From positions 33,198 to 97,197 of IMG/VR virus record IMGVR_UViG_3300026484_000394: 64,000 nt of DNA; one strand, given 5' to 3'. The translations under genes and the position numbers were made by a program. Of this stretch, positions 1 to 64,000 are shown in pieces (the first letter of the stretch is position 1; each line of letters begins with the position of its first letter). The notes under the pieces are model-generated. The model saw only the letters and a list, made by a program, of their open reading frames with translations. It ran no database searches and had not been told where the DNA came from. This stretch comes from a virus.

Positions 1-298
1 GCTTAATGGCAATGCCGTAGATAAGATAGCAGAGTCTGTTAAGTCTAGCTTTTTTGGGGGCAATTGGAATAGTAGAATAGCCTCCCTGCACTCTCTATCC
101 CTTCAGAATGGAAATGGCATACAAAAGATAACAGCAAGGGTGTTCGTGAACCCTATGCTTTCAAAAGAAATTGTTTTCTATGGAAATGCATTCTCTTTAA
201 GTAGATATGGAATGCTCGACTGGATTGGGTATGGAAATACACTATTTAAAGTGAAAAGCTTAATTGACATAGAGAGTGGACATGCTACATCCTTATAA
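1..298 (+). CDS. 3' end of an unknown protein (runs off window start)
   Basis: Frame +2 is open from base 2 (LNGNAVDKIAESVK...) to TAA at 296-298 and overlaps the start of the next gene; not in the ORF track. Confidence 0.65.
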   Translation, partial: LNGNAVDKIAESVKSSFFGGNWNSRIASLHSLSLQNGNGIQKITARVFVNPMLSKEIVFYGNAFSLSRYGMLDWIGYGNTLFKVKSLIDIESGHATSL

Positions 299-992
299 TA
301 TTTTATATCCTACTCAGCATCAGACAGTAGAAAGTGACCCTTACTTTAAGGCCTTTAAAAAATATCTTGGAGCAACAGAAGAAATTATTGTAGCTAACCG
401 TGCAAATGTTAAACAAGGCCGTATCATTATTCCTTGCCATATTGTTGACATAGATGACGATAACTTTATGTTTGCAGATAGAGATGATATCAATATTTCC
501 TCTATTGTTTCCCAAGTTAGTTTTAATGGAGAGTGGGTTTTGTCCGACCTAGAGGATTCTATTAGTAAAGAACATGATTTCTATCAAATGGTAAATGATA
601 TTGTTTTTGTTGTTTGCAAGGCAGAACCTATTATTTATCATTCTACTGTCACTGGGGACTTGAGTGCGGATGGTGTTTTTTTTCTGCAGTCAACCTCAGA
701 AAAAATCGCAACCATCTCCAACTTAGTCCTTCAATCGTCAATTTCATTTGAAGAGAAGATAGTAGAGATTCAAGACAACATTGTCACGACAGATAAAAGA
801 ATTATTAAATTAAACCACATAGATATGTTTCACTATTCAGTGGATGATGTAGTAGTGAAAGGTGTTTTCTTTGACCCTGTTGCAACTGTAAGCAACTCTG
901 ATGGCTATATAGAAATATCTCTGCCTAGTGACAAAATGTATCTAAAAGAGCATCTAAATTTCCAGACAAATATTTATTTCAAAGAGGTGTAA
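282..992 (+). CDS. hypothetical protein, possibly virion/tail associated
   Basis: ORF 276..992; ATG at 282 after a purine-rich GAGAG; ends 2 nt before the tape-measure-like gene. Confidence 0.7.
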   Translation: MLHPYNILYPTQHQTVESDPYFKAFKKYLGATEEIIVANRANVKQGRIIIPCHIVDIDDDNFMFADRDDINISSIVSQVSFNGEWVLSDLEDSISKEHDFYQMVNDIVFVVCKAEPIIYHSTVTGDLSADGVFFLQSTSEKIATISNLVLQSSISFEEKIVEIQDNIVTTDKRIIKLNHIDMFHYSVDDVVVKGVFFDPVATVSNSDGYIEISLPSDKMYLKEHLNFQTNIYFKEV

Positions 993-994
993 TA

Positions 995-3900
995 ATGCAA
1001 GACCCAATGGCTACACAAACTCAATCTAGCATGTATCTTAATCCTTGGCAATCAATGCTGTCTCACCCATCCATGATGGGTACTGGACCGCAAGGCTTTG
1101 TAGACCCATCTTCATTGAGCTATTATCAGAATAGTTACGGCAGCAATATGTCAAATATTGCGAGTAGTCAATATGGACAAATTCATTCAAACGCATTTTC
1201 TAATGCAGCATTACTAAATACTGGAATGGTAGCTCCAGGTGCAGGAATGAACATGTCAATGCTTAGACAGCATCAAGCAAATGCGTCAATGAATATGGGA
1301 CATAGTATGACAACTACTGGTATTGGGCTAATGGGTGGTTTTGCTGGGGCTACGATAGGTTCACGGTTTGGTGCCATTGGTGGTGTTATTGGTGGTATTG
1401 TTGGCGAAGCAGCAGGTTCCATGGTAGGGGTTTTAGCTGAAGATGGTTTAAATACTCTTTCAGGAGTTCATCGCTCCATGGGACTATTGGCTAATCCAGA
1501 CAGTCCCTACGGTGGTGGCTATGGGCATTCTACCTCTGATGCGAAAGATGTATATTCATCTATTCAAGATATGTCTATGGATGATATTACTTTTAGTCAG
1601 CAAGAAATTGGTCGAATACTTAACGAAGGCATTAAAACAGGCCAGATTTCTGGAGGCTCTACAGATCAAATAAAAACTAAACTGAAAGAACTGAAAGAGA
1701 CTGCAAAAGGACTAGCTTCAATGTTTGGGACCAATGATATCTCCGAAATAATGGATCATATGAGAAAGCTAGGTGGAAGTGGACTTATGGCGGCGGATAC
1801 AAAGCAGGTTGCAGCAGATGTTGCAGTGGCAGCAAGAGCACTCGGAGTAGATGCTCAGCAGTATGGGGTGGCTTATGAAGCAAGAAGTAAAGCTAAATCT
1901 GATATGGGGGGTCATTCTGAGCAAATGAACTTATTGTTAGATGCTAGGGTAGATGGCTTTATGTCATTGGGAGACAAGACCTCTCTTTTGTTTGGGGGGA
2001 GTAAAGATAAAAGAGCAAAAGTAAGCCAAGAACTATACCAAATAGAGGCAAACTTATTCGGCAGCTCTACCACAAGTTCAGTTTTATTGTCAGAGCAGAA
2101 CACAATGTCAAAAGAACAAATAGTTATGTCCTCTAAAGCTTTTGCAAGAGAGTCATTCTTAAATAGTGACAGAGAGAATTTGACAAAAGAAGCTTCTTCA
2201 TCAGGTCAGCCTCTTTCATCTGTTGTAACTTCTAAATTTGAAGCCCTATCGGAGAAAGAGAAGAGAAAGTTTTACGATATTGGGAACAAGAAGGTGTTGA
2301 GTAAATGGGAAGATAAGAAAGGTATGTACGAGGATGTCGTAAGCATTTCCCCCGATGTTTTCAGTATAAGGGAAACTGATGCATACAGTTCTTTTGATGC
2401 ACAAGCTTTGAAAAATGCCACTCAAGATGATTCTAAATTTGTATTCAGTAATACTGATTTGGCAAACAAGAGTATTCACTCTGTTTTCAAAGCTATTCAG
2501 TTTGGCTTTGGGAAAGAAGAGTCGATCGGTACCGGGAATATCTCTACTGATGTATACAAATTAGCAAATGCAATGACGGAAGACATGAATGGTGGGGTTG
2601 CGAAAAAGGCACAGGACATTCACGACCAGATGAAAGCAGATCGTGAGCAAAAGAGTATCTTAATGAATACAAATAGAGCTGGATTCATAGAGAAGATATA
2701 CCGAAAATACTCAAACAAGGCTACAGATTTTGTTGTAGATATTTCTACAAAAGCCATGTATGATGCTGAATTTTCTGGCACTGCAGAGAGTGACGGGATG
2801 TCTAAAAAAGAAATATTTTCCAAGTATTCAAAAGAGATCTCAGAAGGTAAATCAGGATTAGATAAGAGGTTTTCTTTAGATTCTATGCTTACTCAAGGAG
2901 GCAGAAGTTTTAGTGCACTTGCTTGGATGAAAGACAAAAGTGCTACAAAAGCAGACACTATTGTAAACTCTTCATTAGCTGCCGTAGGAGACTACCAAGT
3001 AGTAATACAGGAAAGTAAGAGTCAAGCACTAGCCCAATTGATGGCAGGAGAGTATAGCAAAGATAAACGTAATCATGGGTCAGAGACGAAAATGCAGAAT
3101 CTCTTGTCTGTCGCGTCAGGTAAAATAAGTGTTGACGAGTGGGCAAAAAATAGGGATATCCGATCTAGCCAAATTCAAGAAGATGCGAAAAGCTTTAAAA
3201 GCACTATGTCAAGGTCAACAACAAATAGACATCGTCAGCTAAAGAACGCTTTGACAGAATTTGATGATACTCATTCATCGGGATATTTTAATGTGGCTGT
3301 GATGGCAAAAGATGAACTGTTTTATTCAGGAAGAAGGGTTGCAAAAAACAAGGTAGCAAGAGTAAATAAAAAACCAAAATATACAGAAAAAGTGAGTAGT
3401 TATTTGCAATCCATTAATCAAGGCTCTGATGATGATATTAAAACTCGATTGGAGTTTGCTAAGAAACTGGAGAGTGGAGAGTTAAAAAAAAGCATTGATG
3501 AAAAAGGCTTCAGTCAAGTAGTAGATGATTTTATGTCCTCAGATGCAAACAAGAAACTTAGTGGAAAGAGACATATTGCAGACAAAATCAAGAATTCTAA
3601 TGGAGATATTAAGTCTCTATATTCGGATATGTTTAAGGATACTGCAAAAAGAGAAAAATTTAAAGCTGGTGGAGCGGACATAAAGTCTATGTTGGATTCT
3701 ATTGGGGTGAATGTTTCTGGAAATTTGTCCAAAGATGACTATTTGGATACAAAAGATATGCTGAGAGATGGAAAATTTTCCAAACAAATAACACAGCTAT
3801 TGGGAGAAGGGGTGGATGCAAAAAAAATACAGACGAATTTAGCTAATGCTATTGACGGAAATGAAAAAGCACTTGCTCTAGCAAACTCCCCTTTCGCTGG

Positions 3901-4669
3901 ACAGGTGACTCAATTGTATGCAGCAGATAAGAACAATAGTCCTCTTCAAAAAGAGGCTAATCACAGCCTGAAATTCAGAAAAGGACTTGTGGGCTTCGGA
4001 GAATTATCACAAGAGAGAAAAGAGGCTGTGTTAACTGCTGCCAAAGGGGCAGCAGCTGTCACTAAAGGTGATAACAGAATTGAACATGCTTTAAGTATTC
4101 GCAATAAACTAGATAGCTATTCTGACCTTGATGAGGAAGAAAAAATAATAGCTACCAACCTCTCTTCATATGAAGATATTGGAGATGTGGATCTAAAAAA
4201 CCTGTCTTCTTTTGCTGCAAGCACAGATATGAGCGGTCGTTTTATGAAAGAAATGAGGACAATCACAGGGCAAAGCTTAAGAACAGAGGACGACCAGGGG
4301 CATATGAGAGATGCTTTTGCTTTATTTAAAGAGGAAGAAGATGGGTCTTTTGATCTGCGAACAACTTCTGAAATGAAAGAAGTGCTTGGCGGTGACGGGA
4401 AAATGTCAAGCCATTTCAAAGACTTATGGGAAGAGAAATTTAATGAGTCTTACAATGAAAAGAATGCATCTGAAAAAAAGATAAATTCATTTCAATCTTT
4501 CATAGCTGAGAATGCTGGGATGGGAGGAAAGCTAGATGCTTTTGAAAGCTCTTTAAATGGAGGAGCTAGTATGAAGGCTACTGAAACGCTTTTAACAAGT
4601 ATTGATTCGACACTTGCTCAAATCGCTAAAAATACAGAGAATAAAACATCAATTAAAAGTACGGAATAA
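995..4669 (+). CDS. probable tail tape measure protein
   Basis: 1224 aa, Ala/Gly/Ser/Lys-rich helical-type composition, Gly-rich hydrophobic segment GIGLMGGFAGATIGSRFGAIGGVIGGIVG, virion gene context. Confidence 0.6.
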   Translation: MQDPMATQTQSSMYLNPWQSMLSHPSMMGTGPQGFVDPSSLSYYQNSYGSNMSNIASSQYGQIHSNAFSNAALLNTGMVAPGAGMNMSMLRQHQANASMNMGHSMTTTGIGLMGGFAGATIGSRFGAIGGVIGGIVGEAAGSMVGVLAEDGLNTLSGVHRSMGLLANPDSPYGGGYGHSTSDAKDVYSSIQDMSMDDITFSQQEIGRILNEGIKTGQISGGSTDQIKTKLKELKETAKGLASMFGTNDISEIMDHMRKLGGSGLMAADTKQVAADVAVAARALGVDAQQYGVAYEARSKAKSDMGGHSEQMNLLLDARVDGFMSLGDKTSLLFGGSKDKRAKVSQELYQIEANLFGSSTTSSVLLSEQNTMSKEQIVMSSKAFARESFLNSDRENLTKEASSSGQPLSSVVTSKFEALSEKEKRKFYDIGNKKVLSKWEDKKGMYEDVVSISPDVFSIRETDAYSSFDAQALKNATQDDSKFVFSNTDLANKSIHSVFKAIQFGFGKEESIGTGNISTDVYKLANAMTEDMNGGVAKKAQDIHDQMKADREQKSILMNTNRAGFIEKIYRKYSNKATDFVVDISTKAMYDAEFSGTAESDGMSKKEIFSKYSKEISEGKSGLDKRFSLDSMLTQGGRSFSALAWMKDKSATKADTIVNSSLAAVGDYQVVIQESKSQALAQLMAGEYSKDKRNHGSETKMQNLLSVASGKISVDEWAKNRDIRSSQIQEDAKSFKSTMSRSTTNRHRQLKNALTEFDDTHSSGYFNVAVMAKDELFYSGRRVAKNKVARVNKKPKYTEKVSSYLQSINQGSDDDIKTRLEFAKKLESGELKKSIDEKGFSQVVDDFMSSDANKKLSGKRHIADKIKNSNGDIKSLYSDMFKDTAKREKFKAGGADIKSMLDSIGVNVSGNLSKDDYLDTKDMLRDGKFSKQITQLLGEGVDAKKIQTNLANAIDGNEKALALANSPFAGQVTQLYAADKNNSPLQKEANHSLKFRKGLVGFGELSQERKEAVLTAAKGAAAVTKGDNRIEHALSIRNKLDSYSDLDEEEKIIATNLSSYEDIGDVDLKNLSSFAASTDMSGRFMKEMRTITGQSLRTEDDQGHMRDAFALFKEEEDGSFDLRTTSEMKEVLGGDGKMSSHFKDLWEEKFNESYNEKNASEKKINSFQSFIAENAGMGGKLDAFESSLNGGASMKATETLLTSIDSTLAQIAKNTENKTSIKSTE

Positions 4670-4754
4670 TTATAAGTATTTTTATGTTATTATTCAGACA
4701 TATTCTGCAGGGTTCTATTTATATCTAGACCTTGCTACAAAACAAGGAGTTTAT

Positions 4755-5021
4755 ATGTTAGAAGCATACAAAGAAGTGATTATTACAAGAAGACTTGGGA
4801 ACAGTAAAGAAAGTGAAATGGGGGCAGTAAGAACATCCTCTGAGAAAGCAGAATCCCTTAAAGTGGAAGTGCTAAGTTCAAATGTGCATATGGTAAATGC
4901 TGGAGACAAACTTTTGATTGCAAAATACTCCGGAACTGCAGTTACTTATAAGGGCGAGGATGTTGTGTTTATACGAGAAGAGGATATCTTAGCGTCAATT
5001 ATAGGAAGAGATGATGCATAG
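4755..5021 (+). CDS. groES: co-chaperonin GroES-like protein
   Basis: VNAGDKLLIAKYSGTAVTYKGEDVVFIREEDILA matches the Cpn10 C-terminal signature; AAGGAG RBS before ATG 4755 (track start 4602 is too long). Confidence 0.9.
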   Translation: MLEAYKEVIITRRLGNSKESEMGAVRTSSEKAESLKVEVLSSNVHMVNAGDKLLIAKYSGTAVTYKGEDVVFIREEDILASIIGRDDA

Positions 5022-6417
5022 AGACCTGATAACTTCTGTATTTCAAACGGCCGCGAGAACAGTTGGCTCAACATATGGTCCAAATGGTAGTTTCGCAATT
5101 TTAACGGATGGGAAAAACTCTGTAGTAACCAAGGATGGCGTGAGTGTTCTTCGTCATATGAAATATTCAAGCAACGTGGAGCAAGGTATATTTGAAATTA
5201 TCAAGGAAGCCTCTCTTCGGACTCTTACTGAGGTAGGTGACGGGACAACAACAACTATTCTCTTGGCTGAAAATATTTACTCGCTATTACATCCTGTGGA
5301 CTTTCACAAAAAAGAAGATATCCTAGCTAAAGCAATTGCTCAGCTTTCTGATGTGAAGAAAAAGGCTTCCCAAGAGGACTTATTCACAGTGGCAATGACT
5401 GCAACTGCAGGCGACGAAATTTTAGCAAGAATAGTTGTGGATGCTGTAATAACATCTGCTGAAAAAGGATATTCTAGTGTCACTGCCGAAGCTAATTCTG
5501 AGAGTAATACTTCTATTCTTGAAGAAGAAAGACTTGGGTTTAAGGGTACTTTAGTGGACAATGCTTTTTATGATAAGTCAGGCGACTTTTTAGAATGGGC
5601 AGATGCAGTTACCATTGTATCTTTGTCTGAAATAGCAGGAGAAGAGAATGTTATTTCGCTTGTAGAAAAATGCCTAAGAGAGGGGATTGAGAAAATTATG
5701 ATCCTGGCACCAAGCTTCGCACTCACTGCACTCTCTGCAATGGCAGTGAATAATCATCTGGTTCGATTTGCTCCTATTGTAATCTCAGCAGGAGACGCCG
5801 CTAAAACAAAGCTTGCCCTAGAGACATTGGCTATCTCTTTAGAAGCTACAGCGATAGGTATAGAAACTGGAGTGGAGTTAAGAGACGCTACACAAACACA
5901 TTTTGCTCAGATAAAATCTCTTTCTTTTCGCAATTCACATATATCTTGTGAAGTGAAATCAACTGATGGTGGAGAGGTTAGGAGAGAGTCTGCTCGAATA
6001 CTTGCTTTAGATTGTCTAGCAAAGGCTTCTGATGACGAAGAGCGAGATATGTATAGAGTAATACTTGGGATCTTAAATAGAGGAAGTATCACTATTCAAG
6101 TAGGAGCAGCTAGTTTAGGTGCTGCTATTGAAAGAAAAGATAGAACAGACGATTGTGTTAATGCAGTAGAGCTAGCCTTATCTGGAGGTGTTGTAGCTGG
6201 GGCAGGAAGAGCTTACGAGGCAGCTCTAGCTAATCTTGGTTACGACACTCCCTTTGGAGAAGCATCAAGTGCATTAATTCTTCCAATAACGAAGAGCACT
6301 CGCCCTTTAGATCCATATGCTGTTGCTGAAACTGCTCTTACTCAAGCAATAGAGCTTGCCTTTCTAATGAAACGGTCAGCAGTAGTTGTATTAAATAATA
6401 AAAATAAGGAATCTTAA
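5011..6417 (+). CDS. groEL: divergent phage chaperonin, GroEL-like
   Basis: Motifs TYGPNG, VTKDGVSV, VGDGTTTT, ERKDRTDDCVNA, GGVVAGAG; 468 aa, no GGM tail; adjacent to groES. Confidence 0.92.
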   Translation: MMHRDLITSVFQTAARTVGSTYGPNGSFAILTDGKNSVVTKDGVSVLRHMKYSSNVEQGIFEIIKEASLRTLTEVGDGTTTTILLAENIYSLLHPVDFHKKEDILAKAIAQLSDVKKKASQEDLFTVAMTATAGDEILARIVVDAVITSAEKGYSSVTAEANSESNTSILEEERLGFKGTLVDNAFYDKSGDFLEWADAVTIVSLSEIAGEENVISLVEKCLREGIEKIMILAPSFALTALSAMAVNNHLVRFAPIVISAGDAAKTKLALETLAISLEATAIGIETGVELRDATQTHFAQIKSLSFRNSHISCEVKSTDGGEVRRESARILALDCLAKASDDEERDMYRVILGILNRGSITIQVGAASLGAAIERKDRTDDCVNAVELALSGGVVAGAGRAYEAALANLGYDTPFGEASSALILPITKSTRPLDPYAVAETALTQAIELAFLMKRSAVVVLNNKNKES

Positions 6418-7095
6418 ATGACGGCCAATGCAAATATTCAAACAGAAAATCTTGAAGAGGACAGCATCTCTAGTGATGCTATTGATTTTGAAGATAGTTC
6501 ATTTATAGCAGAAAATGACCACTCTCAAGAAAATCAAGATACGCAAGATACACAAGATGACACTCAGCCTGCAGAAACTAAGGAGGAGAAGAGTGAGACT
6601 CCTCCTGAATCTGAAGCTACTAGAATGGAGAAGCTCATGAAAGAAATAGCCAGCCAGCCGATTGAAGTGGCTATGGCTAATCTTGAAGTAAGTGAGCGAG
6701 AGCTTCAGGCTGCGGCAGAAGGAGTGTTTTCAAAAAAAGGTTATGCTCAGAGGGCCTTTACTCTTCCTTTTGGGGGAAGTATTGTTTTGAGAACAAAGTC
6801 TGTAAACGATTTCATTGATTATACGAACTATGTTCGAAGATTACTGCTAGAACCCATTTCAAAGAATGAGTACGACACATATACTCAATTAAGAAATTTA
6901 GCCTATGCTATTGTTGAACTAGATGGTGAAGATTTAACAGAAATGGATATTGAGGAGAAATTCCAATATTTAAGAACATTGAGTGATGCAAAAGTAGCAG
7001 CTATAATCACAACTACGGTTAAATTTTGGAGAGTCTCTCACTTGCTTCTTCATCCGGAGTTAGTTCCTTTTTTGTCAAAACAGCCCAAAACATAG
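6418..7095 (+). CDS. putative tail assembly chaperone (G-like)
   Basis: Acidic N-terminus; ends over a T TTT TTG slippery heptamer with an open -1 frame beyond it. Confidence 0.55.
   Translation: MTANANIQTENLEEDSISSDAIDFEDSSFIAENDHSQENQDTQDTQDDTQPAETKEEKSETPPESEATRMEKLMKEIASQPIEVAMANLEVSERELQAAAEGVFSKKGYAQRAFTLPFGGSIVLRTKSVNDFIDYTNYVRRLLLEPISKNEYDTYTQLRNLAYAIVELDGEDLTEMDIEEKFQYLRTLSDAKVAAIITTTVKFWRVSHLLLHPELVPFLSKQPKT
7068..7074 (+). other. programmed -1 ribosomal frameshift site T TTT TTG
   Basis: X XXY YYZ pattern correctly phased (CCT TTT TTG, codons at 7066/7069/7072). Confidence 0.6.
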
Positions 7096-7316
7096 TTCTT
7101 TGGGCTCTAAAAAGATTAGATCAAATGGATGGACCTCCACAAGACGGTTTAGAAAAAGCTCTCTTTGAAGCATTGATGATGCATGAGCGGTCCAGACAAA
7201 AGAAGATTGCTATCTCAAGCTCTCTAATAGGGGTGTTTGGTAGCTTGTCTACCGAGTCTGCTGACTACAGCAAGAATATCGGAGAATTAATAAGAGATAT
7301 ATTGAAGGAGAATTAG
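7068..7316 (+). CDS. putative -1 frameshift extension (GT-like) of the tail assembly chaperone
   Basis: ORF 7026..7316 is in the -1 frame relative to 6418..7095, has a TTG start with no evident RBS, and its stop abuts the next gene at 7316. Confidence 0.55.
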   Translation, partial: FFVKTAQNIVLWALKRLDQMDGPPQDGLEKALFEALMMHERSRQKKIAISSSLIGVFGSLSTESADYSKNIGELIRDILKEN

Positions 7317-9184
7317 TGGCTAGCAATAAGCAGATTGTGGAAATTCCTGATGTTGGAGCCGTGGGCAGAGAGTTAGGAATACAATTTGATATCAAAGAAG
7401 GGTATTATGTTTGTGGGAGAAACTTTTATAGAACTTTTTCGTGTATGGTTGAAGAACAGTTTGACATACAAGGAAGAGCAGATGAAACACTAGACCAATA
7501 CTTTCATAAACTCAGGGATACCCAGTCTCTCGAAGCACAAATTAAAAAAGAAAGATCATTAAATCTGGAACCTTTTACTGAAATTCAATGGCAAAGTAAA
7601 AAACTGAATATATTTCAAGAAACTGACTTGGAAAAGAAAGGTCACCACGAGTGTTTCAGAAGAGATACTGAGACCAAGGCTGGAACTTTTGTAAAGGGAG
7701 ATGTTGTATTTAGAATAGTTAATTCCAAAGGAAGAGAGTGTGGTGTTATTATCACAAGAAAAGGGAAGCCTTCGTTTGTAGAGTTTCCAAAGAGTGAGTT
7801 ACTTCTTCCTATTAATTACTCAGGCACCGTAAGGGAAGCTAGGTATTTTAACACTATCTCGAAGGCAATAATAAAAGGTTTTGCTGAATTGCCAATCATA
7901 ACAAAATCATTTGGATCCAATATCTTCCTTTGTGTCGCATTAGGACTTGTGGAAAATATAAGAGTTGGGACTTTGCATCTATGGTCTTTGGCTCAGGTTC
8001 TAGTCGAGTATCCGGATATATTTAAGTATCCTCGCTTTACTATCAATGGAAGACAGCCATTAGAGATGATAACTACTCATTATGCTAGATTTTCTGGTGA
8101 AAAAAAAAGAGAGATTACAGGACAGCTTCTTGAAGTATATGCAGAAAGAAACCTCCCTATTCCAAAAGAGATGTCTGCTTATATCGTTCAAGATGGAATG
8201 CCTAAAATGTCAAGGAAGCTTCTCTATGAGAAGATGAGAAATGCTCTTGAGATAGCATTTACTTTTTTCTATCAAAATGGGTTTTTTTGCTATAAGGAAA
8301 AATTGACTGGTGATGTCATCGAGTTTAGCTCAGATAATTATAGTTCAGAATCAAAAGACATTTCAGAAAGGCTTAAAAGATACGCTCCTATTTCCCAGGG
8401 CTTCAAAAGTTTTACTTATCAAGAAAGAGTGTTTACTATTGCCCATATCGTGAGAGAGATTATATCAGAGACACAAGTGATAGAGAATCACAAATTTGAG
8501 CTAGGTGAGCAGATGATTTGGATTGATTATGCAAGAAGTGTTGTCGGATATAAGACAGATGGTGTAGAGCTTGTGGAATTCAAAAGACTTGCTTATCCTG
8601 CAAAGAAACCCAGTGTCACAGGCGTACTTAAAAGGTATGATATGTTCAGGCTGTTATTTGCAGATGAGGAATCATTTTTAGAGTTCTTAGCTATTTCCAT
8701 AGCTATTCAGGTTTGTTTAATTATGAAGATACATTTTCATGTTAAAATTCCAAATACTAATGCTAAGCATAAGTATAGAATAAGTCAACTGCTCCGTAGT
8801 GCAACTCTAAATCCCTTGAGGCTGTCTTTTGTTACAATAAGAGGGCATAAGCCAAAACTTCGGGAGGACAATATATCTCTAGATGAAAGTCTTTTCAGTA
8901 ATTATATGGTAACTTTTGATGACTCTTCAGATATTCCAATCAAGTACGATAGCATAACCCAAGAGTTTGAACTTGCAAGAAGAATAATGATGTATATCTC
9001 GAGATGTGGAAGTCCTTTTCATTCTAAATTAATCACTGAAGTGCTACAATATATAGCACAAACATATCGCAATGAAACACACGCCGACAATACTGTTTAT
9101 ACATTTGATATGGTGCGTAAGATTGTTGATGTGATATGCGGGCAACAGCTTCGCAAAAGACCAACTAAAAAAATAAAGGAATAA
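7316..9184 (+). CDS. hypothetical protein (622 aa, basic)
   Basis: Long ORF coupled to both neighbours; no recognised motif. Confidence 0.75.
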   Translation: MASNKQIVEIPDVGAVGRELGIQFDIKEGYYVCGRNFYRTFSCMVEEQFDIQGRADETLDQYFHKLRDTQSLEAQIKKERSLNLEPFTEIQWQSKKLNIFQETDLEKKGHHECFRRDTETKAGTFVKGDVVFRIVNSKGRECGVIITRKGKPSFVEFPKSELLLPINYSGTVREARYFNTISKAIIKGFAELPIITKSFGSNIFLCVALGLVENIRVGTLHLWSLAQVLVEYPDIFKYPRFTINGRQPLEMITTHYARFSGEKKREITGQLLEVYAERNLPIPKEMSAYIVQDGMPKMSRKLLYEKMRNALEIAFTFFYQNGFFCYKEKLTGDVIEFSSDNYSSESKDISERLKRYAPISQGFKSFTYQERVFTIAHIVREIISETQVIENHKFELGEQMIWIDYARSVVGYKTDGVELVEFKRLAYPAKKPSVTGVLKRYDMFRLLFADEESFLEFLAISIAIQVCLIMKIHFHVKIPNTNAKHKYRISQLLRSATLNPLRLSFVTIRGHKPKLREDNISLDESLFSNYMVTFDDSSDIPIKYDSITQEFELARRIMMYISRCGSPFHSKLITEVLQYIAQTYRNETHADNTVYTFDMVRKIVDVICGQQLRKRPTKKIKE

Positions 9185-9186
9185 TC

Positions 9187-10872
9187 TTGATTACATTTGT
9201 AGGAAAAGTAGCTGATTTTGGTGATGGATTTACACAAACAAGTGTGCAAATCTTATTGGTAGATAAAGCTAATAATATAAACGAATGGTCTCCTATAGTC
9301 TCAGTATCTGATGAAGGCGTTTATGGACATACATTTATTCTTGATGGCTTGATGGACTTTGTTTCATCTGAAGCAAGAGCTGTAGTTATAGCTTGGAATG
9401 ACAAAAAAGAACGAAGTGCTACTCACGAAATGCTCTACAGTCAGGTTCATCATGTTCCGAAAGAACCATTAGTGGTGACTGATATTACACTAGAAAAAGC
9501 AGCAGAAGCTAATCATAGACTCCTGAATGGACTAATAAATACTGTTGAAGGACTGACATCAGAATATCAGCCTGAAATAGACACCCCTAACCAGCTCGCT
9601 TATTTTGAAGATGAGCCGATTTTCAATCAGACAAAGCCTATTTCGTTTCAGATGAAAAGTAGGGGGGTGTATATTGATCCATTCCCAATACTGTTTGTTA
9701 AGGCAGGTAGCTACCAAATTCCTATCAGAGTGAGCTTTGCTGGCGGTAGCAAGAGGGAAATGATTCTGAATGTTAATGTTGCTAAAAAAGAGGAAGAGGT
9801 TCTAGTCTCATTAGATGACATAAATATAGACAAAGGGCTTTGTTTATTTGCAGTAAAGAACAGAGGAATTAAAGATAATATTTTTAGAGCAGACTTGTTT
9901 ACTTCAACAAAATTTAATTTACAGAATGTTGATTTTATAATAGATGGCCAAAAGTATTCAACAAATGATCTTTCTCGACTTGGAGTTCAATTCTTACTAC
10001 CAGACTCTGATGAGGCAAAGGTCGAAGTGACCATGATTGCTTATGGAACGGTCAATGAAGGATCAAAACTAGAAACATATGAGTATACACAGGAAGTCCA
10101 GAGATACAAAAGTCTTGTCGGAGATATGGCAGTCTCTCTTGATGCTGACTCTGGTAAATATACTGCCGCTGTGAATTTTGAGGGAGGAGATGATATCTCT
10201 ACTATTCTATGGCAGATTGTGTATAAATCTACTGTAATCGAAAAGGTACTTAAGGTTACTGATGTAGACTCTAAGGCCTTGATAAACATTCTGTACCAAG
10301 ACTATGCCTCACCGGATAAAAAGAGTATAGAGTTTGAGACTATTAAGCCTGGAAACTACGATATTAATGCATACGCTATTAATTCAGCCGGAGTATATAC
10401 AAAAGTCTCTCATTCTCTTTTTGTTCCAGGAGGAGACGCTGAAGAGGACGACATTGAAGTTGGAGATAGCATTACTATTGGTTGTGTAAGTGATCACGGA
10501 GAAGTTCCAATCGTTACTGTGTACCGACTATCCAGAGAAGGATATATAAAAGACACTTCCACTCCTATGGACCATGCCTTTGAGCAAACTTACGTATACG
10601 ACCATGTTGCAGAATATGCCGATAGCTTTTATATATTTAAAGTTGGTGAGAGTATAGTTGTAAAGAAAGTTGGAGCTCCAAGAGGCTGTATGGTTGTTTA
10701 TGCCAAAGGTCTTCAAGCCGGTAGAGAAATTGCTTTCCAGCTTCAGGACTTTGAAGGAGAAACAATAGATGAAGGGATACTAGATGATTCTGGATTTGGA
10801 GTCTATTATAAAGTTATGTCTGAGAATGTACGAGGTGTTCTAGTTGTGGGCAAAACCAGACGAGTAGTGTAA
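9187..10872 (+). CDS. hypothetical virion protein, possible Ig/PKD-like beta-sandwich domains
   Basis: 561 aa; beta-strand patterns such as KPGNYDINAYAINSAG and KAGSYQIPIRVSF. Confidence 0.55.
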   Translation: MITFVGKVADFGDGFTQTSVQILLVDKANNINEWSPIVSVSDEGVYGHTFILDGLMDFVSSEARAVVIAWNDKKERSATHEMLYSQVHHVPKEPLVVTDITLEKAAEANHRLLNGLINTVEGLTSEYQPEIDTPNQLAYFEDEPIFNQTKPISFQMKSRGVYIDPFPILFVKAGSYQIPIRVSFAGGSKREMILNVNVAKKEEEVLVSLDDINIDKGLCLFAVKNRGIKDNIFRADLFTSTKFNLQNVDFIIDGQKYSTNDLSRLGVQFLLPDSDEAKVEVTMIAYGTVNEGSKLETYEYTQEVQRYKSLVGDMAVSLDADSGKYTAAVNFEGGDDISTILWQIVYKSTVIEKVLKVTDVDSKALINILYQDYASPDKKSIEFETIKPGNYDINAYAINSAGVYTKVSHSLFVPGGDAEEDDIEVGDSITIGCVSDHGEVPIVTVYRLSREGYIKDTSTPMDHAFEQTYVYDHVAEYADSFYIFKVGESIVVKKVGAPRGCMVVYAKGLQAGREIAFQLQDFEGETIDEGILDDSGFGVYYKVMSENVRGVLVVGKTRRVV

Positions 10873-10873
10873 T

Positions 10874-11464
10874 ATGCGATATGCAGCTTGTTCCGCAAAA
10901 AACCTAACTTCTAGTAAGATTAAGGTTCTTGTGGCGGACAGTGCTGATGTCATCGTGTATCATATTATTCAAGGTCAGATTGCCGAAATAGACCATACTG
11001 CTCTTGATGAAAAAGATAACAAGACAATATTGACATTTCCTGTTCATGAGAGAGGGTACTATATCGTCAAGGGTCATAAAACAGTTCAAGTATATAAGCA
11101 AGGTACTGTCCCTTATGTAGGCTTTGTGATTTCCTCTTCTGACTTAGAATTGGACTACCAAATTTTAGATGCAGATATGCAAGAGAAAGACTTAGCTGTG
11201 CTAACTCTTTTGCAGGACGGCATTATTCAGATTTCTCCTAATGGGTTGCGATCTTTTTTTGTGTTAGTAAATGAAAAGATGTATTTCTTTTGTCCTAGCT
11301 GTGAAATCAAGAAAGAAACTTCTGCTTCTTGCCCAAAGGCTTCACTGTCTATAAAAAACACAGGTTTCAGTATCTCATCTTCAGGCTCAAAATTAGCTGT
11401 ATCTTCAGAGAAAAGTAGCAAAACAACTCTTTCAGTCAAACGAATGCAAATAAAGGAGCTCTAA
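10874..11464 (+). CDS. hypothetical protein
   Basis: 196-aa ORF 1 nt after the previous stop. Confidence 0.7.
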   Translation: MRYAACSAKNLTSSKIKVLVADSADVIVYHIIQGQIAEIDHTALDEKDNKTILTFPVHERGYYIVKGHKTVQVYKQGTVPYVGFVISSSDLELDYQILDADMQEKDLAVLTLLQDGIIQISPNGLRSFFVLVNEKMYFFCPSCEIKKETSASCPKASLSIKNTGFSISSSGSKLAVSSEKSSKTTLSVKRMQIKEL

Positions 11465-11597
11465 GTTGACTAAAAATAGAACAGTGAAGATTTCTACGAA
11501 AACATATATTACACGGCTTCAAGTGAAGCCTCCAATCACTCACGACAAGATATCTCTCAAAAAAAATAGTAATTTTTCTTTTCGAATCTCTTTTAAA

Positions 11598-11626
11598 TAG
11601 AAATTTCATAGAAAAGATACTATAAT
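11598..11626 (+). promoter_or_regulatory. sigma70-like promoter
   Basis: TATAAT at 11621-11626, TAGAAA 17 nt upstream, A/T tracts in a 190-nt intergenic gap. Confidence 0.5.
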
Positions 11627-11654
11627 TAACTAAATGCAAAAAAAGGATATACCT

Positions 11655-12269
11655 ATGAATTTTATAAATCATGTAGCACAACATTTGGATGCTTATTCTG
11701 AACAAGAAGATACTGGCAGTTTTATCAAGGAAGCTGCGGAGAACGATGTAACTTATAACGATATGGTTGCTCTAAACAACCTCCTTAATGGAGATGCGGC
11801 CACAGGCGAGAACATTATTCAACCAAATGGTGAAATAGCCGACAGCAGAATTAATGTTGCAATTATGGGCTATGAAAAGATAGCTAGTCAAAGTATCACT
11901 CAAAATGAACTTCTTCAAGAGCTAAATCAAGTTGGTTTAACGGGAGAGGATTTTGATATTGTGGCAGGTTTAATTGAGAAACAAGCTTCAGATCGTTTGG
12001 AAGCTGAATTCATGTCTAGAATGGACGGTATTCACGGAGGTCTTATGACAGCCAATATTGACCCTATGGAAGCAGTACATTTTATGGATTCTTTTGCCCA
12101 GGCAGAAAATAATGAAGAGCAAGACAAGGTAGCTTCTGAATATCCACATTACTCAGAAGCAGACCTGGAGGCGATCGCTATTGCGAAAGTTTCTCTTGAT
12201 GAGCTTTCTGACACGGGAGCAACAGAACCTATGCATTATTTTTTAGCCGCTTCACAAAGAGAGGTGTAA
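11655..12269 (+). CDS. acidic putative head/internal protein with repeated K-x-A-S motifs
   Basis: IKEAA, EKIAS, EKQAS, DKVAS; AAGGA RBS before ATG 11655. Confidence 0.6.
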   Translation: MNFINHVAQHLDAYSEQEDTGSFIKEAAENDVTYNDMVALNNLLNGDAATGENIIQPNGEIADSRINVAIMGYEKIASQSITQNELLQELNQVGLTGEDFDIVAGLIEKQASDRLEAEFMSRMDGIHGGLMTANIDPMEAVHFMDSFAQAENNEEQDKVASEYPHYSEADLEAIAIAKVSLDELSDTGATEPMHYFLAASQREV

Positions 12270-12272
12270 GAA

Positions 12273-13259
12273 ATGACTGCTGAGCAAGAACAGATAAACA
12301 AAACAGAAGGTCTTGTTCGGGCTGTCATTGATATGATGGCAGGAAGACAGTCTGACTTTGTAGATGGAGAAAAGCTAAAGAAGTTTCTTGACAACTATGC
12401 TTTCATTGAAGCTATTGCAGAGAATCAGACGATTGATATTTTCCTTGCTAATGTTACTCAAACAAAAGCACGCTTCAATCAGGTATCAGAACGTCTTTCT
12501 GGTTTACTAGCTGCTGCTGAATCCGAATCTGATAAGCTGATTTCACAGATGGGAGAAGGCTCGTCAGGACTAGCATTAAATTTGGCTAATATATCTTTAT
12601 TTCAATCAACTGTAGCTGATTCTTATGGGTCAATATTACAACACTTAGCAGATATTGATATAACTGCTAAATTAAATCAGATGGATTCAAGTCTTGCTGA
12701 ATCTATGGGGCTTATAGAGGACATGCGTTCACAGAGAACAGAAATAGATGCTCTCCTCAGAAAAGTTGCAGACAATAAGGCCTTGATTGAAAACATGGAT
12801 GATGTGAACTCTACTCAAACTTCTCTGATTGAAGATACAGGAGTAATGCTACTAGAATTAGAGAAGCAAATAGAGAATTATGCATTTTATTCGGAAGAGT
12901 TTGATAAGGTCTATGTAAATGCCGTTCAATTTGTAGAGAAGTTTGCCTCTCTTGCTAAGCAAATAGAGCATGTGTCCTTGAGAGACGATAAGTTAATATC
13001 ACTAATGCATAATGTAATAGAGAACTCAAGCAAAGAGCACTTAGAATTACAACAAATAATTGCAGATGCCGGAAATTCTATAGAACAACTTGGATTAGGT
13101 ACAGCACAAAGGCTTACAGAGATGACTCTTTTTATCAATGAGTTCAATGCTATAGGTCAAGCAATCTCTTCTTTTTCTCTGGACTTTGAAAAGCAAAAGC
13201 AAGATTACAGAGCAATCACTGTGGAATTAGAATCTACAGAGTTTACATATGGTAAATAA
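12273..13259 (+). CDS. coiled-coil hypothetical protein
   Basis: 328 aa with heptad-like Leu/Ile/Glu/Gln pattern and no Pro. Confidence 0.7.
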   Translation: MTAEQEQINKTEGLVRAVIDMMAGRQSDFVDGEKLKKFLDNYAFIEAIAENQTIDIFLANVTQTKARFNQVSERLSGLLAAAESESDKLISQMGEGSSGLALNLANISLFQSTVADSYGSILQHLADIDITAKLNQMDSSLAESMGLIEDMRSQRTEIDALLRKVADNKALIENMDDVNSTQTSLIEDTGVMLLELEKQIENYAFYSEEFDKVYVNAVQFVEKFASLAKQIEHVSLRDDKLISLMHNVIENSSKEHLELQQIIADAGNSIEQLGLGTAQRLTEMTLFINEFNAIGQAISSFSLDFEKQKQDYRAITVELESTEFTYGK

Positions 13260-13262
13260 TCT

Positions 13263-14402
13263 ATGAGACAGTTCTCATACAAATACAAGTCTTATATGAT
13301 TAACAAACATGGATTTGTCAATATGATTCCCCATGCTAAGTTTTTTCATGACTACATGGGATTTACAGGTAGCTTAGGGCTACCTATTTTTCAAACTTCT
13401 GCGAACCCAATGTATTCGGCAAATTTTTGCAAGTTGTTTACCGACCACACAATGTCATTTAAGCATAAAGTAGAATTGTTTTTTCCTGAGATTGAACAAG
13501 GGGTCTTTCTTGTTTCTGATATAAAATATGATGTCCTTCAAGACCCTACGGATGATGTAACAGTAACTCACAGTGTGGACTTAGGCGGTCAGTACGAAGA
13601 ATATGTTGTGATAGAGAACTTTACTGCTACTTTTGAAATTGAACTCTTTGTTGATTTTGGCAAAAGACTTTCTATACAAGCACCATTAGAGATAAACTGT
13701 GCATACATAGACATAATCCTGTTTAATCAGAGAATTAGCTTGACTACTCACGCAAACAATATCTTCATTCTTCCATATTTAATGTCGTATAAGACAGATT
13801 TCCCTCCAGAAGCAGCAAGACAAGACAACAGTTTCTCAAATATTTCTACAAACTCAGACTTAAGCTATGGATTTATTCTGTCAGATAGCTGTAGAGAAGC
13901 TCTGCAGAGAAAGAAAATATCCTTTCAAAAATTAGATATGGAACTCTTTGAGATTAAGAGAAAAGCAACAGAGTTGGAAGTACAAGCAGAAAAAGATAAT
14001 CCAATGGAAGACATCTATAGTCCAGAAACTCAACCCAAGACTAAAGATAAGTTTACAATTTCCCTTCCTCAATCACTGTTTAGGGATAAGATGGAACTGT
14101 ACGGCTTCCCTCTGTTTAACTCCGAGATTAATCTGGAGTGCTGTAAGTATTGGGAAGGAGCACTGTATAGTGTTTATTTTGGGTTATATGATGTTCCTGT
14201 TCTATCAGAAGGAAGTGATCCAGTAAGCTGTCTTAAAACCCCGAAAGAATGTCAGGAAACACCTCAGTACGAGGTTAGAAATAAAGTTATAGATGGATTT
14301 ATCACATATTCTGATTTATCTTGGGACGAGCTAGATAGCAGAATACCAGGAATGATAGACCAACCTACTAAACTAGAAGCAGAAAAAGATATGGAGATAT
14401 AA
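13263..14402 (+). CDS. hypothetical protein
   Basis: 379-aa ORF in tightly coupled operon. Confidence 0.75.
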   Translation: MRQFSYKYKSYMINKHGFVNMIPHAKFFHDYMGFTGSLGLPIFQTSANPMYSANFCKLFTDHTMSFKHKVELFFPEIEQGVFLVSDIKYDVLQDPTDDVTVTHSVDLGGQYEEYVVIENFTATFEIELFVDFGKRLSIQAPLEINCAYIDIILFNQRISLTTHANNIFILPYLMSYKTDFPPEAARQDNSFSNISTNSDLSYGFILSDSCREALQRKKISFQKLDMELFEIKRKATELEVQAEKDNPMEDIYSPETQPKTKDKFTISLPQSLFRDKMELYGFPLFNSEINLECCKYWEGALYSVYFGLYDVPVLSEGSDPVSCLKTPKECQETPQYEVRNKVIDGFITYSDLSWDELDSRIPGMIDQPTKLEAEKDMEI

Positions 14403-16690
14403 TGATAGTTCTACATTCCAAAATCCCTTCGTCAGGTTCTTGTAATAAAGGAGAAGACAAAGAGGAAGATAGTGAAGAAAATAAAGAGGATGAATCGTGT
14501 TCAAAGAAAGAATTGCCTCCCAAGTCTGATACAAAGAAACAGAACAAGAAGGCTGACGATGAAGAGGGTGATGACGAAGAAGATTCTCCCTTGTTTGCCC
14601 AGGACGGATTTTCATCTGTAGTTCCAGTTCTGCCTTTAGGTGATTACACATTTAAGAAAGGCGAGTATATTAGCTGTGAGCTTGAAGCTGTAGATATAAG
14701 TAGTATGACTGTTACTTCCGCTGTAGCAACAGTTTCTATGTATACCCTTGACAGAAAAGAGACTGTTGACTTTACTAAGCAAGAACTCCTTTCTGGAGTA
14801 GATTCTTTCTTTGAGACGGTTATCTTATCTGAGGAGCAAGATTTTGCAGCCTCGAACAGTTTGTTGTTTGGGGATGAAAGTGTCTCAATATCTTGTGCTT
14901 CCAAAGAAATTGATGTTGAGTGCAAGATAGCTTCTTGTGAAGATGACAAGGCAGTCCTTCATGTGATGATGGATTCTTTACAGTCCGAAAGTGAATGTGA
15001 TTGGGAAGAGATATGGCAGTTAATCGTAGTAGCGGATGCAGAAATGGGAGACGGCACAATAATGGAAGTTGTGATTCCGTTTAAACTTGAACTTTTTGCA
15101 AAAAGGATAGTCTTATCTTGTGATGAAGCAGACATTCTTTACGGTGATACAATAAAATGCTATAACGGCTGGATGTCAGATACTCAAACAAATATAGGAA
15201 TGTTTAAATTCTGTAAGACTGAAAACACAAGAACAACTTTGTATTTGAGATATATTTTTTCCAAGATTTTTAATTACTATGTTCCTGCTAGGCAAGACCT
15301 GTGTAAATTTCTTGCTTCGCATATCGAAGATACAGCGGGGTATGAAAAAGTATATCTCTTGAAATTACCCATGTATGCTGAAGATGCTGAAATCATCAAA
15401 CTAGAACTAATGAATGGTGAAGGTGAAGTGGCTATGTCCTTTGTTGACAACAGAGGTAAAGCTTCATTTGATTTCTCAAACATATCATCAAGTACAGGAA
15501 AAGTTATACTTAAAGCTACTGTAGCAGAGCAAGAATCCTTTTTCATAATAGAAGCGGGTTCTGCAGAGACAGAGTATATTGTTTCAGTTGCAGATAATAG
15601 GCTGGTGTATCCAACAAAAAACCGTGCTTTTGTTAGCAGTGATATAGATTTAGCCAAAGCCAAAAGTTCTATGTATTGGTTTCATACCTTTGTAGATTCT
15701 TTGCAGTCAGGATTAGTTCGAATTCAGGAAGCTAAAGCTCGCTCGCATGTAGTAGCAATGGTGTTTACGAGAGGAATGTCAGCTGGGTTACTTACTAATA
15801 TGATGGACTTTATTGCATATTTATTGTATGAGAATATAAAACTCCAAATTTCCGACAGTGAAAGAACTTTTTTCCTTGACTCAATAAAGCAGGTAATAGA
15901 TGCTTATGCAAGAAGTATGGCTAAGGCACAGTTTGGGCTCAAAAAAGATATTCGAAAGCGTGTGGCTAGGGATTGGCTTTTTACAATTAGAAGAGACGCA
16001 TTTAAAAGAAATCAGCAACAAGCATATGTGGAATATATGCCTTTGATTATGTGTGGAGCAGTGTCGTACTGTGCCTTCACAAAAAGACCTCAAATGGTAA
16101 TTGGGGCACCTATGTTTGGGTCAACGATAGATTTAGAAGACACTTCTGTGGCAGCACTAGATATTGAAGATGCAGTAATGACCGATTCTATCTCATCAAT
16201 GTTTCAAAAATATATCAACTTCTTTATACCATCGACAGATCTAGTAAGACTAAATACATTAAGACACCTAAAAACATCCATTCTGTATGGAGCATCTCAA
16301 AACAATTGGTCTGGGCATTTAGTGGTAATCAAAAAAGATGGCCTTCATTCTGAGCCGTACAGTTCTGAGAATAAGGCCTATGGCATTAATGCAAAGCCAG
16401 GAATGACAGTTGAGACCCCAGGAAAAATAGGTAAAATATGGAAAGAGTTAACAGACCAATGTGTTCGAGTTAGAACTTTTGAAAGCTATTACCCTGTTCA
16501 CGGGAAAAAAGCAATGGAGGCTATCGAAACAATGCCCGAAGGTGCTTTTCCGATGAATTGGTCAACTCAGCAAATAGTTGTCCTTGATATGGATGAAAAC
16601 AAACTGATTGTAGACGGTGAAGTTATATATGAAAATATTATTTTTAGTAGACCAAATGAGCATATTCTCATAGCAGAAAGGAAGGTATAA
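14402..16690 (+). CDS. hypothetical protein with acidic low-complexity N-terminus
   Basis: 762 aa; GEDKEEDSEENKEDE...DDEEGDDEEDS; TAATG coupling. Confidence 0.78.
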   Translation: MIVLHSKIPSSGSCNKGEDKEEDSEENKEDESCSKKELPPKSDTKKQNKKADDEEGDDEEDSPLFAQDGFSSVVPVLPLGDYTFKKGEYISCELEAVDISSMTVTSAVATVSMYTLDRKETVDFTKQELLSGVDSFFETVILSEEQDFAASNSLLFGDESVSISCASKEIDVECKIASCEDDKAVLHVMMDSLQSESECDWEEIWQLIVVADAEMGDGTIMEVVIPFKLELFAKRIVLSCDEADILYGDTIKCYNGWMSDTQTNIGMFKFCKTENTRTTLYLRYIFSKIFNYYVPARQDLCKFLASHIEDTAGYEKVYLLKLPMYAEDAEIIKLELMNGEGEVAMSFVDNRGKASFDFSNISSSTGKVILKATVAEQESFFIIEAGSAETEYIVSVADNRLVYPTKNRAFVSSDIDLAKAKSSMYWFHTFVDSLQSGLVRIQEAKARSHVVAMVFTRGMSAGLLTNMMDFIAYLLYENIKLQISDSERTFFLDSIKQVIDAYARSMAKAQFGLKKDIRKRVARDWLFTIRRDAFKRNQQQAYVEYMPLIMCGAVSYCAFTKRPQMVIGAPMFGSTIDLEDTSVAALDIEDAVMTDSISSMFQKYINFFIPSTDLVRLNTLRHLKTSILYGASQNNWSGHLVVIKKDGLHSEPYSSENKAYGINAKPGMTVETPGKIGKIWKELTDQCVRVRTFESYYPVHGKKAMEAIETMPEGAFPMNWSTQQIVVLDMDENKLIVDGEVIYENIIFSRPNEHILIAERKV

Positions 16691-16692
16691 TA

Positions 16693-17817
16693 ATGAATTT
16701 CAATCTTTCAAAAGAGCATCTTAAGATCAGTTTAGAGGGGGGAGATTTTTCTCTCCTTGTAGAAGACTTTTCTTGTGCTAGTGATACCAAACACAAGGTA
16801 TCTCAGAAGACGAAATGTACAATTGAGATAGAAGAGGAAGCAGCTTCTGATATTCGACAGATTTTTATTGACGGATTAGTGCAGAAAGCCAGTGGAGACA
16901 ATAGTTATATTTCTAAGCGAAAACTTCAAACACTGTTCTCGTCTCTTTTACCTATTGTCGAGTATAGTGATGCAGGGCTGATTGATATCTCTGATGAAAT
17001 CAAAGAGCAAATTGAGACTGCAACTAAAGATATTGAAATCAATACCAAGGTGTCTATAGAAGATAGTTCTTATTACCTAGATGCTAAGTATTGTATAGTA
17101 GCTGAGACAGAAGTAAAGAAAATAAACTTGTCTCTCAAGGCTATTACAAAAGACAATAATGAAGTAATTGAGGAGAACAGTCTTGTGAGTAGCCAGTTCA
17201 CACTAGCTCCATCAGATATACTTGATGAAGATGATGGGCTAACAGCGGACACAAGCATTGATTTGGAATATATTTTTAATCGAGTAGTTACGCTAACTGA
17301 AAGAAAAGACTTGAATGTAATAGAGACTTTTGGTAGGCTTTGGGAAAGAGACATTCAAGATATAGAAGACATCTTAGATATGTATGTTGAGTTATTCAAT
17401 AGTGCTTTCCAAAGTCTGACAGGAATTAAGTTTGAAGTCACTTCAAGATACCCTTTTGTTTCACACATATGTGGTATAAATCCTAATGTAAATGGGTTTA
17501 TGATAATTCCAATTAATCATACACAGATTTATATGAGCGGGTCAAGAGCAACAATACAAGCGAATGATACTGAGATGACTTATGTATCCGGAGATATTCA
17601 ATTTCCCTTCATCCCAGTAATAGGATCCGCAGAGAAAATGTTTGATATTTGTTCTGGTGAACCGGAATGGAGCAAGACGGGACCCCTTTGTAAAGAGTAT
17701 GTAGGGGAAAATATATCCGAGTTTGAAATAAATACAATGTTTAGCTGGGTAAATAGAACTTCGGCGGACACAAAGACTTATAGCTTATCTGCTCTGGGTC
17801 TAGATCATAAGGAATAA
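16693..17817 (+). CDS. hypothetical acidic protein
   Basis: 374-aa ORF with AAGGAAGG RBS. Confidence 0.78.
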   Translation: MNFNLSKEHLKISLEGGDFSLLVEDFSCASDTKHKVSQKTKCTIEIEEEAASDIRQIFIDGLVQKASGDNSYISKRKLQTLFSSLLPIVEYSDAGLIDISDEIKEQIETATKDIEINTKVSIEDSSYYLDAKYCIVAETEVKKINLSLKAITKDNNEVIEENSLVSSQFTLAPSDILDEDDGLTADTSIDLEYIFNRVVTLTERKDLNVIETFGRLWERDIQDIEDILDMYVELFNSAFQSLTGIKFEVTSRYPFVSHICGINPNVNGFMIIPINHTQIYMSGSRATIQANDTEMTYVSGDIQFPFIPVIGSAEKMFDICSGEPEWSKTGPLCKEYVGENISEFEINTMFSWVNRTSADTKTYSLSALGLDHKE

Positions 17818-17819
17818 AT

Positions 17820-20800
17820 ATGAGAGCAAAAGAACATTTTACAGCACTTCAGTTTGATGAAGGAGTGGTTATGTCGAGCGATGCAACTATCGTGGCTCCT
17901 CAAGCAAAAACAATTATCTGTCGAGAAGGCCTCAATCAAACAGTTTCATTTAGCCATGGAGCTGGAAGCACTTTTCCTCTTTTAGGAGAGTCTATTAGTA
18001 AACTAATTAAAAAGACTGACTATATGTCCTTCCGAAATTTCCTAGATGAGAGCACTTCTGCCTTAAGGGAAAACGAGGTTCTATCTAGTGATAAAGAAGT
18101 AAACTCTTTGCTTCAGGCCAATCTTAGACAGGAAATTTTCACCGCGAAGAGACAAAGCCTGTTCCTTGACAATCATTCATTCAACAGTCAGACATTTTCC
18201 CTGTTTTCGGAGATAAAAGTTCTAAAAACAGCCCCTCAATTTGATAAGAAACTAAAGTTTAATGGGTTAGACAAGGGACTTTCCTCATTCCCTTTGTACC
18301 AATTGTCTTTAGAAACTTCTACTGTAGTATTTAATTCTGCAGGTAAATTATCTCTATGCTATGATCAATCAAGGTTAGACTCTGCATTTGCAGGACTGCT
18401 TGAATTCTCTCTTAGAGATAAATCCAAGAATGTAATTCGTCCTTTATGTAGAGTTCGGGATATTGTTCCTTTAAATAAGGGGAGACTTGTTTTTCTTCCT
18501 GTCGATGAAGCAGCCTGCTCTGAAGCAGTAATGAATCAGAAAGAATCAAAATCGGTTGTAGAAGTTATGACTAGCAGGAATGATGTAGCTATAGAAGTAG
18601 ATGATTCACTTATTAAAGAAGGAGATTTCTTTCTAGTAAATAAAACATCTCAGCCTGTTCGGATAACTCTTACTAACGGAGACACACACAACCTCAATCC
18701 TTACGCAATAGAAAAAATCAGAATAAACCAAGTCTCATCAGTAACCGTGTTTAAATCTCTTTTTGCATATCCTACTCGAATTACAGAGGGTGCCGAAGAG
18801 AAATTCTTATTTAAACCTCTTCCAACAGTGAAATACTATTCTGTAGGCGACCGATATGTTAATGCTCCTAGCTTTTCAATAGATAAAATCACTCGCAATC
18901 TACAGAGCAGTCTAAATCTAAGAAATGAATCTGGCCTTGTTCATATCTTGAGCTACGCAACCAACTTAAAGTTAGAAAAAACAACTGTTGTTGCTTTTGG
19001 TGACGAGCTTGGAATGAGATACAATGAAACTGATATTATTATTCGAAATGGCGAAGTCTTAACTAAAAAGGCTTCAGAGACAGATTTCGCTACAGTGAAA
19101 CTTCCTGATACTAAAACAGGAGGAGAAAGAAAGTATGTCCAAGATGGGATTGAATTCAGCTCTAAAGAATCTATTGTAGGAGGTCGAACAATAGAAGATA
19201 AGGCTTTTATGTACGAAACAAACTACACTTACACAAAAGGTGCTGTTCATCGAAAACTGACGGGTCAAGCATATCCTGTTGGATTTTATAGAATTACATT
19301 TCAGCAAAGTGGGTGCCTACTTCAGAAATTTCCTATGCAGGATGGGAATGTAAATGTGCGAAATAGTTATTACGCAAGTGAAATCGCGTTAGTTCTTTCG
19401 GCTAAGGATGGAGAATTAGCTGTTTTAAATAGAAGAGACCCTGATGAGGACAGAATTATATACTCTTATCTAAGTGCATTTGCTAAGCATTCTAAAACAG
19501 CATTTGTTATTGAGTCGTTTGGTATGGTTTCAAGAAAGACTCTTCCTTATACTGTTAGCGAACACTGGTTGGCAAAAAAAATACTTGCTGACTATCCTTC
19601 TGACTATCCATTTTTATTGCAAGGAACTGCCTCAAGGACTCTTGAGAATTATTATTTGTGCTGGGTAGCTTTACGCCAGGTAGGTTCCAAAGAAATTAAA
19701 TTCTTTTTTGAATTAGAGAGTGAACATGGATTTTATTCTCACTTAGGAAACTCCTTCTATCTTTCACAACCCGCCATAAAATGTGAGGATGAGCAAAAAT
19801 ATGCCTTAAATAAGCTAAGTACTTGTGGTCATCCATATAAATATGACTTATTTACTTCAACGACCATCAACTCTATGGAAATACAAGAAATCATCCCAGA
19901 GAGTTATTTTACTAGCGAGGTTATTTCTGCTGGGCATATGTTTCATGTAGACCCTTTGCCAATAAAAACTGAAATGGTGGGTAACTATGGTCTTCATGCA
20001 ATCTCTGTTCAAGAGAGCTCTTCGCTAGAGACAAACATATACCACTCTAGCCCTACAAACACTAACCTGAATGAATATTTCAATGAAAATATATTTTTAT
20101 ATACTCTTCCCGAAATAGGTCTGATTTGTTCCGTTCCTTTTGCATTAGATACGGTGCCCACACAGGTAGAAAAGATAAAAGACAATTACAAAAGAGGAGT
20201 TAGGTATACTTTTGCCACTCATACTGTTGAAGCCTGGTTTTCAGAAGCAAAAGGGATAGCTGAAAGCAATTATCTTGTGTCTATTGATGGCAAAGAAGTC
20301 TATCTTGAGCAGAAGCCATATCCTGAATTCATGAACAAAGACCAAGATATTTATAATCTTAAAGCCTTCTATTTAACAGAAATGAGGCTTGATGAGCTAC
20401 ATTGCCAACCAACTATTTTAGCGAGTCTTTTGTATGCAAAATATGGTTTTATTCAGTGTATTCTTGGCGTTTGGTCAGAAGAAGACGAAGATGTGTTACT
20501 TGATGATACAAGCCTGCAGATAACTAAAGAGCATAGTCAGAAAGGACATCTTCTGGTAGCTTCTTGTAATGGACTTAGTCCGAAATACATAATAAATTAC
20601 TATTCTATGTATAGTGTGTTTTCTACAGGTAAATTGTTTGAATATGATACTGAGTTTCGTCTTACCATCAAAAAAGAAGGATTGGTGTCTAAGTTGCCAT
20701 TCTCGTATATTGCAGATGCAAAAGAGAGTTACTTCAATGAAGAAGAAGAGATAGCTACGAAGCTTATTATTCAAGGTTTTTCAAGTGAGCTACAAGGGGC

Positions 20801-21692
20801 TCTTCTTATTGCATATGCTCCAAAAGGTTTCACTCTGAATGGAATGTGGGAAAATCCCGTAGACAATGTAGGCTCGCTGGATAAAATTCTTCTTCAAGAC
20901 CATTTGGAATATACCGTTCCTTCAGGAAGTCGAGTCCCTATTGACATTAATCTTGGCAGTACGAACAAGCTAGTCTCTACAGAAATCTTAAGGAATACTA
21001 TTGAGCACTATGAGAGGATAGATGGCTTTGTTACCAAAGAAGTTATAGCGAATGAGAAGATGAGTCCATTTCAGAGAGGGAAGTATACATACTCTCTCCA
21101 CTATGTTCATCATGAGCATAATGGAGTGTTTTTGTCTAGGCAAATATCTGTAGACCTAGAGGCTTATCCTCGCTCTAAGTCATACCAGAACAATAATGCT
21201 ATCCAGTCTCTAATCTTCCCTTTAAAACAGGATTCTCATCAAAAGAAGATGGCTGCTCGTGCAGTGTATGTACGCTTTGATACAAGATTTATCTCAGAGG
21301 CAATCCCTTCATACTACGACAAGTTCATAGAGTTACCTACTGCATTCACTTGTGATTTGGCTCCAGAAGAATCGGTTCTGGCAGAAGCTTCTGACAAAAT
21401 AGATTTCTTCAAAGAAGAGACTTTTGAGATTTCGGGGGAAGCTCTAATTGGACTACAAGGAAAGAATAGATATTATATAGACAATATAGATGCTAGTTCG
21501 AAAATCTTCAAACTGTCTTTCAGAAATACAGAGATTAGCTTTCACGACCAATCTAATGTAGGAACATACGATATACTAAATGCATATCCACTTTACGCTA
21601 AAGGACTGTTATTTAAGCAACCGTATAAGCATCTAAATAATGTCAAACAAAACGGGTTTATCAAGGAGTCAGATAATGTTGTGGGTAAATAG
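17820..21692 (+). CDS. large hypothetical protein (1290 aa), possibly structural
   Basis: Long ORF, AAGGA RBS, no recognised motif. Confidence 0.8.
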   Translation: MRAKEHFTALQFDEGVVMSSDATIVAPQAKTIICREGLNQTVSFSHGAGSTFPLLGESISKLIKKTDYMSFRNFLDESTSALRENEVLSSDKEVNSLLQANLRQEIFTAKRQSLFLDNHSFNSQTFSLFSEIKVLKTAPQFDKKLKFNGLDKGLSSFPLYQLSLETSTVVFNSAGKLSLCYDQSRLDSAFAGLLEFSLRDKSKNVIRPLCRVRDIVPLNKGRLVFLPVDEAACSEAVMNQKESKSVVEVMTSRNDVAIEVDDSLIKEGDFFLVNKTSQPVRITLTNGDTHNLNPYAIEKIRINQVSSVTVFKSLFAYPTRITEGAEEKFLFKPLPTVKYYSVGDRYVNAPSFSIDKITRNLQSSLNLRNESGLVHILSYATNLKLEKTTVVAFGDELGMRYNETDIIIRNGEVLTKKASETDFATVKLPDTKTGGERKYVQDGIEFSSKESIVGGRTIEDKAFMYETNYTYTKGAVHRKLTGQAYPVGFYRITFQQSGCLLQKFPMQDGNVNVRNSYYASEIALVLSAKDGELAVLNRRDPDEDRIIYSYLSAFAKHSKTAFVIESFGMVSRKTLPYTVSEHWLAKKILADYPSDYPFLLQGTASRTLENYYLCWVALRQVGSKEIKFFFELESEHGFYSHLGNSFYLSQPAIKCEDEQKYALNKLSTCGHPYKYDLFTSTTINSMEIQEIIPESYFTSEVISAGHMFHVDPLPIKTEMVGNYGLHAISVQESSSLETNIYHSSPTNTNLNEYFNENIFLYTLPEIGLICSVPFALDTVPTQVEKIKDNYKRGVRYTFATHTVEAWFSEAKGIAESNYLVSIDGKEVYLEQKPYPEFMNKDQDIYNLKAFYLTEMRLDELHCQPTILASLLYAKYGFIQCILGVWSEEDEDVLLDDTSLQITKEHSQKGHLLVASCNGLSPKYIINYYSMYSVFSTGKLFEYDTEFRLTIKKEGLVSKLPFSYIADAKESYFNEEEEIATKLIIQGFSSELQGALLIAYAPKGFTLNGMWENPVDNVGSLDKILLQDHLEYTVPSGSRVPIDINLGSTNKLVSTEILRNTIEHYERIDGFVTKEVIANEKMSPFQRGKYTYSLHYVHHEHNGVFLSRQISVDLEAYPRSKSYQNNNAIQSLIFPLKQDSHQKKMAARAVYVRFDTRFISEAIPSYYDKFIELPTAFTCDLAPEESVLAEASDKIDFFKEETFEISGEALIGLQGKNRYYIDNIDASSKIFKLSFRNTEISFHDQSNVGTYDILNAYPLYAKGLLFKQPYKHLNNVKQNGFIKESDNVVGK

Positions 21693-23304
21693 AGATTTAA
21701 TAGAAGGGGAGCTAGCCATAAATGGGTTAAGCTTCTACAAAGATGGGTCAGCGAATGGAAATGGTTCCTGGGGTTTTTTTTATTTGCTTAGAAATGGCAA
21801 AGACAAGCCTATCAAATTATTCCTTGGACTCAAATTTAATGTACTGTCTGTTATCACGGATAGCTATACAGAAAGTTTCATTAATATTCCAAAGTACCAA
21901 GAAGAGAAGGTACATAAGCTTCGTCGTGCTAATACTTTTTCTTTTGAAGCTGAGGACCTTACTCAATACAATGCAGATGAAGTAAATAGCGATGACTTAA
22001 TCAGCTTTGTCTTGGATGATTTCAAGCTGGAAGTTGATATTGTAGAGTTTGCTAAGAGAATATATACTAAAGTGAAGTTCTTAGAACAATTTGAAGCCAT
22101 GTTGCAGTCAAAAGTTTTGCAGACACGGGGTGCAAAGCCTTTTCGAGAAATCATTGCTATTCCTACTAAAATCTTTGAGGGGAATATAGAGACAATGAGT
22201 ACACTTTTTGTTGGGCAAACTAGCTATTCAGTAATCAATAATCGAATTTACTTTCCCAATGAAATTCATCCCGAAATCAGATATTCTGTCTGGAATATTC
22301 CAATAGATATTGATTATGATGGAGCCTTACATACAAACTTATTGAGATTAAAAAGTGGACACCTCGGAATAGTTGATATGGGTGTAATAGACAATAGTTC
22401 TTCAGAGGATGGATTTTCCCCTTCTTTCGATATTCGAACAATAAGAGATGGTTATTATGATATTGAAGTGGTTGACCCTTTTGTAAACATAGGATATCGT
22501 CCTAGTAAACACTTATATTGTCAAGATAACTCGGCTTGGTATACTCGCACTATTCCAAGCAGTGAACCAAGATTGGTGGGAGATATTCCTCTTGTTGTTG
22601 ATGAGTTTAAATCGTTGGAACCTATTATTGGTTTAGGGGATAGGGTTATATTAAAGCTTATTGCTGATTTCAAAATTAAACATGGGTTTAGTCTAGAGCA
22701 GGATAGATTTTTTAGTGAAAATATTCCTGTGTTAATTCAGGCTTTTCTCTCACACAAAAAAATCCCATGGGTAGAGAGCACTTTAGTTGAACGCCTTGCA
22801 AAAAGATTTGAAGCAGCTTACAATTTACCATTAGCAAGCAGGAATACGCTTATAGACATAGAAAAACAAACCAATATGGACAGAAATGTTATAATCGTGA
22901 TGTATCATCCGGTCTTGAATGAACATGTGTTTTATGAAGCAGGAGATAATGATAATTCTAGTATTGAAAAAGGCTCTGTGATTTTCAGTATTAAAGGCTT
23001 TCGATATGGAATATGCATTGAGAATGGAGAAGGTAAATTCATTTGGTCAAATATTGAGAAACCCTTCCGTGCAAAAGAGAAAATATTCCTTGATTTTCAC
23101 GGCAAAGAGGATTCTGTAACTCAAAAAAGTATAACTTGCTATTTGGATTTACAATATAAAGGAAGTAATGCTTACATACTGGCTATTCCAAAAACATCTT
23201 TTCGCACATTTGTGGAAAAAAGCATGGGAGTTTTCCAAGGTAATTATATCTTGGGTCAGAAAAGTGGAACAATTAAATTAGATAGGAATGTAATATGGCA
23301 GTAA
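21676..23304 (+). CDS. hypothetical protein
   Basis: ORF 21640..23304; AAGGAG RBS favours ATG at 21676. Confidence 0.75.
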   Translation: MLWVNRDLIEGELAINGLSFYKDGSANGNGSWGFFYLLRNGKDKPIKLFLGLKFNVLSVITDSYTESFINIPKYQEEKVHKLRRANTFSFEAEDLTQYNADEVNSDDLISFVLDDFKLEVDIVEFAKRIYTKVKFLEQFEAMLQSKVLQTRGAKPFREIIAIPTKIFEGNIETMSTLFVGQTSYSVINNRIYFPNEIHPEIRYSVWNIPIDIDYDGALHTNLLRLKSGHLGIVDMGVIDNSSSEDGFSPSFDIRTIRDGYYDIEVVDPFVNIGYRPSKHLYCQDNSAWYTRTIPSSEPRLVGDIPLVVDEFKSLEPIIGLGDRVILKLIADFKIKHGFSLEQDRFFSENIPVLIQAFLSHKKIPWVESTLVERLAKRFEAAYNLPLASRNTLIDIEKQTNMDRNVIIVMYHPVLNEHVFYEAGDNDNSSIEKGSVIFSIKGFRYGICIENGEGKFIWSNIEKPFRAKEKIFLDFHGKEDSVTQKSITCYLDLQYKGSNAYILAIPKTSFRTFVEKSMGVFQGNYILGQKSGTIKLDRNVIWQ

Positions 23305-26300
23305 AAGCAACTCACACCCCACAGCTTCAAGAGGATGCTCTTTATGAGTTGAAAAAAGAAGCATTTTTTAGAATCTCTGAGCAAGTAGGCAGTCTTCAGT
23401 CAGACAGTCAGATACCAGTTTCTCTTAGAAATATATCTTTGTACCTGGGAGACAATAGTAGGATAGTATATAAGCCTTCTCAAATTAAGGGACTTTATAG
23501 CAGTCGTTCAAGCAATGTATTTGTGAAAGAGTACATTAAACTCGACAATAGCAACTGGATGATGTTTGTTCACATAGGACAGGAGAACAGTGTCGGACAG
23601 GTAGACAAGATAGCTATAGGCTCTGTTGATGGAGCTATTAAGATTGCCCCTAAAGGAACAGAAAGAGTAATCTCTCTTACAACTACTTTTGCGAACGAAA
23701 ACATTCAAATTATTCCGAGTGAACTGAGAGAGCATTTTGAAGCAGAAGCAAACCGTACTGGATATCCTCTTGGGGACTACGAAGAAGGGGTATATCTGCT
23801 GGATAGCCCAGCACCTCTTTTTGCTAATGACACGGCTATGACTAGAGACAGTGATTTTGTAGGACTTTGGATTTCTTTTGGAACAATGCTTAAGTATGAT
23901 TTATCTAATCTGTCTAATTTTAATATTGATGGTGTGAAAGTCGGAGCAATCGACATCAATAATGACATCAACTCTATTCAGATTTTGAAGATGCTTTCGA
24001 ACTGTGCCTTTGGATATGCCACTATTCTTTTAGATAAGGAATTGTTATTAGCAGACCTAATGAAATACTCAAAGAAGTTCGTTTACGAAACTAATATGCA
24101 GGATACAACAAGAATTTGCGTTGATAATGTTCTGGAAACATTACAAGAAAAAGGGTTGTTCGGTATGCTTTATGAGGAGATGGAAGCCATCAAAGAGTAT
24201 CCTATTATGGCTTTTGACGAACATACGGGGAAAATACACAGAGACCTTCAGACTGTACTAAAGTTTAAATATAAAAAAGAATACATCTATATGCTTTTAG
24301 ATTCTAAGTCTGAAAAAATGTATTTCCTTAGTTATGCAGGGGATATTTCAACTTACGAAAATTCTAAATATAATTATTCCGTGAAAGTTTCTAGTTCTCT
24401 GTGGCTGTCAAAATCAAACAGAATTAATCTTGATGGCTTTGTACTTTTCACAGGCTTCCCTAATCTTCAGCATAACAAAGTTTTAGATATATATTTTGAT
24501 AATACTTCAGAGAGCTTCAGTTCTTTAGACAAAAACTTCTCTATCGACGTTTCAGAGTTTGATAAGTTTTTTGATGAAGAGTCGGCAGGAGCCAAACAAA
24601 ATAGCTACGAACATAACACTGACCTTATTCACTCTTTTGGGAACAATTCTTTCCCTCTTGTGAGTGGCTTGGTGGGCTATCGCTTTAAAGAGGTTAGAAA
24701 TAAGATTCCTTATTTTAGCTTACAAACAAGTGCAGAACCTACTTTTAGTACAATGATAGATGTTGTAGCTAAAAAGGCTTTTCTCTTCACCCCTGCACTG
24801 AAGATGAATTGTGATTATTCTAAGTCATATCCTACTTTAGAGATTATGTCTTTTCTTAAAAACTATGTCTCGATGCAACTAGGGATAAAAGATGCAAAAG
24901 AATTTGTAGGTGAGCTTGAGGGAGGCAGTTATGTCTACGCTGTACAGTTTGGATATTATGCTGATGGATGGACCTTATTTAAGACAGACGATAATACTTT
25001 TGAATGTAAAAAGACAGACCCAATAAGACTTTCTTATGCGTTCAATGGTGCTGTAGAGCAAGTAGCTATGGATGAGGCAAAGAGTATTTTGGAAATAGTA
25101 CAGAAGCTTCAAGAGCAAAATGTTTCACCCTCAGACATAGAAGAGAGGATATCCGATAGTCTCAATAGTGCGACAAATAGAGTTCATTCAAAGATTAATG
25201 TTGCAATCAAGGGTATGGCACTTGCTTTTGACCAGGAAATTATAAGAAAAACTGCTCAAATACCTAAAATCATAGATTCTCAAACCCCTTCTTATGTGTT
25301 TGATAGATTTTTGGACTCAGATACGATTTATGTCAATAACGCTCCAACTGGTCCAGCTCTTAATCATGCTCTTTTGTTTGAAGATACATTTAATAATATC
25401 TATTTGCAGCACAGGTCTCATTACCTAAGCCTAATAGATATGAATCCAGATAAAAACAAAGTACATTGTCCATATCTAATAGACTTTACTATGTCTATGC
25501 TTGAAAACAAGATACACCTTATTGTAGATACTGATGTGTCCAATAGCATATCAGTATCTACTAATGATGTGTTAGGACTCAGTGCACTAGGAGAAATGCT
25601 TTCTGCCAATGGAGAGATAGAAATAGAGGGAGAATTGTTCCCTTACAGCGAAGCATATTCAAAAGAGATGACAATACAATATTTTGGAATACGAAACATT
25701 GACGGAAAAGACTTTAATATCTTTAAGCTCACTGACTTTACTACAATGTCGGACGAGGTGGCAAAAGCATACAATAAAAGATTTCTTTCTGAAGCCTCAG
25801 ATCAGTTCTCTGCAATTGGCATCGACTTTGAAGAAGCAAAGAAAGAAATGTTTTCTTTTGGAAAGGGTGACTATCAAGAATTGAGTGTCCCTAGGGTTCC
25901 GGGAGGACAACCTCTTTATGTAGCTATGCTAGAGAACAAACTGATGGTGTCTCTTGATGGAGAGGAGTATTCACAAGTAAATCCTGGTTTCTCATTTGAC
26001 CTATCTGCAAGATTAAAAATTAATAGCAGGCTAGCATTTATTTCCTCTCTTCAGAATTTAGTGAATATGCGTATAACAGAGACTACTTTTAGCTTGTTCC
26101 CAGAAGAAGTGCACGATAAAGAAGATATATATAATGTGTCTATTAAAGAAGTAATTCTAAATGCAGAAGAAATACATTTAAACAAGATACATATCACCAC
26201 TGTTTGCCAAGTTGATAATGGGAGCATCGTTCTATATGACAACAAAAATATTGTTTATCAAGAAGGAGAATCATTTGCGTTTGAACAATCTGTTTCTATA

Positions 26301-26564
26301 GATGGGTTTGTTCGTAAATCGGCTGAAGAAATTAGCTATTTAGCTGTTGCTAAGTTGAAATATTACAGCAAAATCGTAAAAGACAATCATGTCGTCGACA
26401 CTGCAGATGAATTATTAGGTGAGGAAGACACATATCTGATAGAGTTAAATCTTCCTTTTACGGTAGTGATGGAAGCAAGTTCTTATATTTTTGCTGACAT
26501 TAATGAAGCACGACATCTTGGCTTAGATGACCAATTTGTAATAATGGAGGAGAAAGATGACTAA
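23295..26564 (+). CDS. large hypothetical protein (1089 aa)
   Basis: Long ORF overlapping both neighbours. Confidence 0.8.
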   Translation: MAVKATHTPQLQEDALYELKKEAFFRISEQVGSLQSDSQIPVSLRNISLYLGDNSRIVYKPSQIKGLYSSRSSNVFVKEYIKLDNSNWMMFVHIGQENSVGQVDKIAIGSVDGAIKIAPKGTERVISLTTTFANENIQIIPSELREHFEAEANRTGYPLGDYEEGVYLLDSPAPLFANDTAMTRDSDFVGLWISFGTMLKYDLSNLSNFNIDGVKVGAIDINNDINSIQILKMLSNCAFGYATILLDKELLLADLMKYSKKFVYETNMQDTTRICVDNVLETLQEKGLFGMLYEEMEAIKEYPIMAFDEHTGKIHRDLQTVLKFKYKKEYIYMLLDSKSEKMYFLSYAGDISTYENSKYNYSVKVSSSLWLSKSNRINLDGFVLFTGFPNLQHNKVLDIYFDNTSESFSSLDKNFSIDVSEFDKFFDEESAGAKQNSYEHNTDLIHSFGNNSFPLVSGLVGYRFKEVRNKIPYFSLQTSAEPTFSTMIDVVAKKAFLFTPALKMNCDYSKSYPTLEIMSFLKNYVSMQLGIKDAKEFVGELEGGSYVYAVQFGYYADGWTLFKTDDNTFECKKTDPIRLSYAFNGAVEQVAMDEAKSILEIVQKLQEQNVSPSDIEERISDSLNSATNRVHSKINVAIKGMALAFDQEIIRKTAQIPKIIDSQTPSYVFDRFLDSDTIYVNNAPTGPALNHALLFEDTFNNIYLQHRSHYLSLIDMNPDKNKVHCPYLIDFTMSMLENKIHLIVDTDVSNSISVSTNDVLGLSALGEMLSANGEIEIEGELFPYSEAYSKEMTIQYFGIRNIDGKDFNIFKLTDFTTMSDEVAKAYNKRFLSEASDQFSAIGIDFEEAKKEMFSFGKGDYQELSVPRVPGGQPLYVAMLENKLMVSLDGEEYSQVNPGFSFDLSARLKINSRLAFISSLQNLVNMRITETTFSLFPEEVHDKEDIYNVSIKEVILNAEEIHLNKIHITTVCQVDNGSIVLYDNKNIVYQEGESFAFEQSVSIDGFVRKSAEEISYLAVAKLKYYSKIVKDNHVVDTADELLGEEDTYLIELNLPFTVVMEASSYIFADINEARHLGLDDQFVIMEEKDD

Positions 26565-27267
26565 TCTTACAGGCACTAATATACTAACACCCACAGATTG
26601 TTCTAGCCAAGTAGTGGTAGTTTCAGGGAGAGAAATCACTGTTTGTTCAGGAAAAGGAGGGCAATCTTTTCTTGAAATCAACAATAGCGATTCTCAAGGG
26701 ACAATTCCTCATTTTTTAAGCAAGTCTGGAGACTATCTTGTTATTGAATATCTAGGTGCTTTTCCTGAAATTGACTACGGTACTATTGATGATAATAGAT
26801 TTAGCTTTTTTAGAATAGCTCAGGTAAATAAAACCATGATGGAAATATCCTTTCGGCCTTCTACAGATAACGAAGAGGGCAATGTGTCTATCCCTTTTGA
26901 AAAAGCACTCCTTCCAAAATCAGAAGAGACACTTAATCGAATAGCAATCTTGATTTCTTCTACTGGGGATAACCTTCATTGTATACTAGCAACTCAAACA
27001 AAGCTATTTCATTTATACGGCTCTTCTCGCCAAGAGCAAGACTCTATTGCCGAGAGAGCTAATGTTCGGTTTAAGATTGGCAGCAAAAGCAAGATTTACA
27101 AGATTTCTACTGGAACCTCAAAGTGTATTGGGTCGACAGCAGTCTCTGCTTTGCAAAATTCTTCGCTAGAGTTTCACGAAGTTGCACGGTTCAATTCAGC
27201 TTCAGAGAATCGTAGACTAGATATAATACAAGATCTAATTTTGGGAAATAAAAGGGTGTTTCAATGA
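26557..27267 (+). CDS. hypothetical protein
   Basis: 236 aa, GGAGGAG RBS. Confidence 0.75.
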   Translation: MTNLTGTNILTPTDCSSQVVVVSGREITVCSGKGGQSFLEINNSDSQGTIPHFLSKSGDYLVIEYLGAFPEIDYGTIDDNRFSFFRIAQVNKTMMEISFRPSTDNEEGNVSIPFEKALLPKSEETLNRIAILISSTGDNLHCILATQTKLFHLYGSSRQEQDSIAERANVRFKIGSKSKIYKISTGTSKCIGSTAVSALQNSSLEFHEVARFNSASENRRLDIIQDLILGNKRVFQ

Positions 27268-30200
27268 TTGCTACTTCGGTAAATATACTCAGCAACGCAA
27301 TAAATCTTGTGTATCAACAAAGTGTAAAAGTGAATGGAATAGGTGGAGTAAGATTCTACTTTTCTCGGAAAACGACAGATTCTAATCTGCCAATAGAAAT
27401 CTCTTTTGTTCTTTATCAAGGTCAACTAAGAGCTTTTTGTAAGCAACATCAAGATGTAATCCTACAAGAAGTCACAATTGGAGAAAGAGATTGTTACACA
27501 TATAGAAATGATATTATTTTCTTTAAAGAAGCAATCCTCGAGCTTATAAGTAAACAGACTAACCAAGAAGAAACAAGCAGTGTAGTTGAGACAGTTAATT
27601 CTATTTTCGGTGTAGACCTAAGCAAAATTGAGAATATTACTGCTTTTGAATTCCAGAAGTCTATGTATGTGGACAATATGAGTCTAAGCTCTAGCGATAA
27701 TGTAGCAGAGGGGTATCTTATTATGCTTGCGGATATAGCTACTAAATCATTTATCACATCTATCTTCGTAGGAAAAATAAAGCCTCTTTCTAGGCGACAA
27801 TATGCAGATAAAGTAAACGAGTATTCTCAAAATAGAATTTTAGATGATATTGTCATTCAAAATCTAGAGAACTCTACTTTTATAACCAACAACTCTCCAT
27901 TTACTGCGGTTGTTACAAAAGAAGCATACCAATATAAGCAGTACAGAATTGGAAAGGCAGATGCTTTTTTTCAGAGGGAAATTAGCACTACTAATGACCT
28001 CACTATCGAGGCAGGACAATCTATACAGGTGATACATTCAGTTCCACAGAGAGAAAATAGATATTCTTTATTATCTAATCCTATCCAAAAAATTCCTGGC
28101 CCTGTCAGAAAATCAAACCTTAACGAGATGAGAGAGGCGTTGCCATACATTAAAGAAATGCCATTTTATTTTGAACTAAAAGAAATCTCTCTTCCTATGA
28201 GTGAGGTTTCAAGCAATGACTTTGTTGTAGTTAGCTCTCTTTTTGAGTTATTTTCAGAAAAAGATAATTTTGCTAGAGCTATATTAGATGCGGAAGATGA
28301 AATATCAGGTACTTCTATTACGGGTTCTCTCGGTATTGTATCCATATCCAATGGGAATGCAGTAAAAGATTTTATAGACAATGGTAGAGTTTCTTATTTC
28401 GCCTCCAATTTTCGGGTAACATTTAATGCCAAGCTGAGAAAGATATACTCATATCTTGGGGAAGACCAACTCAACGCAGTAGTTGATTACACTGCAGCAA
28501 TGAAAGCCTCTCGTATCTTGGCGATAGAAAGCAAGGTTGTATACAATGACACAATCTCTACTCCTATGCAAGCCCTTGCTGTGGAAATAGGTTTCTTTGG
28601 AGATATGAGAGAAGTAATAGCCAACAATAAAACATTGGTGTATGTAGATGAAGTATCCAAAGGTGGGTTGCCCTGTAACACAGATAGACAAGAGATTGTA
28701 AGGCAACTACTCTCAGGCGAGTTCTCTGGAGACACTGTTGTGTTCAATGCCAATGATATACTAAATAACCCTTCCAAGCCCGTCTACTACGGAAAAATAA
28801 CTGCAACAGGAGATGGAGAATTAGATGATGCATATGCTGCTTATCAGAAGAATATTGTTAGTAATCTTTCTGGCTTCAATATGGTTAATACTCAGCTCCA
28901 AATGACCTCTGCACAGTTTGCTGCAGTCGCACCATTGTTTAATTCAGACCCAACTTTTTCAGACCCTTGCCGAGAAGACTTAGTTTATGTAGTAGAAGAA
29001 AATATATCAGAGCTAGGTCTAGCAACAAATCTTGAGCAGACAATACAATCCATTAAGAAAAGGGCATACTCTTTCCGCAAGCCTATAGAGCTACTTGCTG
29101 TGATGAATATAGGAATATCTCTTGATGGAGCTTGGTATTTTTGTGGGGAAGATTTTTTTACCTCAGAAAATATTGAAAATGAAAACTACACAACCGTTAT
29201 CTCAGATGAAATAAAACACTTCCAAGGAGATTCAACATCAGTAAAGCATCCTATCTCTGACAAAAAAAAGTTCATGGATAGAGCACTGAAAGGAGATGAA
29301 TATAAGCAAAAGCTTCATGATGTGTTTAGAGCACTGGCTATTGGAGATATAGACACTTCTTTAATTTATAAACACCAGGGATTAAGATATATTGCAGAAC
29401 ATCTTCTTGATCAAAACAAAAGATATTTTTATGACTATGAAGATATTTTTAAGCTAAAGAGAAAGGCTGTATTCAAAAAAGAGCAGGATACAATAACTAA
29501 TAAATTTGTGTTACCTAATATTTTAGAACAACTCATAAATGACCAAAAAGATGGATGCGTAGGGTATATTGGAGACAGTGATGTTCATTATTTTGGAAAG
29601 AGAAGAGAAGCTCATCGAAGAAACTATGCCAAGCTTCGTCCTAACGACAAGCCAGATGCTGCTTATGAAATAGGTCATACCGTGTCATGTATGATAAACA
29701 CTGAAAATATTAGAAATGCAAGCAGCTTATTTCACTCTACGGGAAAGGACTTGTTTGGAGTCAATTTTGGAGACTGGACAACCATTGATACTTTGTCTGT
29801 TCAAAAGACTGAAAATGTCTTCTATAGAGGAATGATTTACGGCTTTCAAGTTAGCATACATAAAAATGATATTAAAGTTTTTAGCATCTTGTATGACTAT
29901 AAGACCAAGATGTTAACAATAAACAACCCTCAAAAACTAGAGATTATAGATTATGCGTTACTTCTTACATCTTTTGATGTTCTTCTACATGACTATTATG
30001 ATAGTCTGGAAGGACTTCATAGAGTAGCTCTCGGTGTTTATGCTTACTCTGGCGAAGAGTCTTTGCGGTCACAGCTTTCTCAGAAATTTCTTCTCAGTAA
30101 CCAGCCTCCAAGAAGAAGGTCTACAACAAAGATTTTCGGGGTGTCTGTTGGCCTTTTCGGAAGAAGCCTTTTTGTGAAACAAATGGAAGAATCTGCTACA

Positions 30201-30686
30201 AATATAGATGGGGCAAGTATCGCTTTAATCTTAGATAGTCAGTCGCTAAAAATTTACAGAGATGGGATTGAAGCTTCTTCTATACCTGTATCATACCTTG
30301 AAAGCTGTTCCGAGCTAGCTTTTTTTCAAGATGGATTTTTTGTGCAAATAGAAAGAGGAGAGAGGTTTCTTCCAGCAAACTACATCGCTAACAGCTTGAC
30401 GAGAGCAAGCATTACAATATCTAGCTACAAAGGGACACTGTCTCAAACAAGGGGACTGTCAGGAAGACTTGTAGTCGTGGATTTTCTCGAAAAAAGAACT
30501 ATTGCCTGTTCTCCTGATGTAGACATAGAATTTCTGTTGGATGGCAAAGGATTGCATATGCAACAGGTTTCAAGCAAGTATAGACATCCATTGGAGTTAG
30601 TGCACGGAATAGCTGATATTCTAAATGAAAATACTACTTCTGTTGAGCAGCTAGGTCTGTCTTTTACAGTTAGTTATGACATCTAA
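27264..30686 (+). CDS. large hypothetical protein (1140 aa)
   Basis: ATGA coupling to previous gene; long ORF. Confidence 0.8.
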   Translation: MIATSVNILSNAINLVYQQSVKVNGIGGVRFYFSRKTTDSNLPIEISFVLYQGQLRAFCKQHQDVILQEVTIGERDCYTYRNDIIFFKEAILELISKQTNQEETSSVVETVNSIFGVDLSKIENITAFEFQKSMYVDNMSLSSSDNVAEGYLIMLADIATKSFITSIFVGKIKPLSRRQYADKVNEYSQNRILDDIVIQNLENSTFITNNSPFTAVVTKEAYQYKQYRIGKADAFFQREISTTNDLTIEAGQSIQVIHSVPQRENRYSLLSNPIQKIPGPVRKSNLNEMREALPYIKEMPFYFELKEISLPMSEVSSNDFVVVSSLFELFSEKDNFARAILDAEDEISGTSITGSLGIVSISNGNAVKDFIDNGRVSYFASNFRVTFNAKLRKIYSYLGEDQLNAVVDYTAAMKASRILAIESKVVYNDTISTPMQALAVEIGFFGDMREVIANNKTLVYVDEVSKGGLPCNTDRQEIVRQLLSGEFSGDTVVFNANDILNNPSKPVYYGKITATGDGELDDAYAAYQKNIVSNLSGFNMVNTQLQMTSAQFAAVAPLFNSDPTFSDPCREDLVYVVEENISELGLATNLEQTIQSIKKRAYSFRKPIELLAVMNIGISLDGAWYFCGEDFFTSENIENENYTTVISDEIKHFQGDSTSVKHPISDKKKFMDRALKGDEYKQKLHDVFRALAIGDIDTSLIYKHQGLRYIAEHLLDQNKRYFYDYEDIFKLKRKAVFKKEQDTITNKFVLPNILEQLINDQKDGCVGYIGDSDVHYFGKRREAHRRNYAKLRPNDKPDAAYEIGHTVSCMINTENIRNASSLFHSTGKDLFGVNFGDWTTIDTLSVQKTENVFYRGMIYGFQVSIHKNDIKVFSILYDYKTKMLTINNPQKLEIIDYALLLTSFDVLLHDYYDSLEGLHRVALGVYAYSGEESLRSQLSQKFLLSNQPPRRRSTTKIFGVSVGLFGRSLFVKQMEESATNIDGASIALILDSQSLKIYRDGIEASSIPVSYLESCSELAFFQDGFFVQIERGERFLPANYIANSLTRASITISSYKGTLSQTRGLSGRLVVVDFLEKRTIACSPDVDIEFLLDGKGLHMQQVSSKYRHPLELVHGIADILNENTTSVEQLGLSFTVSYDI

Positions 30687-30698
30687 AAAGGACTTTAT

Positions 30699-33365
30699 GT
30701 GATACCTTTATTTTATATACTACCTACAGACAACTTGTATACAAAGACGACAGGAGTGGTTACAAAAATCACTCCATCTTTTGTTCAATCTTCACGGGTG
30801 CTACAGCTTGAGTTTATGTATAATCTGGAAGAGTTTTTCTATCTTACTATAGAATTTTCATCTTTTGACCAGCCCTCATCTATCCAGCTCAGTGGGCTAT
30901 ACGGAACCCAATCTATTCCAGTAACAGAAGGGCAACAAACTTATTCTCTTACAGGAAAGAAAGTCAGTGTAATTATTCAGAAGGACGACATTCTGAGTAT
31001 TGCAAACAATGCAATTTCTGTATCAGATATGCAGAGCAACATAGAGATTGAAATCAAGACTCTTCGAGATAATAAGGATATAAGCGGTCGCCCGAGAGTT
31101 ACATCGTTTGAGCTTAATGATTTAGCTATCCTTATGCAAGTGAATGGCTCTTCTTTATCTTATCGCAATGGGAGAAGAAAAGAGAATTACCAACCAGTCG
31201 TTTCTGTTAATGGAGTAGAGTCTGTTCCATCCGCTATTGATGGTCATTACAGTATCTTCCATTTGTCTGGAGACTTGTCAGGTCTATCTTTGGCTATCTT
31301 ACCACTTCAAGACTTCCGAAATCACTTTTTATTTCGTCAAGACCCCGCTCTGAAAAATTGTATTGTTGAACACTCTATATTTAAAGCACGACAAAAGACA
31401 TATCAATTTCAAAATGGTGCAATTCGAGTTCAAAATAATCTTATGACGATGCAGTATTTTTTTCAAAAAGAGAAAGACGATTTCAGACAGTATATTTTCA
31501 ACGCTACACGAGATGAAAACATATATTCTGAGATAAGTCTCCTAATCCCTGCTGTTAAACATGATTCTATGACTGTTTATGACCTTAAGAAAGATGTCCT
31601 TATTTTTGGTCGAAAAGTTATGGAGACGATTGTATCTGCAGACGGTACAGTACACCATAGATTAACTCTGCTGGAGTGTGCTGATATGTTTGGCCGAAGC
31701 ATTGAGGATATCTTTATTTTCGACTACTTACCCCACTTTATTCACGGAAAAGACTGGAAGCAGTCTGATGGAAGCGAAGGGCTGGGACACCTTCTTCGAA
31801 AGACTGGACTGACAGAAGAGTATATTCCTACTTCCTCTGCAAAGCCGAAATATAAGAACAAAGACTATTTATCTCTTTCTAATACTCGGTATGTTGCAAC
31901 AGTATTTAAAAAAACCCTATACTCATTCACTAAAAGTCATCCAGCCACAGATTCCCAGTTGAAAAGAATTGCCCCAGGGAATTTTATCTCGCCTAGGGAA
32001 AGCTTTGTGTCAATAGATAACAGCTCTGTTAGCTTTTCGCATGGAAGTTATGCTCAGTCTTATTCGAGAGAGAATAGTCCTATCTTAGCAGAGAATTCAC
32101 TTTTGTCGGAGCATAAGGACATAACAACATTCGCAGGTGTTGTCTTCAATGCTAACCCTAAGATAATTACAACAGCTCAAATAAACATTACAAATAGAGA
32201 TACTTATTTATTACTGTGTCGCTCAATAGAAACTGCTGAGTATGGAGTAATAGGAGTAAGAAGAGGCACTAGACAGTTGACATATAGCATTTCTTTCCTT
32301 TTTGATGACACAACAATTACTTGTATAGCAAATATAGAACAAAGAAAAATCTACTACATCAACTATCAGACTAAGCAAGTTGAGACAGACCCATCTGAAT
32401 TTTCAGGCACTTTTAAAAAGTACCTTTCTTCTGTTGATGAGGAAAACCTGATGTCTTTTATTGTTAAAGGAACTACAGGAGGGTCAAAGCTAAATATTTT
32501 TCCTTTTGTTGCCCAAGTTGAAAAGAAGAAATCTCTATATGCTTCTATGCTTTCTAGAGAATTAGTTCTAGATCCCAATAATGCTCTTATGCCTATGCTT
32601 CTTAACCGAGATCTATCCCGAATTGTCATTGGAGATTCTTCCGAAAGAACTGTTTTGAAAAGTAGATTTGGAACAAGTTCTGGTATTTTTAAGCAGATAT
32701 CAAGTGGGATTTTTTGCACGGAGTCTGTGCAAATCACGATGATTTCTGTGGTTGATTCATCTTTTGAATTTAAAGCTATTTTTGAGGGAGAAGAGTTTGG
32801 CTTTATTTTTGAATTTGACGGAGGACACACAGAATTTTTATTGGACTTTAAGCGGTCAGTCTTTAATAAAAATGATTTTTCTCACGGTCCAGCTACCTCT
32901 TTTGATGTTCTTGCTGACCAGGCATATGAAAAAGTATTTCAGTATTTTAATTTCAGAGTCTTTCAGAACACTTTTGAGCCGAGCTTTGCGATAGATATCC
33001 CAATATTGATGAAAGCTGTTAAGTCTGGGCAGATTGGTGTGTTAGGAACTTGTTTTGTGCAGGCAGACGAGCAGTTCATATTTGATTCCACCGGCTTTCA
33101 CGAGGTGTTGTTTACTGATGGGCAAATAAGCTCAATAAATGGTGAGGAAGCTGAGATTGTTGAGGAGGGAAAGGCTATATTGCTAGTTGATGCTCTTGCT
33201 GGTAATAGCCTTGTTTCTTCCATATGCTCCAGTAAATCAGTAACACTGAAAGACGCATACCCTGACGAGGAACAACTTTATGCGAGAGAATGTACACTTA
33301 ACCAAAATTATGCAATAATATCAGACATAGATATTGGACAATATAGAGAAATCAGGGAGCAATAA
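30699..33365 (+). CDS. large hypothetical protein (888 aa)
   Basis: GTG start after AAGGA; long ORF. Confidence 0.8.
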   Translation: MIPLFYILPTDNLYTKTTGVVTKITPSFVQSSRVLQLEFMYNLEEFFYLTIEFSSFDQPSSIQLSGLYGTQSIPVTEGQQTYSLTGKKVSVIIQKDDILSIANNAISVSDMQSNIEIEIKTLRDNKDISGRPRVTSFELNDLAILMQVNGSSLSYRNGRRKENYQPVVSVNGVESVPSAIDGHYSIFHLSGDLSGLSLAILPLQDFRNHFLFRQDPALKNCIVEHSIFKARQKTYQFQNGAIRVQNNLMTMQYFFQKEKDDFRQYIFNATRDENIYSEISLLIPAVKHDSMTVYDLKKDVLIFGRKVMETIVSADGTVHHRLTLLECADMFGRSIEDIFIFDYLPHFIHGKDWKQSDGSEGLGHLLRKTGLTEEYIPTSSAKPKYKNKDYLSLSNTRYVATVFKKTLYSFTKSHPATDSQLKRIAPGNFISPRESFVSIDNSSVSFSHGSYAQSYSRENSPILAENSLLSEHKDITTFAGVVFNANPKIITTAQINITNRDTYLLLCRSIETAEYGVIGVRRGTRQLTYSISFLFDDTTITCIANIEQRKIYYINYQTKQVETDPSEFSGTFKKYLSSVDEENLMSFIVKGTTGGSKLNIFPFVAQVEKKKSLYASMLSRELVLDPNNALMPMLLNRDLSRIVIGDSSERTVLKSRFGTSSGIFKQISSGIFCTESVQITMISVVDSSFEFKAIFEGEEFGFIFEFDGGHTEFLLDFKRSVFNKNDFSHGPATSFDVLADQAYEKVFQYFNFRVFQNTFEPSFAIDIPILMKAVKSGQIGVLGTCFVQADEQFIFDSTGFHEVLFTDGQISSINGEEAEIVEEGKAILLVDALAGNSLVSSICSSKSVTLKDAYPDEEQLYARECTLNQNYAIISDIDIGQYREIREQ

Positions 33366-33369
33366 GAAA

Positions 33370-35283
33370 ATGGCATATATATTTAATTTAGATAATACTT
33401 GGGTTTCATCAGCCCTTGTCCCAAAGAGCAAGATGTTTGAAGAATCTACTATTGTAGTTACAGATAAAGCCGTAAACATATTTCTAGAGAGCGATATTGC
33501 TCTCGGATTAAATACTGGCTCTAAAAGAATGGCATTTAAGCATAACAACATTCTTTTTAAGACGAACAGAGTTAAACAGGACAACTGGCATACCACATAT
33601 GTATCTCGGCCATCAATCCAACGAGGATTTGTGATGTGGTCTGGAGATTTTAGTCCAGCAAACACTTTTGACGCGATTTCTGGCATATCGTTGGAAATCG
33701 AAGATTCAGTAACCTACTCAGCTTCTTTCTCGGGAGATTCTATCAGTTTTACAGAGCCGGAGGTGTTTAGAATTTACACTGATGGCGGTGTGATAAAGGT
33801 AGATGATGCAGACTATTCTGGAAATACGATTACTATAGGAGATTTCAAGGCAACCTTGGACGAGGATAAGCTTAATCAGATTTTTGGGCAAGACTATTCT
33901 TTTCTCTCTGAACTAGAGCTTCAATCGCCAGAAGAAGCTTTCGATTTATCTTACGAGAAAATTGATATCCCAAATGGGACTTACGATGAGATTGAGATAA
34001 TATTAGATAAAGAAAATTTAGCTGTGGATGAATTTGGACAGGTTTATTTTAAAGTTCCTGATTTTGATTTTAATATATCTAAAAATGCAATCTGGTTCGA
34101 GGGTAGTCGAAGAGAGTATTTAAAGTCTGACCAGTTCTCATTTATTCTTGATGGAGGAGACGATGTTTATTATGAATTCTCTAAAGATCGACTCCGAGCC
34201 GCCATTAATGAAGAGGCATATTTTGTAGACGGACTTATTAATTGCTCTGAAAGAACATATATTGGATATGCGAAGGTATATAGCAGTTATGTGTATGTAG
34301 ATTTTTACTTTATGCAGAGAGAAGGTGATAGTGAAGAGTGTGCTGCACTAGAGGATACAACCGAAGCTAAAAGAGCTTGCCGTTTAAAAGTCAAAAAAGA
34401 CAGTATTGAAATGTCGAAGATAGACGATGATATTGAATTTATTGAAATTAACTCTACTATTAAGAACGATCCACTACCTCTATACGACAAAATCCGTTTT
34501 GGAATTGGATGTTTCATGTCTGACTATAAGATGTATACTTATAGGGATGATAGAGATACTCTTGAAGTTATTTTCAATAGAGAATCTTCGTCTAAGTATA
34601 TTAAATTAGAGATGGAAGACCAGTCTACGAGATACTACGCAGACATCACTGTTAAAGATGGAACCCAAGAGAGCACCAAGACTAAAAAATTCCAAAGATA
34701 TTCTTCTACAGCGATGTGGAGTCTGGGGAGCACAGCATATATAAACACTATTCTAAAGAGGAGTTTTGATAGTGTATCTGATACAAATACAACCAAGTTC
34801 ACTAATGCAGCCATTTCTTTAGAAACTGACACTGTAAAAATCTTTACTAGAACGTTGTATATTAATGTGCTTAACCAAACTTTTGATTTCCCTCAGCAGT
34901 CTATGAGCTACGAAACTCTTGCTGTTCTTGGTTATGTGGATGGCGACGAACTGTTGTCGTTGCAAGTGGATTATATACCTTCTTCTGGTGTTATTTATGG
35001 AAGAATAGAAAGAGACTCTGAATATGAGACTTTCGATAAGCCTGAGTTGCTTGATATGATGAATAGCTTGAATCCTGAATATAGCTTCTCTTTGACTTGT
35101 AACTTGTCCCTACTTAAATACACAGACCTTAATGGGGTTGCTCATGACATGCCGTTCTCAAATTCAACTTTAATTATCGCAGAGCGAACTTCTCTTAATG
35201 GGGAAACTTTTTACAGAGTGTATTATAAAAACATAGATAGTTACGGCTTCATAAATGCTTTAACTTTTAAAGTAGAGGAGTAG
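33370..35283 (+). CDS. hypothetical acidic protein
   Basis: ORF 33334..35283; ATG at 33370 just after the previous stop is the more likely start. Confidence 0.75.
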   Translation: MAYIFNLDNTWVSSALVPKSKMFEESTIVVTDKAVNIFLESDIALGLNTGSKRMAFKHNNILFKTNRVKQDNWHTTYVSRPSIQRGFVMWSGDFSPANTFDAISGISLEIEDSVTYSASFSGDSISFTEPEVFRIYTDGGVIKVDDADYSGNTITIGDFKATLDEDKLNQIFGQDYSFLSELELQSPEEAFDLSYEKIDIPNGTYDEIEIILDKENLAVDEFGQVYFKVPDFDFNISKNAIWFEGSRREYLKSDQFSFILDGGDDVYYEFSKDRLRAAINEEAYFVDGLINCSERTYIGYAKVYSSYVYVDFYFMQREGDSEECAALEDTTEAKRACRLKVKKDSIEMSKIDDDIEFIEINSTIKNDPLPLYDKIRFGIGCFMSDYKMYTYRDDRDTLEVIFNRESSSKYIKLEMEDQSTRYYADITVKDGTQESTKTKKFQRYSSTAMWSLGSTAYINTILKRSFDSVSDTNTTKFTNAAISLETDTVKIFTRTLYINVLNQTFDFPQQSMSYETLAVLGYVDGDELLSLQVDYIPSSGVIYGRIERDSEYETFDKPELLDMMNSLNPEYSFSLTCNLSLLKYTDLNGVAHDMPFSNSTLIIAERTSLNGETFYRVYYKNIDSYGFINALTFKVEE

Positions 35284-35287
35284 AAAC

Positions 35288-36754
35288 ATGGCAAGACTGT
35301 CAGCATATCATGACTTTATCCCAAGCTTCATAAACGGAGAGCAACACAACTTTCATTCATTCAGAGGATGTCAGATACAAGCCCATTTATCTTCTGCTTT
35401 AAAGATGATGGACTTTAATACAATTTCTGTTAGAAAAAGAAAGATACCTAAGTCTAAGACAGACGAGCAGAAAGGGGTGTACTCAGCTCCTGTCTCTTTG
35501 GATGTCGGCTCTTCCAACCAAATCAAGCTCTTTCTGTGGAGTGATATTAAGCAGGACTATTCGGCTTCACTGGTTGCAGGGGATAAAAATATACTTGAAG
35601 CTGTGACTCATAGCATCTCTCCAATCAGTATTGGCAATAATAATTATATCTATGGAACACTAGAAAATTTACCGTCAGGGCCAGATATCTTAAACAATAA
35701 TATTTTAATTAACTTCAATGGGAAGTTAAAGTCCAATACATCTATTGTAGGCCGCTCACTACTTGGACCACTAATGTTTGAAACAACAATTGCAACGGCT
35801 TCAAAGAAAGGAGATGTTTCTATTTTAGTAGCAGATGCTCACAAGGTTATGGCGGGGCAAATAGTCTACTTCGGAACAAAGAGAGCTGGGTTTGCAAGAA
35901 GAAAAGTTACTGGGGCTACACTCACGGAAATATTCTTTAAAGAACCCCTGTCTGCAAAAGAAATTTCAGGAGAACATTCTTTTGTTTTTAACGAGAGGCC
36001 TGTATTTAAACCGGCTTTTTCAACTACTACAGCAGAAAGCTCTCGCAAGAACACAAAGAAGCTAATCTTATCTGATTATGGGGAACTACACTTGCGAGAT
36101 GTAGAAGTTCTCGCAGAGGAGCCTTTTAACACTACAGTGTATTTTATGAGAGACACTGACAAGCTAGCTATCGTAGAGGACTTGATAACAGAGCCTTTGC
36201 CGAAAGGCACTAAAGTTGTTGCCCGAACTGAAGATCCTTTTGAAGCCTGGGCTATTACTAATGATGAAACGGATACCAATGTGGTCAAATGTGATACATT
36301 TTGCTCAGCCTGTATTGGTCGCGTAGGGTATAGTGGCAGAGATGCATATACAATTGTCGGCTTTTCTGGAGAGTATGTGATTTTAGACAAAGAAGTCCTA
36401 GCAAACCAAACAGTCACTTTCCCTTCACTTAGTGCTGACTTTTATGGAAATGAAGCAAGTTCTCGCACTACAGCAGAGGTAAACACCAACAGCACGGTTC
36501 TCTTTTGTCGTGATTCAGATAAATTCTTTGTTGGGCAAATCATAGAAATAGAGAATATTGCAGGGAGGTTTAGGGTTGAGTTAATTCGTTCTGATGCTCT
36601 TCTGTTAGACCGTCCACTGTTGCCGGAAACGCTTGATGGAGCAATATATTTTGGCACACTAGATGTGTCTTGGGGTTCAAATAGAACACAATCAGATTTA
36701 GATGCTATTAATCTTAATCTAGAGGAATTTGTATTTCAGGGAGAAAACGAATGA
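35288..36754 (+). CDS. putative virion protein with ~4 internal beta-rich repeats
   Basis: TTIATASKKGDVSILVADAHKVMAGQIVYFG...KEPL and SRTTAEVNTNSTVLFCRDSDKFFVGQIIEI...DRPL plus two degenerate copies. Confidence 0.6.
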   Translation: MARLSAYHDFIPSFINGEQHNFHSFRGCQIQAHLSSALKMMDFNTISVRKRKIPKSKTDEQKGVYSAPVSLDVGSSNQIKLFLWSDIKQDYSASLVAGDKNILEAVTHSISPISIGNNNYIYGTLENLPSGPDILNNNILINFNGKLKSNTSIVGRSLLGPLMFETTIATASKKGDVSILVADAHKVMAGQIVYFGTKRAGFARRKVTGATLTEIFFKEPLSAKEISGEHSFVFNERPVFKPAFSTTTAESSRKNTKKLILSDYGELHLRDVEVLAEEPFNTTVYFMRDTDKLAIVEDLITEPLPKGTKVVARTEDPFEAWAITNDETDTNVVKCDTFCSACIGRVGYSGRDAYTIVGFSGEYVILDKEVLANQTVTFPSLSADFYGNEASSRTTAEVNTNSTVLFCRDSDKFFVGQIIEIENIAGRFRVELIRSDALLLDRPLLPETLDGAIYFGTLDVSWGSNRTQSDLDAINLNLEEFVFQGENE

Positions 36755-37971
36755 AAATCACATTAACACCAAGAATGGTTCACTATCAAGGGCGAACACT
36801 ATTCTTCAATGCAAGTGAACACACAATGCTCCTTACTGAAGACTTAATAGTGGAGGAAGCTGATATATGCTTCGTTTTGCCTACACATATGATTTATATC
36901 TCATTGTCATCTACTTTGGCATTCTATACAAGAGATCTCAAGACTGAGGCTCTCTATGGACCGTATTCAGATTCTTTAAGTATACTCAAATATCACATGT
37001 TTGGATTGTATGATAACTTAGCAGGGTTTCTAAAAAATAGCTTTTCTCTTAATAGTGAACTGTCTTGTCATGAGTTTATGTTTAATGGCTTTGTATATAA
37101 TACGCATACCTTTGAATTCAATAGGAAGCCTGCGAGAGTCCTTGCTGAAATACAGGCTCATCTGTCTCCCATAGATTCTCAATTCAAGTTCTCGTTTGAC
37201 TACACTACTCACATATCGGAAACTGTAGCGGAAGATTTTGTAAACAGCCTTGATGCAGTCTTTAATAAAAATCATTTTGAAAACTTTTTAAAGGTGAATA
37301 AGTTTGGAACTATGTTTTCCACAGATAGAAGTAGTTCAAAAGGTGTTACGACAGCAAAAGGAGGAGCTTTTTTTGCTTTAAATCAATCAGAGAAGCGACA
37401 CTCCGTCACATACATCCCATATGTGTTTATCGACGGCTATATAAGATTTAACAATATTGACACGGATGAGTCAAGAGAATTATTTACCAAGTACATATCT
37501 GATGCATCCGTAGAGGCAATATCTAATGAGAGGGATATGGAGTATTATAAAAACAGGTTCTCCATCTCTATCACAAAGAAGAGCATTCGTCTTACAAAAA
37601 TAGACCTATTTAACGAAGTGCTTCTGGTAATTACTACCCCTAACCTTTTAGAGCAATACATCTTGGTTAGGCTAGGAGATTCAAGTATCATCCCCATTAG
37701 GTTTAACTCATTTTCAAAAACATACACTATCTTAGATCAAGCATCTGTAAGTCGCATACCAGGTCTCTCTGTTGTGAATAACCATCTTGAATACAAACAA
37801 ATAGACTTACTAATTGAAGATACAGATAGTTCAAACACAGAGGTCGTTATTTCAGAAGAGCTTCACTTCGCTGTAAATCATAGTAAGAAGCAAGCATATT
37901 CAAAAGACAATAATGTGTATTCTATCAACTATCTTGACGACATACTTAGATATAAAATTAAAGGGGTCTAA
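36751..37971 (+). CDS. hypothetical protein
   Basis: 406 aa, ATGA coupling. Confidence 0.75.
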   Translation: MKITLTPRMVHYQGRTLFFNASEHTMLLTEDLIVEEADICFVLPTHMIYISLSSTLAFYTRDLKTEALYGPYSDSLSILKYHMFGLYDNLAGFLKNSFSLNSELSCHEFMFNGFVYNTHTFEFNRKPARVLAEIQAHLSPIDSQFKFSFDYTTHISETVAEDFVNSLDAVFNKNHFENFLKVNKFGTMFSTDRSSSKGVTTAKGGAFFALNQSEKRHSVTYIPYVFIDGYIRFNNIDTDESRELFTKYISDASVEAISNERDMEYYKNRFSISITKKSIRLTKIDLFNEVLLVITTPNLLEQYILVRLGDSSIIPIRFNSFSKTYTILDQASVSRIPGLSVVNNHLEYKQIDLLIEDTDSSNTEVVISEELHFAVNHSKKQAYSKDNNVYSINYLDDILRYKIKGV

Positions 37972-38157
37972 ATGCGTTTCATAAACGAGGCAGAGAATGA
38001 AATATTTTCTGCAACAGATAAAAGAGTGGGCAAAATTCCAGTGGTCAAAAGCATTCTAAAGAATGGAGATAATCATAGTGAAGAATTGGCTATAATTTCA
38101 GACAATCTCAAAGACTCTGAAATTGTATATCTCGTCACCGAAAAGGCTAAAAAATGA
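37972..38157 (+). CDS. small hypothetical protein
   Basis: 61 aa; exactly fills the gap between neighbours; AAGGGG RBS. Confidence 0.6.
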   Translation: MRFINEAENEIFSATDKRVGKIPVVKSILKNGDNHSEELAIISDNLKDSEIVYLVTEKAKK

Positions 38158-39419
38158 CCAATTTGTCACTAAAACCCGTGTTTTTCCACAAAATAGGACA
38201 CTTTAAAGAAGGGTCTACTTTAACTTATAAAGTTTTTTTTGCATCAACTGACCCTTTGTTTTACTTTGTAGCTTATGTAGAACCTACAGATACTGAGTAC
38301 AGTATAAACTTTGCCCCTATGCTACCAAACACAGACAATTTCAGCGTGGTTGAACTAGGAGATTCTTCAAGAACATATAAGTTCGGGGAAGAATTTGAAA
38401 CAGTGGTAGCAAACAGATTACTGGAAGGCTTTGGGGACTATGTTACGATCACGCTATCTATAGAAAAGCCATTTGTTTTCAGCAATAGTGCTCCAGGAAT
38501 TGCCCCTACAGGGGAGCATATTTCAGAATACACACGAACATTGCTGAAACCATTGTATAAAATAGGACTCTTTCAACTTGCTTCATCTATTGCGATTGGC
38601 ACACAAGCGAGAATGACAACAATGCTGTCTTTAGCAAATGGCTTTGACTTCAAGAAAGCCATAGAAGTCTCAGTAACAGACCTGCTTATAGTCAAGAAAA
38701 ACCTGAGCGATGCCATAGATAAAACATTGCCTTCGAAGGAGCAAGAATGGATAAAGAGTTTCTTCTTGAAGATTTTGAATGCTAGTCCATACACCTCGTC
38801 CGTGGCTCAGATTTTTTGCGATATAGTGTCTCTGTCTAGAATGATGGCAGAGAAAGAAATCCGACTCTCGGATGTGCCATACCAAATTGCAGTCTCTCTT
38901 GTTTTAGATTGGATAAAAAAGCCAAGCAGAGAAAGAGAAAACAAGCTCAAGCAAGTCAGCGAAAACAAGGAACAGAGATTTGAGTTCAGATTAAATGCAA
39001 GCTCTATGGAAAAGAAAGAGAAGCTGTATGAAGCCTTAAATAATTTACAGAGCTTTATTTATATTACAGGTATAGAAGTTAAAAATATTGAGACTGGAGA
39101 ATCAAAACATCTCTCCGTGCAAAATCAATTAGCATCGCTACTTAGTAAAAATAAATCCTCGTGTCTAGAAACAAGAGGACTGCAGACAAAAAATGGGCGA
39201 TTTATTGTTCAGTATGGATATGGCACATCTTGTGACACTTTTATTGGAATGTATGCTTTGATAGATGGAGATATGTATGGACTTAAAAAAGAGAGTAAGA
39301 TTGTGAACGATTCACTCACTCCCATAAGAACTTGGAGCTGGAAAGACCAAACAAAACAAATGATAGGTAGCACAGTAGATTCTGCTGACAACATTCAAGT
39401 TACTTTCAAGGGAATATAG
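38154..39419 (+). CDS. hypothetical protein
   Basis: 421 aa, ATGA coupling. Confidence 0.75.
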   Translation: MTNLSLKPVFFHKIGHFKEGSTLTYKVFFASTDPLFYFVAYVEPTDTEYSINFAPMLPNTDNFSVVELGDSSRTYKFGEEFETVVANRLLEGFGDYVTITLSIEKPFVFSNSAPGIAPTGEHISEYTRTLLKPLYKIGLFQLASSIAIGTQARMTTMLSLANGFDFKKAIEVSVTDLLIVKKNLSDAIDKTLPSKEQEWIKSFFLKILNASPYTSSVAQIFCDIVSLSRMMAEKEIRLSDVPYQIAVSLVLDWIKKPSRERENKLKQVSENKEQRFEFRLNASSMEKKEKLYEALNNLQSFIYITGIEVKNIETGESKHLSVQNQLASLLSKNKSSCLETRGLQTKNGRFIVQYGYGTSCDTFIGMYALIDGDMYGLKKESKIVNDSLTPIRTWSWKDQTKQMIGSTVDSADNIQVTFKGI

Positions 39420-40136
39420 ATGACTAAAATGATTTTTGATATGTCTAGAAAGCTAGAGGATGCACTAGATGGCGTTACAGGAGAAAATGCCATATACCTA
39501 TTGTCAAGTAACAGAAAGAATCTTCCTGCCATCTCTTTTAAAGCTGCCCTTATATTCTTTGGAGAGGACTTCTTCACTTTAGAAAATGAGACCGTACAGT
39601 TGGCTCTGTTGTCCGCAAAAGTACCACCAGAAAAAATAGAGAAAGTGATTGCACTAAAGTCTCTTCTCTCTAATTATGATGAAGCTCTTTCTCAAGCACA
39701 TCCATTTTCTTTGCTCGTAGAAGCTATGAACGATACAGAAACTCACACTTCTCTTTTACAGTTCCAATACTCTGAAAAGATTATCTGGGCACTGGTGTGC
39801 ATAATGGTCTTTGTAGGAGCAGAAAATATACCAACCACTAGAGATGCAACACGATACATAGTTGCCTGTTTAAAATCAGAAGGGTGGACAATGCCACCGT
39901 TAATGTTAGGAACTCAAAAATTCACAGACTACTTTGAATATTTCGATTCCAAAATCTATGAAGACCGAAGATGCTCTGAAAAATTCCTTTTATCCTTTTG
40001 TGCGAAAGAACATGGTGATGCAATGGAAGATAAAGGGAACTTTTATGAACACCATAAGCCAATTTTACTATACTTACACTCTAAAATAAATCAGACAGTT
40101 GGGGAGCTTGATATAAATGGTATTGAAGACAGATAA
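39420..40136 (+). CDS. hypothetical protein directly upstream of terminase
   Basis: 238 aa, overlaps the terminase start. Confidence 0.72.
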   Translation: MTKMIFDMSRKLEDALDGVTGENAIYLLSSNRKNLPAISFKAALIFFGEDFFTLENETVQLALLSAKVPPEKIEKVIALKSLLSNYDEALSQAHPFSLLVEAMNDTETHTSLLQFQYSEKIIWALVCIMVFVGAENIPTTRDATRYIVACLKSEGWTMPPLMLGTQKFTDYFEYFDSKIYEDRRCSEKFLLSFCAKEHGDAMEDKGNFYEHHKPILLYLHSKINQTVGELDINGIEDR

Positions 40137-41712
40137 AAGAATTGCAAAATTCATAGAAGACCGGGTGTATGTAGATAATATGAAATTAGACTTGAAGGCT
40201 TATGCAGCCTTTAAGCTTCCTTACGAACTTAATGAAAACAAGACTATGCTACTAGCTGGAAGACAGGTTGGAAAAACAGTATATCTCGGCACAAAGCTTG
40301 CCGTAAAGTCTCTATTGAAGCATCCGAACAGAGCACTATATGTGGCTCCTCTTGAATCTCACACCAAGTCATTCTCTAAAACAAAATTACAGAATGTTAT
40401 TGACTCTACTCCTGAACTAAAAGCTATTTTTACAGGTAAGGGAACACAGAGCGATGTATTCTTTAAGAAAAACATCTTGGGCGATTTTATTGAACTTACT
40501 TATGCATCTATGGGAGCAGAAGATCCAGTTCGTGTTCGTGGAAAGTCTGCGGATGATTTGTATATTGATGAAGCACAAGATGTTGATTATGATGTCCTTC
40601 CTGCGATAGAAGAGGTTACCACTTCTGCAAAGGCTCCAGTTATTACTTATGCAGGAACAGCTAAGAGCAAAGACAATACAACAGGTGTTATTTGGGACAA
40701 TTCAAATATGATGGAAAGAATTATCAAATGTACTTATTGTAAGAAATATAATATTATTGATAGAAGAAACATCTCTAAAAAAGGCTTAGTCTGTAACAAG
40801 ACAAATTGTCGTAAACCTTTGTACGTAGAGCATGGTGTTTGGGCTCAAACAGGTAGTGCAGATGCAATATACAAAGCTTTCCGTATTCCTCAAGTCGTGC
40901 TTCCGTATCACAACACAGAAGACAAGTGGAAAGAGATTTGGAGTAAGTATATGCAATATACTGAAACAAAATTTAATCAGGAAGTCCTTGGGATTCCAGC
41001 TGGGTCGGCAGACAGATTTCTTACTATTGAAAAATTGAAGAAGAAATGTACAGGTGGAAGAATGAGAGTAACCTGCGACCCCGAGTGGAGAAAGAATTAT
41101 CATGCAATGTTTATGGGTATAGATTGGACTGGTAATGGTGTATTAATGAAGTCTAGAACGGTCGCACTTATCATAGGGCATCGTAAAGATGGAGTGTTTG
41201 AAATGGTATGGGGTAAAATTTTCCCTCCTGGTGGGGTTAATGAGCAACCCAAAGAGTTGATTAATATGGCTCAATTGTTCCAATGTCAGATGGTAGGTGC
41301 GGATGCAGGAATGGGGATGATTCAAAATAAAGACATTATGGATGCTTTGGGAACAAACAGGTTTAAATCTATTCAGTATGTCGGTACTGCTGGGAACCCA
41401 TTCAAATTTCTCCCTGAGAATAACACAATTAATTTGCATAAAACGAAAGCTATTGATACTATTATGGGTATCTTCGTGGATAAATTTATGCCAAGAGTCT
41501 TAACTAAAGGGAGAACTCTTAATTTTATCTTCCCTGACTTTGATGATTGCCGCAATTTTTTAGAAGACATTCTTGCTGAACATGAAGAAGAAACAAGATC
41601 TGGGAATAAGATTTGGACACACGACCCAATGAAGCCAGATGACACACTACATGCTATTGTTTTCGCTATGTATGCCTATATGCATTACAAGCAAGCAGTA
41701 TCTTTCTATTAG
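40117..41712 (+). CDS. terL: terminase large subunit (lambda gpA-like, with Cys cluster)
   Basis: Walker A AGRQVGKT, VRGKSAD, Walker B LYIDEAQD, motif C YAGT, CTYC...CNKTNC, nuclease GIDW and DDTLHA. Confidence 0.92.
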   Translation: MVLKTDKRIAKFIEDRVYVDNMKLDLKAYAAFKLPYELNENKTMLLAGRQVGKTVYLGTKLAVKSLLKHPNRALYVAPLESHTKSFSKTKLQNVIDSTPELKAIFTGKGTQSDVFFKKNILGDFIELTYASMGAEDPVRVRGKSADDLYIDEAQDVDYDVLPAIEEVTTSAKAPVITYAGTAKSKDNTTGVIWDNSNMMERIIKCTYCKKYNIIDRRNISKKGLVCNKTNCRKPLYVEHGVWAQTGSADAIYKAFRIPQVVLPYHNTEDKWKEIWSKYMQYTETKFNQEVLGIPAGSADRFLTIEKLKKKCTGGRMRVTCDPEWRKNYHAMFMGIDWTGNGVLMKSRTVALIIGHRKDGVFEMVWGKIFPPGGVNEQPKELINMAQLFQCQMVGADAGMGMIQNKDIMDALGTNRFKSIQYVGTAGNPFKFLPENNTINLHKTKAIDTIMGIFVDKFMPRVLTKGRTLNFIFPDFDDCRNFLEDILAEHEEETRSGNKIWTHDPMKPDDTLHAIVFAMYAYMHYKQAVSFY

Positions 41713-41716
41713 ACTG

Positions 41717-41745
41717 TTGATATTTTAGTGTGTTTGTGGTAGAAT
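41717..41745 (+). promoter_or_regulatory. sigma70-type promoter for capsid operon
   Basis: TTGATA-17 nt-TAGAAT with extended -10 TGn. Confidence 0.7.
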
Positions 41746-41776
41746 TGGCATTACAATCATCTTGAAGGAAAAAAAT

Positions 41777-42100
41777 ATGTACACACCAATAGCTGTAGCT
41801 CAAAAACTGCGTGAAGCCGCAGGGGAGATTCGTAATCTAAAAGAAGAGAATGCTATTCTTTTACAAAAAGTGGCTGGTTTAGAGAATGCACCTGCTACAG
41901 CTGAGGTAATTGATCCTCAAGTCGCACTGCACAAAGAGGCGGCACAACAAGATGTGGGCTTTGGCTTCCGGGACGAACCATTAGGTTTTGGTTCAACTGT
42001 GGAGAAAATGCCTCAATTTTCATCAGCAAGTGATCTTTCAGCAGAGGAGCAATTAGATAGACTTCTAATGGGCGAATCTGATTCTGATTATCATGATTAA
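41777..42100 (+). CDS. small coiled-coil capsid-associated (scaffold-like) protein
   Basis: N-terminal coiled coil, LQKVAG and HKEAA motifs, acidic tail, two genes upstream of the MCP. Confidence 0.5.
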   Translation: MYTPIAVAQKLREAAGEIRNLKEENAILLQKVAGLENAPATAEVIDPQVALHKEAAQQDVGFGFRDEPLGFGSTVEKMPQFSSASDLSAEEQLDRLLMGESDSDYHD

Positions 42101-42117
42101 ACAATAAGGATTACAGT

Positions 42118-42552
42118 ATGGGATACCAAACTGAAAAGATTTTTGGAAAAAGAGAATACGTACATATCGTTTCTCCTGACTTTTTAAGCTTACCAAAGCT
42201 AGAGATGGAACTTGAAGACAATGTAAAAGTATCTTCAGGCGAATTTGTAAATGCTACAGGTGAGAAAATTACTCTAACTACTGAAAAGAAAGCTTTCTTT
42301 CTAGTGACAGAAGATTCACACTATAATGATATGTTATCTCGCCCTAAACCAGGTGGCGTAGCAGAGGGCTTCTTTGGAATGATGGTTATTCATACTAAAA
42401 GATACGATGAAGGCGACACAGCTTTTTCTGTAGGAGATGGTGTTACTATCATTGACGGAAAGATTGCTCACCTTGATGCAGACCATACTGTTAGAGTAGG
42501 TCAAATTGTAAAACGCGGCACTGATTGGCTAGCGATAACTTTAGGAGCATAA
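42118..42552 (+). CDS. putative capsid decoration/cement protein
   Basis: 144 aa immediately upstream of the MCP; FSVGDGVTIIDGKI...VGQIV beta-tulip-like pattern. Confidence 0.55.
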   Translation: MGYQTEKIFGKREYVHIVSPDFLSLPKLEMELEDNVKVSSGEFVNATGEKITLTTEKKAFFLVTEDSHYNDMLSRPKPGGVAEGFFGMMVIHTKRYDEGDTAFSVGDGVTIIDGKIAHLDADHTVRVGQIVKRGTDWLAITLGA

Positions 42553-42553
42553 T

Positions 42554-43531
42554 ATGCAACCAGCACAGTCACAAACAGTAAGTTCACAGCAATTCGTTTC
42601 GAGAATGTTTCAAGATGATGGTTTTGTAAAAGAAGCTGCAGAGAAAATCTCTCTATTTATCCGAGATAAGATTCGTGAAAAAGGCTTTGTTAGAAAAGTT
42701 TTAAAGGTTTCTCCTGTATCTGCAAAAGATTTAGTTCCTACGGAGCATACAGACCAACCAGCAATTATGATAGAAAGAGATGTTGATGCTCGTGCAATGA
42801 CAGTTCCTCTTCGTGGTCGTGGTGAATTCAGATACCATGAAACAGACAGATATACTGTTTATTTCCAAAAAATTGTTTCTGAAAAAATCAGAAAATCAAA
42901 AATGGAAATGATGACAGTTAAAACTGACTACAAAAAACTTTTCCGTGATCGTATCTCTGAAGCAATGTTTCATGTTGAAGATATGACTATGATGGGTGGG
43001 GTTTCTAAAGTTCTTGCGGATGAAGAAGCTGAATTCAAAGCAGCAAATGGTGGAAATCTTTCTACTCAAGGGAATAAAAAATTCTCTGCTCAAACTGTTT
43101 ATTTTGACGAAGGGGAAACACTAGATAAATCTAATTTAGTTTTCTTATTCCAAATGCCTACTCGTAACCGTATCGCTAACAAAACTGTACTATTAACAGA
43201 GACTCTTATTCAAGAGTTAATGCATATGACTATGCAAGAAGTTGGTGACAGTGTTGTTTCTCAAATGTGGAAAGATGGAGTAGATAATATATCTGACTTC
43301 TGGAACAAGAAAATTGTTACTACAATTAAGTCTGACTTAGTTAAAAATAATGAGATTTATGCTTTTGCTCCAGAAGAAATGTATGGACACTTCTTTGTTC
43401 TTCAAGATCACACTTCTTACATCGAAGTTGACAGAGACATGATGACAATGGATAGTGAAGCTTATATTGCTCATGCAATTGGTAATACGAAAGGTGTGTA
43501 CAGAGGTGTGTTCTCTGGACTAGAAGAGTAA
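42554..43531 (+). CDS. major capsid protein (HK97-fold, inferred)
   Basis: 325 aa, strongly biased codon usage, position after terminase and decoration genes; FIRDKIREKGFVRKVL, IYAFAPEEMYG, AIGNTKGV. Confidence 0.72.
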   Translation: MQPAQSQTVSSQQFVSRMFQDDGFVKEAAEKISLFIRDKIREKGFVRKVLKVSPVSAKDLVPTEHTDQPAIMIERDVDARAMTVPLRGRGEFRYHETDRYTVYFQKIVSEKIRKSKMEMMTVKTDYKKLFRDRISEAMFHVEDMTMMGGVSKVLADEEAEFKAANGGNLSTQGNKKFSAQTVYFDEGETLDKSNLVFLFQMPTRNRIANKTVLLTETLIQELMHMTMQEVGDSVVSQMWKDGVDNISDFWNKKIVTTIKSDLVKNNEIYAFAPEEMYGHFFVLQDHTSYIEVDRDMMTMDSEAYIAHAIGNTKGVYRGVFSGLEE

Positions 43532-43541
43532 GGTCTATAAA

Positions 43542-43838
43542 ATGATTGCACTCACACATATATTAACAAACTTAACAGATAAGCCTGTTTCTATTGGGCT
43601 TACTACGATTGAGCCTGGTAAATCAGGTTCTGTAAGTGATAAGCATTTCCAAAGAAAGCTTGCTTATGTTAGCCGTATGGTTAAGGAAGGTAAATTAAGC
43701 TTTGGTAGTCCAGTTGGTTCATATGTAGTGGGTAATGCTGATGAGGGAAATAAAACTCCTTCATCTACGCAAGAGCCTGTTACCAAAGAAAACCCTCTAG
43801 ATACTATTGAAAGTGTACTTATTAAACAACCTAATTAA
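43542..43838 (+). CDS. small hypothetical protein following MCP
   Basis: 98 aa with AAGG RBS. Confidence 0.65.
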   Translation: MIALTHILTNLTDKPVSIGLTTIEPGKSGSVSDKHFQRKLAYVSRMVKEGKLSFGSPVGSYVVGNADEGNKTPSSTQEPVTKENPLDTIESVLIKQPN

Positions 43839-43949
43839 GGAACTCCACGATGACTATCAATCCCCATTCTCGGGCAAAAATAGAAAAGACTATCTTTGCA
43901 CACCTATTAAGTATGTATATTAAAAAGCTTATATTAGAAGGAGGCTTGG

Positions 43950-44921
43950 ATGTTAGTGGATGTAATTAGTGATACAGATCACAGTACATTAAGAGAGAAA
44001 CTCGCTTCTTCTAATGAACTTCGGCAGCGAGTCGCTTCAATAGGCGAGTTACCATCAAAAAAAAGAGATGAGCTAGTAAAAGAGGCTTTCGCATGGCCGG
44101 AAGAAAAGCTATTTCCTATATATACTCCTGAGCATGCCCTTATTTCAAGTGTATACCTCGAAGGAAACAACAATGCACCTGACTTTGTGAAAACTGCTTG
44201 TCAAGAGAGTTGTGCTATATACGGAATAGATGTAGAAATCTCTAACCTAACTAAGGTTGCCTCACAAGAGATAGCATTAACTCCAGATGACTTCGCTATA
44301 CCGAGCAGATTAAAACTACCTCTCGTGGATAAAGATAGCTTCAGGTTGTCTCGCCATGAATTCGAAAAGTGTGCCAATGAATTATCTTTTGAAGAATTGG
44401 TTTTAGGAGCAACTCAACTAGAGAAAAAAGCCTCGATTTTCGGAGAAGAGTCTAGTGATGAGATACGCACTTGGACCTTAAAAGGAAGCGTGCCTATTGC
44501 TGAGGCAAAAAGCATATTAGATGAGAGATATGTAGAAACTGCTAATCCTGATTACATTAAAATTGCAGAGAGTCTTGCCGGCGAAACTCTACGTTCACAA
44601 GAGGCTGTAGCAAATTTCCTTTTTGATGTTGTATCTGTAGACGGAGAATCTCATATCGAAAAGAGTGCTTCTGAAGCAATAGCTGAATTTATGACCTCTC
44701 CTCAATATGGAGAAACAATTGTGTTATATGGAGAAGAGCTAGATTTGGAGAAAGTTGCGAGTATAGATGCCGAAGACTGGACCAACGTATTCTCTATGGA
44801 TACAGTAGAAGCTCTTTTTCAAGAAGGTACTTTAGATACTGCCTTATTGCAAGACATTGAGAAAAATGCAAGCGAAGAAGAAAAACAAGCTATAATAAGC
44901 TTTGTGGTTAACACTCAATAA
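43950..44921 (+). CDS. putative head protein with two FAxP-x3-(F/L)P repeats and ~10 K-x-A motifs
   Basis: AFAWPEEKLFPI and DFAIPSRLKLPL; EKLAS, TKVAS, EKKAS, EKSAS, EKVAS, EKNAS; AAGGAGG RBS. Confidence 0.65.
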   Translation: MLVDVISDTDHSTLREKLASSNELRQRVASIGELPSKKRDELVKEAFAWPEEKLFPIYTPEHALISSVYLEGNNNAPDFVKTACQESCAIYGIDVEISNLTKVASQEIALTPDDFAIPSRLKLPLVDKDSFRLSRHEFEKCANELSFEELVLGATQLEKKASIFGEESSDEIRTWTLKGSVPIAEAKSILDERYVETANPDYIKIAESLAGETLRSQEAVANFLFDVVSVDGESHIEKSASEAIAEFMTSPQYGETIVLYGEELDLEKVASIDAEDWTNVFSMDTVEALFQEGTLDTALLQDIEKNASEEEKQAIISFVVNTQ

Positions 44922-44940
44922 TTCCAACTAAGGAGAAGTT

Positions 44941-45201
44941 ATGGCTGAAGTAATGATTGACTATAACGAAGTCAAAGAACACAGTTTCTCTCCGTTTTTC
45001 GGAGCAGGAACTGCAAAAATGGTAGACGATATATATCGTAACGAGGGCTCAAAAATTACAGCTACAGGCCTTGTAGACGATATGGATACTATTTCAAACG
45101 CTAATGAAGGTACAAGAGCTGTAATTAGTGCACAAGTGAGTGGTATCGCAGGGTATCACAGATTCCAAGGGCAAGTACAACAAGTACAATTGCCTCTATA
45201 A
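44941..45201 (+). CDS. small hypothetical protein
   Basis: 86 aa, AAGGAG RBS. Confidence 0.7.
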   Translation: MAEVMIDYNEVKEHSFSPFFGAGTAKMVDDIYRNEGSKITATGLVDDMDTISNANEGTRAVISAQVSGIAGYHRFQGQVQQVQLPL

Positions 45202-45220
45202 ATATAGGAGGGACTTTATT

Positions 45221-45526
45221 ATGGCATTAGTACCTACATCAAAGCCTTCTGTAGATTCAGAGGGTTTACTTAAAGGTCTAGGAGTAAAAGTGAATGGGTC
45301 TGTGCAAGCAATGCACAAAAATGAACCTATTTTCGGAATAGGAAATCAGAATTTGCAAGGATATGTAGCCCTTAAAATGTATGAGCAACACACTGCCGAT
45401 GTAATAGATCAATCTGTTGCTGACAGTGGAGAGCGTGTACTTCAAGAAGGGCAATCATATAGCTCAGGCAAGCCGTATATCACACACAATAAAGTGTGGA
45501 TAGATGACATAGTAAGAGCCACTTAA
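45221..45526 (+). CDS. small hypothetical protein
   Basis: AGGAGG RBS before ATG 45221 (track start 45140 is too long). Confidence 0.68.
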   Translation: MALVPTSKPSVDSEGLLKGLGVKVNGSVQAMHKNEPIFGIGNQNLQGYVALKMYEQHTADVIDQSVADSGERVLQEGQSYSSGKPYITHNKVWIDDIVRAT

Positions 45527-46134
45527 TGATTCGAGAGCATCAAAGTACAATAGACTACTTTAGGAGGGTGTATTCCAATGACATCCCTCCTGCTCAATTG
45601 GACTACAAATTATTCAAATACTCGCAAGAAGCTGCAAAGTCTTTTGACCCCAAGAAAAATGCATCATTTAAAACTCACCTATCTAATCACTTAGCTAAGC
45701 TAAAGAGAGATGTACATTCTTCTGGTTCAACAATCAAGACTGGAGAAGAAGTTGGTTACAGTATCCACCGAATTAAGAGAGCCAAAGATGAGTTTTACAT
45801 GGTACATGGCAGAGAACCTGAAAATGCAGAAATTGCAAAAGCTGTCAACCTGTCTGAGAAGATAGTGGGGAAGTATGACCGAATGTCGTCTATAAAAGCT
45901 GTTCGTTCAGACACAGCAGATAGGGGTTCTATGTCTGTAAAAATGAATGAACTGCTCCCTAACCTAAACAAAACGGACAAAGCTATAGTAAGAACGATTA
46001 CTGGTGATATGGGAGTGTCTGAGGCTTTGAAGCACACTGGATTAAGCAAGTCTTCATTCTATAGAAAAAGGGACTTATTATCTTCTGATATGAAAGAGTC
46101 ATATCTTAGAATGAGAGAAAAGAATACACAATGA
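45526..46134 (+). CDS. phage sigma70-family sigma factor
   Basis: Region 2 EAAKSFDPKKNASFKTHL, region 3 HGREPENAEIAKAVNLSEKIV, region-4-like HTH VSEALKHTGLSKSSFYRKR. Confidence 0.82.
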   Translation: MIREHQSTIDYFRRVYSNDIPPAQLDYKLFKYSQEAAKSFDPKKNASFKTHLSNHLAKLKRDVHSSGSTIKTGEEVGYSIHRIKRAKDEFYMVHGREPENAEIAKAVNLSEKIVGKYDRMSSIKAVRSDTADRGSMSVKMNELLPNLNKTDKAIVRTITGDMGVSEALKHTGLSKSSFYRKRDLLSSDMKESYLRMREKNTQ

Positions 46135-46589
46135 CAGCGAAAGTTTCGACATTAGTTAGTACGATATTTGTGCCTAAGCAACTCGACTCGTACTCGGTTC
46201 AGGAGATAAATGATATGTTTGAAAGCATAGAGAAATCTTTCAACTACATATTGAATAAAATACGAGAACAAGGATTTTATATGGACGACATGAAACTGAA
46301 AAGAGTTAGTAGCATCGTAGATATGGCTACTGTATCGAATGAAAATATTGATAGCATTAATGAATACATATCTTCTATGAATAATGCTCTTGCTGGAGAC
46401 TACTTCTTATCTAAAGAAATTTTAGAAGTCTCTCAAATTTCATTAAGGAATGAAACTTTTTCAGCTTCAGTAAGTGTGCAGCCAAAAGTAGTTTCTGTAG
46501 CACTCTCTTCTGGAGAAGTTGTTACTGTCGGTACTACTGGAGTTGTTATTCAAAATGGAACAGATAGCAAGGAGATTTTGTATGATTAG
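46131..46589 (+). CDS. hypothetical protein
   Basis: 152 aa, ATGA-coupled to the sigma gene. Confidence 0.68.
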   Translation: MTAKVSTLVSTIFVPKQLDSYSVQEINDMFESIEKSFNYILNKIREQGFYMDDMKLKRVSSIVDMATVSNENIDSINEYISSMNNALAGDYFLSKEILEVSQISLRNETFSASVSVQPKVVSVALSSGEVVTVGTTGVVIQNGTDSKEILYD

Positions 46590-47373
46590 AGTCTCTGTAA
46601 CTGATGGCACTTCAACCTCTTTCCGATTCGTGCTTAATTCTGACATTGATTTTGACCAGGCTGATTTGTATCTGACTACAGAGGGCGAGCAGATGCATGT
46701 AGATTCTGTTACTGAAGCAGGCTCTCTCGGACTATATCAAATCCTATTTATCAACCCTGAGACAGGTGTTTTTTCGGTTAATCTAAATGAAGTTCAGTTT
46801 GAGACTATTTATTACAAAGATTTTAAAGTAGTCTTTCTGAAAGACAATGAGACTATTGATGAAACAGTTTCTTTTCAAGTTACACCAATTGGTGCAGAAC
46901 CACTATATGGTGTAGTAAACAAACTAAGATTTGATTTTGAAAAACTAGCAACTCTTTCTGGAGTTCAGATTAGAGTATTTTTACCAAATCTTCTTTCTCA
47001 AAAATGTCCCGATTGTTGGGACGAAGAACTAGGTCAAGCGATCTCTTCATCATGTAATTCTTGTGGAGGAGATTCTGTATTAGAAAAATATCGACCACTA
47101 GATATAATCGCTAGAAAAATCAAAACACAAGCGAAGCAACAATATGATACTGCAGGGATTGATGAGAGAGAAAGTGTTATATTTAATACTTATGCTAGGG
47201 CAGACTTTATTAAAGGTATTATCGTGGCTGATTTGACCTCTAAACAGTTCTATGAGATAGCAGAACGAACTGTTGCCAATATCGGAGGCATTCGCACTTC
47301 TACTACACTTGTAGTTGCTCTGATTAAGTCAAGTGATTCCAGAGTAAAGAAGCTTATTCCACTTTTATACTAG
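46582..47373 (+). CDS. putative neck/head-closure protein with Cys4 zinc motif
   Basis: KCPDCWDEELGQAISSSCNSCGG; AAGGAG RBS before ATG 46582. Confidence 0.5.
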   Translation: MIRVSVTDGTSTSFRFVLNSDIDFDQADLYLTTEGEQMHVDSVTEAGSLGLYQILFINPETGVFSVNLNEVQFETIYYKDFKVVFLKDNETIDETVSFQVTPIGAEPLYGVVNKLRFDFEKLATLSGVQIRVFLPNLLSQKCPDCWDEELGQAISSSCNSCGGDSVLEKYRPLDIIARKIKTQAKQQYDTAGIDERESVIFNTYARADFIKGIIVADLTSKQFYEIAERTVANIGGIRTSTTLVVALIKSSDSRVKKLIPLLY

Positions 47374-47374
47374 A

Positions 47375-47785
47375 CTACTCTTGTAACCTAGCTTTTGGAA
47401 TAAGGCTACCCAGTCCATACTCTTGTATATATTTCTTCTTTTTTAATCCAGCTTTTTCTGTTTTCCATCTATGTTTTTGATTATCACTGCTAGTAACCCA
47501 CTCTAGGTTTGATTTACGGTGGTCACTTCTATCTGAGTTTTTATGATTCACTATTGGTAACCCTTCAGGATTATCTATAAAATGTGTTGCAGTTAAGCGA
47601 TGTATCTTTCTTTCAAACTTTCTACCATCTTTCATTAAGGTAACCTTTGGATACCCCATCCAGTTTCGACCACGAAGAGGTACCCCAGTTGCCTTAGAAC
47701 GGATGCCTTTGTTTGGATGTATCTCATATCTAGGGAAGTCATCTACCTCAACCCATCCACGAACACTAGCTCTTTCTATTGCCAT
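47375..47785 (-). CDS. free-standing HNH (NUMOD4-type) homing endonuclease
   Basis: WVEVDDFPRYEI, GYPKVTL, IHRLTATHFIDNPEGLPIVNHKNSDRSDHRKSNLEWVTSSDNQKH. Confidence 0.88.
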   Translation of the reverse strand: MAIERASVRGWVEVDDFPRYEIHPNKGIRSKATGVPLRGRNWMGYPKVTLMKDGRKFERKIHRLTATHFIDNPEGLPIVNHKNSDRSDHRKSNLEWVTSSDNQKHRWKTEKAGLKKKKYIQEYGLGSLIPKARLQE

Positions 47786-50700
47786 TTTTTTTCCTTGTTG
47801 TATCATAGAAACCGATAAATGGGTCTAGATCTATTCCCATCATCAAGTTATTTTTTTTAGCTGAATTCATCAGTTGCTTTGAGGCCATTATCTTAGTCTT
47901 CACATCCTGAATTGCTTTATGTCCAAAAGGAACATGAATACCAAGTTGGTCACCATCGTAATCGGCATTTTGACCGTCCTCAATTACTGCAGGAATATGC
48001 ATAACATTTCCTGAAGTCCTCGAAGCATAATGTCCCGTCATATTGTGTTTATGCAGAGAGGGTGCTCTATTTATTACAACAGGGATCTCTCTCATTGCAC
48101 TATCTAAAACTCGAGTAGCAGACTCATTTCTATTTTCTATCATCTTTTTTGATTCGTTTACTGGAATCCCCATTTGGGACATCTTTCTCACTACGTGAGG
48201 TTCATACATTGACCAAGCGACATTGTTTGGAAGTTCTATTTGGTCTATGCCCATGTTTTTTGTATGAGGGGCAATAACAGCTCTTCCTGAGCCAAACACT
48301 TTGTTTTTTAGTATTCTTTGATGCCAGAAAGATGTCTTTGGATTTTCTCCTGCCACAATATCCATAACACTCTTCAGTTCTTTTTTTTGACTCTTCTTGT
48401 TGGGAGATAGGTTTGTTCCATACATAGCACCTATATGCTCTTGCAGTTCTTTGTGTAACCCATTTACTATTTGAGCAGGAGCTTTAGCTTTTTTTGCCTC
48501 TTCAAGAGTATTTACAGAGTGTATGATGTTAGCATAATGCTCATTTACATCATGCTCAACTAAACTGCCGTTCGGAAGCTTTGTTGGGGGACGCATACTT
48601 GTAGGAAGAACAGGTATTTTTGATATAAACATTGTTTCTGATGGGCTTTGCTTTAAGCTATCTAGCTTCTTGATTGCTTTGATTGCTTTGATTGCTCTGT
48701 CTGCTTTTCCTACATCAGACGTATGTTTCACTTCTGATCGCAACTCTGCCAGCCTCTCGGTTGTATTAAGCTTACCTATCTTGTGGTACACTCCACTAAT
48801 TCCCTCGTGGTGAATATCTTTATCTAGTTCTGCTTCTGTCTTACCCAAGAGGCTTGCCACTGTCTTCTTGTAGAAAGGGTTAATTACTTTTTGCTTTAAA
48901 TCTATGTGTCCGTATTGACTTCCGTGTCCTCCAAAAATACGAGTATCGTAAAATCCTTTGTTTACGGGTTCCATTGTGTTTCTCTTCATCCCGTAAGGTT
49001 GGCTCACTCTCCCTATTGAAACTCTGGTTACATCCTTATCTGTCATTGGAATGGTATGAAGATGGTTGCCATCTGCATGAACTTTAATATTCATTTGCCC
49101 TAGAAGGCCATGAAATTTCTCTCTAGCAGATTTGGGCTCGGGAGGAGGAGGGATGTGCCCAGCCTCAAAAGCATTAAACCAATCCTTGTTTTCTTGAGAC
49201 TTCACACTTCCGACTTCTCTAAGAAAGTCTCTGGCGTTATGAGCAAGAAGAGCATTTATTTCCATGTTGGAAATTGAAGATGCAGATATCTTGCCACCTT
49301 TTTTTGGTTGTTTCATCCCATCTACTGGACCATGACCAATAGCCGAATAAGTGCCTTCCCCTTGCTTGAATAGCTTCAGGGTATTGTAATGTGCTACAAA
49401 CACTTTATCTTTGAGATGCTTCTTTCTTACTGGGTCGTATACCTTATGATATAGCTGCACACCATTTTTGTCTGCCTCTTGTTGAGCAAACTCAGATAAA
49501 TCATCGTTCGTATAATGAGGAAGTGAATATTTCTTTCCTGTCTTGTGTGCTACTTCTGTCAATGCTGCTTCGCTAATTTGAGCAGGATTTTGTCTTGAAG
49601 TTACCCCTGCTCCACCAAAAACTATATCCAGAGGTTTGCCTGTTTCATCAGTAGGCATCTCATGCATAGGTAATACACCTGAAATGATTCCCTTGTTCCC
49701 ACTTCGTCCAGCGACCTTATCTCCCTTTTTGAGTGGAGATTTATAGGTGGCTGTAATATGATAATTGTTGCCTCTCTTTTCTCTTGTTCTGATTACACCC
49801 GTCTCTTGTGTTTTCCACTTTGACATCTCAGGAGCATATCCACCATAAAGCAGTTTTTTTACCTTATCATTTTCAAAACGAACTTCACTAGGGTCCATTT
49901 TCCTAAATCCAAGAGTAATAGGCTCATCTTTACTAGCGGCTTCCCCTTCATTCATGATTCCGTGTGCATCATACTTGGACATATCAATTTTCTTAGCTAT
50001 CTCCGGAAACAGAGAAGCGAACTTCTGCTTGCTGTATTCCGTTCCAGTAGAGGCATCCGTTTTGAATCTAACACCATGTAGTGATGTCATCTTCTTAGCA
50101 GCATCTTCAGATACAATAAATGCATCATTCCTTGTTCCTGGAAACATCATCCAAGCAGCTCGAAGGTTTTTACCTAAAGCAAGCTCACCATCCTTGGTGA
50201 AATTTGAATCCACCAGAGCTTGACCTTTTTTTATCTTATCTCCAGCTTTTACTATTGGATAATGATCTATATATGTTTTTGTATTAAGTCTTAGTTTATC
50301 TTTTGCATAGTCTTGAGTTTGCTTAGTTCCGGCACTATCAGTATAATGAATTAGTCCATTCTTCTCATCTACTTTTGTCACTGTTCCGGAAGTATCAGCT
50401 GTCACTAAGTGGTGTTTAGCTAATTCTGCCGACATATTTCCATTCTTGCCCTGAAGCCGAACAGGATTGACATCTCTTTTTGCAAGAGGGAGGGCTTGAA
50501 GCACATGTTTTGAAGCCATCAGGCTTCTAGTAGGGTCGTTTGAGCTAATCATCCCTAGTGAGTTCATTGCAGGGCCATACATGTCTTCTGCATGAATCAG
50601 CTGATAGTCGGCACTTTTCAATCTTCCAACTTGAATATCATTCTTGTGTCTTATTCCCACACTTCCCTTGTGGTCATCAGGAAAGGCAATTTTCTTGTCC

Positions 50701-52007
50701 CAAAGATCCCCGACTGTCTTAACGGTTTCCTTCCCCGTCTTTACATCTCTCACCATTAAAGCAGGATTTCCAAATTTATCTATGTGGGCTCCGTGAGTTA
50801 GACTGAGAGTAATTCCCGTATTCGCCCCTTCAGGAGATTTGATAGGGTCGATAAATCCTAATTGAGATGAATGTAGAGAGCGAACTGACGGAGTAATCAT
50901 TTCTGACGACGAGATGCCGCCTTCTCCAACAGGAGTAATTTCCATATTTCCTTGCGTAGTCTGCAATGGATTGTATTCTTCAGGCATTCTTGATATAGCT
51001 GCCGTAGTCATAAAGCCTTTAGCTGCTTTTTCTAAAGTAGGCTCTTTCAGAGCATCGAACACCTGCACCTTAAATGGATTATTTAGGGCACCTTTCATCT
51101 TCATTTCAGATTTTTTAAGTTCAGTGTTAACTCCCTCTGCCAGAAGCTTTTGAGGAGTCATTATTTTCTTGAACATTAAGTTCTCTTTATCATCCTCTTC
51201 AGCCCCTTTTTTTACAGCCACATTTCGAGCAATACCGAGCAAGATAGTTTTCTTGTTCACTGTATTCAAAGGAGTACCCAAAGTGTGCTTTGTCACAGAG
51301 GGATCAAGTTTTGTTTGAGAGAAGTATTCTTGAATATGTTTTTCTACCTCTGACTGAGGAGGAGTGACATCTTTTCCTATTAGACCAAGTGTGTTGGCCA
51401 GCTTCAGAGAAGTTGCACGAACATTAGACTTAGAAGATAAGTGATTGAACAGTTGGTCTCCCAGAATGCCCTTAGATTCTTTCTCTGAAGCACCCAAGAT
51501 AGTTGCAATATCCACGGCATTGAACTGCTTCCCTCCAAGAATCACATTGACATCATTCTTGCCAGTAGGAGAAACTATTTTCATACCTCTTCCATTCTCT
51601 GCATTCATCATAGTCTCAACATCACCGTTGGCTTTATTTTGAGTGTAGGCTCCAGACTTAAGCCTAATCTGGTGTGGAAGATTGTAAGTATTTCCCTGAA
51701 TAAGAAAGCCACCTTTCCTAGTATATACAGGCACAGTTCCTAGAGATACTTTTCTCTCTTTAGAAATCACTTTCTTGCTCTTATTATCTATTACAGCTAC
51801 ATCTGCTAAATACTTCTGAGAAAGGGTTCCTCCCGAATCTATAAGTTTACTTAGTCTCTTGTATGTGTGATTTACGGGAAGTGTTCTAACATTGGAATAT
51901 TTAAGAGTCTTATATTTTCCTACAACTTCTCGTCCTTCATAGACAGATGTTATTTCGTCCTGAATTCTCTTGTTTGCCTCTTTTGTTCCTGTCTGTAATT
52001 TTTGCAT
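47766..52007 (-). CDS. DNA-directed RNA polymerase: beta fused to the N-terminal half of beta'
   Basis: beta motifs GGFLIQGNTY, SPEGANTG, NDPTRSLMAS, GELALGKN, GDKVAGRSGNKG, SNMEINAL; then beta' motifs RIFGG, YGHIDL, IPVLPTSMRP, GSGRAVI, NRAPSLH, NADYDGDQ; AGGGG RBS favours ATG 52007. Confidence 0.95.
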   Translation of the reverse strand: MQKLQTGTKEANKRIQDEITSVYEGREVVGKYKTLKYSNVRTLPVNHTYKRLSKLIDSGGTLSQKYLADVAVIDNKSKKVISKERKVSLGTVPVYTRKGGFLIQGNTYNLPHQIRLKSGAYTQNKANGDVETMMNAENGRGMKIVSPTGKNDVNVILGGKQFNAVDIATILGASEKESKGILGDQLFNHLSSKSNVRATSLKLANTLGLIGKDVTPPQSEVEKHIQEYFSQTKLDPSVTKHTLGTPLNTVNKKTILLGIARNVAVKKGAEEDDKENLMFKKIMTPQKLLAEGVNTELKKSEMKMKGALNNPFKVQVFDALKEPTLEKAAKGFMTTAAISRMPEEYNPLQTTQGNMEITPVGEGGISSSEMITPSVRSLHSSQLGFIDPIKSPEGANTGITLSLTHGAHIDKFGNPALMVRDVKTGKETVKTVGDLWDKKIAFPDDHKGSVGIRHKNDIQVGRLKSADYQLIHAEDMYGPAMNSLGMISSNDPTRSLMASKHVLQALPLAKRDVNPVRLQGKNGNMSAELAKHHLVTADTSGTVTKVDEKNGLIHYTDSAGTKQTQDYAKDKLRLNTKTYIDHYPIVKAGDKIKKGQALVDSNFTKDGELALGKNLRAAWMMFPGTRNDAFIVSEDAAKKMTSLHGVRFKTDASTGTEYSKQKFASLFPEIAKKIDMSKYDAHGIMNEGEAASKDEPITLGFRKMDPSEVRFENDKVKKLLYGGYAPEMSKWKTQETGVIRTREKRGNNYHITATYKSPLKKGDKVAGRSGNKGIISGVLPMHEMPTDETGKPLDIVFGGAGVTSRQNPAQISEAALTEVAHKTGKKYSLPHYTNDDLSEFAQQEADKNGVQLYHKVYDPVRKKHLKDKVFVAHYNTLKLFKQGEGTYSAIGHGPVDGMKQPKKGGKISASSISNMEINALLAHNARDFLREVGSVKSQENKDWFNAFEAGHIPPPPEPKSAREKFHGLLGQMNIKVHADGNHLHTIPMTDKDVTRVSIGRVSQPYGMKRNTMEPVNKGFYDTRIFGGHGSQYGHIDLKQKVINPFYKKTVASLLGKTEAELDKDIHHEGISGVYHKIGKLNTTERLAELRSEVKHTSDVGKADRAIKAIKAIKKLDSLKQSPSETMFISKIPVLPTSMRPPTKLPNGSLVEHDVNEHYANIIHSVNTLEEAKKAKAPAQIVNGLHKELQEHIGAMYGTNLSPNKKSQKKELKSVMDIVAGENPKTSFWHQRILKNKVFGSGRAVIAPHTKNMGIDQIELPNNVAWSMYEPHVVRKMSQMGIPVNESKKMIENRNESATRVLDSAMREIPVVINRAPSLHKHNMTGHYASRTSGNVMHIPAVIEDGQNADYDGDQLGIHVPFGHKAIQDVKTKIMASKQLMNSAKKNNLMMGIDLDPFIGFYDTTRKKNGNRKS

Positions 52008-52011
52008 CTGA

Positions 52012-52566
52012 CTATCCCCTTGTAGTAGTTTGAGTTTGGACACCACTCGTAGTGGTAACTGAATATCCGGTGTATGGTGGCTTCGGTGTTATCACACTAT
52101 CTTCTGACTCCACTAGGAGCTCTTCTTCACTAGAAGATCTCCCAATAGCGTCTGCGTAATCTTTGGTTTCATTCATTTCATATTTCACAGCTACAATTGC
52201 TTTTACTACAGGAGAAGAGGTCGGATGTGATATTGTTCTTGTTCTTACTTTAGAACCTGATCTATGAAAAGAGTTAACTTTAACATTATCTATCATATTT
52301 ACGACATCTACATCAGGCGGAATGAAGCTTGGAGCATGAGAGATAGCTTCTGAGTGCTCCACAAAGAACTTAGTCATACCAGACAGCTGAGTGCTTGACA
52401 TTCCAGTAATAACTCCATTCTCCTGTGGCACAAAACCACCCCTTTCGTCAACAACAGTTATACGACTCTCTATCCACCCAAAATTAAGCCGATGAATTTC
52501 AAAAGACATATCCATTCTCTCGGCAGAAATTGGATCAACATTGACTGTTTCTCTAATTACGGCCAT
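52012..52566 (-). CDS. hypothetical protein
   Basis: 184 aa between adaptor and RNAP, coupled to both. Confidence 0.7.
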   Translation of the reverse strand: MAVIRETVNVDPISAERMDMSFEIHRLNFGWIESRITVVDERGGFVPQENGVITGMSSTQLSGMTKFFVEHSEAISHAPSFIPPDVDVVNMIDNVKVNSFHRSGSKVRTRTISHPTSSPVVKAIVAVKYEMNETKDYADAIGRSSSEEELLVESEDSVITPKPPYTGYSVTTTSGVQTQTTTRG

Positions 52567-53002
52567 TTACATATCCAAACTCATACTCTGCAGAGGCCAT
52601 AGGCACTGTTCCCCAAGCATCACAATAAAATGACCGAGCACATTCAGTTGAAGAAAATCGTTCCATCTTGCTTTGATATGCCGCAGCTATAGCGAAATAC
52701 TTATCTGCTTTGTTTGAGTAGTCAATTTGACCTACGTTATCATCACCAATACTCATTTGATTTCTATTTTCTTGATGAGCAACGGCTTCCATTAGCTTTG
52801 AAATTATCCCTGGTAGCAATACTATTTCGGGAATGGTTTTAATCCTTCCTTTCAGAGCTGGATAGAGAAAGCACAGCTCTTCTCTAATATCTCTATCGAA
52901 CATTTCTATCTCTTCATCATCAAACTGCTCCTTGTTATTTAGGAGCACATTTAATTCATTGCGGTCTCGTATATAAGCCCGCACTTTCTCAGGATCAATC
53001 AT
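52553..53002 (-). CDS. putative head-tail adaptor/neck protein
   Basis: 149 aa helical; VRAYIRD...EQFDDEEI...NQMSIGD...DYSNKADKY resembles head-completion adaptors. Confidence 0.55.
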   Translation of the reverse strand: MIDPEKVRAYIRDRNELNVLLNNKEQFDDEEIEMFDRDIREELCFLYPALKGRIKTIPEIVLLPGIISKLMEAVAHQENRNQMSIGDDNVGQIDYSNKADKYFAIAAAYQSKMERFSSTECARSFYCDAWGTVPMASAEYEFGYVNGRN

Positions 53003-53007
53003 TTAAC

Positions 53008-53523
53008 TTACCTATGCTTTTTTTGTTTTAGATAGCTCACAACACAAGTGGCATCTGCATAATCTTCGTCCCCAATAACTTCTATGCTTTTTCCTAGTGA
53101 AGTACAATGCACCTCATCAATGCCAGCTTCGCCCATATCTACATTGCAAGTACCTCCAATAATTCCACCTAAAGGCTCAAACATGAGAGTTCCCTTGTTG
53201 TCCACAATGTCTACTGTATCATTGTATATTTCGCAGTTCGTTACGATTTTTGGTGTAGAATCTTTAGGCTCCGTAAGTAGATATTCCGTGGTGTCCATAT
53301 TATACTTATCTCTACATGGCTCTGCATACACTCTAAGCAAACTCATGTCTCTTGCGTCAAAAAGATCTGCAAAAAAATAATCAATGTAATTGCCATTTTT
53401 GTCTTTGTTTTTATCTGCTTCTTGAAAACGGTCTAGGAAGTTGCGGGTAAAGGAAATAGCTCCTGCTTTAGAAATATTGGAATTTCCTCTAACTAGAACC
53501 TCTTTTTTGTATAATGAACTCAT
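53008..53523 (-). CDS. hypothetical protein
   Basis: 171 aa, AGGAG RBS, first gene after a promoter. Confidence 0.72.
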   Translation of the reverse strand: MSSLYKKEVLVRGNSNISKAGAISFTRNFLDRFQEADKNKDKNGNYIDYFFADLFDARDMSLLRVYAEPCRDKYNMDTTEYLLTEPKDSTPKIVTNCEIYNDTVDIVDNKGTLMFEPLGGIIGGTCNVDMGEAGIDEVHCTSLGKSIEVIGDEDYADATCVVSYLKQKKHR

Positions 53524-53553
53524 ATCTTACTCCTGTTTTTTTATTTAGGAGAT

Positions 53554-53582
53554 ATTGTATCATCTTTTGGATATATTCTCAA
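53554..53582 (-). promoter_or_regulatory. sigma70-type promoter for the operon ending in RNAP-HNH
   Basis: Minus strand TTGAGA-17 nt-TACAAT with extended -10 TGa. Confidence 0.7.
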
Positions 53583-53610
53583 TAGAAGCCTCTCCGGAGA
53601 GAGGACTCTA
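53583..53610 (-). terminator. stem-loop after the fibre-like gene (no U-tract)
   Basis: Minus strand TAGAGTCCTCTC-TCCG-GAGAGGCTTCTA. Confidence 0.45.
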
Positions 53611-53630
53611 TGAAGATAGACCCAAAGGGA

Positions 53631-54641
53631 CTATGCTACAGCTCCGTCACCGTCACCAGCATCATTTGAAAGACCAAGACCTTTTCTAAAAGAAGTAATA
53701 ATTCTACTTTTATCCATGCTTGAAGCTTTTAATGTATGAGCATCTGTATACTCTTTAGCAGCAGCTAATGTATCAATAATGCTTGTAGCAGTTGCTTTAG
53801 CATTTTGAGCAATTGTAGTTGCATTAGAAGTAACTTTACTGATTAGACCTGGTACAAGTTCAGAATCTTCATTAGTAGTATCATTTAAGATATTTTCAGC
53901 AGATTGTACTCTGTCAGAAATAGAACTTAAAGAATCACCTTCACCACCAGTGATTTCTTCTAGTTTTTCTTCAATTCTTGACTCAGCAGCAGCAACTTTT
54001 GCTTCAGTAGAAGTAGTAAGTTCAGTTTTTGCAGCAGTAATTTTTTCATCTGTTGTATTAGCATTTGCTTGTTCAGCAGTGATTGCACGAAGTTTTTCCT
54101 GATCAACTAAATTAGCAACAGAACCTTCAATATCTTTGCTACCATTTAATTTAGTAACAGTTGCTTCAGTAGTAACTAATCTATCGTTAATAGCACCAAC
54201 AGTAGTTTTAGCAGCTTCTTTGTTATCAGCAACAGCTTTAACTAAAGCAACAATGTCAGCATTGTTAGAGTCAGTAGCATTTTTGTTGTCATTGATTTTA
54301 CCAAGTAAAGCAGCTTCAACATTAGTGGCACGAGTATTTTCATCTACGATATCTTTTTTGTTAGCAGCAATTTTGTCTAAGAAGTCAGCAACAATACCAT
54401 CTTCATTTGAAACAGCAGATTTAACATCTCTAACCATCTCAGCAAGAGACACAGAGTCATTGCTATCATCTAGTTCAGTAATTGCAGTTAATTGAGTTTG
54501 AAGTTCATTTACAGCAGTTAGTAATTCTGTTTTTGTAGAAAAACCTTTGCCCTCAACGTATTCAACTGTACTTTTACCTTGTTCTTCAACAAGATCAACT
54601 AAGATTTGTTCTAATTCTTCTGTAGTTACATTATCAGCCAT
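53631..54641 (-). CDS. coiled-coil fibre/whisker-like virion protein, probably highly expressed
   Basis: 336 aa Ala/Thr/Asn/Glu-rich heptads; DENTRATNVEAAL and DQEKLRAITAEQAN (E-x2-RA-x2-E fibre-type motif); strong A/T third-position bias. Confidence 0.6.
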   Translation of the reverse strand: MADNVTTEELEQILVDLVEEQGKSTVEYVEGKGFSTKTELLTAVNELQTQLTAITELDDSNDSVSLAEMVRDVKSAVSNEDGIVADFLDKIAANKKDIVDENTRATNVEAALLGKINDNKNATDSNNADIVALVKAVADNKEAAKTTVGAINDRLVTTEATVTKLNGSKDIEGSVANLVDQEKLRAITAEQANANTTDEKITAAKTELTTSTEAKVAAAESRIEEKLEEITGGEGDSLSSISDRVQSAENILNDTTNEDSELVPGLISKVTSNATTIAQNAKATATSIIDTLAAAKEYTDAHTLKASSMDKSRIITSFRKGLGLSNDAGDGDGAVA

Positions 54642-54794
54642 GGATAATCCTTTTAACTTAATATTTTTTGAGCTAGGCTCAGTGGAGTCCTCTTTAAAAA
54701 AAGGAACTCTGAGAAACTACTCTCTTCACCAGAAGTGAGAGTATAGTAGTTTCAAGCTGAATGATAGCTTGAAATTTACTGCTTTTTTATTATA
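54642..54794 (-). promoter_or_regulatory. promoter -10 box plus structured ~140-nt 5' leader
   Basis: TATAAT at 54789-54794 (minus); stems at 54745-54780, 54713-54753 and 54678-54713. Confidence 0.5.
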
Positions 54795-54801
54795 ACTGCT
54801 T

Positions 54802-55003
54802 CGGCCATCAATAGCCCTAGTCTAGCATATTAAAAAAACTAAATAGCTGAAATCCCAATCGTCTAAACTTGTTTAGTGGTTGGGCAGTTCACCTTTAGCA
54901 AAATTAAACAATAATATCTGAACTTGAAATAGCAAGAATGAGTGAAGATGAAGCAAGAATAACTTTTGAAAAACTAAGACGGAGTGGTACAGAATGCATA
55001 TGA
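54802..55003 (+). pseudogene. possible relic of an IS1595-family transposase 5' end
   Basis: 54908-55003 reads TIISELEIARMSEDEARITFEKLRRSGTECI*, resembling the IS1595 N-terminal pattern TLS-x4-RMSDEEA-x3-F-x2-IRW; CGG in place of TGG; flanked by stops. Confidence 0.4.
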
Positions 55004-55020
55004 AACGTAAGATTTATTGT

Positions 55021-55050
55021 TATTACTCCCTCTCCTGGAGAGGGGTAATA
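55021..55050 (-). terminator. stem-loop directly after stop codon (no U-tract)
   Basis: TATTACTCCCTCTC-CTG-GAGAGGGGTAATA inverted repeat with one bulge. Confidence 0.5.
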
Positions 55051-55053
55051 CTA

Positions 55054-56313
55054 TTATTCTTCTTCGGTTTTTTGAGAAATTAATTTTACTGCTGAACCTT
55101 CCCAGATAATATCAAACTTATTACAAGCAATTCTGAACTCTAGAAATCTAAAGTCTTTTGGTACTGCTTTGTATTTAATTATAAGTCTATCTAGCTGAGG
55201 GTCTCTGCTATTTACATCAAAGAAGCTAGTAATATTAAAACTATCTTCTTCCAATTCATTAAATGTAATACCTAAATCCTCTTCTTTTACAGCTGTGCTC
55301 ACAGTCATATGGTTTCCAAATTTAGAATATGCAACTGTAGGAGTTGAAGTAAGCCCATTCGCAGAGATATCAAACATTACAATCTCATCGTCTTCTCTAG
55401 AAATCATTTTTGGGTAATCTACATCAGGGTTAAAAGTACCTCGATAACCTTCCATCTGAGCACAAATAAATTCATCGCCAGGTGCAATTGTTGTGTATGA
55501 ACTGTATACAAGTGATCCTTGTGCAACTTCCTCTTTCCCGATATATACAATTACCTCTGTATGAGATACCCATTGCAGCGTAAGAACAAACCAATCTTCA
55601 GGAACTTCACACTCAAACTTCTCTCCATAAATAAATACACCACCGTCCCCAATCTCTACATAGCTTTTAAATATATTGCTTACATTCCCAGCACCATAAA
55701 TTCTTGTTCTCTTTGAAGTGTCAGCCAGTTTAACATGCATTGAAACAAAAGCATCTCCCTCTACATTCGATGTTCTAACTTGTTGAACTGCATTGCGTCG
55801 GCTATACCCTATTGCATTTCCATCTTGGTCTTTAAATGGGCTGTCATCTATAACTGTACCTGCAGACACAGTCCGTTCTCGTGAACTAAATGCATGACGA
55901 CGACTATCATAAGACAAAGGCATCCTTACACTATTTGGAACAACTCTGTCTAGAGCATAGCCCGAGATACAAGCTTTATCTTTAAGAGCAGGTTCCTGTC
56001 TCATAATTGTTTTCTCTACAGTTTTTTCACCAAGAACAATTCTTTTTCCATGAGGAAATTCAGGAGAAACAATCATCACTGCGTCACCCTCTTGATAGTC
56101 ATATGCTTTTGCTGATATACCCATTAGAGACAACCTGCTTGCTGTAGTAGGAAGAATGTCTTCCCCTCTCTGTAAGCCAACTCTTCTTAGGCCAATATTA
56201 TGTGAAAGAGCTTCGTACTCTGTAAAATTGGGTTCATCTGCTTTAGCCCCTTTTACCGTGCTATACCACTCAGTGTTATCTTCTGTTGCCATTAAATGTT
56301 TTGTTGTTGCCAT
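55054..56313 (-). CDS. hypothetical protein, possible beta-sandwich (lectin/LamG-like) region
   Basis: 419 aa; DWFVLTLQWVSHTEVIVYIGKEEV resembles LamG-type strands. Confidence 0.6.
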   Translation of the reverse strand: MATTKHLMATEDNTEWYSTVKGAKADEPNFTEYEALSHNIGLRRVGLQRGEDILPTTASRLSLMGISAKAYDYQEGDAVMIVSPEFPHGKRIVLGEKTVEKTIMRQEPALKDKACISGYALDRVVPNSVRMPLSYDSRRHAFSSRERTVSAGTVIDDSPFKDQDGNAIGYSRRNAVQQVRTSNVEGDAFVSMHVKLADTSKRTRIYGAGNVSNIFKSYVEIGDGGVFIYGEKFECEVPEDWFVLTLQWVSHTEVIVYIGKEEVAQGSLVYSSYTTIAPGDEFICAQMEGYRGTFNPDVDYPKMISREDDEIVMFDISANGLTSTPTVAYSKFGNHMTVSTAVKEEDLGITFNELEEDSFNITSFFDVNSRDPQLDRLIIKYKAVPKDFRFLEFRIACNKFDIIWEGSAVKLISQKTEEE

Positions 56314-56325
56314 ATTAAATCCTTC

Positions 56326-57156
56326 TTAAGCAGCTAAGCTTAAATATATTATTTTTTGAAAATTATCAGTTGCTCTATTTTTACCAAAAAGAACTTCGAT
56401 TTGTTCATTTTTGTTCTCTAACGGAGAATAGAACTTTGCAATAAATCCCGTCTCTACCCTATTTCTTCCAAAAAGAACTTCGATTTGTTCATCTTTAGCA
56501 TCAAGAGAAAGGTAAGCTTTTGCTATCATTCCAGGTAAACCAGCATTTATAGATACTAGATACTCTTCTGTCCATTCTGCAGGAAGCTCAAGTGCTTCTA
56601 TAGGAGAACCATCTACTACCCATTCACCGTTGCTTAAATCTACAGGTTGTCCCAGAAAAGAATCTGAAGTCGTAAGAAAGCCGAAATGCTTAAATATTGA
56701 ACCCACAACGAGTCTACTTTCATCAACATTATTGTAGTCAATAATTTTAACCACTGGAAATCTTGTCGGAGCTACTTTAGGAAGAGCTTTATCTGCTAAT
56801 CGTACAGCAATCGTTAAAATCTCTTTATCAGTCAGCCCAGAACCTAGTCTAATTATCAATTCTTGATAGTCAATAATTTGTGCAGGTAGCTTCGCTAGAC
56901 TCACATTGTTAGTAGTCGTATTAAATAACACTCTTGATTGAACACCAAGGCATTCTCTATCTTGTTCACAGACAGAAACAAACACCTCACCTAACCAAGG
57001 AACTAGATAATACAGTTTTGTAACAACAGCCTTGTCTTTAAAAAGACGCTTGTTTTTCTCACTTAGCTCATCCACTCTCTCTAAAGAAAGACGCTCGGCC
57101 TCTTCTTTAGTAATTTTATGAGTGTTGACAAAGGTTTCGATTTTGATTGATATCAT
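56326..57156 (-). CDS. hypothetical protein with duplicated C-terminal 28-aa unit
   Basis: KDEQIEVLFGRNR and KNEQIEVLFGKNR. Confidence 0.72.
   Translation of the reverse strand: MISIKIETFVNTHKITKEEAERLSLERVDELSEKNKRLFKDKAVVTKLYYLVPWLGEVFVSVCEQDRECLGVQSRVLFNTTTNNVSLAKLPAQIIDYQELIIRLGSGLTDKEILTIAVRLADKALPKVAPTRFPVVKIIDYNNVDESRLVVGSIFKHFGFLTTSDSFLGQPVDLSNGEWVVDGSPIEALELPAEWTEEYLVSINAGLPGMIAKAYLSLDAKDEQIEVLFGRNRVETGFIAKFYSPLENKNEQIEVLFGKNRATDNFQKIIYLSLAA
56384..56492. repeat. 25-bp exact direct repeat, 84-bp period
   Basis: CCAAAAAGAACTTCGATTTGTTCAT at 56384-56408 and 56468-56492. Confidence 0.9.
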
Positions 57157-57177
57157 TGTATACCTTTATTTTTTCGC

Positions 57178-57198
57178 TCTGCCCCCAATGGAGGCAGA
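57178..57198 (-). terminator. GC-rich stem-loop after stop codon (no U-tract)
   Basis: Minus strand TCTGCCTCC-ATT-GGGGGCAGA. Confidence 0.45.
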
Positions 57199-57705
57199 CT
57201 AAGCTATAGTTCTAGAAATTACTTTACCATCTTCTTTGTGCTCAAAAATTACAGCATTTGGCACTGTCGTCACTGCTTCTGCTACAGCATAACTGCCATC
57301 AGGGTTTCTTTGTTGAGTTGTTACCTGAACAACAACTGAGCTTCCGCACTGCATAGCCTTAGTAGATTTCATCCAGCCTTCTTTCTCGGAAGATGCTTTT
57401 GAGATCAACTTAAAAGTATCCCCGTTGCCCCAGAATATAACATCACTAACATTTTCTCTTGTGCCATTAGAACAAGTATTCCCAAGTGTTTTCTTTGGAA
57501 TACCCATTTCTGGGTCAAGCTCCATATATCCTTTTTCGAAGGCTTCAGCAGGAGACCATGACTCATAGCCATCTTCGTAGACAACTTTATATCCATTCAC
57601 TTGTTTCTCTTCAGCACTATAGTCACGAACTAATCCTGCCTGACCTGCTTCGTGATATGGCATTGGTACTGCATTTACTGTCTTTACGCTTCTAAAAAAA
57701 CCCAT
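57199..57705 (-). CDS. two-domain small phage protein, candidate anti-defence protein
   Basis: N-domain GYKVVYEDGYESWSPAEAFEKGY; C-domain GNGDTFKLISKASSEKEGWMKSTKAM...VVQVTTQQ. Confidence 0.7.
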   Translation of the reverse strand: MGFFRSVKTVNAVPMPYHEAGQAGLVRDYSAEEKQVNGYKVVYEDGYESWSPAEAFEKGYMELDPEMGIPKKTLGNTCSNGTRENVSDVIFWGNGDTFKLISKASSEKEGWMKSTKAMQCGSSVVVQVTTQQRNPDGSYAVAEAVTTVPNAVIFEHKEDGKVISRTIA

Positions 57706-57755
57706 TACAGACCACCCTCGCCAAGACTAAAAGCTTCTCTTGTGTACCCTCTCAT
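57705..57755 (-). CDS. 16-aa mini-ORF MRGYTREAFSLGEGGL
   Basis: Start overlaps the upstream stop (TGATG) and stop overlaps the downstream start (TAATG). Confidence 0.4.
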   Translation of the reverse strand: MRGYTREAFSLGEGGL

Positions 57756-58255
57756 CATATACCTCTATTGATAACAGCAGAACATACATTGCCGTTAAGT
57801 TCATCTTTTAACAAAAAGCCCATTAGAGGCCAGATTTTCTCTCTAGCAGTATCTTTAGCTATTCTCTCACCTATCATTTTGTCATAGTTCTCCGGAGAAG
57901 CACAAGCACTTTCACCTGTAACGGTAAACCCATTCACTAAAGTTAGCACACACACAGTCAGAACATCAGTAAGCTTGTGATACTCTTCTTTTGCAATAAC
58001 TGCATCAATCTTTCCTGGGTTCAACCGTGGAGCATTTAAGCATTTTTCTTGGATCAGTTCCTCTGTTGTTATTGCACCTGTTGCCTCTTGTGTACACTTC
58101 GCACAGTGAACCGGAGTTTCCATCATATCCATTAGGTCTTGTTTCGACTTCTTTACACTCTCCGGCATCTCTAATTCCTCTGCCTTACAGTGTGCCTCTA
58201 ATTCTACTAACTTATCTATCACTTCTTTGATTGCACGTGAAGTTTTCTTATTCAT
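57755..58255 (-). CDS. N4 Gp49/Sf6 gp66 family protein (Acb4-like sponge candidate) with N-terminal extension
   Basis: APRLNPGKIDAVI...LTVCVLTLVNGFTVTGESACASPENYDKMIGERIA...KIWPLMGFLLK. Confidence 0.85.
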   Translation of the reverse strand: MNKKTSRAIKEVIDKLVELEAHCKAEELEMPESVKKSKQDLMDMMETPVHCAKCTQEATGAITTEELIQEKCLNAPRLNPGKIDAVIAKEEYHKLTDVLTVCVLTLVNGFTVTGESACASPENYDKMIGERIAKDTAREKIWPLMGFLLKDELNGNVCSAVINRGI

Positions 58256-58285
58256 GTCTATCCTTCTGTTTTTTTTTAAGTGGTC

Positions 58286-58291
58286 ATTATA
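58286..58291 (-). promoter_or_regulatory. -10 box ahead of the Gp49-family gene
   Basis: gtTATAAT on the minus strand about 30 nt before an ATG with AAGGA RBS. Confidence 0.45.
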
Positions 58292-58297
58292 ACTATT

Positions 58298-58747
58298 TTA
58301 TTCTTTCAACTTGATTACAAATTTTTTGTCTATTACTGCAAAAGCAGCTTGGACATCTTCTATGTTTCTCACTATAAAGTAATGAGCTCCAACCTTTTTC
58401 ATTTTAGCTTCCATGCGAATCTGCTCTTTTGTCTGTTTGCCATTATGCTTTTTTACTTCTAGCCCCATATAGATTCCCCTATATAGAACTGTTATATCTG
58501 GCAGCCCTGGCTCACTTGTACATTTGTAATGGCCCACTGCTCTTTTGACTGATGCCATAATAGACGATTTTTTAATTGGAGATAGTCCTAGTTTGCTGAT
58601 TACTCCAGCAACTGCTCTAACTGCTACAGCAGTAAAAGAGCCCGAGTTTTGTCTCCAAAATACAATGTTTCGCCTGTGTGCAAGATATTGTAGTATTTTT
58701 GCTTGTATTTCTTTTTCGAGTGGTGGACCCTTAAGACTCGCTGCCAT
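58298..58747 (-). CDS. VRR-NUC (PD-(D/E)xK) nuclease / resolvase-like
   Basis: EKEIQAKILQYL, FWRQNSG, GLPDI...GLEVKKHNGKQTKEQ. Confidence 0.85.
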   Translation of the reverse strand: MAASLKGPPLEKEIQAKILQYLAHRRNIVFWRQNSGSFTAVAVRAVAGVISKLGLSPIKKSSIMASVKRAVGHYKCTSEPGLPDITVLYRGIYMGLEVKKHNGKQTKEQIRMEAKMKKVGAHYFIVRNIEDVQAAFAVIDKKFVIKLKE

Positions 58748-58748
58748 A

Positions 58749-59435
58749 TTAACCCCTTTGAATATGTATTTTTTTTGTTTCTGGATTTAGAAACCCGTGT
58801 GTTTTTCTAGCAATGTAATTAGCCGCCGTAGGAAGTGCTCCAAGACTAAGATATGAAGTCTCAGAACCCAAAATAACTGGAAGTCCTGCTAAGACAGCCT
58901 TTCGACCTCCAAAGCGATGAAGAGTCTGAAGGGCTTTTGCATTTGCCCTAGTTTCTTCTATGATAACAGGAGCTGTAATTCCAGCAGACACAAGCTTGTG
59001 GGTTTTTGACAACTCTTTGCCCTCTGCTCCAAGCTTGGCTGCATAGACGGTATCTCCAAGTGTCCCGAGAAGACCTCCACTATAAGCAACTAAGCCTGCC
59101 TTGTGTTTCAACATTGGACTTGAAGCATGTCCCAATTCGTGAGCAACTATCGAAGCTTGTCGAAATCTACCATCCGGGCCAACACGGATAATGTCATGTT
59201 CTTTGCCCGAAGCAAGTCTAGATTCGTATGCCGGCATAGAGTGTTCTTCAAATATTATCTTTTGTTTTGCTCCGGATAGTTCTTTTAATCGAGACAGTTC
59301 TCCGTCTGACATAATCTCTTCAGGACTTGACATTATCACATGAGCAGCCCCACCTCCAATTATCTGTTGGCCAACCATCGAACCCACAAGGCCAGCACCC
59401 ATGGCTCCTCCACTAAATTCGTGTTTCTCTTTCAT
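58749..59435 (-). CDS. putative membrane-associated zinc metallopeptidase
   Basis: VAHELGHA (HExxH) plus downstream EETRAN; Gly/Ala-rich hydrophobic segments. Confidence 0.7.
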   Translation of the reverse strand: MKEKHEFSGGAMGAGLVGSMVGQQIIGGGAAHVIMSSPEEIMSDGELSRLKELSGAKQKIIFEEHSMPAYESRLASGKEHDIIRVGPDGRFRQASIVAHELGHASSPMLKHKAGLVAYSGGLLGTLGDTVYAAKLGAEGKELSKTHKLVSAGITAPVIIEETRANAKALQTLHRFGGRKAVLAGLPVILGSETSYLSLGALPTAANYIARKTHGFLNPETKKIHIQRG

Positions 59436-59460
59436 TTTATCTCCTTGTTACATTTTTTTG

Positions 59461-60453
59461 TTAATTTTCACTCTTCTTAGGCAAAACTTCCGTTAAAGCC
59501 TTTTTAATCTCTTTTGCAATAGCAGTGATTACCGGAACAGTTACTGAATTGCCTATCTGTTTATACAAATGAGAGTTAGCTAAATCTTCACTCAATATAA
59601 AAGTATCGTCATATCCTTGAAATCTTGCACATTCTCTCGGTGTAAGTTTTCGTATATCTTTCTTATCAATAATCAGAGGCACATTATGACCACCTGTACC
59701 CATATTTGCAGTTAAAGTAGGGCAAAGCTTACTTTTATTTTCTCTAACATATTTTCTTCTCCATTGATATACTGTGTCATTATTTTTCATTTCATCTTTT
59801 AACTGAGTATAATATCTGCTATTTGTATAATAGAATCTCTCGTCAGCTTCGTCATCAATTAGATCGTTAATTGTTTTTGTTAGTTTTTTTGGTTTTGGAA
59901 AATCAAATCTATCACATACTTTCTTATCTTTGAAACCTACGATATAGATTCTCTCTCTGTTTTGTGGCACATTTGAATACTCAGCAGTATTTAATACTTT
60001 ATAATTCAAATAATAACCACGACTTTCAAGCTCATCTTTGATAATCTCAAATGTTCTGCCCTTGTCGTGACCAATTAGATTTTTCACATTTTCCAAAAAT
60101 AGTATTTCAGGTTCTAAATCATCAATAAATCTTAATATCTCAAAGAATACATGACCTCTATCATCATTGAAACCTTTTCTATATCCTGCTACAGAAAATG
60201 CTTGACAAGGGAAGCCACCAGTTAAAATATTTATCTTACCGACTTCATCTGTTCGCAAGTCTTTTAAATCTTTTTCATATAATTTATGCTTGTGGTTTTT
60301 TCTATATGTGATAGCTGCTTTACTATCTATTTCATTTGCCCATGATATACTAAACCCTGCTTTTTTAAAACCTAACTCAATGCCGCCAATCCCTGCGAAT
60401 AACCCACCAATTTTGTAGTCTTTAGCTGTTATTTTTTTCATAGGAGCAGTCAT
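59461..60453 (-). CDS. orphan DNA (cytosine-5) methyltransferase
   Basis: Motifs FAGIGG, GGFPCQAFS, LENVKN, PQNRERIY, RKLTPRECAR, QIGNSV; TRD CPTLTANMGTGGHNVP. Confidence 0.95.
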   Translation of the reverse strand: MTAPMKKITAKDYKIGGLFAGIGGIELGFKKAGFSISWANEIDSKAAITYRKNHKHKLYEKDLKDLRTDEVGKINILTGGFPCQAFSVAGYRKGFNDDRGHVFFEILRFIDDLEPEILFLENVKNLIGHDKGRTFEIIKDELESRGYYLNYKVLNTAEYSNVPQNRERIYIVGFKDKKVCDRFDFPKPKKLTKTINDLIDDEADERFYYTNSRYYTQLKDEMKNNDTVYQWRRKYVRENKSKLCPTLTANMGTGGHNVPLIIDKKDIRKLTPRECARFQGYDDTFILSEDLANSHLYKQIGNSVTVPVITAIAKEIKKALTEVLPKKSEN

Positions 60454-60969
60454 TTACTTATCTCGAGAAGAAGGTGTGTTCCCCGATTCCATAGAATTCA
60501 CATCTTCCAAAAAGCTTGCGCTATTTACAAAATGCGCACCTTCAAAAAAGTTTTCACTATCTATAACTAGTTTATATTTCACACTAACTTGTATGTTCGT
60601 ATTGATATAAGCACGAAGTTGGGATCTGTGTATACGTATAGCTGCTGGTATCCCTTTTTTGCACCTACATTTTCTTCTCCTCCAATAACTGTTAAGCATG
60701 CAATCTCGGTCAGAAATAATTATTATGTAAATAGCGGCTTCTGAATTGGAATGGAAGAGTTCATGCTTCTTGCATTTCTGAGGGGAATAACGATAATAAT
60801 ACCAACCACCGTGATAAAAGCAACGATGTATAAAAGGAGTATAAGGACAAGGAAAAGCAGCCTCAAGCTCTTCTAACTTACTTTTAGGGAACATTAGATG
60901 TCTCCCCGGAAATCCTACTTTGTTATAAGCAGGATTTACATGCCATATCTTTGGTGCTACTGGTTTCAT
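60454..60969 (-). CDS. hypothetical basic Cys/Tyr-rich protein
   Basis: 171 aa exactly filling the gap between portal (TAATG coupling) and MTase. Confidence 0.6.
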   Translation of the reverse strand: MKPVAPKIWHVNPAYNKVGFPGRHLMFPKSKLEELEAAFPCPYTPFIHRCFYHGGWYYYRYSPQKCKKHELFHSNSEAAIYIIIISDRDCMLNSYWRRRKCRCKKGIPAAIRIHRSQLRAYINTNIQVSVKYKLVIDSENFFEGAHFVNSASFLEDVNSMESGNTPSSRDK

Positions 60970-62783
60970 TATTGTTGTCCTTGCTGTTGAGCCTGTTGTG
61001 CTGCTTGAGTAGCATCTTTCCTGCCATTAAATTCCATGCGTTCTTTAGTGGCAACATATAGTAGCCAGTTCTCTTTTTGTAGTCTATCCATCTCTGACTT
61101 GCGTTGACCAGCTTCCATCTGAGATAATTGTTGAGCCATTTGATCAGCTTCCTGCATAATAGCTTGTTGATTAACTTGCTGAGTAGAGCTTTGTGAAAGC
61201 ATTGCTTCCGTTTTCGCTTTCTCTTCAAGATTTTGAGAAAGATTTGTTGTAAATTCTTGTATCTCAATTTGTCTCTTAGCATTCTCTTTCGCCTCTGCTG
61301 TCATTCTTGTTTGTTCTGAAGTGGCGTTCATAGTGAAGTAAGCACCCATTGTATGGTCAGATATTTTACCTGATTGAAATAACTGCAGAAGAATTTGCTT
61401 CTCAGAGATATCATCTACTATTCTAAATGGTGTTATTTTAATAGGTATTGCTTTTTTCTTTCTCATCACAGCTACTTTCTTGACAGTAAAGTTAGCAATC
61501 TTTTCCATTGAGGTAGTTAAATTCATTAACTGATTCTCTAGTACCCTGATAGATGCTCCAGCTGCATTGTACCCAAGGCCACCTTTTACAAATTCTACGG
61601 GAACACCGATACTATTCATAGCCATCACTGACACTTCGTCAATCTCTTTTGCTAGGTTAAGTGTCTTCCCTTCTCCAAATGCAGTCATCGTGTCAAGAGG
61701 AATAGGAAAATATTTAATTGAGGTTGGATCATTCTTATGTTGTGTAAGTAGAGTCTCAACTCTCTTGTTTACATCAGAACCTGACATATAGTTATACATA
61801 GGGTTCCCATCTGCCCCTGAAGTTCTTGGAACTAAACCTCTGAAAGGAAAAATCATATCACTAAGAATTTTTTCTTGGCTCTTTCTGAGCAGCAACAGAG
61901 AGATCATCTCTGGAATAGCTGAAGTAAGAATAGGCATTCCCCATCCTGAGTTAACTCCAATCATTTTTTTTCTTCTTAAGTGCAGTATCTTATCATTATC
62001 AAAGAAGACCATCGTATTCTCAACTGCTGACTGAATTAAGTCAATCGGCTGTGAAAACAACATACTTAAGAATCCATCTGTGATCATCTTTCTCTTGCTG
62101 TTTGGCATCTTGTAATAGAATGAACTTTTCCCTGTAATATCGTCAGTTATAATATTCATATTTTGCCCTGGCCAATTCACTACATTTATCCCAGAGATAT
62201 CATTTACTGGTATGTCTGCATGAGTAAAAATTGTATCTGCACTACAGTCAGGACAAACACCTTTAAATACAAGAGTTTTCTTTCTAGTTTTCTTTTTCCC
62301 TTTCCCAGTTGAAATTTCTTCCATAGATGGTTTAAGTTTACTATTATCATTAAATTGTCTCTCGTGAAGTATCTTTTGGCACGAAAGGCAAGTCATAGTT
62401 CTCTTGATTGGAGTGTATACAGACACGAAAAGATTTCCATACAATAAATAAGTGAAAGCAAGCTCTTTCAAGATATCTTTCATATCTAGCTCATCTTCTA
62501 ATATTGACTTCCATGACTTCTCATCACTTGGACTTACCTCCGATAGATCATCAGTAACATATTGAAATGTTGTAATTGATACAGATGACATTTTTTCTAA
62601 TGCACTGGCCACAACTGGGACATTAGCATTAATAAACTCTGACCATTGGAAAATCTCTTTAATATCATTAGGTAATATGTCTGCGTAGACACTACTTAAA
62701 TTATTATATCTCCCCATAAACTTTCTGTTATACATTTTTCCATTAAAAGTGTTCATATTATTTTGTAGCCTCTTTATATTCAA
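60969..62783 (-). CDS. probable portal protein with Zn-ribbon insertion
   Basis: 604 aa; YLLYGNLFVS, ILHLRR...GWGMPIL, IGVPVEFVKGG portal-like motifs; CLSC...CPDC; Gln-rich C-terminus. Confidence 0.72.
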   Translation of the reverse strand: MNIKRLQNNMNTFNGKMYNRKFMGRYNNLSSVYADILPNDIKEIFQWSEFINANVPVVASALEKMSSVSITTFQYVTDDLSEVSPSDEKSWKSILEDELDMKDILKELAFTYLLYGNLFVSVYTPIKRTMTCLSCQKILHERQFNDNSKLKPSMEEISTGKGKKKTRKKTLVFKGVCPDCSADTIFTHADIPVNDISGINVVNWPGQNMNIITDDITGKSSFYYKMPNSKRKMITDGFLSMLFSQPIDLIQSAVENTMVFFDNDKILHLRRKKMIGVNSGWGMPILTSAIPEMISLLLLRKSQEKILSDMIFPFRGLVPRTSGADGNPMYNYMSGSDVNKRVETLLTQHKNDPTSIKYFPIPLDTMTAFGEGKTLNLAKEIDEVSVMAMNSIGVPVEFVKGGLGYNAAGASIRVLENQLMNLTTSMEKIANFTVKKVAVMRKKKAIPIKITPFRIVDDISEKQILLQLFQSGKISDHTMGAYFTMNATSEQTRMTAEAKENAKRQIEIQEFTTNLSQNLEEKAKTEAMLSQSSTQQVNQQAIMQEADQMAQQLSQMEAGQRKSEMDRLQKENWLLYVATKERMEFNGRKDATQAAQQAQQQGQQ

Positions 62784-63507
62784 TTGCTTCTACATCCACA
62801 TATTCTTCAAGCTCTCTGTTAAAGACTGGCATCTCTATCTCTGCTGCTGGTTCTATTGTATTAAGTGATTTAATAGCTGAAACAATACCATCTATTGAAC
62901 TGGTATTTGTTCCTGCTGTTCTAGCACTTTTTTCTACTATAGTCATTATGTCTTTTGCCGCGGCAAGTCGAACACGGTTATCTTCCATCGTGCCGTCTCG
63001 TCGTGCATTTCGAGTATCCCAAATTGCTTGTTGAGCTATCAGTGTCTTTTTCTCTTCCATATCATCGACATCTATATTGATATCAAATTGTTCTAGAATG
63101 ATACTTGTTCCACCATAGCGTGCTTCTCGTAAAATCTTACCGAAATTATACTCTTCTGAGTCTTCGTTATACATTAATAGGTCTTCCACATATTCTGTGA
63201 ACCCGATAGACCCTCTTAGCTTATCAGTATCAAAGAAGATAGCTTTGTACGCCGCTAAGGTTTCCTCTGCCATTCCTGTATGTTTAGCTATAAAAGAAAA
63301 GTCTGCTTCTGCAAAAAGCAATGTTTCTACAAAAGCTTTTCTTACCTTGCGACCATATATATACATTACTTCTTTTGCCTCAGAAGAATATGTAGTAAGA
63401 ATTCTTCTCTTTACAGCACTGATATTGACAGCTAATTCCAAATGCTCATCACTTTTGGGTTCTGTATCTATCTCCCAACTCCTGTCAAATACTGTTAAGT
63501 TGTCCAT
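62758..63507 (-). CDS. HTH-containing protein upstream of portal (possible small terminase)
   Basis: FSFIAKHTGMAEETLAAY is HTH-like; function inferred from position only. Confidence 0.45.
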   Translation of the reverse strand: MDNLTVFDRSWEIDTEPKSDEHLELAVNISAVKRRILTTYSSEAKEVMYIYGRKVRKAFVETLLFAEADFSFIAKHTGMAEETLAAYKAIFFDTDKLRGSIGFTEYVEDLLMYNEDSEEYNFGKILREARYGGTSIILEQFDINIDVDDMEEKKTLIAQQAIWDTRNARRDGTMEDNRVRLAAAKDIMTIVEKSARTAGTNTSSIDGIVSAIKSLNTIEPAAEIEMPVFNRELEEYVDVEAIEYKEATK

Positions 63508-63516
63508 GACACACCT

Positions 63517-64000
63517 TTAGCTAATTAAAGATGTATCAATCGTAAAGTCTGTCATTCTGTTTAGCAGAGTCTTTCCTCTATTTATAAAGCTATCCAGTTG
63601 TTTCTCCCCAACTTGATCTGCAAATGTTGATCTCTGTATCTCTATCATAAGCAGTGTTCTAGCTAATCCGTTAACCCCTTTATCTATATCGTCTAAGTAT
63701 TCTGTAATTACCGCTTTTGCATCCGATGAATCTACTAAATACGAAAGAATACTAGCATTCAGAACATCTTTATCTGCTATTGACTGCAGTTGAGTTAACA
63801 TCTCAGGAGACATGTTTGTGTTATACCCCTGTTGCTGTAGGTTTGCTTGCGTTTGTGCTTGAGCATTCGGGTCTTGCTGTGCTTGAGCATTCGGGTCTTG
63901 CTGGGCTTGAGCATTCGGGTCTTGCTGGGCTTGTGCATTCGGGTCTTGCTGGGCTTGTGCATTCGGGTCTTGCTGGGCCTGTGCATTCGGGTCTTGCTGG
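63517..64000 (-). CDS. 3' end of a protein with (QQDPNAQA)n linker (runs off window end)
   Basis: The frame of ORF 63517..63813 stays open to the window end and reads (QQDPNAQA)6-QTQANLQQQGYNTNMSPE... Confidence 0.8.
   Translation of the reverse strand, partial: QQDPNAQAQQDPNAQAQQDPNAQAQQDPNAQAQQDPNAQAQQDPNAQAQTQANLQQQGYNTNMSPEMLTQLQSIADKDVLNASILSYLVDSSDAKAVITEYLDDIDKGVNGLARTLLMIEIQRSTFADQVGEKQLDSFINRGKTLLNRMTDFTIDTSLIS
63857..64000. repeat. 24-bp coding tandem repeat, at least 6 copies
   Basis: GCYTGWGCATTCGGGTCTTGCTGK units starting at 63857, 63881, 63905, 63929, 63953, 63977. Confidence 0.95.

Follow-up and report, generated by a model that had tools for sequence, protein, structure and literature searches.

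The window analysed here, a 64,000-nucleotide stretch that begins at C1:33198 of a 97-kb contig (C1) from an uncultured hydrothermal-vent phage, contains on its minus strand a gene (47766..52007) for a 1413-residue protein in which a compact RNA polymerase (RNAP) β subunit is joined to the N-terminal part of β' (β-β'N). The longest reading of the ORF starts at a GTG (47766..52046, minus strand); ATG 52007, preceded at a distance of 7 nt by the Shine-Dalgarno sequence AAGGGGA, is the likely start codon and yields the same length, 1413 aa, as the database gene call P0002. Four Pfam domains match the chain in the order Rpb2_3, Rpb2_6, Rpb1_1, Rpb1_2, each above its cut-off (109 bits for Rpb2_6 and 53.8 bits for Rpb1_2). 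This order, together with the mapped motifs, bears out the original prediction of an ORF of ~1413 aa with ordered β and then β' motifs.

Residues 1-976 constitute a compact, complete β. The lysine motif of its double-psi barrel, GDKVAGRSGNKG (49689..49724, minus strand; residues 762-773), has the two conserved lysines of the GDK...GNKG pattern, and G762, D763, K764, G770, K772 and G773 are invariant in an alignment (A1) of 26 proteins of 27-64% identity. The β C-terminal motif (49080-49118, minus strand; residues 964-976) is followed by a 5-residue linker, HADGN (49065-49079, minus strand; residues 977-981), and β' begins at 49061 (residue 983), agreeing with the junction originally placed near 49060; the β/linker/β' junction as a whole (49061..49118, minus strand) is defined by motif mapping and by the AlphaFold model. 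β'N comprises residues 983-1413 (431 aa). NADYDGD, the Mg-binding catalytic motif of the β' barrel, lies exactly where it had been predicted (47949..47969, minus strand; residues 1347-1353); it contains the aspartate triad of the NADFDGD type, D1349, D1351, G1352 and D1353 are invariant in the family alignment, and 60 residues follow it before the stop codon at 47766-47768, as also predicted. An AlphaFold model of residues 542-1413 (pLDDT 83) matches β and also β' chains of solved RNAPs. Both barrels, and hence the whole active centre, lie within one chain. This chain has no cysteine at all: the Cys4 zinc ribbon of the β' N-terminus is missing, with a short GHGSQY stretch in its place. The description of the enzyme as minimised holds, with a β of 976 aa, a β' of 431+581 aa and the N-terminal zinc ribbon gone.

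The rest of β' had been predicted to be encoded elsewhere, outside the window, as a separate β'C chain. The window indeed contains no match to Rpb1_5, and a profile search of the contig yielded a single one (C1:15510-16286), within a plus-strand gene for a 581-residue protein (C1:15018-16763). The two genes are on one contig, 65 kb apart and on opposite strands. By motif, β'C starts at about residue 573 of E. coli β'; it aligns with bacterial β' ~600-1260, bridge helix and trigger loop included (with an alignment of the chain to E. coli-type β' 702-936). Its model (pLDDT 81.7) matches the C-terminal halves of β' chains (TM 0.62-0.70); residues 168-203 form one long helix in it, and the trigger helices span 290-309 and 325-333. 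A 22-sequence alignment shows no variation at Q304 and H311 of the trigger loop, and each cysteine of a Cys4 zinc site (C213, C264, C271 and C274) is kept in at least 90% of its rows. Residues 28-1411 of the fusion match residues 40-1426 of a single-chain relative (L035), and residues 5-554 of β'C match its residues 1426-1986. The two chains abut on this protein and on a second single-chain relative (L038) with neither gap nor overlap. Since they are collinear with single-chain relatives of ~2020 aa, nothing has been lost at the cut.

The family comprises 368 database proteins and more than 447 IMG/VR loci (retrieved with an alignment query and not with single proteins); Salmonella phage Arash and Vibrio phages D69 and D181 are cultured members. 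Its two forms are distinguished by the number of residues past the Mg motif, 61-99 in the split form and 650-750 in the single-chain form. Single-chain β-β' proteins (~2000-2190 aa; L035, L038 and L039; P0084-P0121), which come from uncultured phages, resemble the split form in compact size and portal synteny, and have the Pfam set of the fusion plus Rpb1_3, Rpb1_4 and Rpb1_5; they differ from it in being one polypeptide and in forming separate clades outside the split clade. A literature search found no published description of phage β-β' proteins of this single-chain, ~2000-aa kind. The vent phage has the split arrangement, namely a β-β'N that ends 60-100 aa past the Mg motif and a stand-alone β'C of ~580-620 aa encoded by that genome as well, and is placed inside the split clade in the tree of the shared region (FastTree support of 100 and IQ-TREE SH-aLRT of 99, both starred). 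Every split form lies on one side of that single starred branch in both trees, amounting to one change overall, which fits a single origin of the split on this sequence comparison. Most split loci have β'C 0.6-6 kb downstream; in the sub-clade of the vent phage, whose own branch is likewise starred, it is 36-65 kb away. The root is a polytomy in both trees, so that they do not settle the direction of the change; fission of an ancestral single chain is the more probable course, and fusion the less probable one. (Rhizobium phage RHph_Y65 was considered as a nearer outgroup and dropped: it has a whole 1127-aa β' but no Rpb2_6 match.)

Arash has the same layout as the vent phage. Its gp206 (OQ632216) is a 1525-aa β-β'N that ends 94 aa past AADYDGD, gp216 is a 606-aa β'C and gp10 is a sigma-like protein of ~230 aa; identity to the vent-phage chains is 28% over 92% of the query for gp206 and 29% (E 3e-62) for gp216. 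Arash has one RNAP set, its RNAP gene adjoins the portal gene, and it is placed inside the split clade; its β'C gene is 5 kb downstream, whereas that of the vent phage is 65 kb off on the other strand. The paper on Arash labels these proteins plainly as β and β', and the fusion and the cut go unmentioned (PMC10585845). Vibrio phages D69, D148 and D181 also share this layout, with an additional homing-endonuclease cut in the β of D181 and D148.

We consider it likely, with good confidence, that the ORF encodes the larger of the two polypeptides that make up a compact, functional two-barrel RNAP of bacterial type. Chain 1 (1413 aa) would provide the whole small β, the 5-residue linker and a β'N with clamp coiled-coil and Mg-binding barrel; chain 2 (581 aa) would provide the funnel, bridge helix, trigger loop, second zinc site and C-terminal clamp. 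Since this enzyme is a single polypeptide of ~2020 aa in related phages, the two chains are expected to assemble; as far as sequence can speak for them, assembly and activity are very probable. Complete genomes of the family have exactly one Rpb2_6 locus each (three complete relatives, and also Arash and D181), a count that is taken from relatives, the vent phage's own contig being only 52% complete. No α subunit was found: PF01000 matched neither this contig nor any of five related genomes, of which three are complete, with positive controls in 14/14 cases.

A candidate specificity subunit is encoded near the fusion. A small sigma-70-like protein of 202 aa (45526..46134, plus strand) matches Sigma70_r3 (30.4 bits; cut-off 25.3) and is homologous to Arash gp10 (E 4e-9, 28% identity); its gene is conserved across five related genomes, whose homologues also match Sigma70_r3. 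On the basis of this one Pfam region (r3) and the 28% identity to gp10, it is likely to be the initiation factor of the two-chain RNAP and probably confers promoter specificity on it. (A genome search with Sigma70_r2 missed this gene in the present clade, and it was detected solely by an ORF scan. The 202-aa protein is unrelated to the r2-bearing ORF of 300 aa in genome G004.) Within the window, TGNTATAAT, an extended -10 pattern, shows no enrichment (2 found against 4.1 expected), and a promoter and terminator scan of 45000-56500 gave chance-level results.

The surroundings of the gene bear on whether the enzyme is carried in the virion. A portal homologue (60969..62783, minus strand; tblastn with Arash gp204, E 2e-55) is encoded 9 kb upstream of the fusion gene, and 72 of 80 related loci likewise have the portal upstream of their RNAP gene. 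Two small minus-strand ORFs of 149 and 184 aa (52012..53002) are close-packed directly upstream of the RNAP gene and syntenic with related loci L007 and L008 (28-61% identity); Atlas matches of the 149-aa ORF (52553-53002; score 0.89-0.90, TM 0.64) provide head-tail-adaptor-like leads. The earlier placing of the RNAP gene among neck genes is sustained to the extent of this portal and this adaptor-like lead, and has no further basis. Of 20 neighbouring or large ORFs, 18 could be assigned to no PHROGs family. The pI of both RNAP chains is 9.6, while the genome median is 5.0. Mass spectrometry of Arash particles detected gp206, gp216 and gp10 as abundant proteins; gp206 accounted for 3516 spectra, the most of any protein, and the major capsid protein for 1333 (PMC10585845). 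The Arash proteomics, the portal-RNAP linkage and the basic pI make packaging plausible, and by analogy with Arash we lean towards an RNAP that would be packaged in the virion and injected to begin transcription independently of host RNAP.

It is less likely, but by no means negligible, that the two-chain enzyme is real and absent from the virion, being made after infection for middle and late genes while host RNAP reads the early ones. The list of proteins in the Arash preparation is very long, at 116, and includes enzymes of nucleotide metabolism such as ribonucleotide reductases, as well as ligases, and its authors allow for carry-over of abundant infection-phase proteins (PMC10585845). Moreover, 9 kb of mixed genes, one methyltransferase among them, separate the RNAP gene from the portal in the vent phage. 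Against this reading, gp206 yields more spectra than the major capsid protein, and gp216 and the sigma-like gp10 are also strongly detected in the particles. The order of portal and RNAP genes at so many loci, the strongly basic character of both chains, unlike the remaining proteome, and the presence of just one RNAP set in complete genomes also speak for a packaged enzyme.

A different reading takes the ORF to be a truncated, decaying or non-functional remnant, cut by an HNH gene or by some other rearrangement. A free-standing HNH homing endonuclease of 136 aa (47375..47785, minus strand; Pfam HNH_3; ATG at 47785, ORF call from 47806) does overlap the final 20 nt of the RNAP gene, and the homologous gene of Vibrio phage D181 is split by a homing endonuclease. 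The HNH family is a common one (2239 phage records), and the gene is not present at the corresponding site in related loci L007, L008 and L010. Relatives that are free of it stop at the same aligned residue, and some 30 relatives (48-64% identity) end at the same aligned position (...IDLDPFIGFYDATKK..). The catalytic residues are invariant across the family down to 27% identity, and chains 1 and 2 together equal the single-chain relatives. The original prediction had held that the lack of a β'C gene anywhere, together with relaxed selection, would mark a dead fragment; that case is not realised, an intact and equally conserved β'C being on the same contig. Judged by these comparisons the stop of the 1413-aa ORF is genuine and the HNH gene is a late, incidental insertion and not the cause of the shortened ORF; decay of the gene is improbable in the extreme. 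An artefact of assembly or of a homopolymer run, affecting the 47766 stop or the β/β' junction, can be given hardly any credence. Such a case, which the original prediction had reserved for assembly errors, could draw on an A8 run (about 47790-47797) 22 nt ahead of the stop, on the merging of the RNAP and HNH frames by one A fewer, and on a comparison made at contig level in which the second sample's pieces end on either side of the A run. It is contradicted by an independent 80-kb Logan contig (which may derive from the source sample) with 0 differences across 47000-52200 at a depth of about 43, and by conservation of the junction and the C-terminal end across dozens of independent assemblies and cultured phages.

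With the two-chain enzyme accepted as the preferred reading, its layout can be set against those of other RNAPs. The rpoB-rpoC fusions of Helicobacter and Wolbachia join the C-terminus of β head-to-tail to the N-terminus of β'; they run to full length, about 2900 aa, and α and ω are retained. The fusion of the vent phage differs from these in that its chain stops past the β' barrel. Cyanobacterial and plastid β' is likewise cut past the barrel, into RpoC1 (gamma) and RpoC2. The β'N model matches gamma chains 8gzh_D, 8syi_D and 9dvs_D, and residues 116-222 of β'C align to 117-223 of a cyanobacterial RpoC2 chain (8h3v_B), although β'C begins some tens of residues before the RpoC2 start; β is a separate subunit in cyanobacteria and plastids, and α, ω and the zinc ribbon are present. 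Enzymes of the phiKZ/AR9 type also lack α and ω, have β' cut just past the catalytic barrel at the cyanobacterial position, and include one enzyme that is virion-borne; their β is in two or three pieces and never fused to β', and they come as two sets per genome with no recognisable sigma (PMC7598289, PMC7824862). The vent phage shares the post-barrel cut of β', 60 aa past the motif, and differs in its intact, fused β, its sigma-like partner and, by the evidence of complete relatives, its one RNAP set. The subunit boundary was originally called non-cellular. This applies to the combination, which is new; the fusion is of the Helicobacter type and the cut lies near the rpoC1/rpoC2 and phiKZ-type cuts.

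The mReC phages resemble the vent phage in being large and tailed and in having compact RNAPs within reach of cellular β/β' HMMs, and the terminase large subunit (TerL) of the vent phage matches PF03237, the Terminase_6N family to which mReC TerL belongs. Among the mReC entries examined, sizes are similar (β about 1000-1370 aa, β' about 900-1050 aa), and β and β' are two separate proteins throughout, with no fusion and none of ~2000 aa (PMC7481178). The vent phage lacks the separate β and β' of at least 800 aa each that characterize mReC, from which it is set apart by gene layout and listed proteins. The mReC filter (a minimum of 800 aa for both matches, and NADxDGD in that of β'; Weinheimer & Aylward 2020, PMC7481178) would drop the 581-aa β'C, which is too short and has no NADxDGD, this motif being in the β-containing chain. 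No T4-type major capsid protein (PF07068) was found in the 52%-complete contig. The two-barrel RNAPs crAss-like gp66, YonO and the P23-45 tape-measure protein, some of them virion-borne with the two barrels on a single chain, are too diverged for cellular β/β' models, whereas the vent-phage chain matches four Pfam domains. What is new is the combination of a β-β' fusion with a post-barrel cut of β'; a literature search found no paper describing the layout of β-β'N plus β'C.

Cellular-type RNAPs are thought to require an α-dimer platform, with β and β' as two large units. The family described here dispenses with α and with the β' N-terminal zinc ribbon, and the same catalytic core would work either in a single ~2000-aa chain or in two chains cut at a non-canonical site, a natural experiment on how two barrels stay together. 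It adds a third lineage with a post-barrel β' cut, which is relevant to the debate over how the phiKZ and cyanobacterial cuts arose. More speculatively, virions of phages of ~160-200 kb may carry a minimal α-less RNAP, in single ~2000-aa or two-chain form, with its own sigma-like factor, injected to transcribe without the host enzyme, the post-barrel cut having arisen once and independently of cyanobacteria, plastids and phiKZ-type phages; we put this forward tentatively. If it is true, the independent single origin would make the post-barrel site a general permissive seam of RNAP, and the enzyme would be the smallest complete cellular-type RNAP known. As a compact and possibly sigma-dependent enzyme it has a ready model in the cultured phage Arash. 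The analysis also corrects database labels, which give the long chain as 'beta' and the short chain as either 'beta'' or 'hypothetical'; with chains so mislabelled, filters such as the mReC criteria overlook the family.

The nearest relative of the vent-phage protein is 59% identical to it, and synonymous sites are saturated. Some proteins of ~1000-1300 aa in the representative search (P0194 and P0227) contain β'N and β'C without β; P0227 begins without Met and P0194 begins 40 aa inside β, and both may be contig-edge fragments.

The β-β'N fusion is listed as ORF 47766..52046(-) with a GTG start; an ATG at 52007, located 4 nt past the end of the preceding ORF and 7 nt downstream of an AAGGGGA Shine-Dalgarno sequence, yields the 1413-aa protein that is also the product of public gene calls. 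(In what follows, Pfam positions in this chain are numbered from the GTG and motif residues from the ATG.) Rpb2_3 (356-422), Rpb2_6 (551-917), Rpb1_1 (1113-1233) and Rpb1_2 (1298-1383) follow one another along the chain in this order, each exceeding its curated cut-off. The β lysine motif GDKVAGRSGNKG occupies residues 762-773, the β C-terminal motif ends at residue 976 and is directly followed by the five-residue linker HADGN, and β' begins from residue 983 (49061). NADYDGD lies at residues 1347-1353 (47949-47969), 60 residues before the stop. The coordinates given in the original prediction for the β-β' junction, NADYDGD and the ORF end are all borne out. The β' N-terminal zinc ribbon is absent and the chain has no cysteine at all, nor has any of 11 split-form relatives examined. 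Modelled from an alignment of 24 sequences, residues 542-1413 (pLDDT 83.1, pTM 0.71) match β chains across ~500 columns and β' or cyanobacterial γ chains across ~470-520 columns; a helical hairpin is predicted at the place of the σ-binding clamp coiled-coil.

The remainder of β' is found outside the window. The source contig (C1 in what follows; IMG/VR, 97,197 bp, linear, CheckV completeness 52%) has the window as its 3' 64 kb (C1:33198-97197), and a Rpb1_5 profile search of all of it matches at a single place, C1:15510-16286(+), within a 581-aa ORF at C1:15018-16763(+). This is the separate β'C that had been proposed to be encoded elsewhere; its gene is on the opposite strand to the fusion gene, at a distance of 65 kb, and 18 kb before the window start. 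The chain aligns to bacterial β' at about residues 600-1260 (702-936 and 1201-1261 are the parts aligned with enterobacterial RpoC, E. coli-type numbering). A 22-sequence β'C alignment keeps the cysteines of the second β' zinc site (C213, C264, C271, C274) and, in the trigger loop, Q304 and H311. The AlphaFold model (pLDDT 81.7) predicts a bridge-type helix of 36 residues and a pair of trigger helices, and resembles β' C-halves of solved bacterial RNAPs with TM 0.62-0.70. Both chains are strongly basic (pI 9.6) and rich in Lys (10-11%), against genome medians of pI 5.0 and 6.6% Lys and against pI 5.1 and 6.4 for Salmonella β and β'. A few genes past β'C, the product of C1:19623-21443 (G000; L110:10624-12444) is 606 aa long and contains RCC1-like repeats.

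In related phages this enzyme is a single polypeptide. In one such locus (L035; 2021-aa ORF), positions 40-1426 correspond to residues 28-1411 of the fusion and positions 1426-1986 to residues 5-554 of β'C; a second (L038) gives the same picture, with fusion residue 1409 at 1435 and β'C residue 6 at 1438. The two chains are thus collinear with the single-chain form, their 1413 + 581 = 1994 residues reproducing a β-β' of ~2020 aa and, as judged by these alignments, no part of the enzyme is lost between them. Judged by motifs, the fusion stops near E. coli β' 515-520 and β'C starts near 573; family members vary in the intervening stretch or lack it. Since β'C residues 116-222 align to 117-223 of a cyanobacterial RpoC2 chain, the cut sits near that between rpoC1 and rpoC2, which a review equates with the β' cut of phiKZ-type enzymes (PMC7598289).

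An HNH gene (HNH_3; 47375-47806(-)) adjoins the cut; its likely start, an ATG at 47785 with its own AAGGA site, makes it overlap the RNAP gene's final 20 nt. HNH insertion as the origin of the cut is ruled out: three relatives (L007, L008, L010) have other genes at this position and their RNAP proteins still end at the same aligned residue. No homologue of the HNH gene is found at 80 related loci, and its family is common in phages (2239 records). Within 47780-47806 an A8 run precedes the HNH start, 22 nt in front of the RNAP stop; if one A were lost, through slippage or a sequencing error, the RNAP and HNH frames would become one. An 80-kb Logan contig from a hydrothermal-vent metagenome (possibly the source sample itself) covers 47000-52200 with zero differences, and a second vent sample holds identical pieces of 151-167 nt, one of which (47639-47789) spans the RNAP stop.

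A word-indexed search returns 368 proteins, with sizes of 1403-1433 aa (48-64% identity), 1439-1500 aa (28-36%) and ~1980-2090 aa (27-29%), the last additionally carrying Rpb1_3, Rpb1_4 and Rpb1_5; inteins or GNAT insertions occur in some members. In IMG/VR, a pattern scan confirms at least 447 relatives. In 80 of these loci the ORF either ends 61-99 aa (rarely up to 170) past the Mg motif or extends 650-750 aa beyond it. The β'C profile has 3523 matches at E <= 1e-30 among 1.84 billion representatives, cellular β' proteins included; the best 150 of these (all under E 1e-162) are stand-alone ~600-aa proteins, C-terminal parts of ~2000-2090-aa chains, and intein-bearing or GNAT-fused forms. Among β'C variants P0178 (1096 aa), P0199, P0315 and P0233, one is fused at its C-terminus to a GNAT acetyltransferase and several have LAGLIDADG/Hint inteins, some near the trigger loop. 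Cultured members are Salmonella phage Arash (OQ632216) and Vibrio phages D69, D148 and D181. Arash gp206 (1525 aa) is 28% identical to the long chain across 92% of the query, and gp216 (606 aa) 29% identical to β'C (E 3e-62). In D181 (L100 7803-13317) a free-standing homing endonuclease (VPHD181_0266) cuts the long-chain gene again, inside β, into pieces of 514 and 1006 aa; the gene is whole in its sister phage D69.

Trees of the shared region (FastTree, 78 rows; IQ-TREE 'quick', 42 rows; outgroup Salmonella rpoB plus the rpoC N-part) both place all split forms, Arash too, on one side of a starred branch (100*, 99*), and both need one change between full and split. At the base, three single-chain clades and the split clade form a polytomy, which makes fission of a single chain the simpler, if not proven, reading of how the split would have arisen. 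In a starred sub-clade comprising this phage, L007, L008 and L010, β'C has shifted to a site 36-65 kb away. In most split loci, by comparison, it follows the long chain on the same strand at 0.6-6 kb downstream, and the genes in that interval are varied: LigD-type primase-polymerase/phosphoesterase, ligase, GNAT, LAGLIDADG endonuclease and small ORFs. (Those at L040:12168-13664, L025:12282-13871, L028:13764-15659 and L057:13302-13850 specify LigD-type primase-polymerase with 3'-phosphoesterase, or ligase with phosphoesterase and GNAT, or LAGLIDADG endonuclease; the small ORFs share motifs AYxLG and PFKSxAQRRKFYA.)

The enzyme belongs among phage-encoded multisubunit-type RNAPs; its layout is new to the literature searched, in which no description of such a phage β-β' fusion was found. 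In all rows examined of the mReC phage data, β and β' are two separate proteins, none of ~2000 aa, and the mReC filter would discard the β'C of this phage (PMC7481178). With phiKZ-type enzymes it has in common a cut β' and the lack of α (PF01000 was not found in six genomes searched); unlike it, those enzymes also have a cut β, two RNAP sets and no σ. A single Rpb2_6 locus is found in Arash, in D181 and in each of three complete relatives (177-198 kb; one has terminal repeats), so none of them carries a phiKZ-like second enzyme. A 202-aa σ70-like protein (45526-46134(+)), encoded 1.6 kb from the RNAP gene end, has a Sigma70_r3 match beyond cut-off beside a weak C-terminal HTH. Its Arash homologue is gp10 (E 4e-9), annotated as a σ factor, and homologues occur in 5 of 5 related genomes searched.

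In the Arash particle preparation gp206 is at the top of the detected proteins (3516 spectra, 128 unique peptides), gp216 is represented by 1210 spectra and gp10 is covered to 100%; with 116 proteins the list is long, and its authors allow for carry-over (PMC10585845). By analogy, we lean slightly toward virion delivery of the RNAP in this phage. In 72 of 80 loci a portal homologue is encoded upstream of the RNAP gene in the same orientation; in this phage it is at 60969-62783(-), 9 kb upstream. The second ORF upstream of the RNAP gene (52553-53002(-)) shows similarity to head-tail adaptors in the ESM Atlas, as a lead only, and TerL is at 40117-41712. Between portal and RNAP gene lies a DNA methyltransferase (59461-60453(-); phrog_116, E 9e-95). 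A perfect hairpin, CCTCTC TCCG GAGAGG, followed by a TG-extended -10-like site (53554-53604(-)), precedes the ORF run from 53523 to the RNAP gene and may mark the start of its transcription unit, in a promoter scan that is overall at chance level. A phage-encoded GroEL-like chaperonin (5011-6417(+); phrog_5725, E 2.6e-51) heads a ~40-kb block of large ORFs, mostly lacking family assignment.

Follow-up and report, generated by a model that had tools for sequence, protein, structure and literature searches.

The locus described here raises the question of whether two small neighbouring phage genes serve to counter signalling-based immunity of the host, and what the second of them encodes. Both lie in the window, a stretch of 64,000 nucleotides from IMG/VR virus record IMGVR_UViG_3300026484_000394. 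In the preliminary description they were taken for a candidate anti-defence operon composed of a Gp49/Acb4-like gene and an uncharacterised two-domain partner. Two open reading frames of the expected lengths are indeed present on the same strand, and the second contains both motif blocks that had been read from it, GYKVVYEDGYESWSP at residues 38-52 and KASSEKEGWMKSTKAM...VVQVTTQQ at residues 103-132. The features of the locus are the following.

58286..58291, minus strand: TATAAT, a possible -10 of gene A (perfect match, 30 nt before the ATG)
58261..58266, minus strand: GAAGGA, the ribosome-binding site of gene A, as read from the sequence
57755..58255, minus strand: gene A, an open reading frame of 166 aa with an N-terminal extension and an Acb4-family (PF13876) domain
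58073..58255, minus strand: residues 1-61 of gene A, a helical extension with H22-C23 and H50-C51-x2-C54
57800..58018, minus strand: residues 80-152 of gene A, the Acb4/Gp49 core (PF13876, PDB 9e4w, Acb4 HMM)
57199..57705, minus strand: gene B, an open reading frame of 168 aa with a Dec-like small beta-barrel N-domain and a Lockin domain
57514..57705, minus strand: residues 1-64 of gene B, the N-domain (GYKVVYEDGYESWSP), by profile comparison remotely homologous to the Dec OB-fold
57202..57498, minus strand: residues 70-168 of gene B, the Lockin domain (9p8l match, predicted fold, contact residues)
57178..57198, minus strand: a 9-bp hairpin directly after the stop of gene B (dG -16.9 kcal/mol, z -2.56)

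We consider it probable that the pair is a counter-defence cassette, made up of an Acb4-family sponge and a Lockin sponge that bears a portable, Dec-related N-domain. The Acb4 and Lockin families are already published, and the cassette mainly adds a phage lineage and an architecture. The testable novelty is the N-domain, a module without a name that occurs both by itself and linked to five sponge families unrelated to one another.

For gene A, the preliminary description had equated the Gp49 family with the CBASS sponge Acb4, and this was borne out. The Acb4 sponges, which take up the cyclic dinucleotides of CBASS, make up PF13876 (10.1101/2024.12.30.630793), whose Pfam model (Phage_gp49_66) matches residues 80-152 of gene A with an E-value of 3.6e-29 and 101.5 bits, above the gathering score of 27. 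Gene A also matches phrog_322 (E 3.5e-43), a purpose-built Acb4 HMM (E 6e-49) and the SPO1 Acb4 structure 9e4w_A (E 0.004, 70 residues aligned at ~25% identity), and stand-alone Acb4 proteins of ~100 aa are 70-77% identical to it. Conservation of the ligand contacts is partial. Three of the nine mapped SPO1 contact positions are kept, namely F48 (F110 in gene A), F62 (Y124, with Y for F) and I66 (I128), all of them belonging to the aromatic/hydrophobic pocket. The base-reading residues K36 and E49 are substituted (V98 and T111), as are the phosphate contacts Y57 and T70 (A119 and I132) and the remaining positions V56 (C118) and N63 (D125). Since only three of nine contacts are retained, the ligand preference of gene A is not readable from its sequence. 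In the published work, all eight Acb4 homologues tested, divergent ones included, bound 3'3'-cGAMP (10.1101/2024.12.30.630793). By analogy with SPO1 Acb4 and these eight homologues, the gene A protein would assemble into a tetramer and take up CBASS cyclic dinucleotides, for example 3'3'-cGAMP.

An additional N-terminus of about 65 aa with a CAKC motif had also been noticed in gene A. It proved to be about 61 residues long, with the motif present as H50-C51-A-K-C54. This HCxxC-bearing extension was not seen in the Acb4-family homologues examined: alignments cover at most 61% of gene A in all of the best 120 of 6273 homologues, and none of 591 phage records matches gene A before residue 62. We considered whether the extension is a hidden Sequestin (PF21825) or a member of another family and rejected this, as Pfam at E<=10 returned a meaningless Pox_E10 match alone; the Atlas gave generic helical look-alikes and nothing else.

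The C-terminal domain of gene B can no longer be called uncharacterised, since it is a Lockin, a family with a published 3'cADPR complex. In a phmmer search of the PDB, residues 70-152 aligned with residues 3-85 of LockinA (9p8l_A) over 83 residues with zero gaps, at ~65% identity and an E-value of 8.9e-27. The AF2 model of gene B, in which a low-confidence linker parts the two domains (mean pLDDT 80.8), matched the same structure in Foldseek (prob 1.00, E 1.7e-07, TM by target 0.69-0.77) and in VIA (Z 8.8, rmsd 2.3 A, 81 residues), where the runner-up reached Z 5.8. Not only the predicted fold is that of LockinA. The six LockinA residues that contact 3'cADPR (K35, K45, S46, T47, K48 and Q59) are all identical in gene B, where they are K103, K113, S114, T115, K116 and Q127. 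Pfam gave no match to gene B at E<=1 in a set of families searched without PF26760, a label for Lockin that we took from a precomputed table only. This analysis establishes to which families the two proteins belong, what their folds are, which contact residues are conserved and how the domains are arranged.

Their oligomeric states, ligands and activity in the host we infer from characterised relatives. Lockin is an experimentally verified family of anti-Thoeris sponges, published in July 2025 together with a crystal structure with bound 3'cADPR (Tal et al., 10.1101/2025.07.12.664507). Its members sequester 3'cADPR and block type I and/or type II Thoeris, and their curved, mostly beta-sheet fold forms a homo-hexamer with pockets between protomers (10.1101/2025.07.12.664507). 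By analogy with LockinA, gene B would form a hexamer with six inter-subunit pockets. These would capture the Thoeris TIR signals 3'cADPR and, perhaps, His-ADPR, keeping ThsA-type effectors silent. Published Lockin proteins are stand-alone and ~100 aa long, as is the protein in 57 of 62 related viral Lockin loci, the contexts of metagenomic homologues having been drawn from IMG/VR loci; gene B differs in adding a 64-residue Dec-like domain at the N-terminus. It is the natural recurrence of the fusion from which an N-terminal addition appears to be compatible with the Lockin hexamer. Thus, of the earlier proposal that both domains of gene B bind nucleotides, the C-terminal half is upheld by membership in the Lockin family, whereas the N-domain stays a candidate.

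Whether the two genes form one unit is less clear-cut. They share a strand, are separated by a 49-nt gap in which no terminator was called, and adjoin a C5 DNA methyltransferase gene (phrog_116, 9e-95) and a nuclease-like gene. They might nevertheless be independent morons, chance neighbours transcribed with the surrounding genes, and we regard this as quite possible without favouring it. The pairing is not conserved, an Acb4 gene being adjacent in just one of 62 related Lockin loci, and no neighbour is common to these loci. Such a lack of conserved neighbours is, on the other hand, what would be expected of mobile counter-defence genes. The same order, Acb4 then Lockin, recurs in one locus (L021), and anti-signalling genes are documented in the literature to cluster in hot spots, both of which speak for a meaningful association. 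Transcription signals point both ways. The earlier claim that the unit has its own promoter and terminator is weak; the TATAAT box upstream of gene A and the hairpin after gene B do exist, but the -35 and the U-tract do not. TATAAT occurs 48 times in 128 kb (both strands), and the chance of finding one in the 42-nt gap is ~1-2%, which argues against mere transcription with the neighbours. The sigma-70 scan called no promoter at this box because the -35 is absent. The hairpin is followed by an A-run and then by the ribosome-binding site of the next gene; with an A-run in place of a U-run it departs from the canonical intrinsic terminator, and it resembles the hairpin/A-run/ribosome-binding-site leaders that precede other minus-strand genes. 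The terminator scan called none at the borders of the cassette, its sole terminator-like site lying inside gene A.

If the pair does act as a cassette, it would resemble the fusions of several sponge domains known from Pasteurella phage Pm86 (Acb4-Tad2), phage YH6 (Sequestin-Acb4) and Pseudomonas phage Ab09 (gp59, Acb4-Sequestin), with which it would share the strategy of directing one locus or polypeptide against both CBASS and Thoeris signals. There, known sponges are joined to each other, whereas here two known sponges are encoded by separate adjacent genes and the partner fused to Lockin is not a known sponge. We found no Lockin fusion described in the papers on multi-domain sponge fusions.

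The N-domain is widespread, with 7036 cluster representatives at E<=1e-3, and few small phage domains are as conserved. It matches phrog_9467, phrog_872 and phrog_11049 and no Pfam family, and it is predicted with a pLDDT of about 95 in the full-length AF2 model. Near-invariant residues are K8, Y39, Y43, D45, Y47, S49, W50, S51, P52, F56 and Y60; the domain is mildly acidic and has a single invariant Lys. Among the best 150 of the 7036 representatives, its partners are Tad2 (59), Sequestin (4), Lockin (3), Acb2/Tad1 (2) and Acb4 (1). In the same set it is found in tandem in 6 proteins, essentially alone in 27, and at the protein N-terminus in 115. Fusions occur in crAssphage gp41, Bacteroides phage BS-TP2 gp72, Klebsiella phage LASTA gp52 and Caulobacter phage Jess A gp016, and the domain forms a separate gene in Erwinia phage MIF8 (gp72) and E. 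coli phage Bas106 (gp70). The fusions of the GY..DGYESWSP domain to Gp49/Acb4 and DUF2829/Tad2 that had been stated in the preliminary description are therefore real in homologues. PF11195, also suggested there, does not match gene B, whose N-domain is joined to Tad2 in other proteins but is distinct from it. We found nothing in the literature on the domain, either as the DUF2829/Tad2 N-terminal domain or as DUF1653. The published search for sponge partners relied on Pfam and may have missed the N-domain, since no Pfam family represents it.

Profile comparison gives the N-domain a relative, the capsid decoration protein Dec of phage L. The N-domain profile finds Dec (6e3c) with an hmmsearch E-value of 0.003, and hhalign pairs the two with 91.6% probability over 73 columns; the score of 20.8 bits compares with at most 9.4 in 2000 shuffles, and in the Atlas the N-domain scores 0.90 with a cluster that bears the name of Dec. 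The alignment spans Dec residues 20-92, that is, the entire OB-fold and helix alpha2, and the scaffold residues GGY, G, F and Y are common to both proteins (PDB 6E3C). On this profile evidence, the N-domain and the OB-fold of Dec are distant homologues, a kinship of which we have seen no earlier report. It provides a first structural handle on the N-domain and an evolutionary origin to examine. Structural searches with an N-domain-only model (pLDDT 78) added no further relatives. Foldseek gave no PDB match at E<=0.001, an SH3/Tudor-like kinship was not accepted at VIA-align Z<=5.5, inside the noise range of the tool, and DUF1653 (3be3), with Z 4.8 in the same range, is not claimed. A complex prediction with two copies of the N-domain scored 0.19 (mark 0.42), which counts neither way on self-association.

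Given the likeness to Dec across the whole N-domain, one could imagine that it binds the capsid lattice as Dec does and that the gene B protein associates with virions or procapsids; the N-domain-Tad2 gene of Bacteroides phage BS-TP2 does sit among head and tail genes. We find this very improbable. Gene B lies outside any head-gene cluster, in a non-structural minus-strand block ~16 kb from the terminase, which is on the opposite strand. Dec ends in a trimerising beta-helix spike, in place of which gene B has the Lockin domain. The beta1-beta3 region of Dec is shortened in the N-domain, and the short form present in gene B lacks the stretch that pairs with Dec residues 26-38, and with it the main capsid-binding residue, K30, which together with Y49 makes up capsid-binding site 1 of Dec (PMC6449081). 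Dec in turn lacks the invariant YEDGYESWSP motif, including D45, Y47, S49, W50, S51 and P52, and this motif is kept across phages with unrelated capsids.

What the N-domain does instead we infer from the company it keeps. It is a portable module, which phages join to five or more sponge families unrelated to one another and also carry as a gene of its own, and it might be a counter-defence module that works independently and recognises one more conserved target, whether a small molecule or a protein of the host. Such a target would widen the range neutralised by the gene B fusion. We therefore put forward, tentatively and short of calling it probable, that the N-domain represents a new widespread counter-defence family able to neutralise an immune signal or protein alone, that gene B is bifunctional, and that the stand-alone copies are unrecognised anti-defence genes. 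A more specific possibility, which we consider doubtful, is that the N-domain is a third nucleotide-signal sponge for a different immune messenger, making gene B a sponge of two specificities. Messengers named as candidates are cyclic oligoadenylate, a cyclic mononucleotide and another ADPR derivative. OB-folds commonly bind nucleotides or oligonucleotides, and the near-invariant aromatic/polar motif, kept across phages of unrelated hosts, indicates a universally conserved ligand. The five sponge partners, the tandem copies and the stand-alone genes fit a sponge as well, and so does the annotation of one BFVD relative as a MazG pyrophosphatase fusion. However, the N-domain is tiny (~60 residues), its motif is acidic and only one invariant residue is basic, while phosphate-binding pockets are usually unlike a small, mildly acidic domain with one invariant Lys; net charge as such is uninformative on nucleotide binding, because Acb4 proteins are also acidic overall. 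Moreover, in known sponges the pockets lie between subunits, and no similarity was detected between the N-domain and any of these sponges. The inference by fusion has a precedent in Sequestin, which was discovered through the same guilt-by-fusion logic in a published fusion analysis.

It is also conceivable, but in our opinion rather unlikely, that the N-domain has no ligand of its own and is an accessory of sponges, either a handle for solubility, assembly or regulation or a protein-binding adaptor. Its usual place at the N-terminus, ahead of very different partners, would suit such a role. So would the locus (L003) in which a ~91% identical Lockin module is paired with a very divergent N-domain, indicating that the two parts are exchangeable. 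Some likeness to SH3/Tudor-type domains (Mfd RID, Z 5.5; CarD, Z 5.0; UvrD/PcrA Tudor, Z 4.2-4.4) points in the same direction, but with the Z-scores within tool noise. Proteins consisting essentially of the N-domain, and the separate genes of MIF8 and Bas106, are unexpected for a mere handle, and a sequence so extremely conserved speaks for a specific target. Returning to the tentative reading of the N-domain as a counter-defence family in its own right, if it were true, unrecognised anti-defence genes would be present in many phages, N4-like and crAss-like ones among them. If the domain inhibits alone, phages would have a further common route to disarm signalling immunity, and genes of model phages, crAssphage gp41 for example, would have to be re-annotated.

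In that crAssphage protein (KP06_gp41 of Carjivirus communis), the N-domain is 45-46% identical to the one studied here over residues 1-68 and is joined to PF13876/Acb4. The same domain thus sits on Acb4 in crAssphage and on Lockin in the present phage, where Acb4 is a separate gene with a different N-terminal extension. The source phage is uncultured, with 97 kb of sequence, and no near-identical DNA was matched in the phage collection. A crAss-like phage was ruled out: the terminase is nearest to those of Salmonella phage Arash and Vibrio phages (26-29% identity).

Genes A and B, two co-oriented ORFs 49 nt apart, sit within a minus-strand block of non-structural genes, with a C5 DNA methyltransferase and a resolvase-like gene directly upstream:

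57199..57705, minus strand: gene B, ORF of 168 aa (N-domain, residues 1-64; Lockin domain, residues 70-168)
57755..58255, minus strand: gene A, ORF of 166 aa with an Acb4-family domain
57198-57178, minus strand: 9-bp hairpin directly 3' of the gene B stop (dG -16.9 kcal/mol, z -2.56)
58291-58286, minus strand: perfect TATAAT, 30 nt 5' of the gene A start
58298-58747, minus strand: nuclease/Holliday-junction-resolvase-like protein, 149 aa (phrog_93, phrog_5702)
59461-60453, minus strand: C5 DNA methyltransferase (phrog_116, 9e-95; GGFPCQAFS motif)

The surroundings of the two genes resemble an island for anti-restriction and counter-defence. A 228-aa protein with a HELGH (HExxH-type) motif is encoded at 58749-59435 (minus strand), between the nuclease-like gene and the methyltransferase; it has no match in Pfam or PHROG and might be a candidate counter-defence protein, small and metallopeptidase-like. 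The window spans positions 33198-97197 of one 97,197-bp contig of 37% G+C, in which the N-domain, Lockin and Acb4 each occur once. A crAss-like phage is ruled out, since the nearest relatives of the large terminase encoded on this contig are the enzymes of Salmonella phage Arash and certain Vibrio phages, with only 26-29% identity.

Residues 70-152 of gene B align without gaps to LockinA (PDB 9p8l; E 8.9e-27, ~65% identity). The AlphaFold2 model of gene B (mean pLDDT 80.8) matches the same structure with a Foldseek probability of 1.00 and, in VIA-align, a Z of 8.8 and an rmsd of 2.3 Å over 81 residues, the next match being three Z units lower. Published in 2025, Lockin proteins assemble as hexamers whose six pockets, each between protomers, trap 3'cADPR; they cancel type I and/or type II Thoeris. 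The ligand is contacted by K35, K45, S46, T47, K48 and Q59; anti-defence activity is lost or reduced when K45 or K48 is mutated (Tal et al., 10.1101/2025.07.12.664507). Once the numbering of the PDB chain, which is shifted by one residue, is corrected for, the six contacts fall on K103, K113, S114, T115, K116 and Q127, and gene B has the identical residue at each. Given this match in sequence, fold and contact residues, the C-terminal KASSEKEGWMKSTKAM...VVQVTTQQ domain is a member of the published, experimentally verified Lockin sponge family. The partner of gene A is thus not uncharacterised, as the preliminary description had it; its suggestion that this domain is a candidate binder of an immune signalling nucleotide is supported. 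By tblastn, Lockin-like ORFs with 54-55% identity over residues 81-164 were also seen in two complete Bacillus phage genomes of an INPHARED-derived collection, MZ357961.1 (Flasso) and NC_004820.1 (phBC6A51); the Lockin preprint found no Lockin in INPHARED (10.1101/2025.07.12.664507).

Gene A carries PF13876 at residues 80-152 (E 3.6e-29, 101.5 bits vs a cut-off of 27) and also matches phrog_322. PF13876 is the Acb4 family, published in 2024; SPO1 Acb4 is a tetramer sequestering 3'3'-cGAMP and related CBASS signals, and 8/8 tested homologues bound 3'3'-cGAMP (Chang et al., 10.1101/2024.12.30.630793). The solved SPO1 protein (9e4w) aligns to gene A with E 0.004, and many stand-alone environmental Acb4 proteins of ~100 aa are 70-77% identical to it. 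Among the nine SPO1 contact positions mapped, gene A keeps F110, Y124 and I128, whereas it has other residues in place of K36 and E49, which read the base, and of Y57 and T70, which contact phosphate; its cyclic-nucleotide preference therefore cannot be read off from SPO1. Ahead of this domain, a helical extension (residues 1-61, including H22-C23 and H50-C51-A-K-C54) is covered by 0 of the best 120 of 6273 homologues and 0/591 phage records and matches nothing specific in Pfam or the protein atlas. Because the best ribosome-binding site lies at the first ATG (GAAGGA, six nt upstream, a good match) and the frame upstream is open, we take the extension as a genuine part of the protein.

Gene B likewise has a well-matching ribosome-binding site (GAGGGTGG). 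We treat a separate operon for the two genes as unproven. The proposed -10 box and closing hairpin do exist; with 48 TATAAT on both strands of the window, one in a 42-nt gap is expected by chance in only 1-2% of cases. The TATAAT has no -35, and the sigma-70 scan made no call there. The hairpin is followed by an A-run and the ribosome-binding site of the next gene, with no U-tract, and comparable sets precede other minus-strand genes, e.g. those starting at 54641 and 58747. Hence we interpret it as a leader or processing element between two genes, not as an established terminator. The order short hairpin, A-run (AAAAAA[AT]A), ribosome-binding site recurs on the minus strand at 54642-54700, 57157-57198 (the gene B hairpin) and 58748-58800.

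The N-domain (GY..YEDGYESWSP motif) has no Pfam family, and no solved structure contains it by sequence. Its profile retrieved 7036 proteins at E<=1e-3 and 3287 at E<=1e-10 from 1.84 billion cluster representatives. K8, S49, P52 and F56 are invariant; conservation is 90% or more at Y4, A12, G38, Y39, V41, Y43, D45, G46, Y47, S51 and Y60. Among the best 150 of the 7036 representatives, the domain is N-terminal in 115, C-terminal in 7, essentially alone in 27 and in tandem copies in 6; its partners there are Tad2 (PF11195; 59, a count inflated by some Tad2 columns within the profile), Sequestin (PF21825; 4), Lockin (3), the Acb2/Tad1 hairpin (PF24729; 2) and Acb4 (1). Lockin is thus the fifth sponge-family partner. 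The fusions to Gp49 and DUF2829 (Tad2) named in the preliminary description are borne out by crAssphage KP06_gp41 (with Acb4) and Bacteroides phage BS-TP2 gp72 (with Tad2); Klebsiella phage LASTA gp52 combines the domain with Sequestin and Caulobacter phage Jess A gp016 with Acb2/Tad1, and it stands alone in Erwinia phage MIF8 gp72 and E. coli phage Bas106 gp70. BFVD matches to the N-domain model (26-35% identity) include proteins annotated as MazG pyrophosphatase (Vibrio phage KF6, 394 aa), RyR-domain protein (Yersinia phage TG1) and NodB-like; these viral proteins appear to carry the domain, and its partners may extend beyond sponges.

A profile of stand-alone N-domains matches one solved protein, the OB-fold of the capsid decoration protein Dec from phage L (6e3c; E 0.003, Dec residues 24-101; 91.6% probability over 73 columns in hhalign). 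Dec scores 20.8 bits, and 2000 shuffled versions of the Dec sequence score <=9.4. The protein atlas independently gives a Dec-named cluster at 0.90, and the predicted strands and terminal helix line up with beta4, beta5 and alpha2 of Dec. An N-domain-only model yielded nothing beyond weak SH3/Tudor-like matches in structure searches (Z<=5.5). The two share the scaffold positions GGY, G46, F56 and Y60, whereas Dec lacks the invariant N-domain residues D45, Y47, S49, W50, S51, P52 and K8. We conclude that the N-domain is a small beta-barrel of the Dec type whose surface has become different and is under strong constraint. A Dec-like capsid-binding role is unlikely because of these differences, because the stretch around K30, key to capsid binding by Dec (PMC6449081), is deleted in the short-form N-domain of gene B, and because gene B lies outside the structural genes. 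The reading of the domain as a nucleotide sponge is tempered by its small size, its mildly acidic character and its single invariant lysine. We favour the N-domain as a candidate autonomous counter-defence module, with a small molecule or a protein as target, since it is alone in some genes, extremely conserved across phages of unrelated hosts and joined to five sponge families; Sequestin was uncovered by the same fusion-partner reasoning.

Family membership, fold and contact residues are direct results of this analysis; from published homologues we infer how the proteins assemble, what they bind and what they do in vivo. In the best-supported mechanism, gene A would form an Acb4-type tetramer mopping up CBASS cyclic dinucleotides, and gene B a Lockin-type hexamer locking away 3'cADPR and possibly His-ADPR; six N-domains would sit around the outside of the hexamer. 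Published work already covers anti-signalling genes that are fused or gathered in hot spots (Acb4-Tad2, Sequestin fusions, Ab09 gp59); our literature search found neither the N-domain itself, nor its relation to Dec, nor its fusion to Lockin. The N-domain is the part of the cassette most deserving experiment.

About a dozen clusters in a large protein collection span gene B end to end, and the combination is rare among IMG/VR Lockin loci, 57/62 being stand-alone. The closest relative (L003:3815-4387, IMGVR_UViG_3300033146_001875) has a Lockin module ~91% identical from the linker onward and a very divergent YRGW...GDHVSWIPKPVFEKE version of the N-domain, the junction lying near the SW.P..FEK motif; this is evidence that the modules are swapped by recombination. 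Four more IMG/VR loci carry Lockin fused to different N-terminal modules: L017, L018 and L019, whose ~90-aa domain ending W-L-V-A-K-x-F-F-E-x-N-Y looks like another distant N-domain version, and L048, a 352-aa protein of three modules. The metagenomic protein P0004 (291 aa) has a thioredoxin-like region upstream of N-domain-Lockin; this may reflect a gene call that ran through, or the two may truly be linked. The crAssphage thioredoxin genes gp37 and gp39 lie just upstream of gp41. At L021:3565-4327, 128 nt separate a stand-alone Acb4 gene, 67% identical to the gene A domain, from the stand-alone Lockin gene that follows it; the gene order is that of the window, minus the extra domains.
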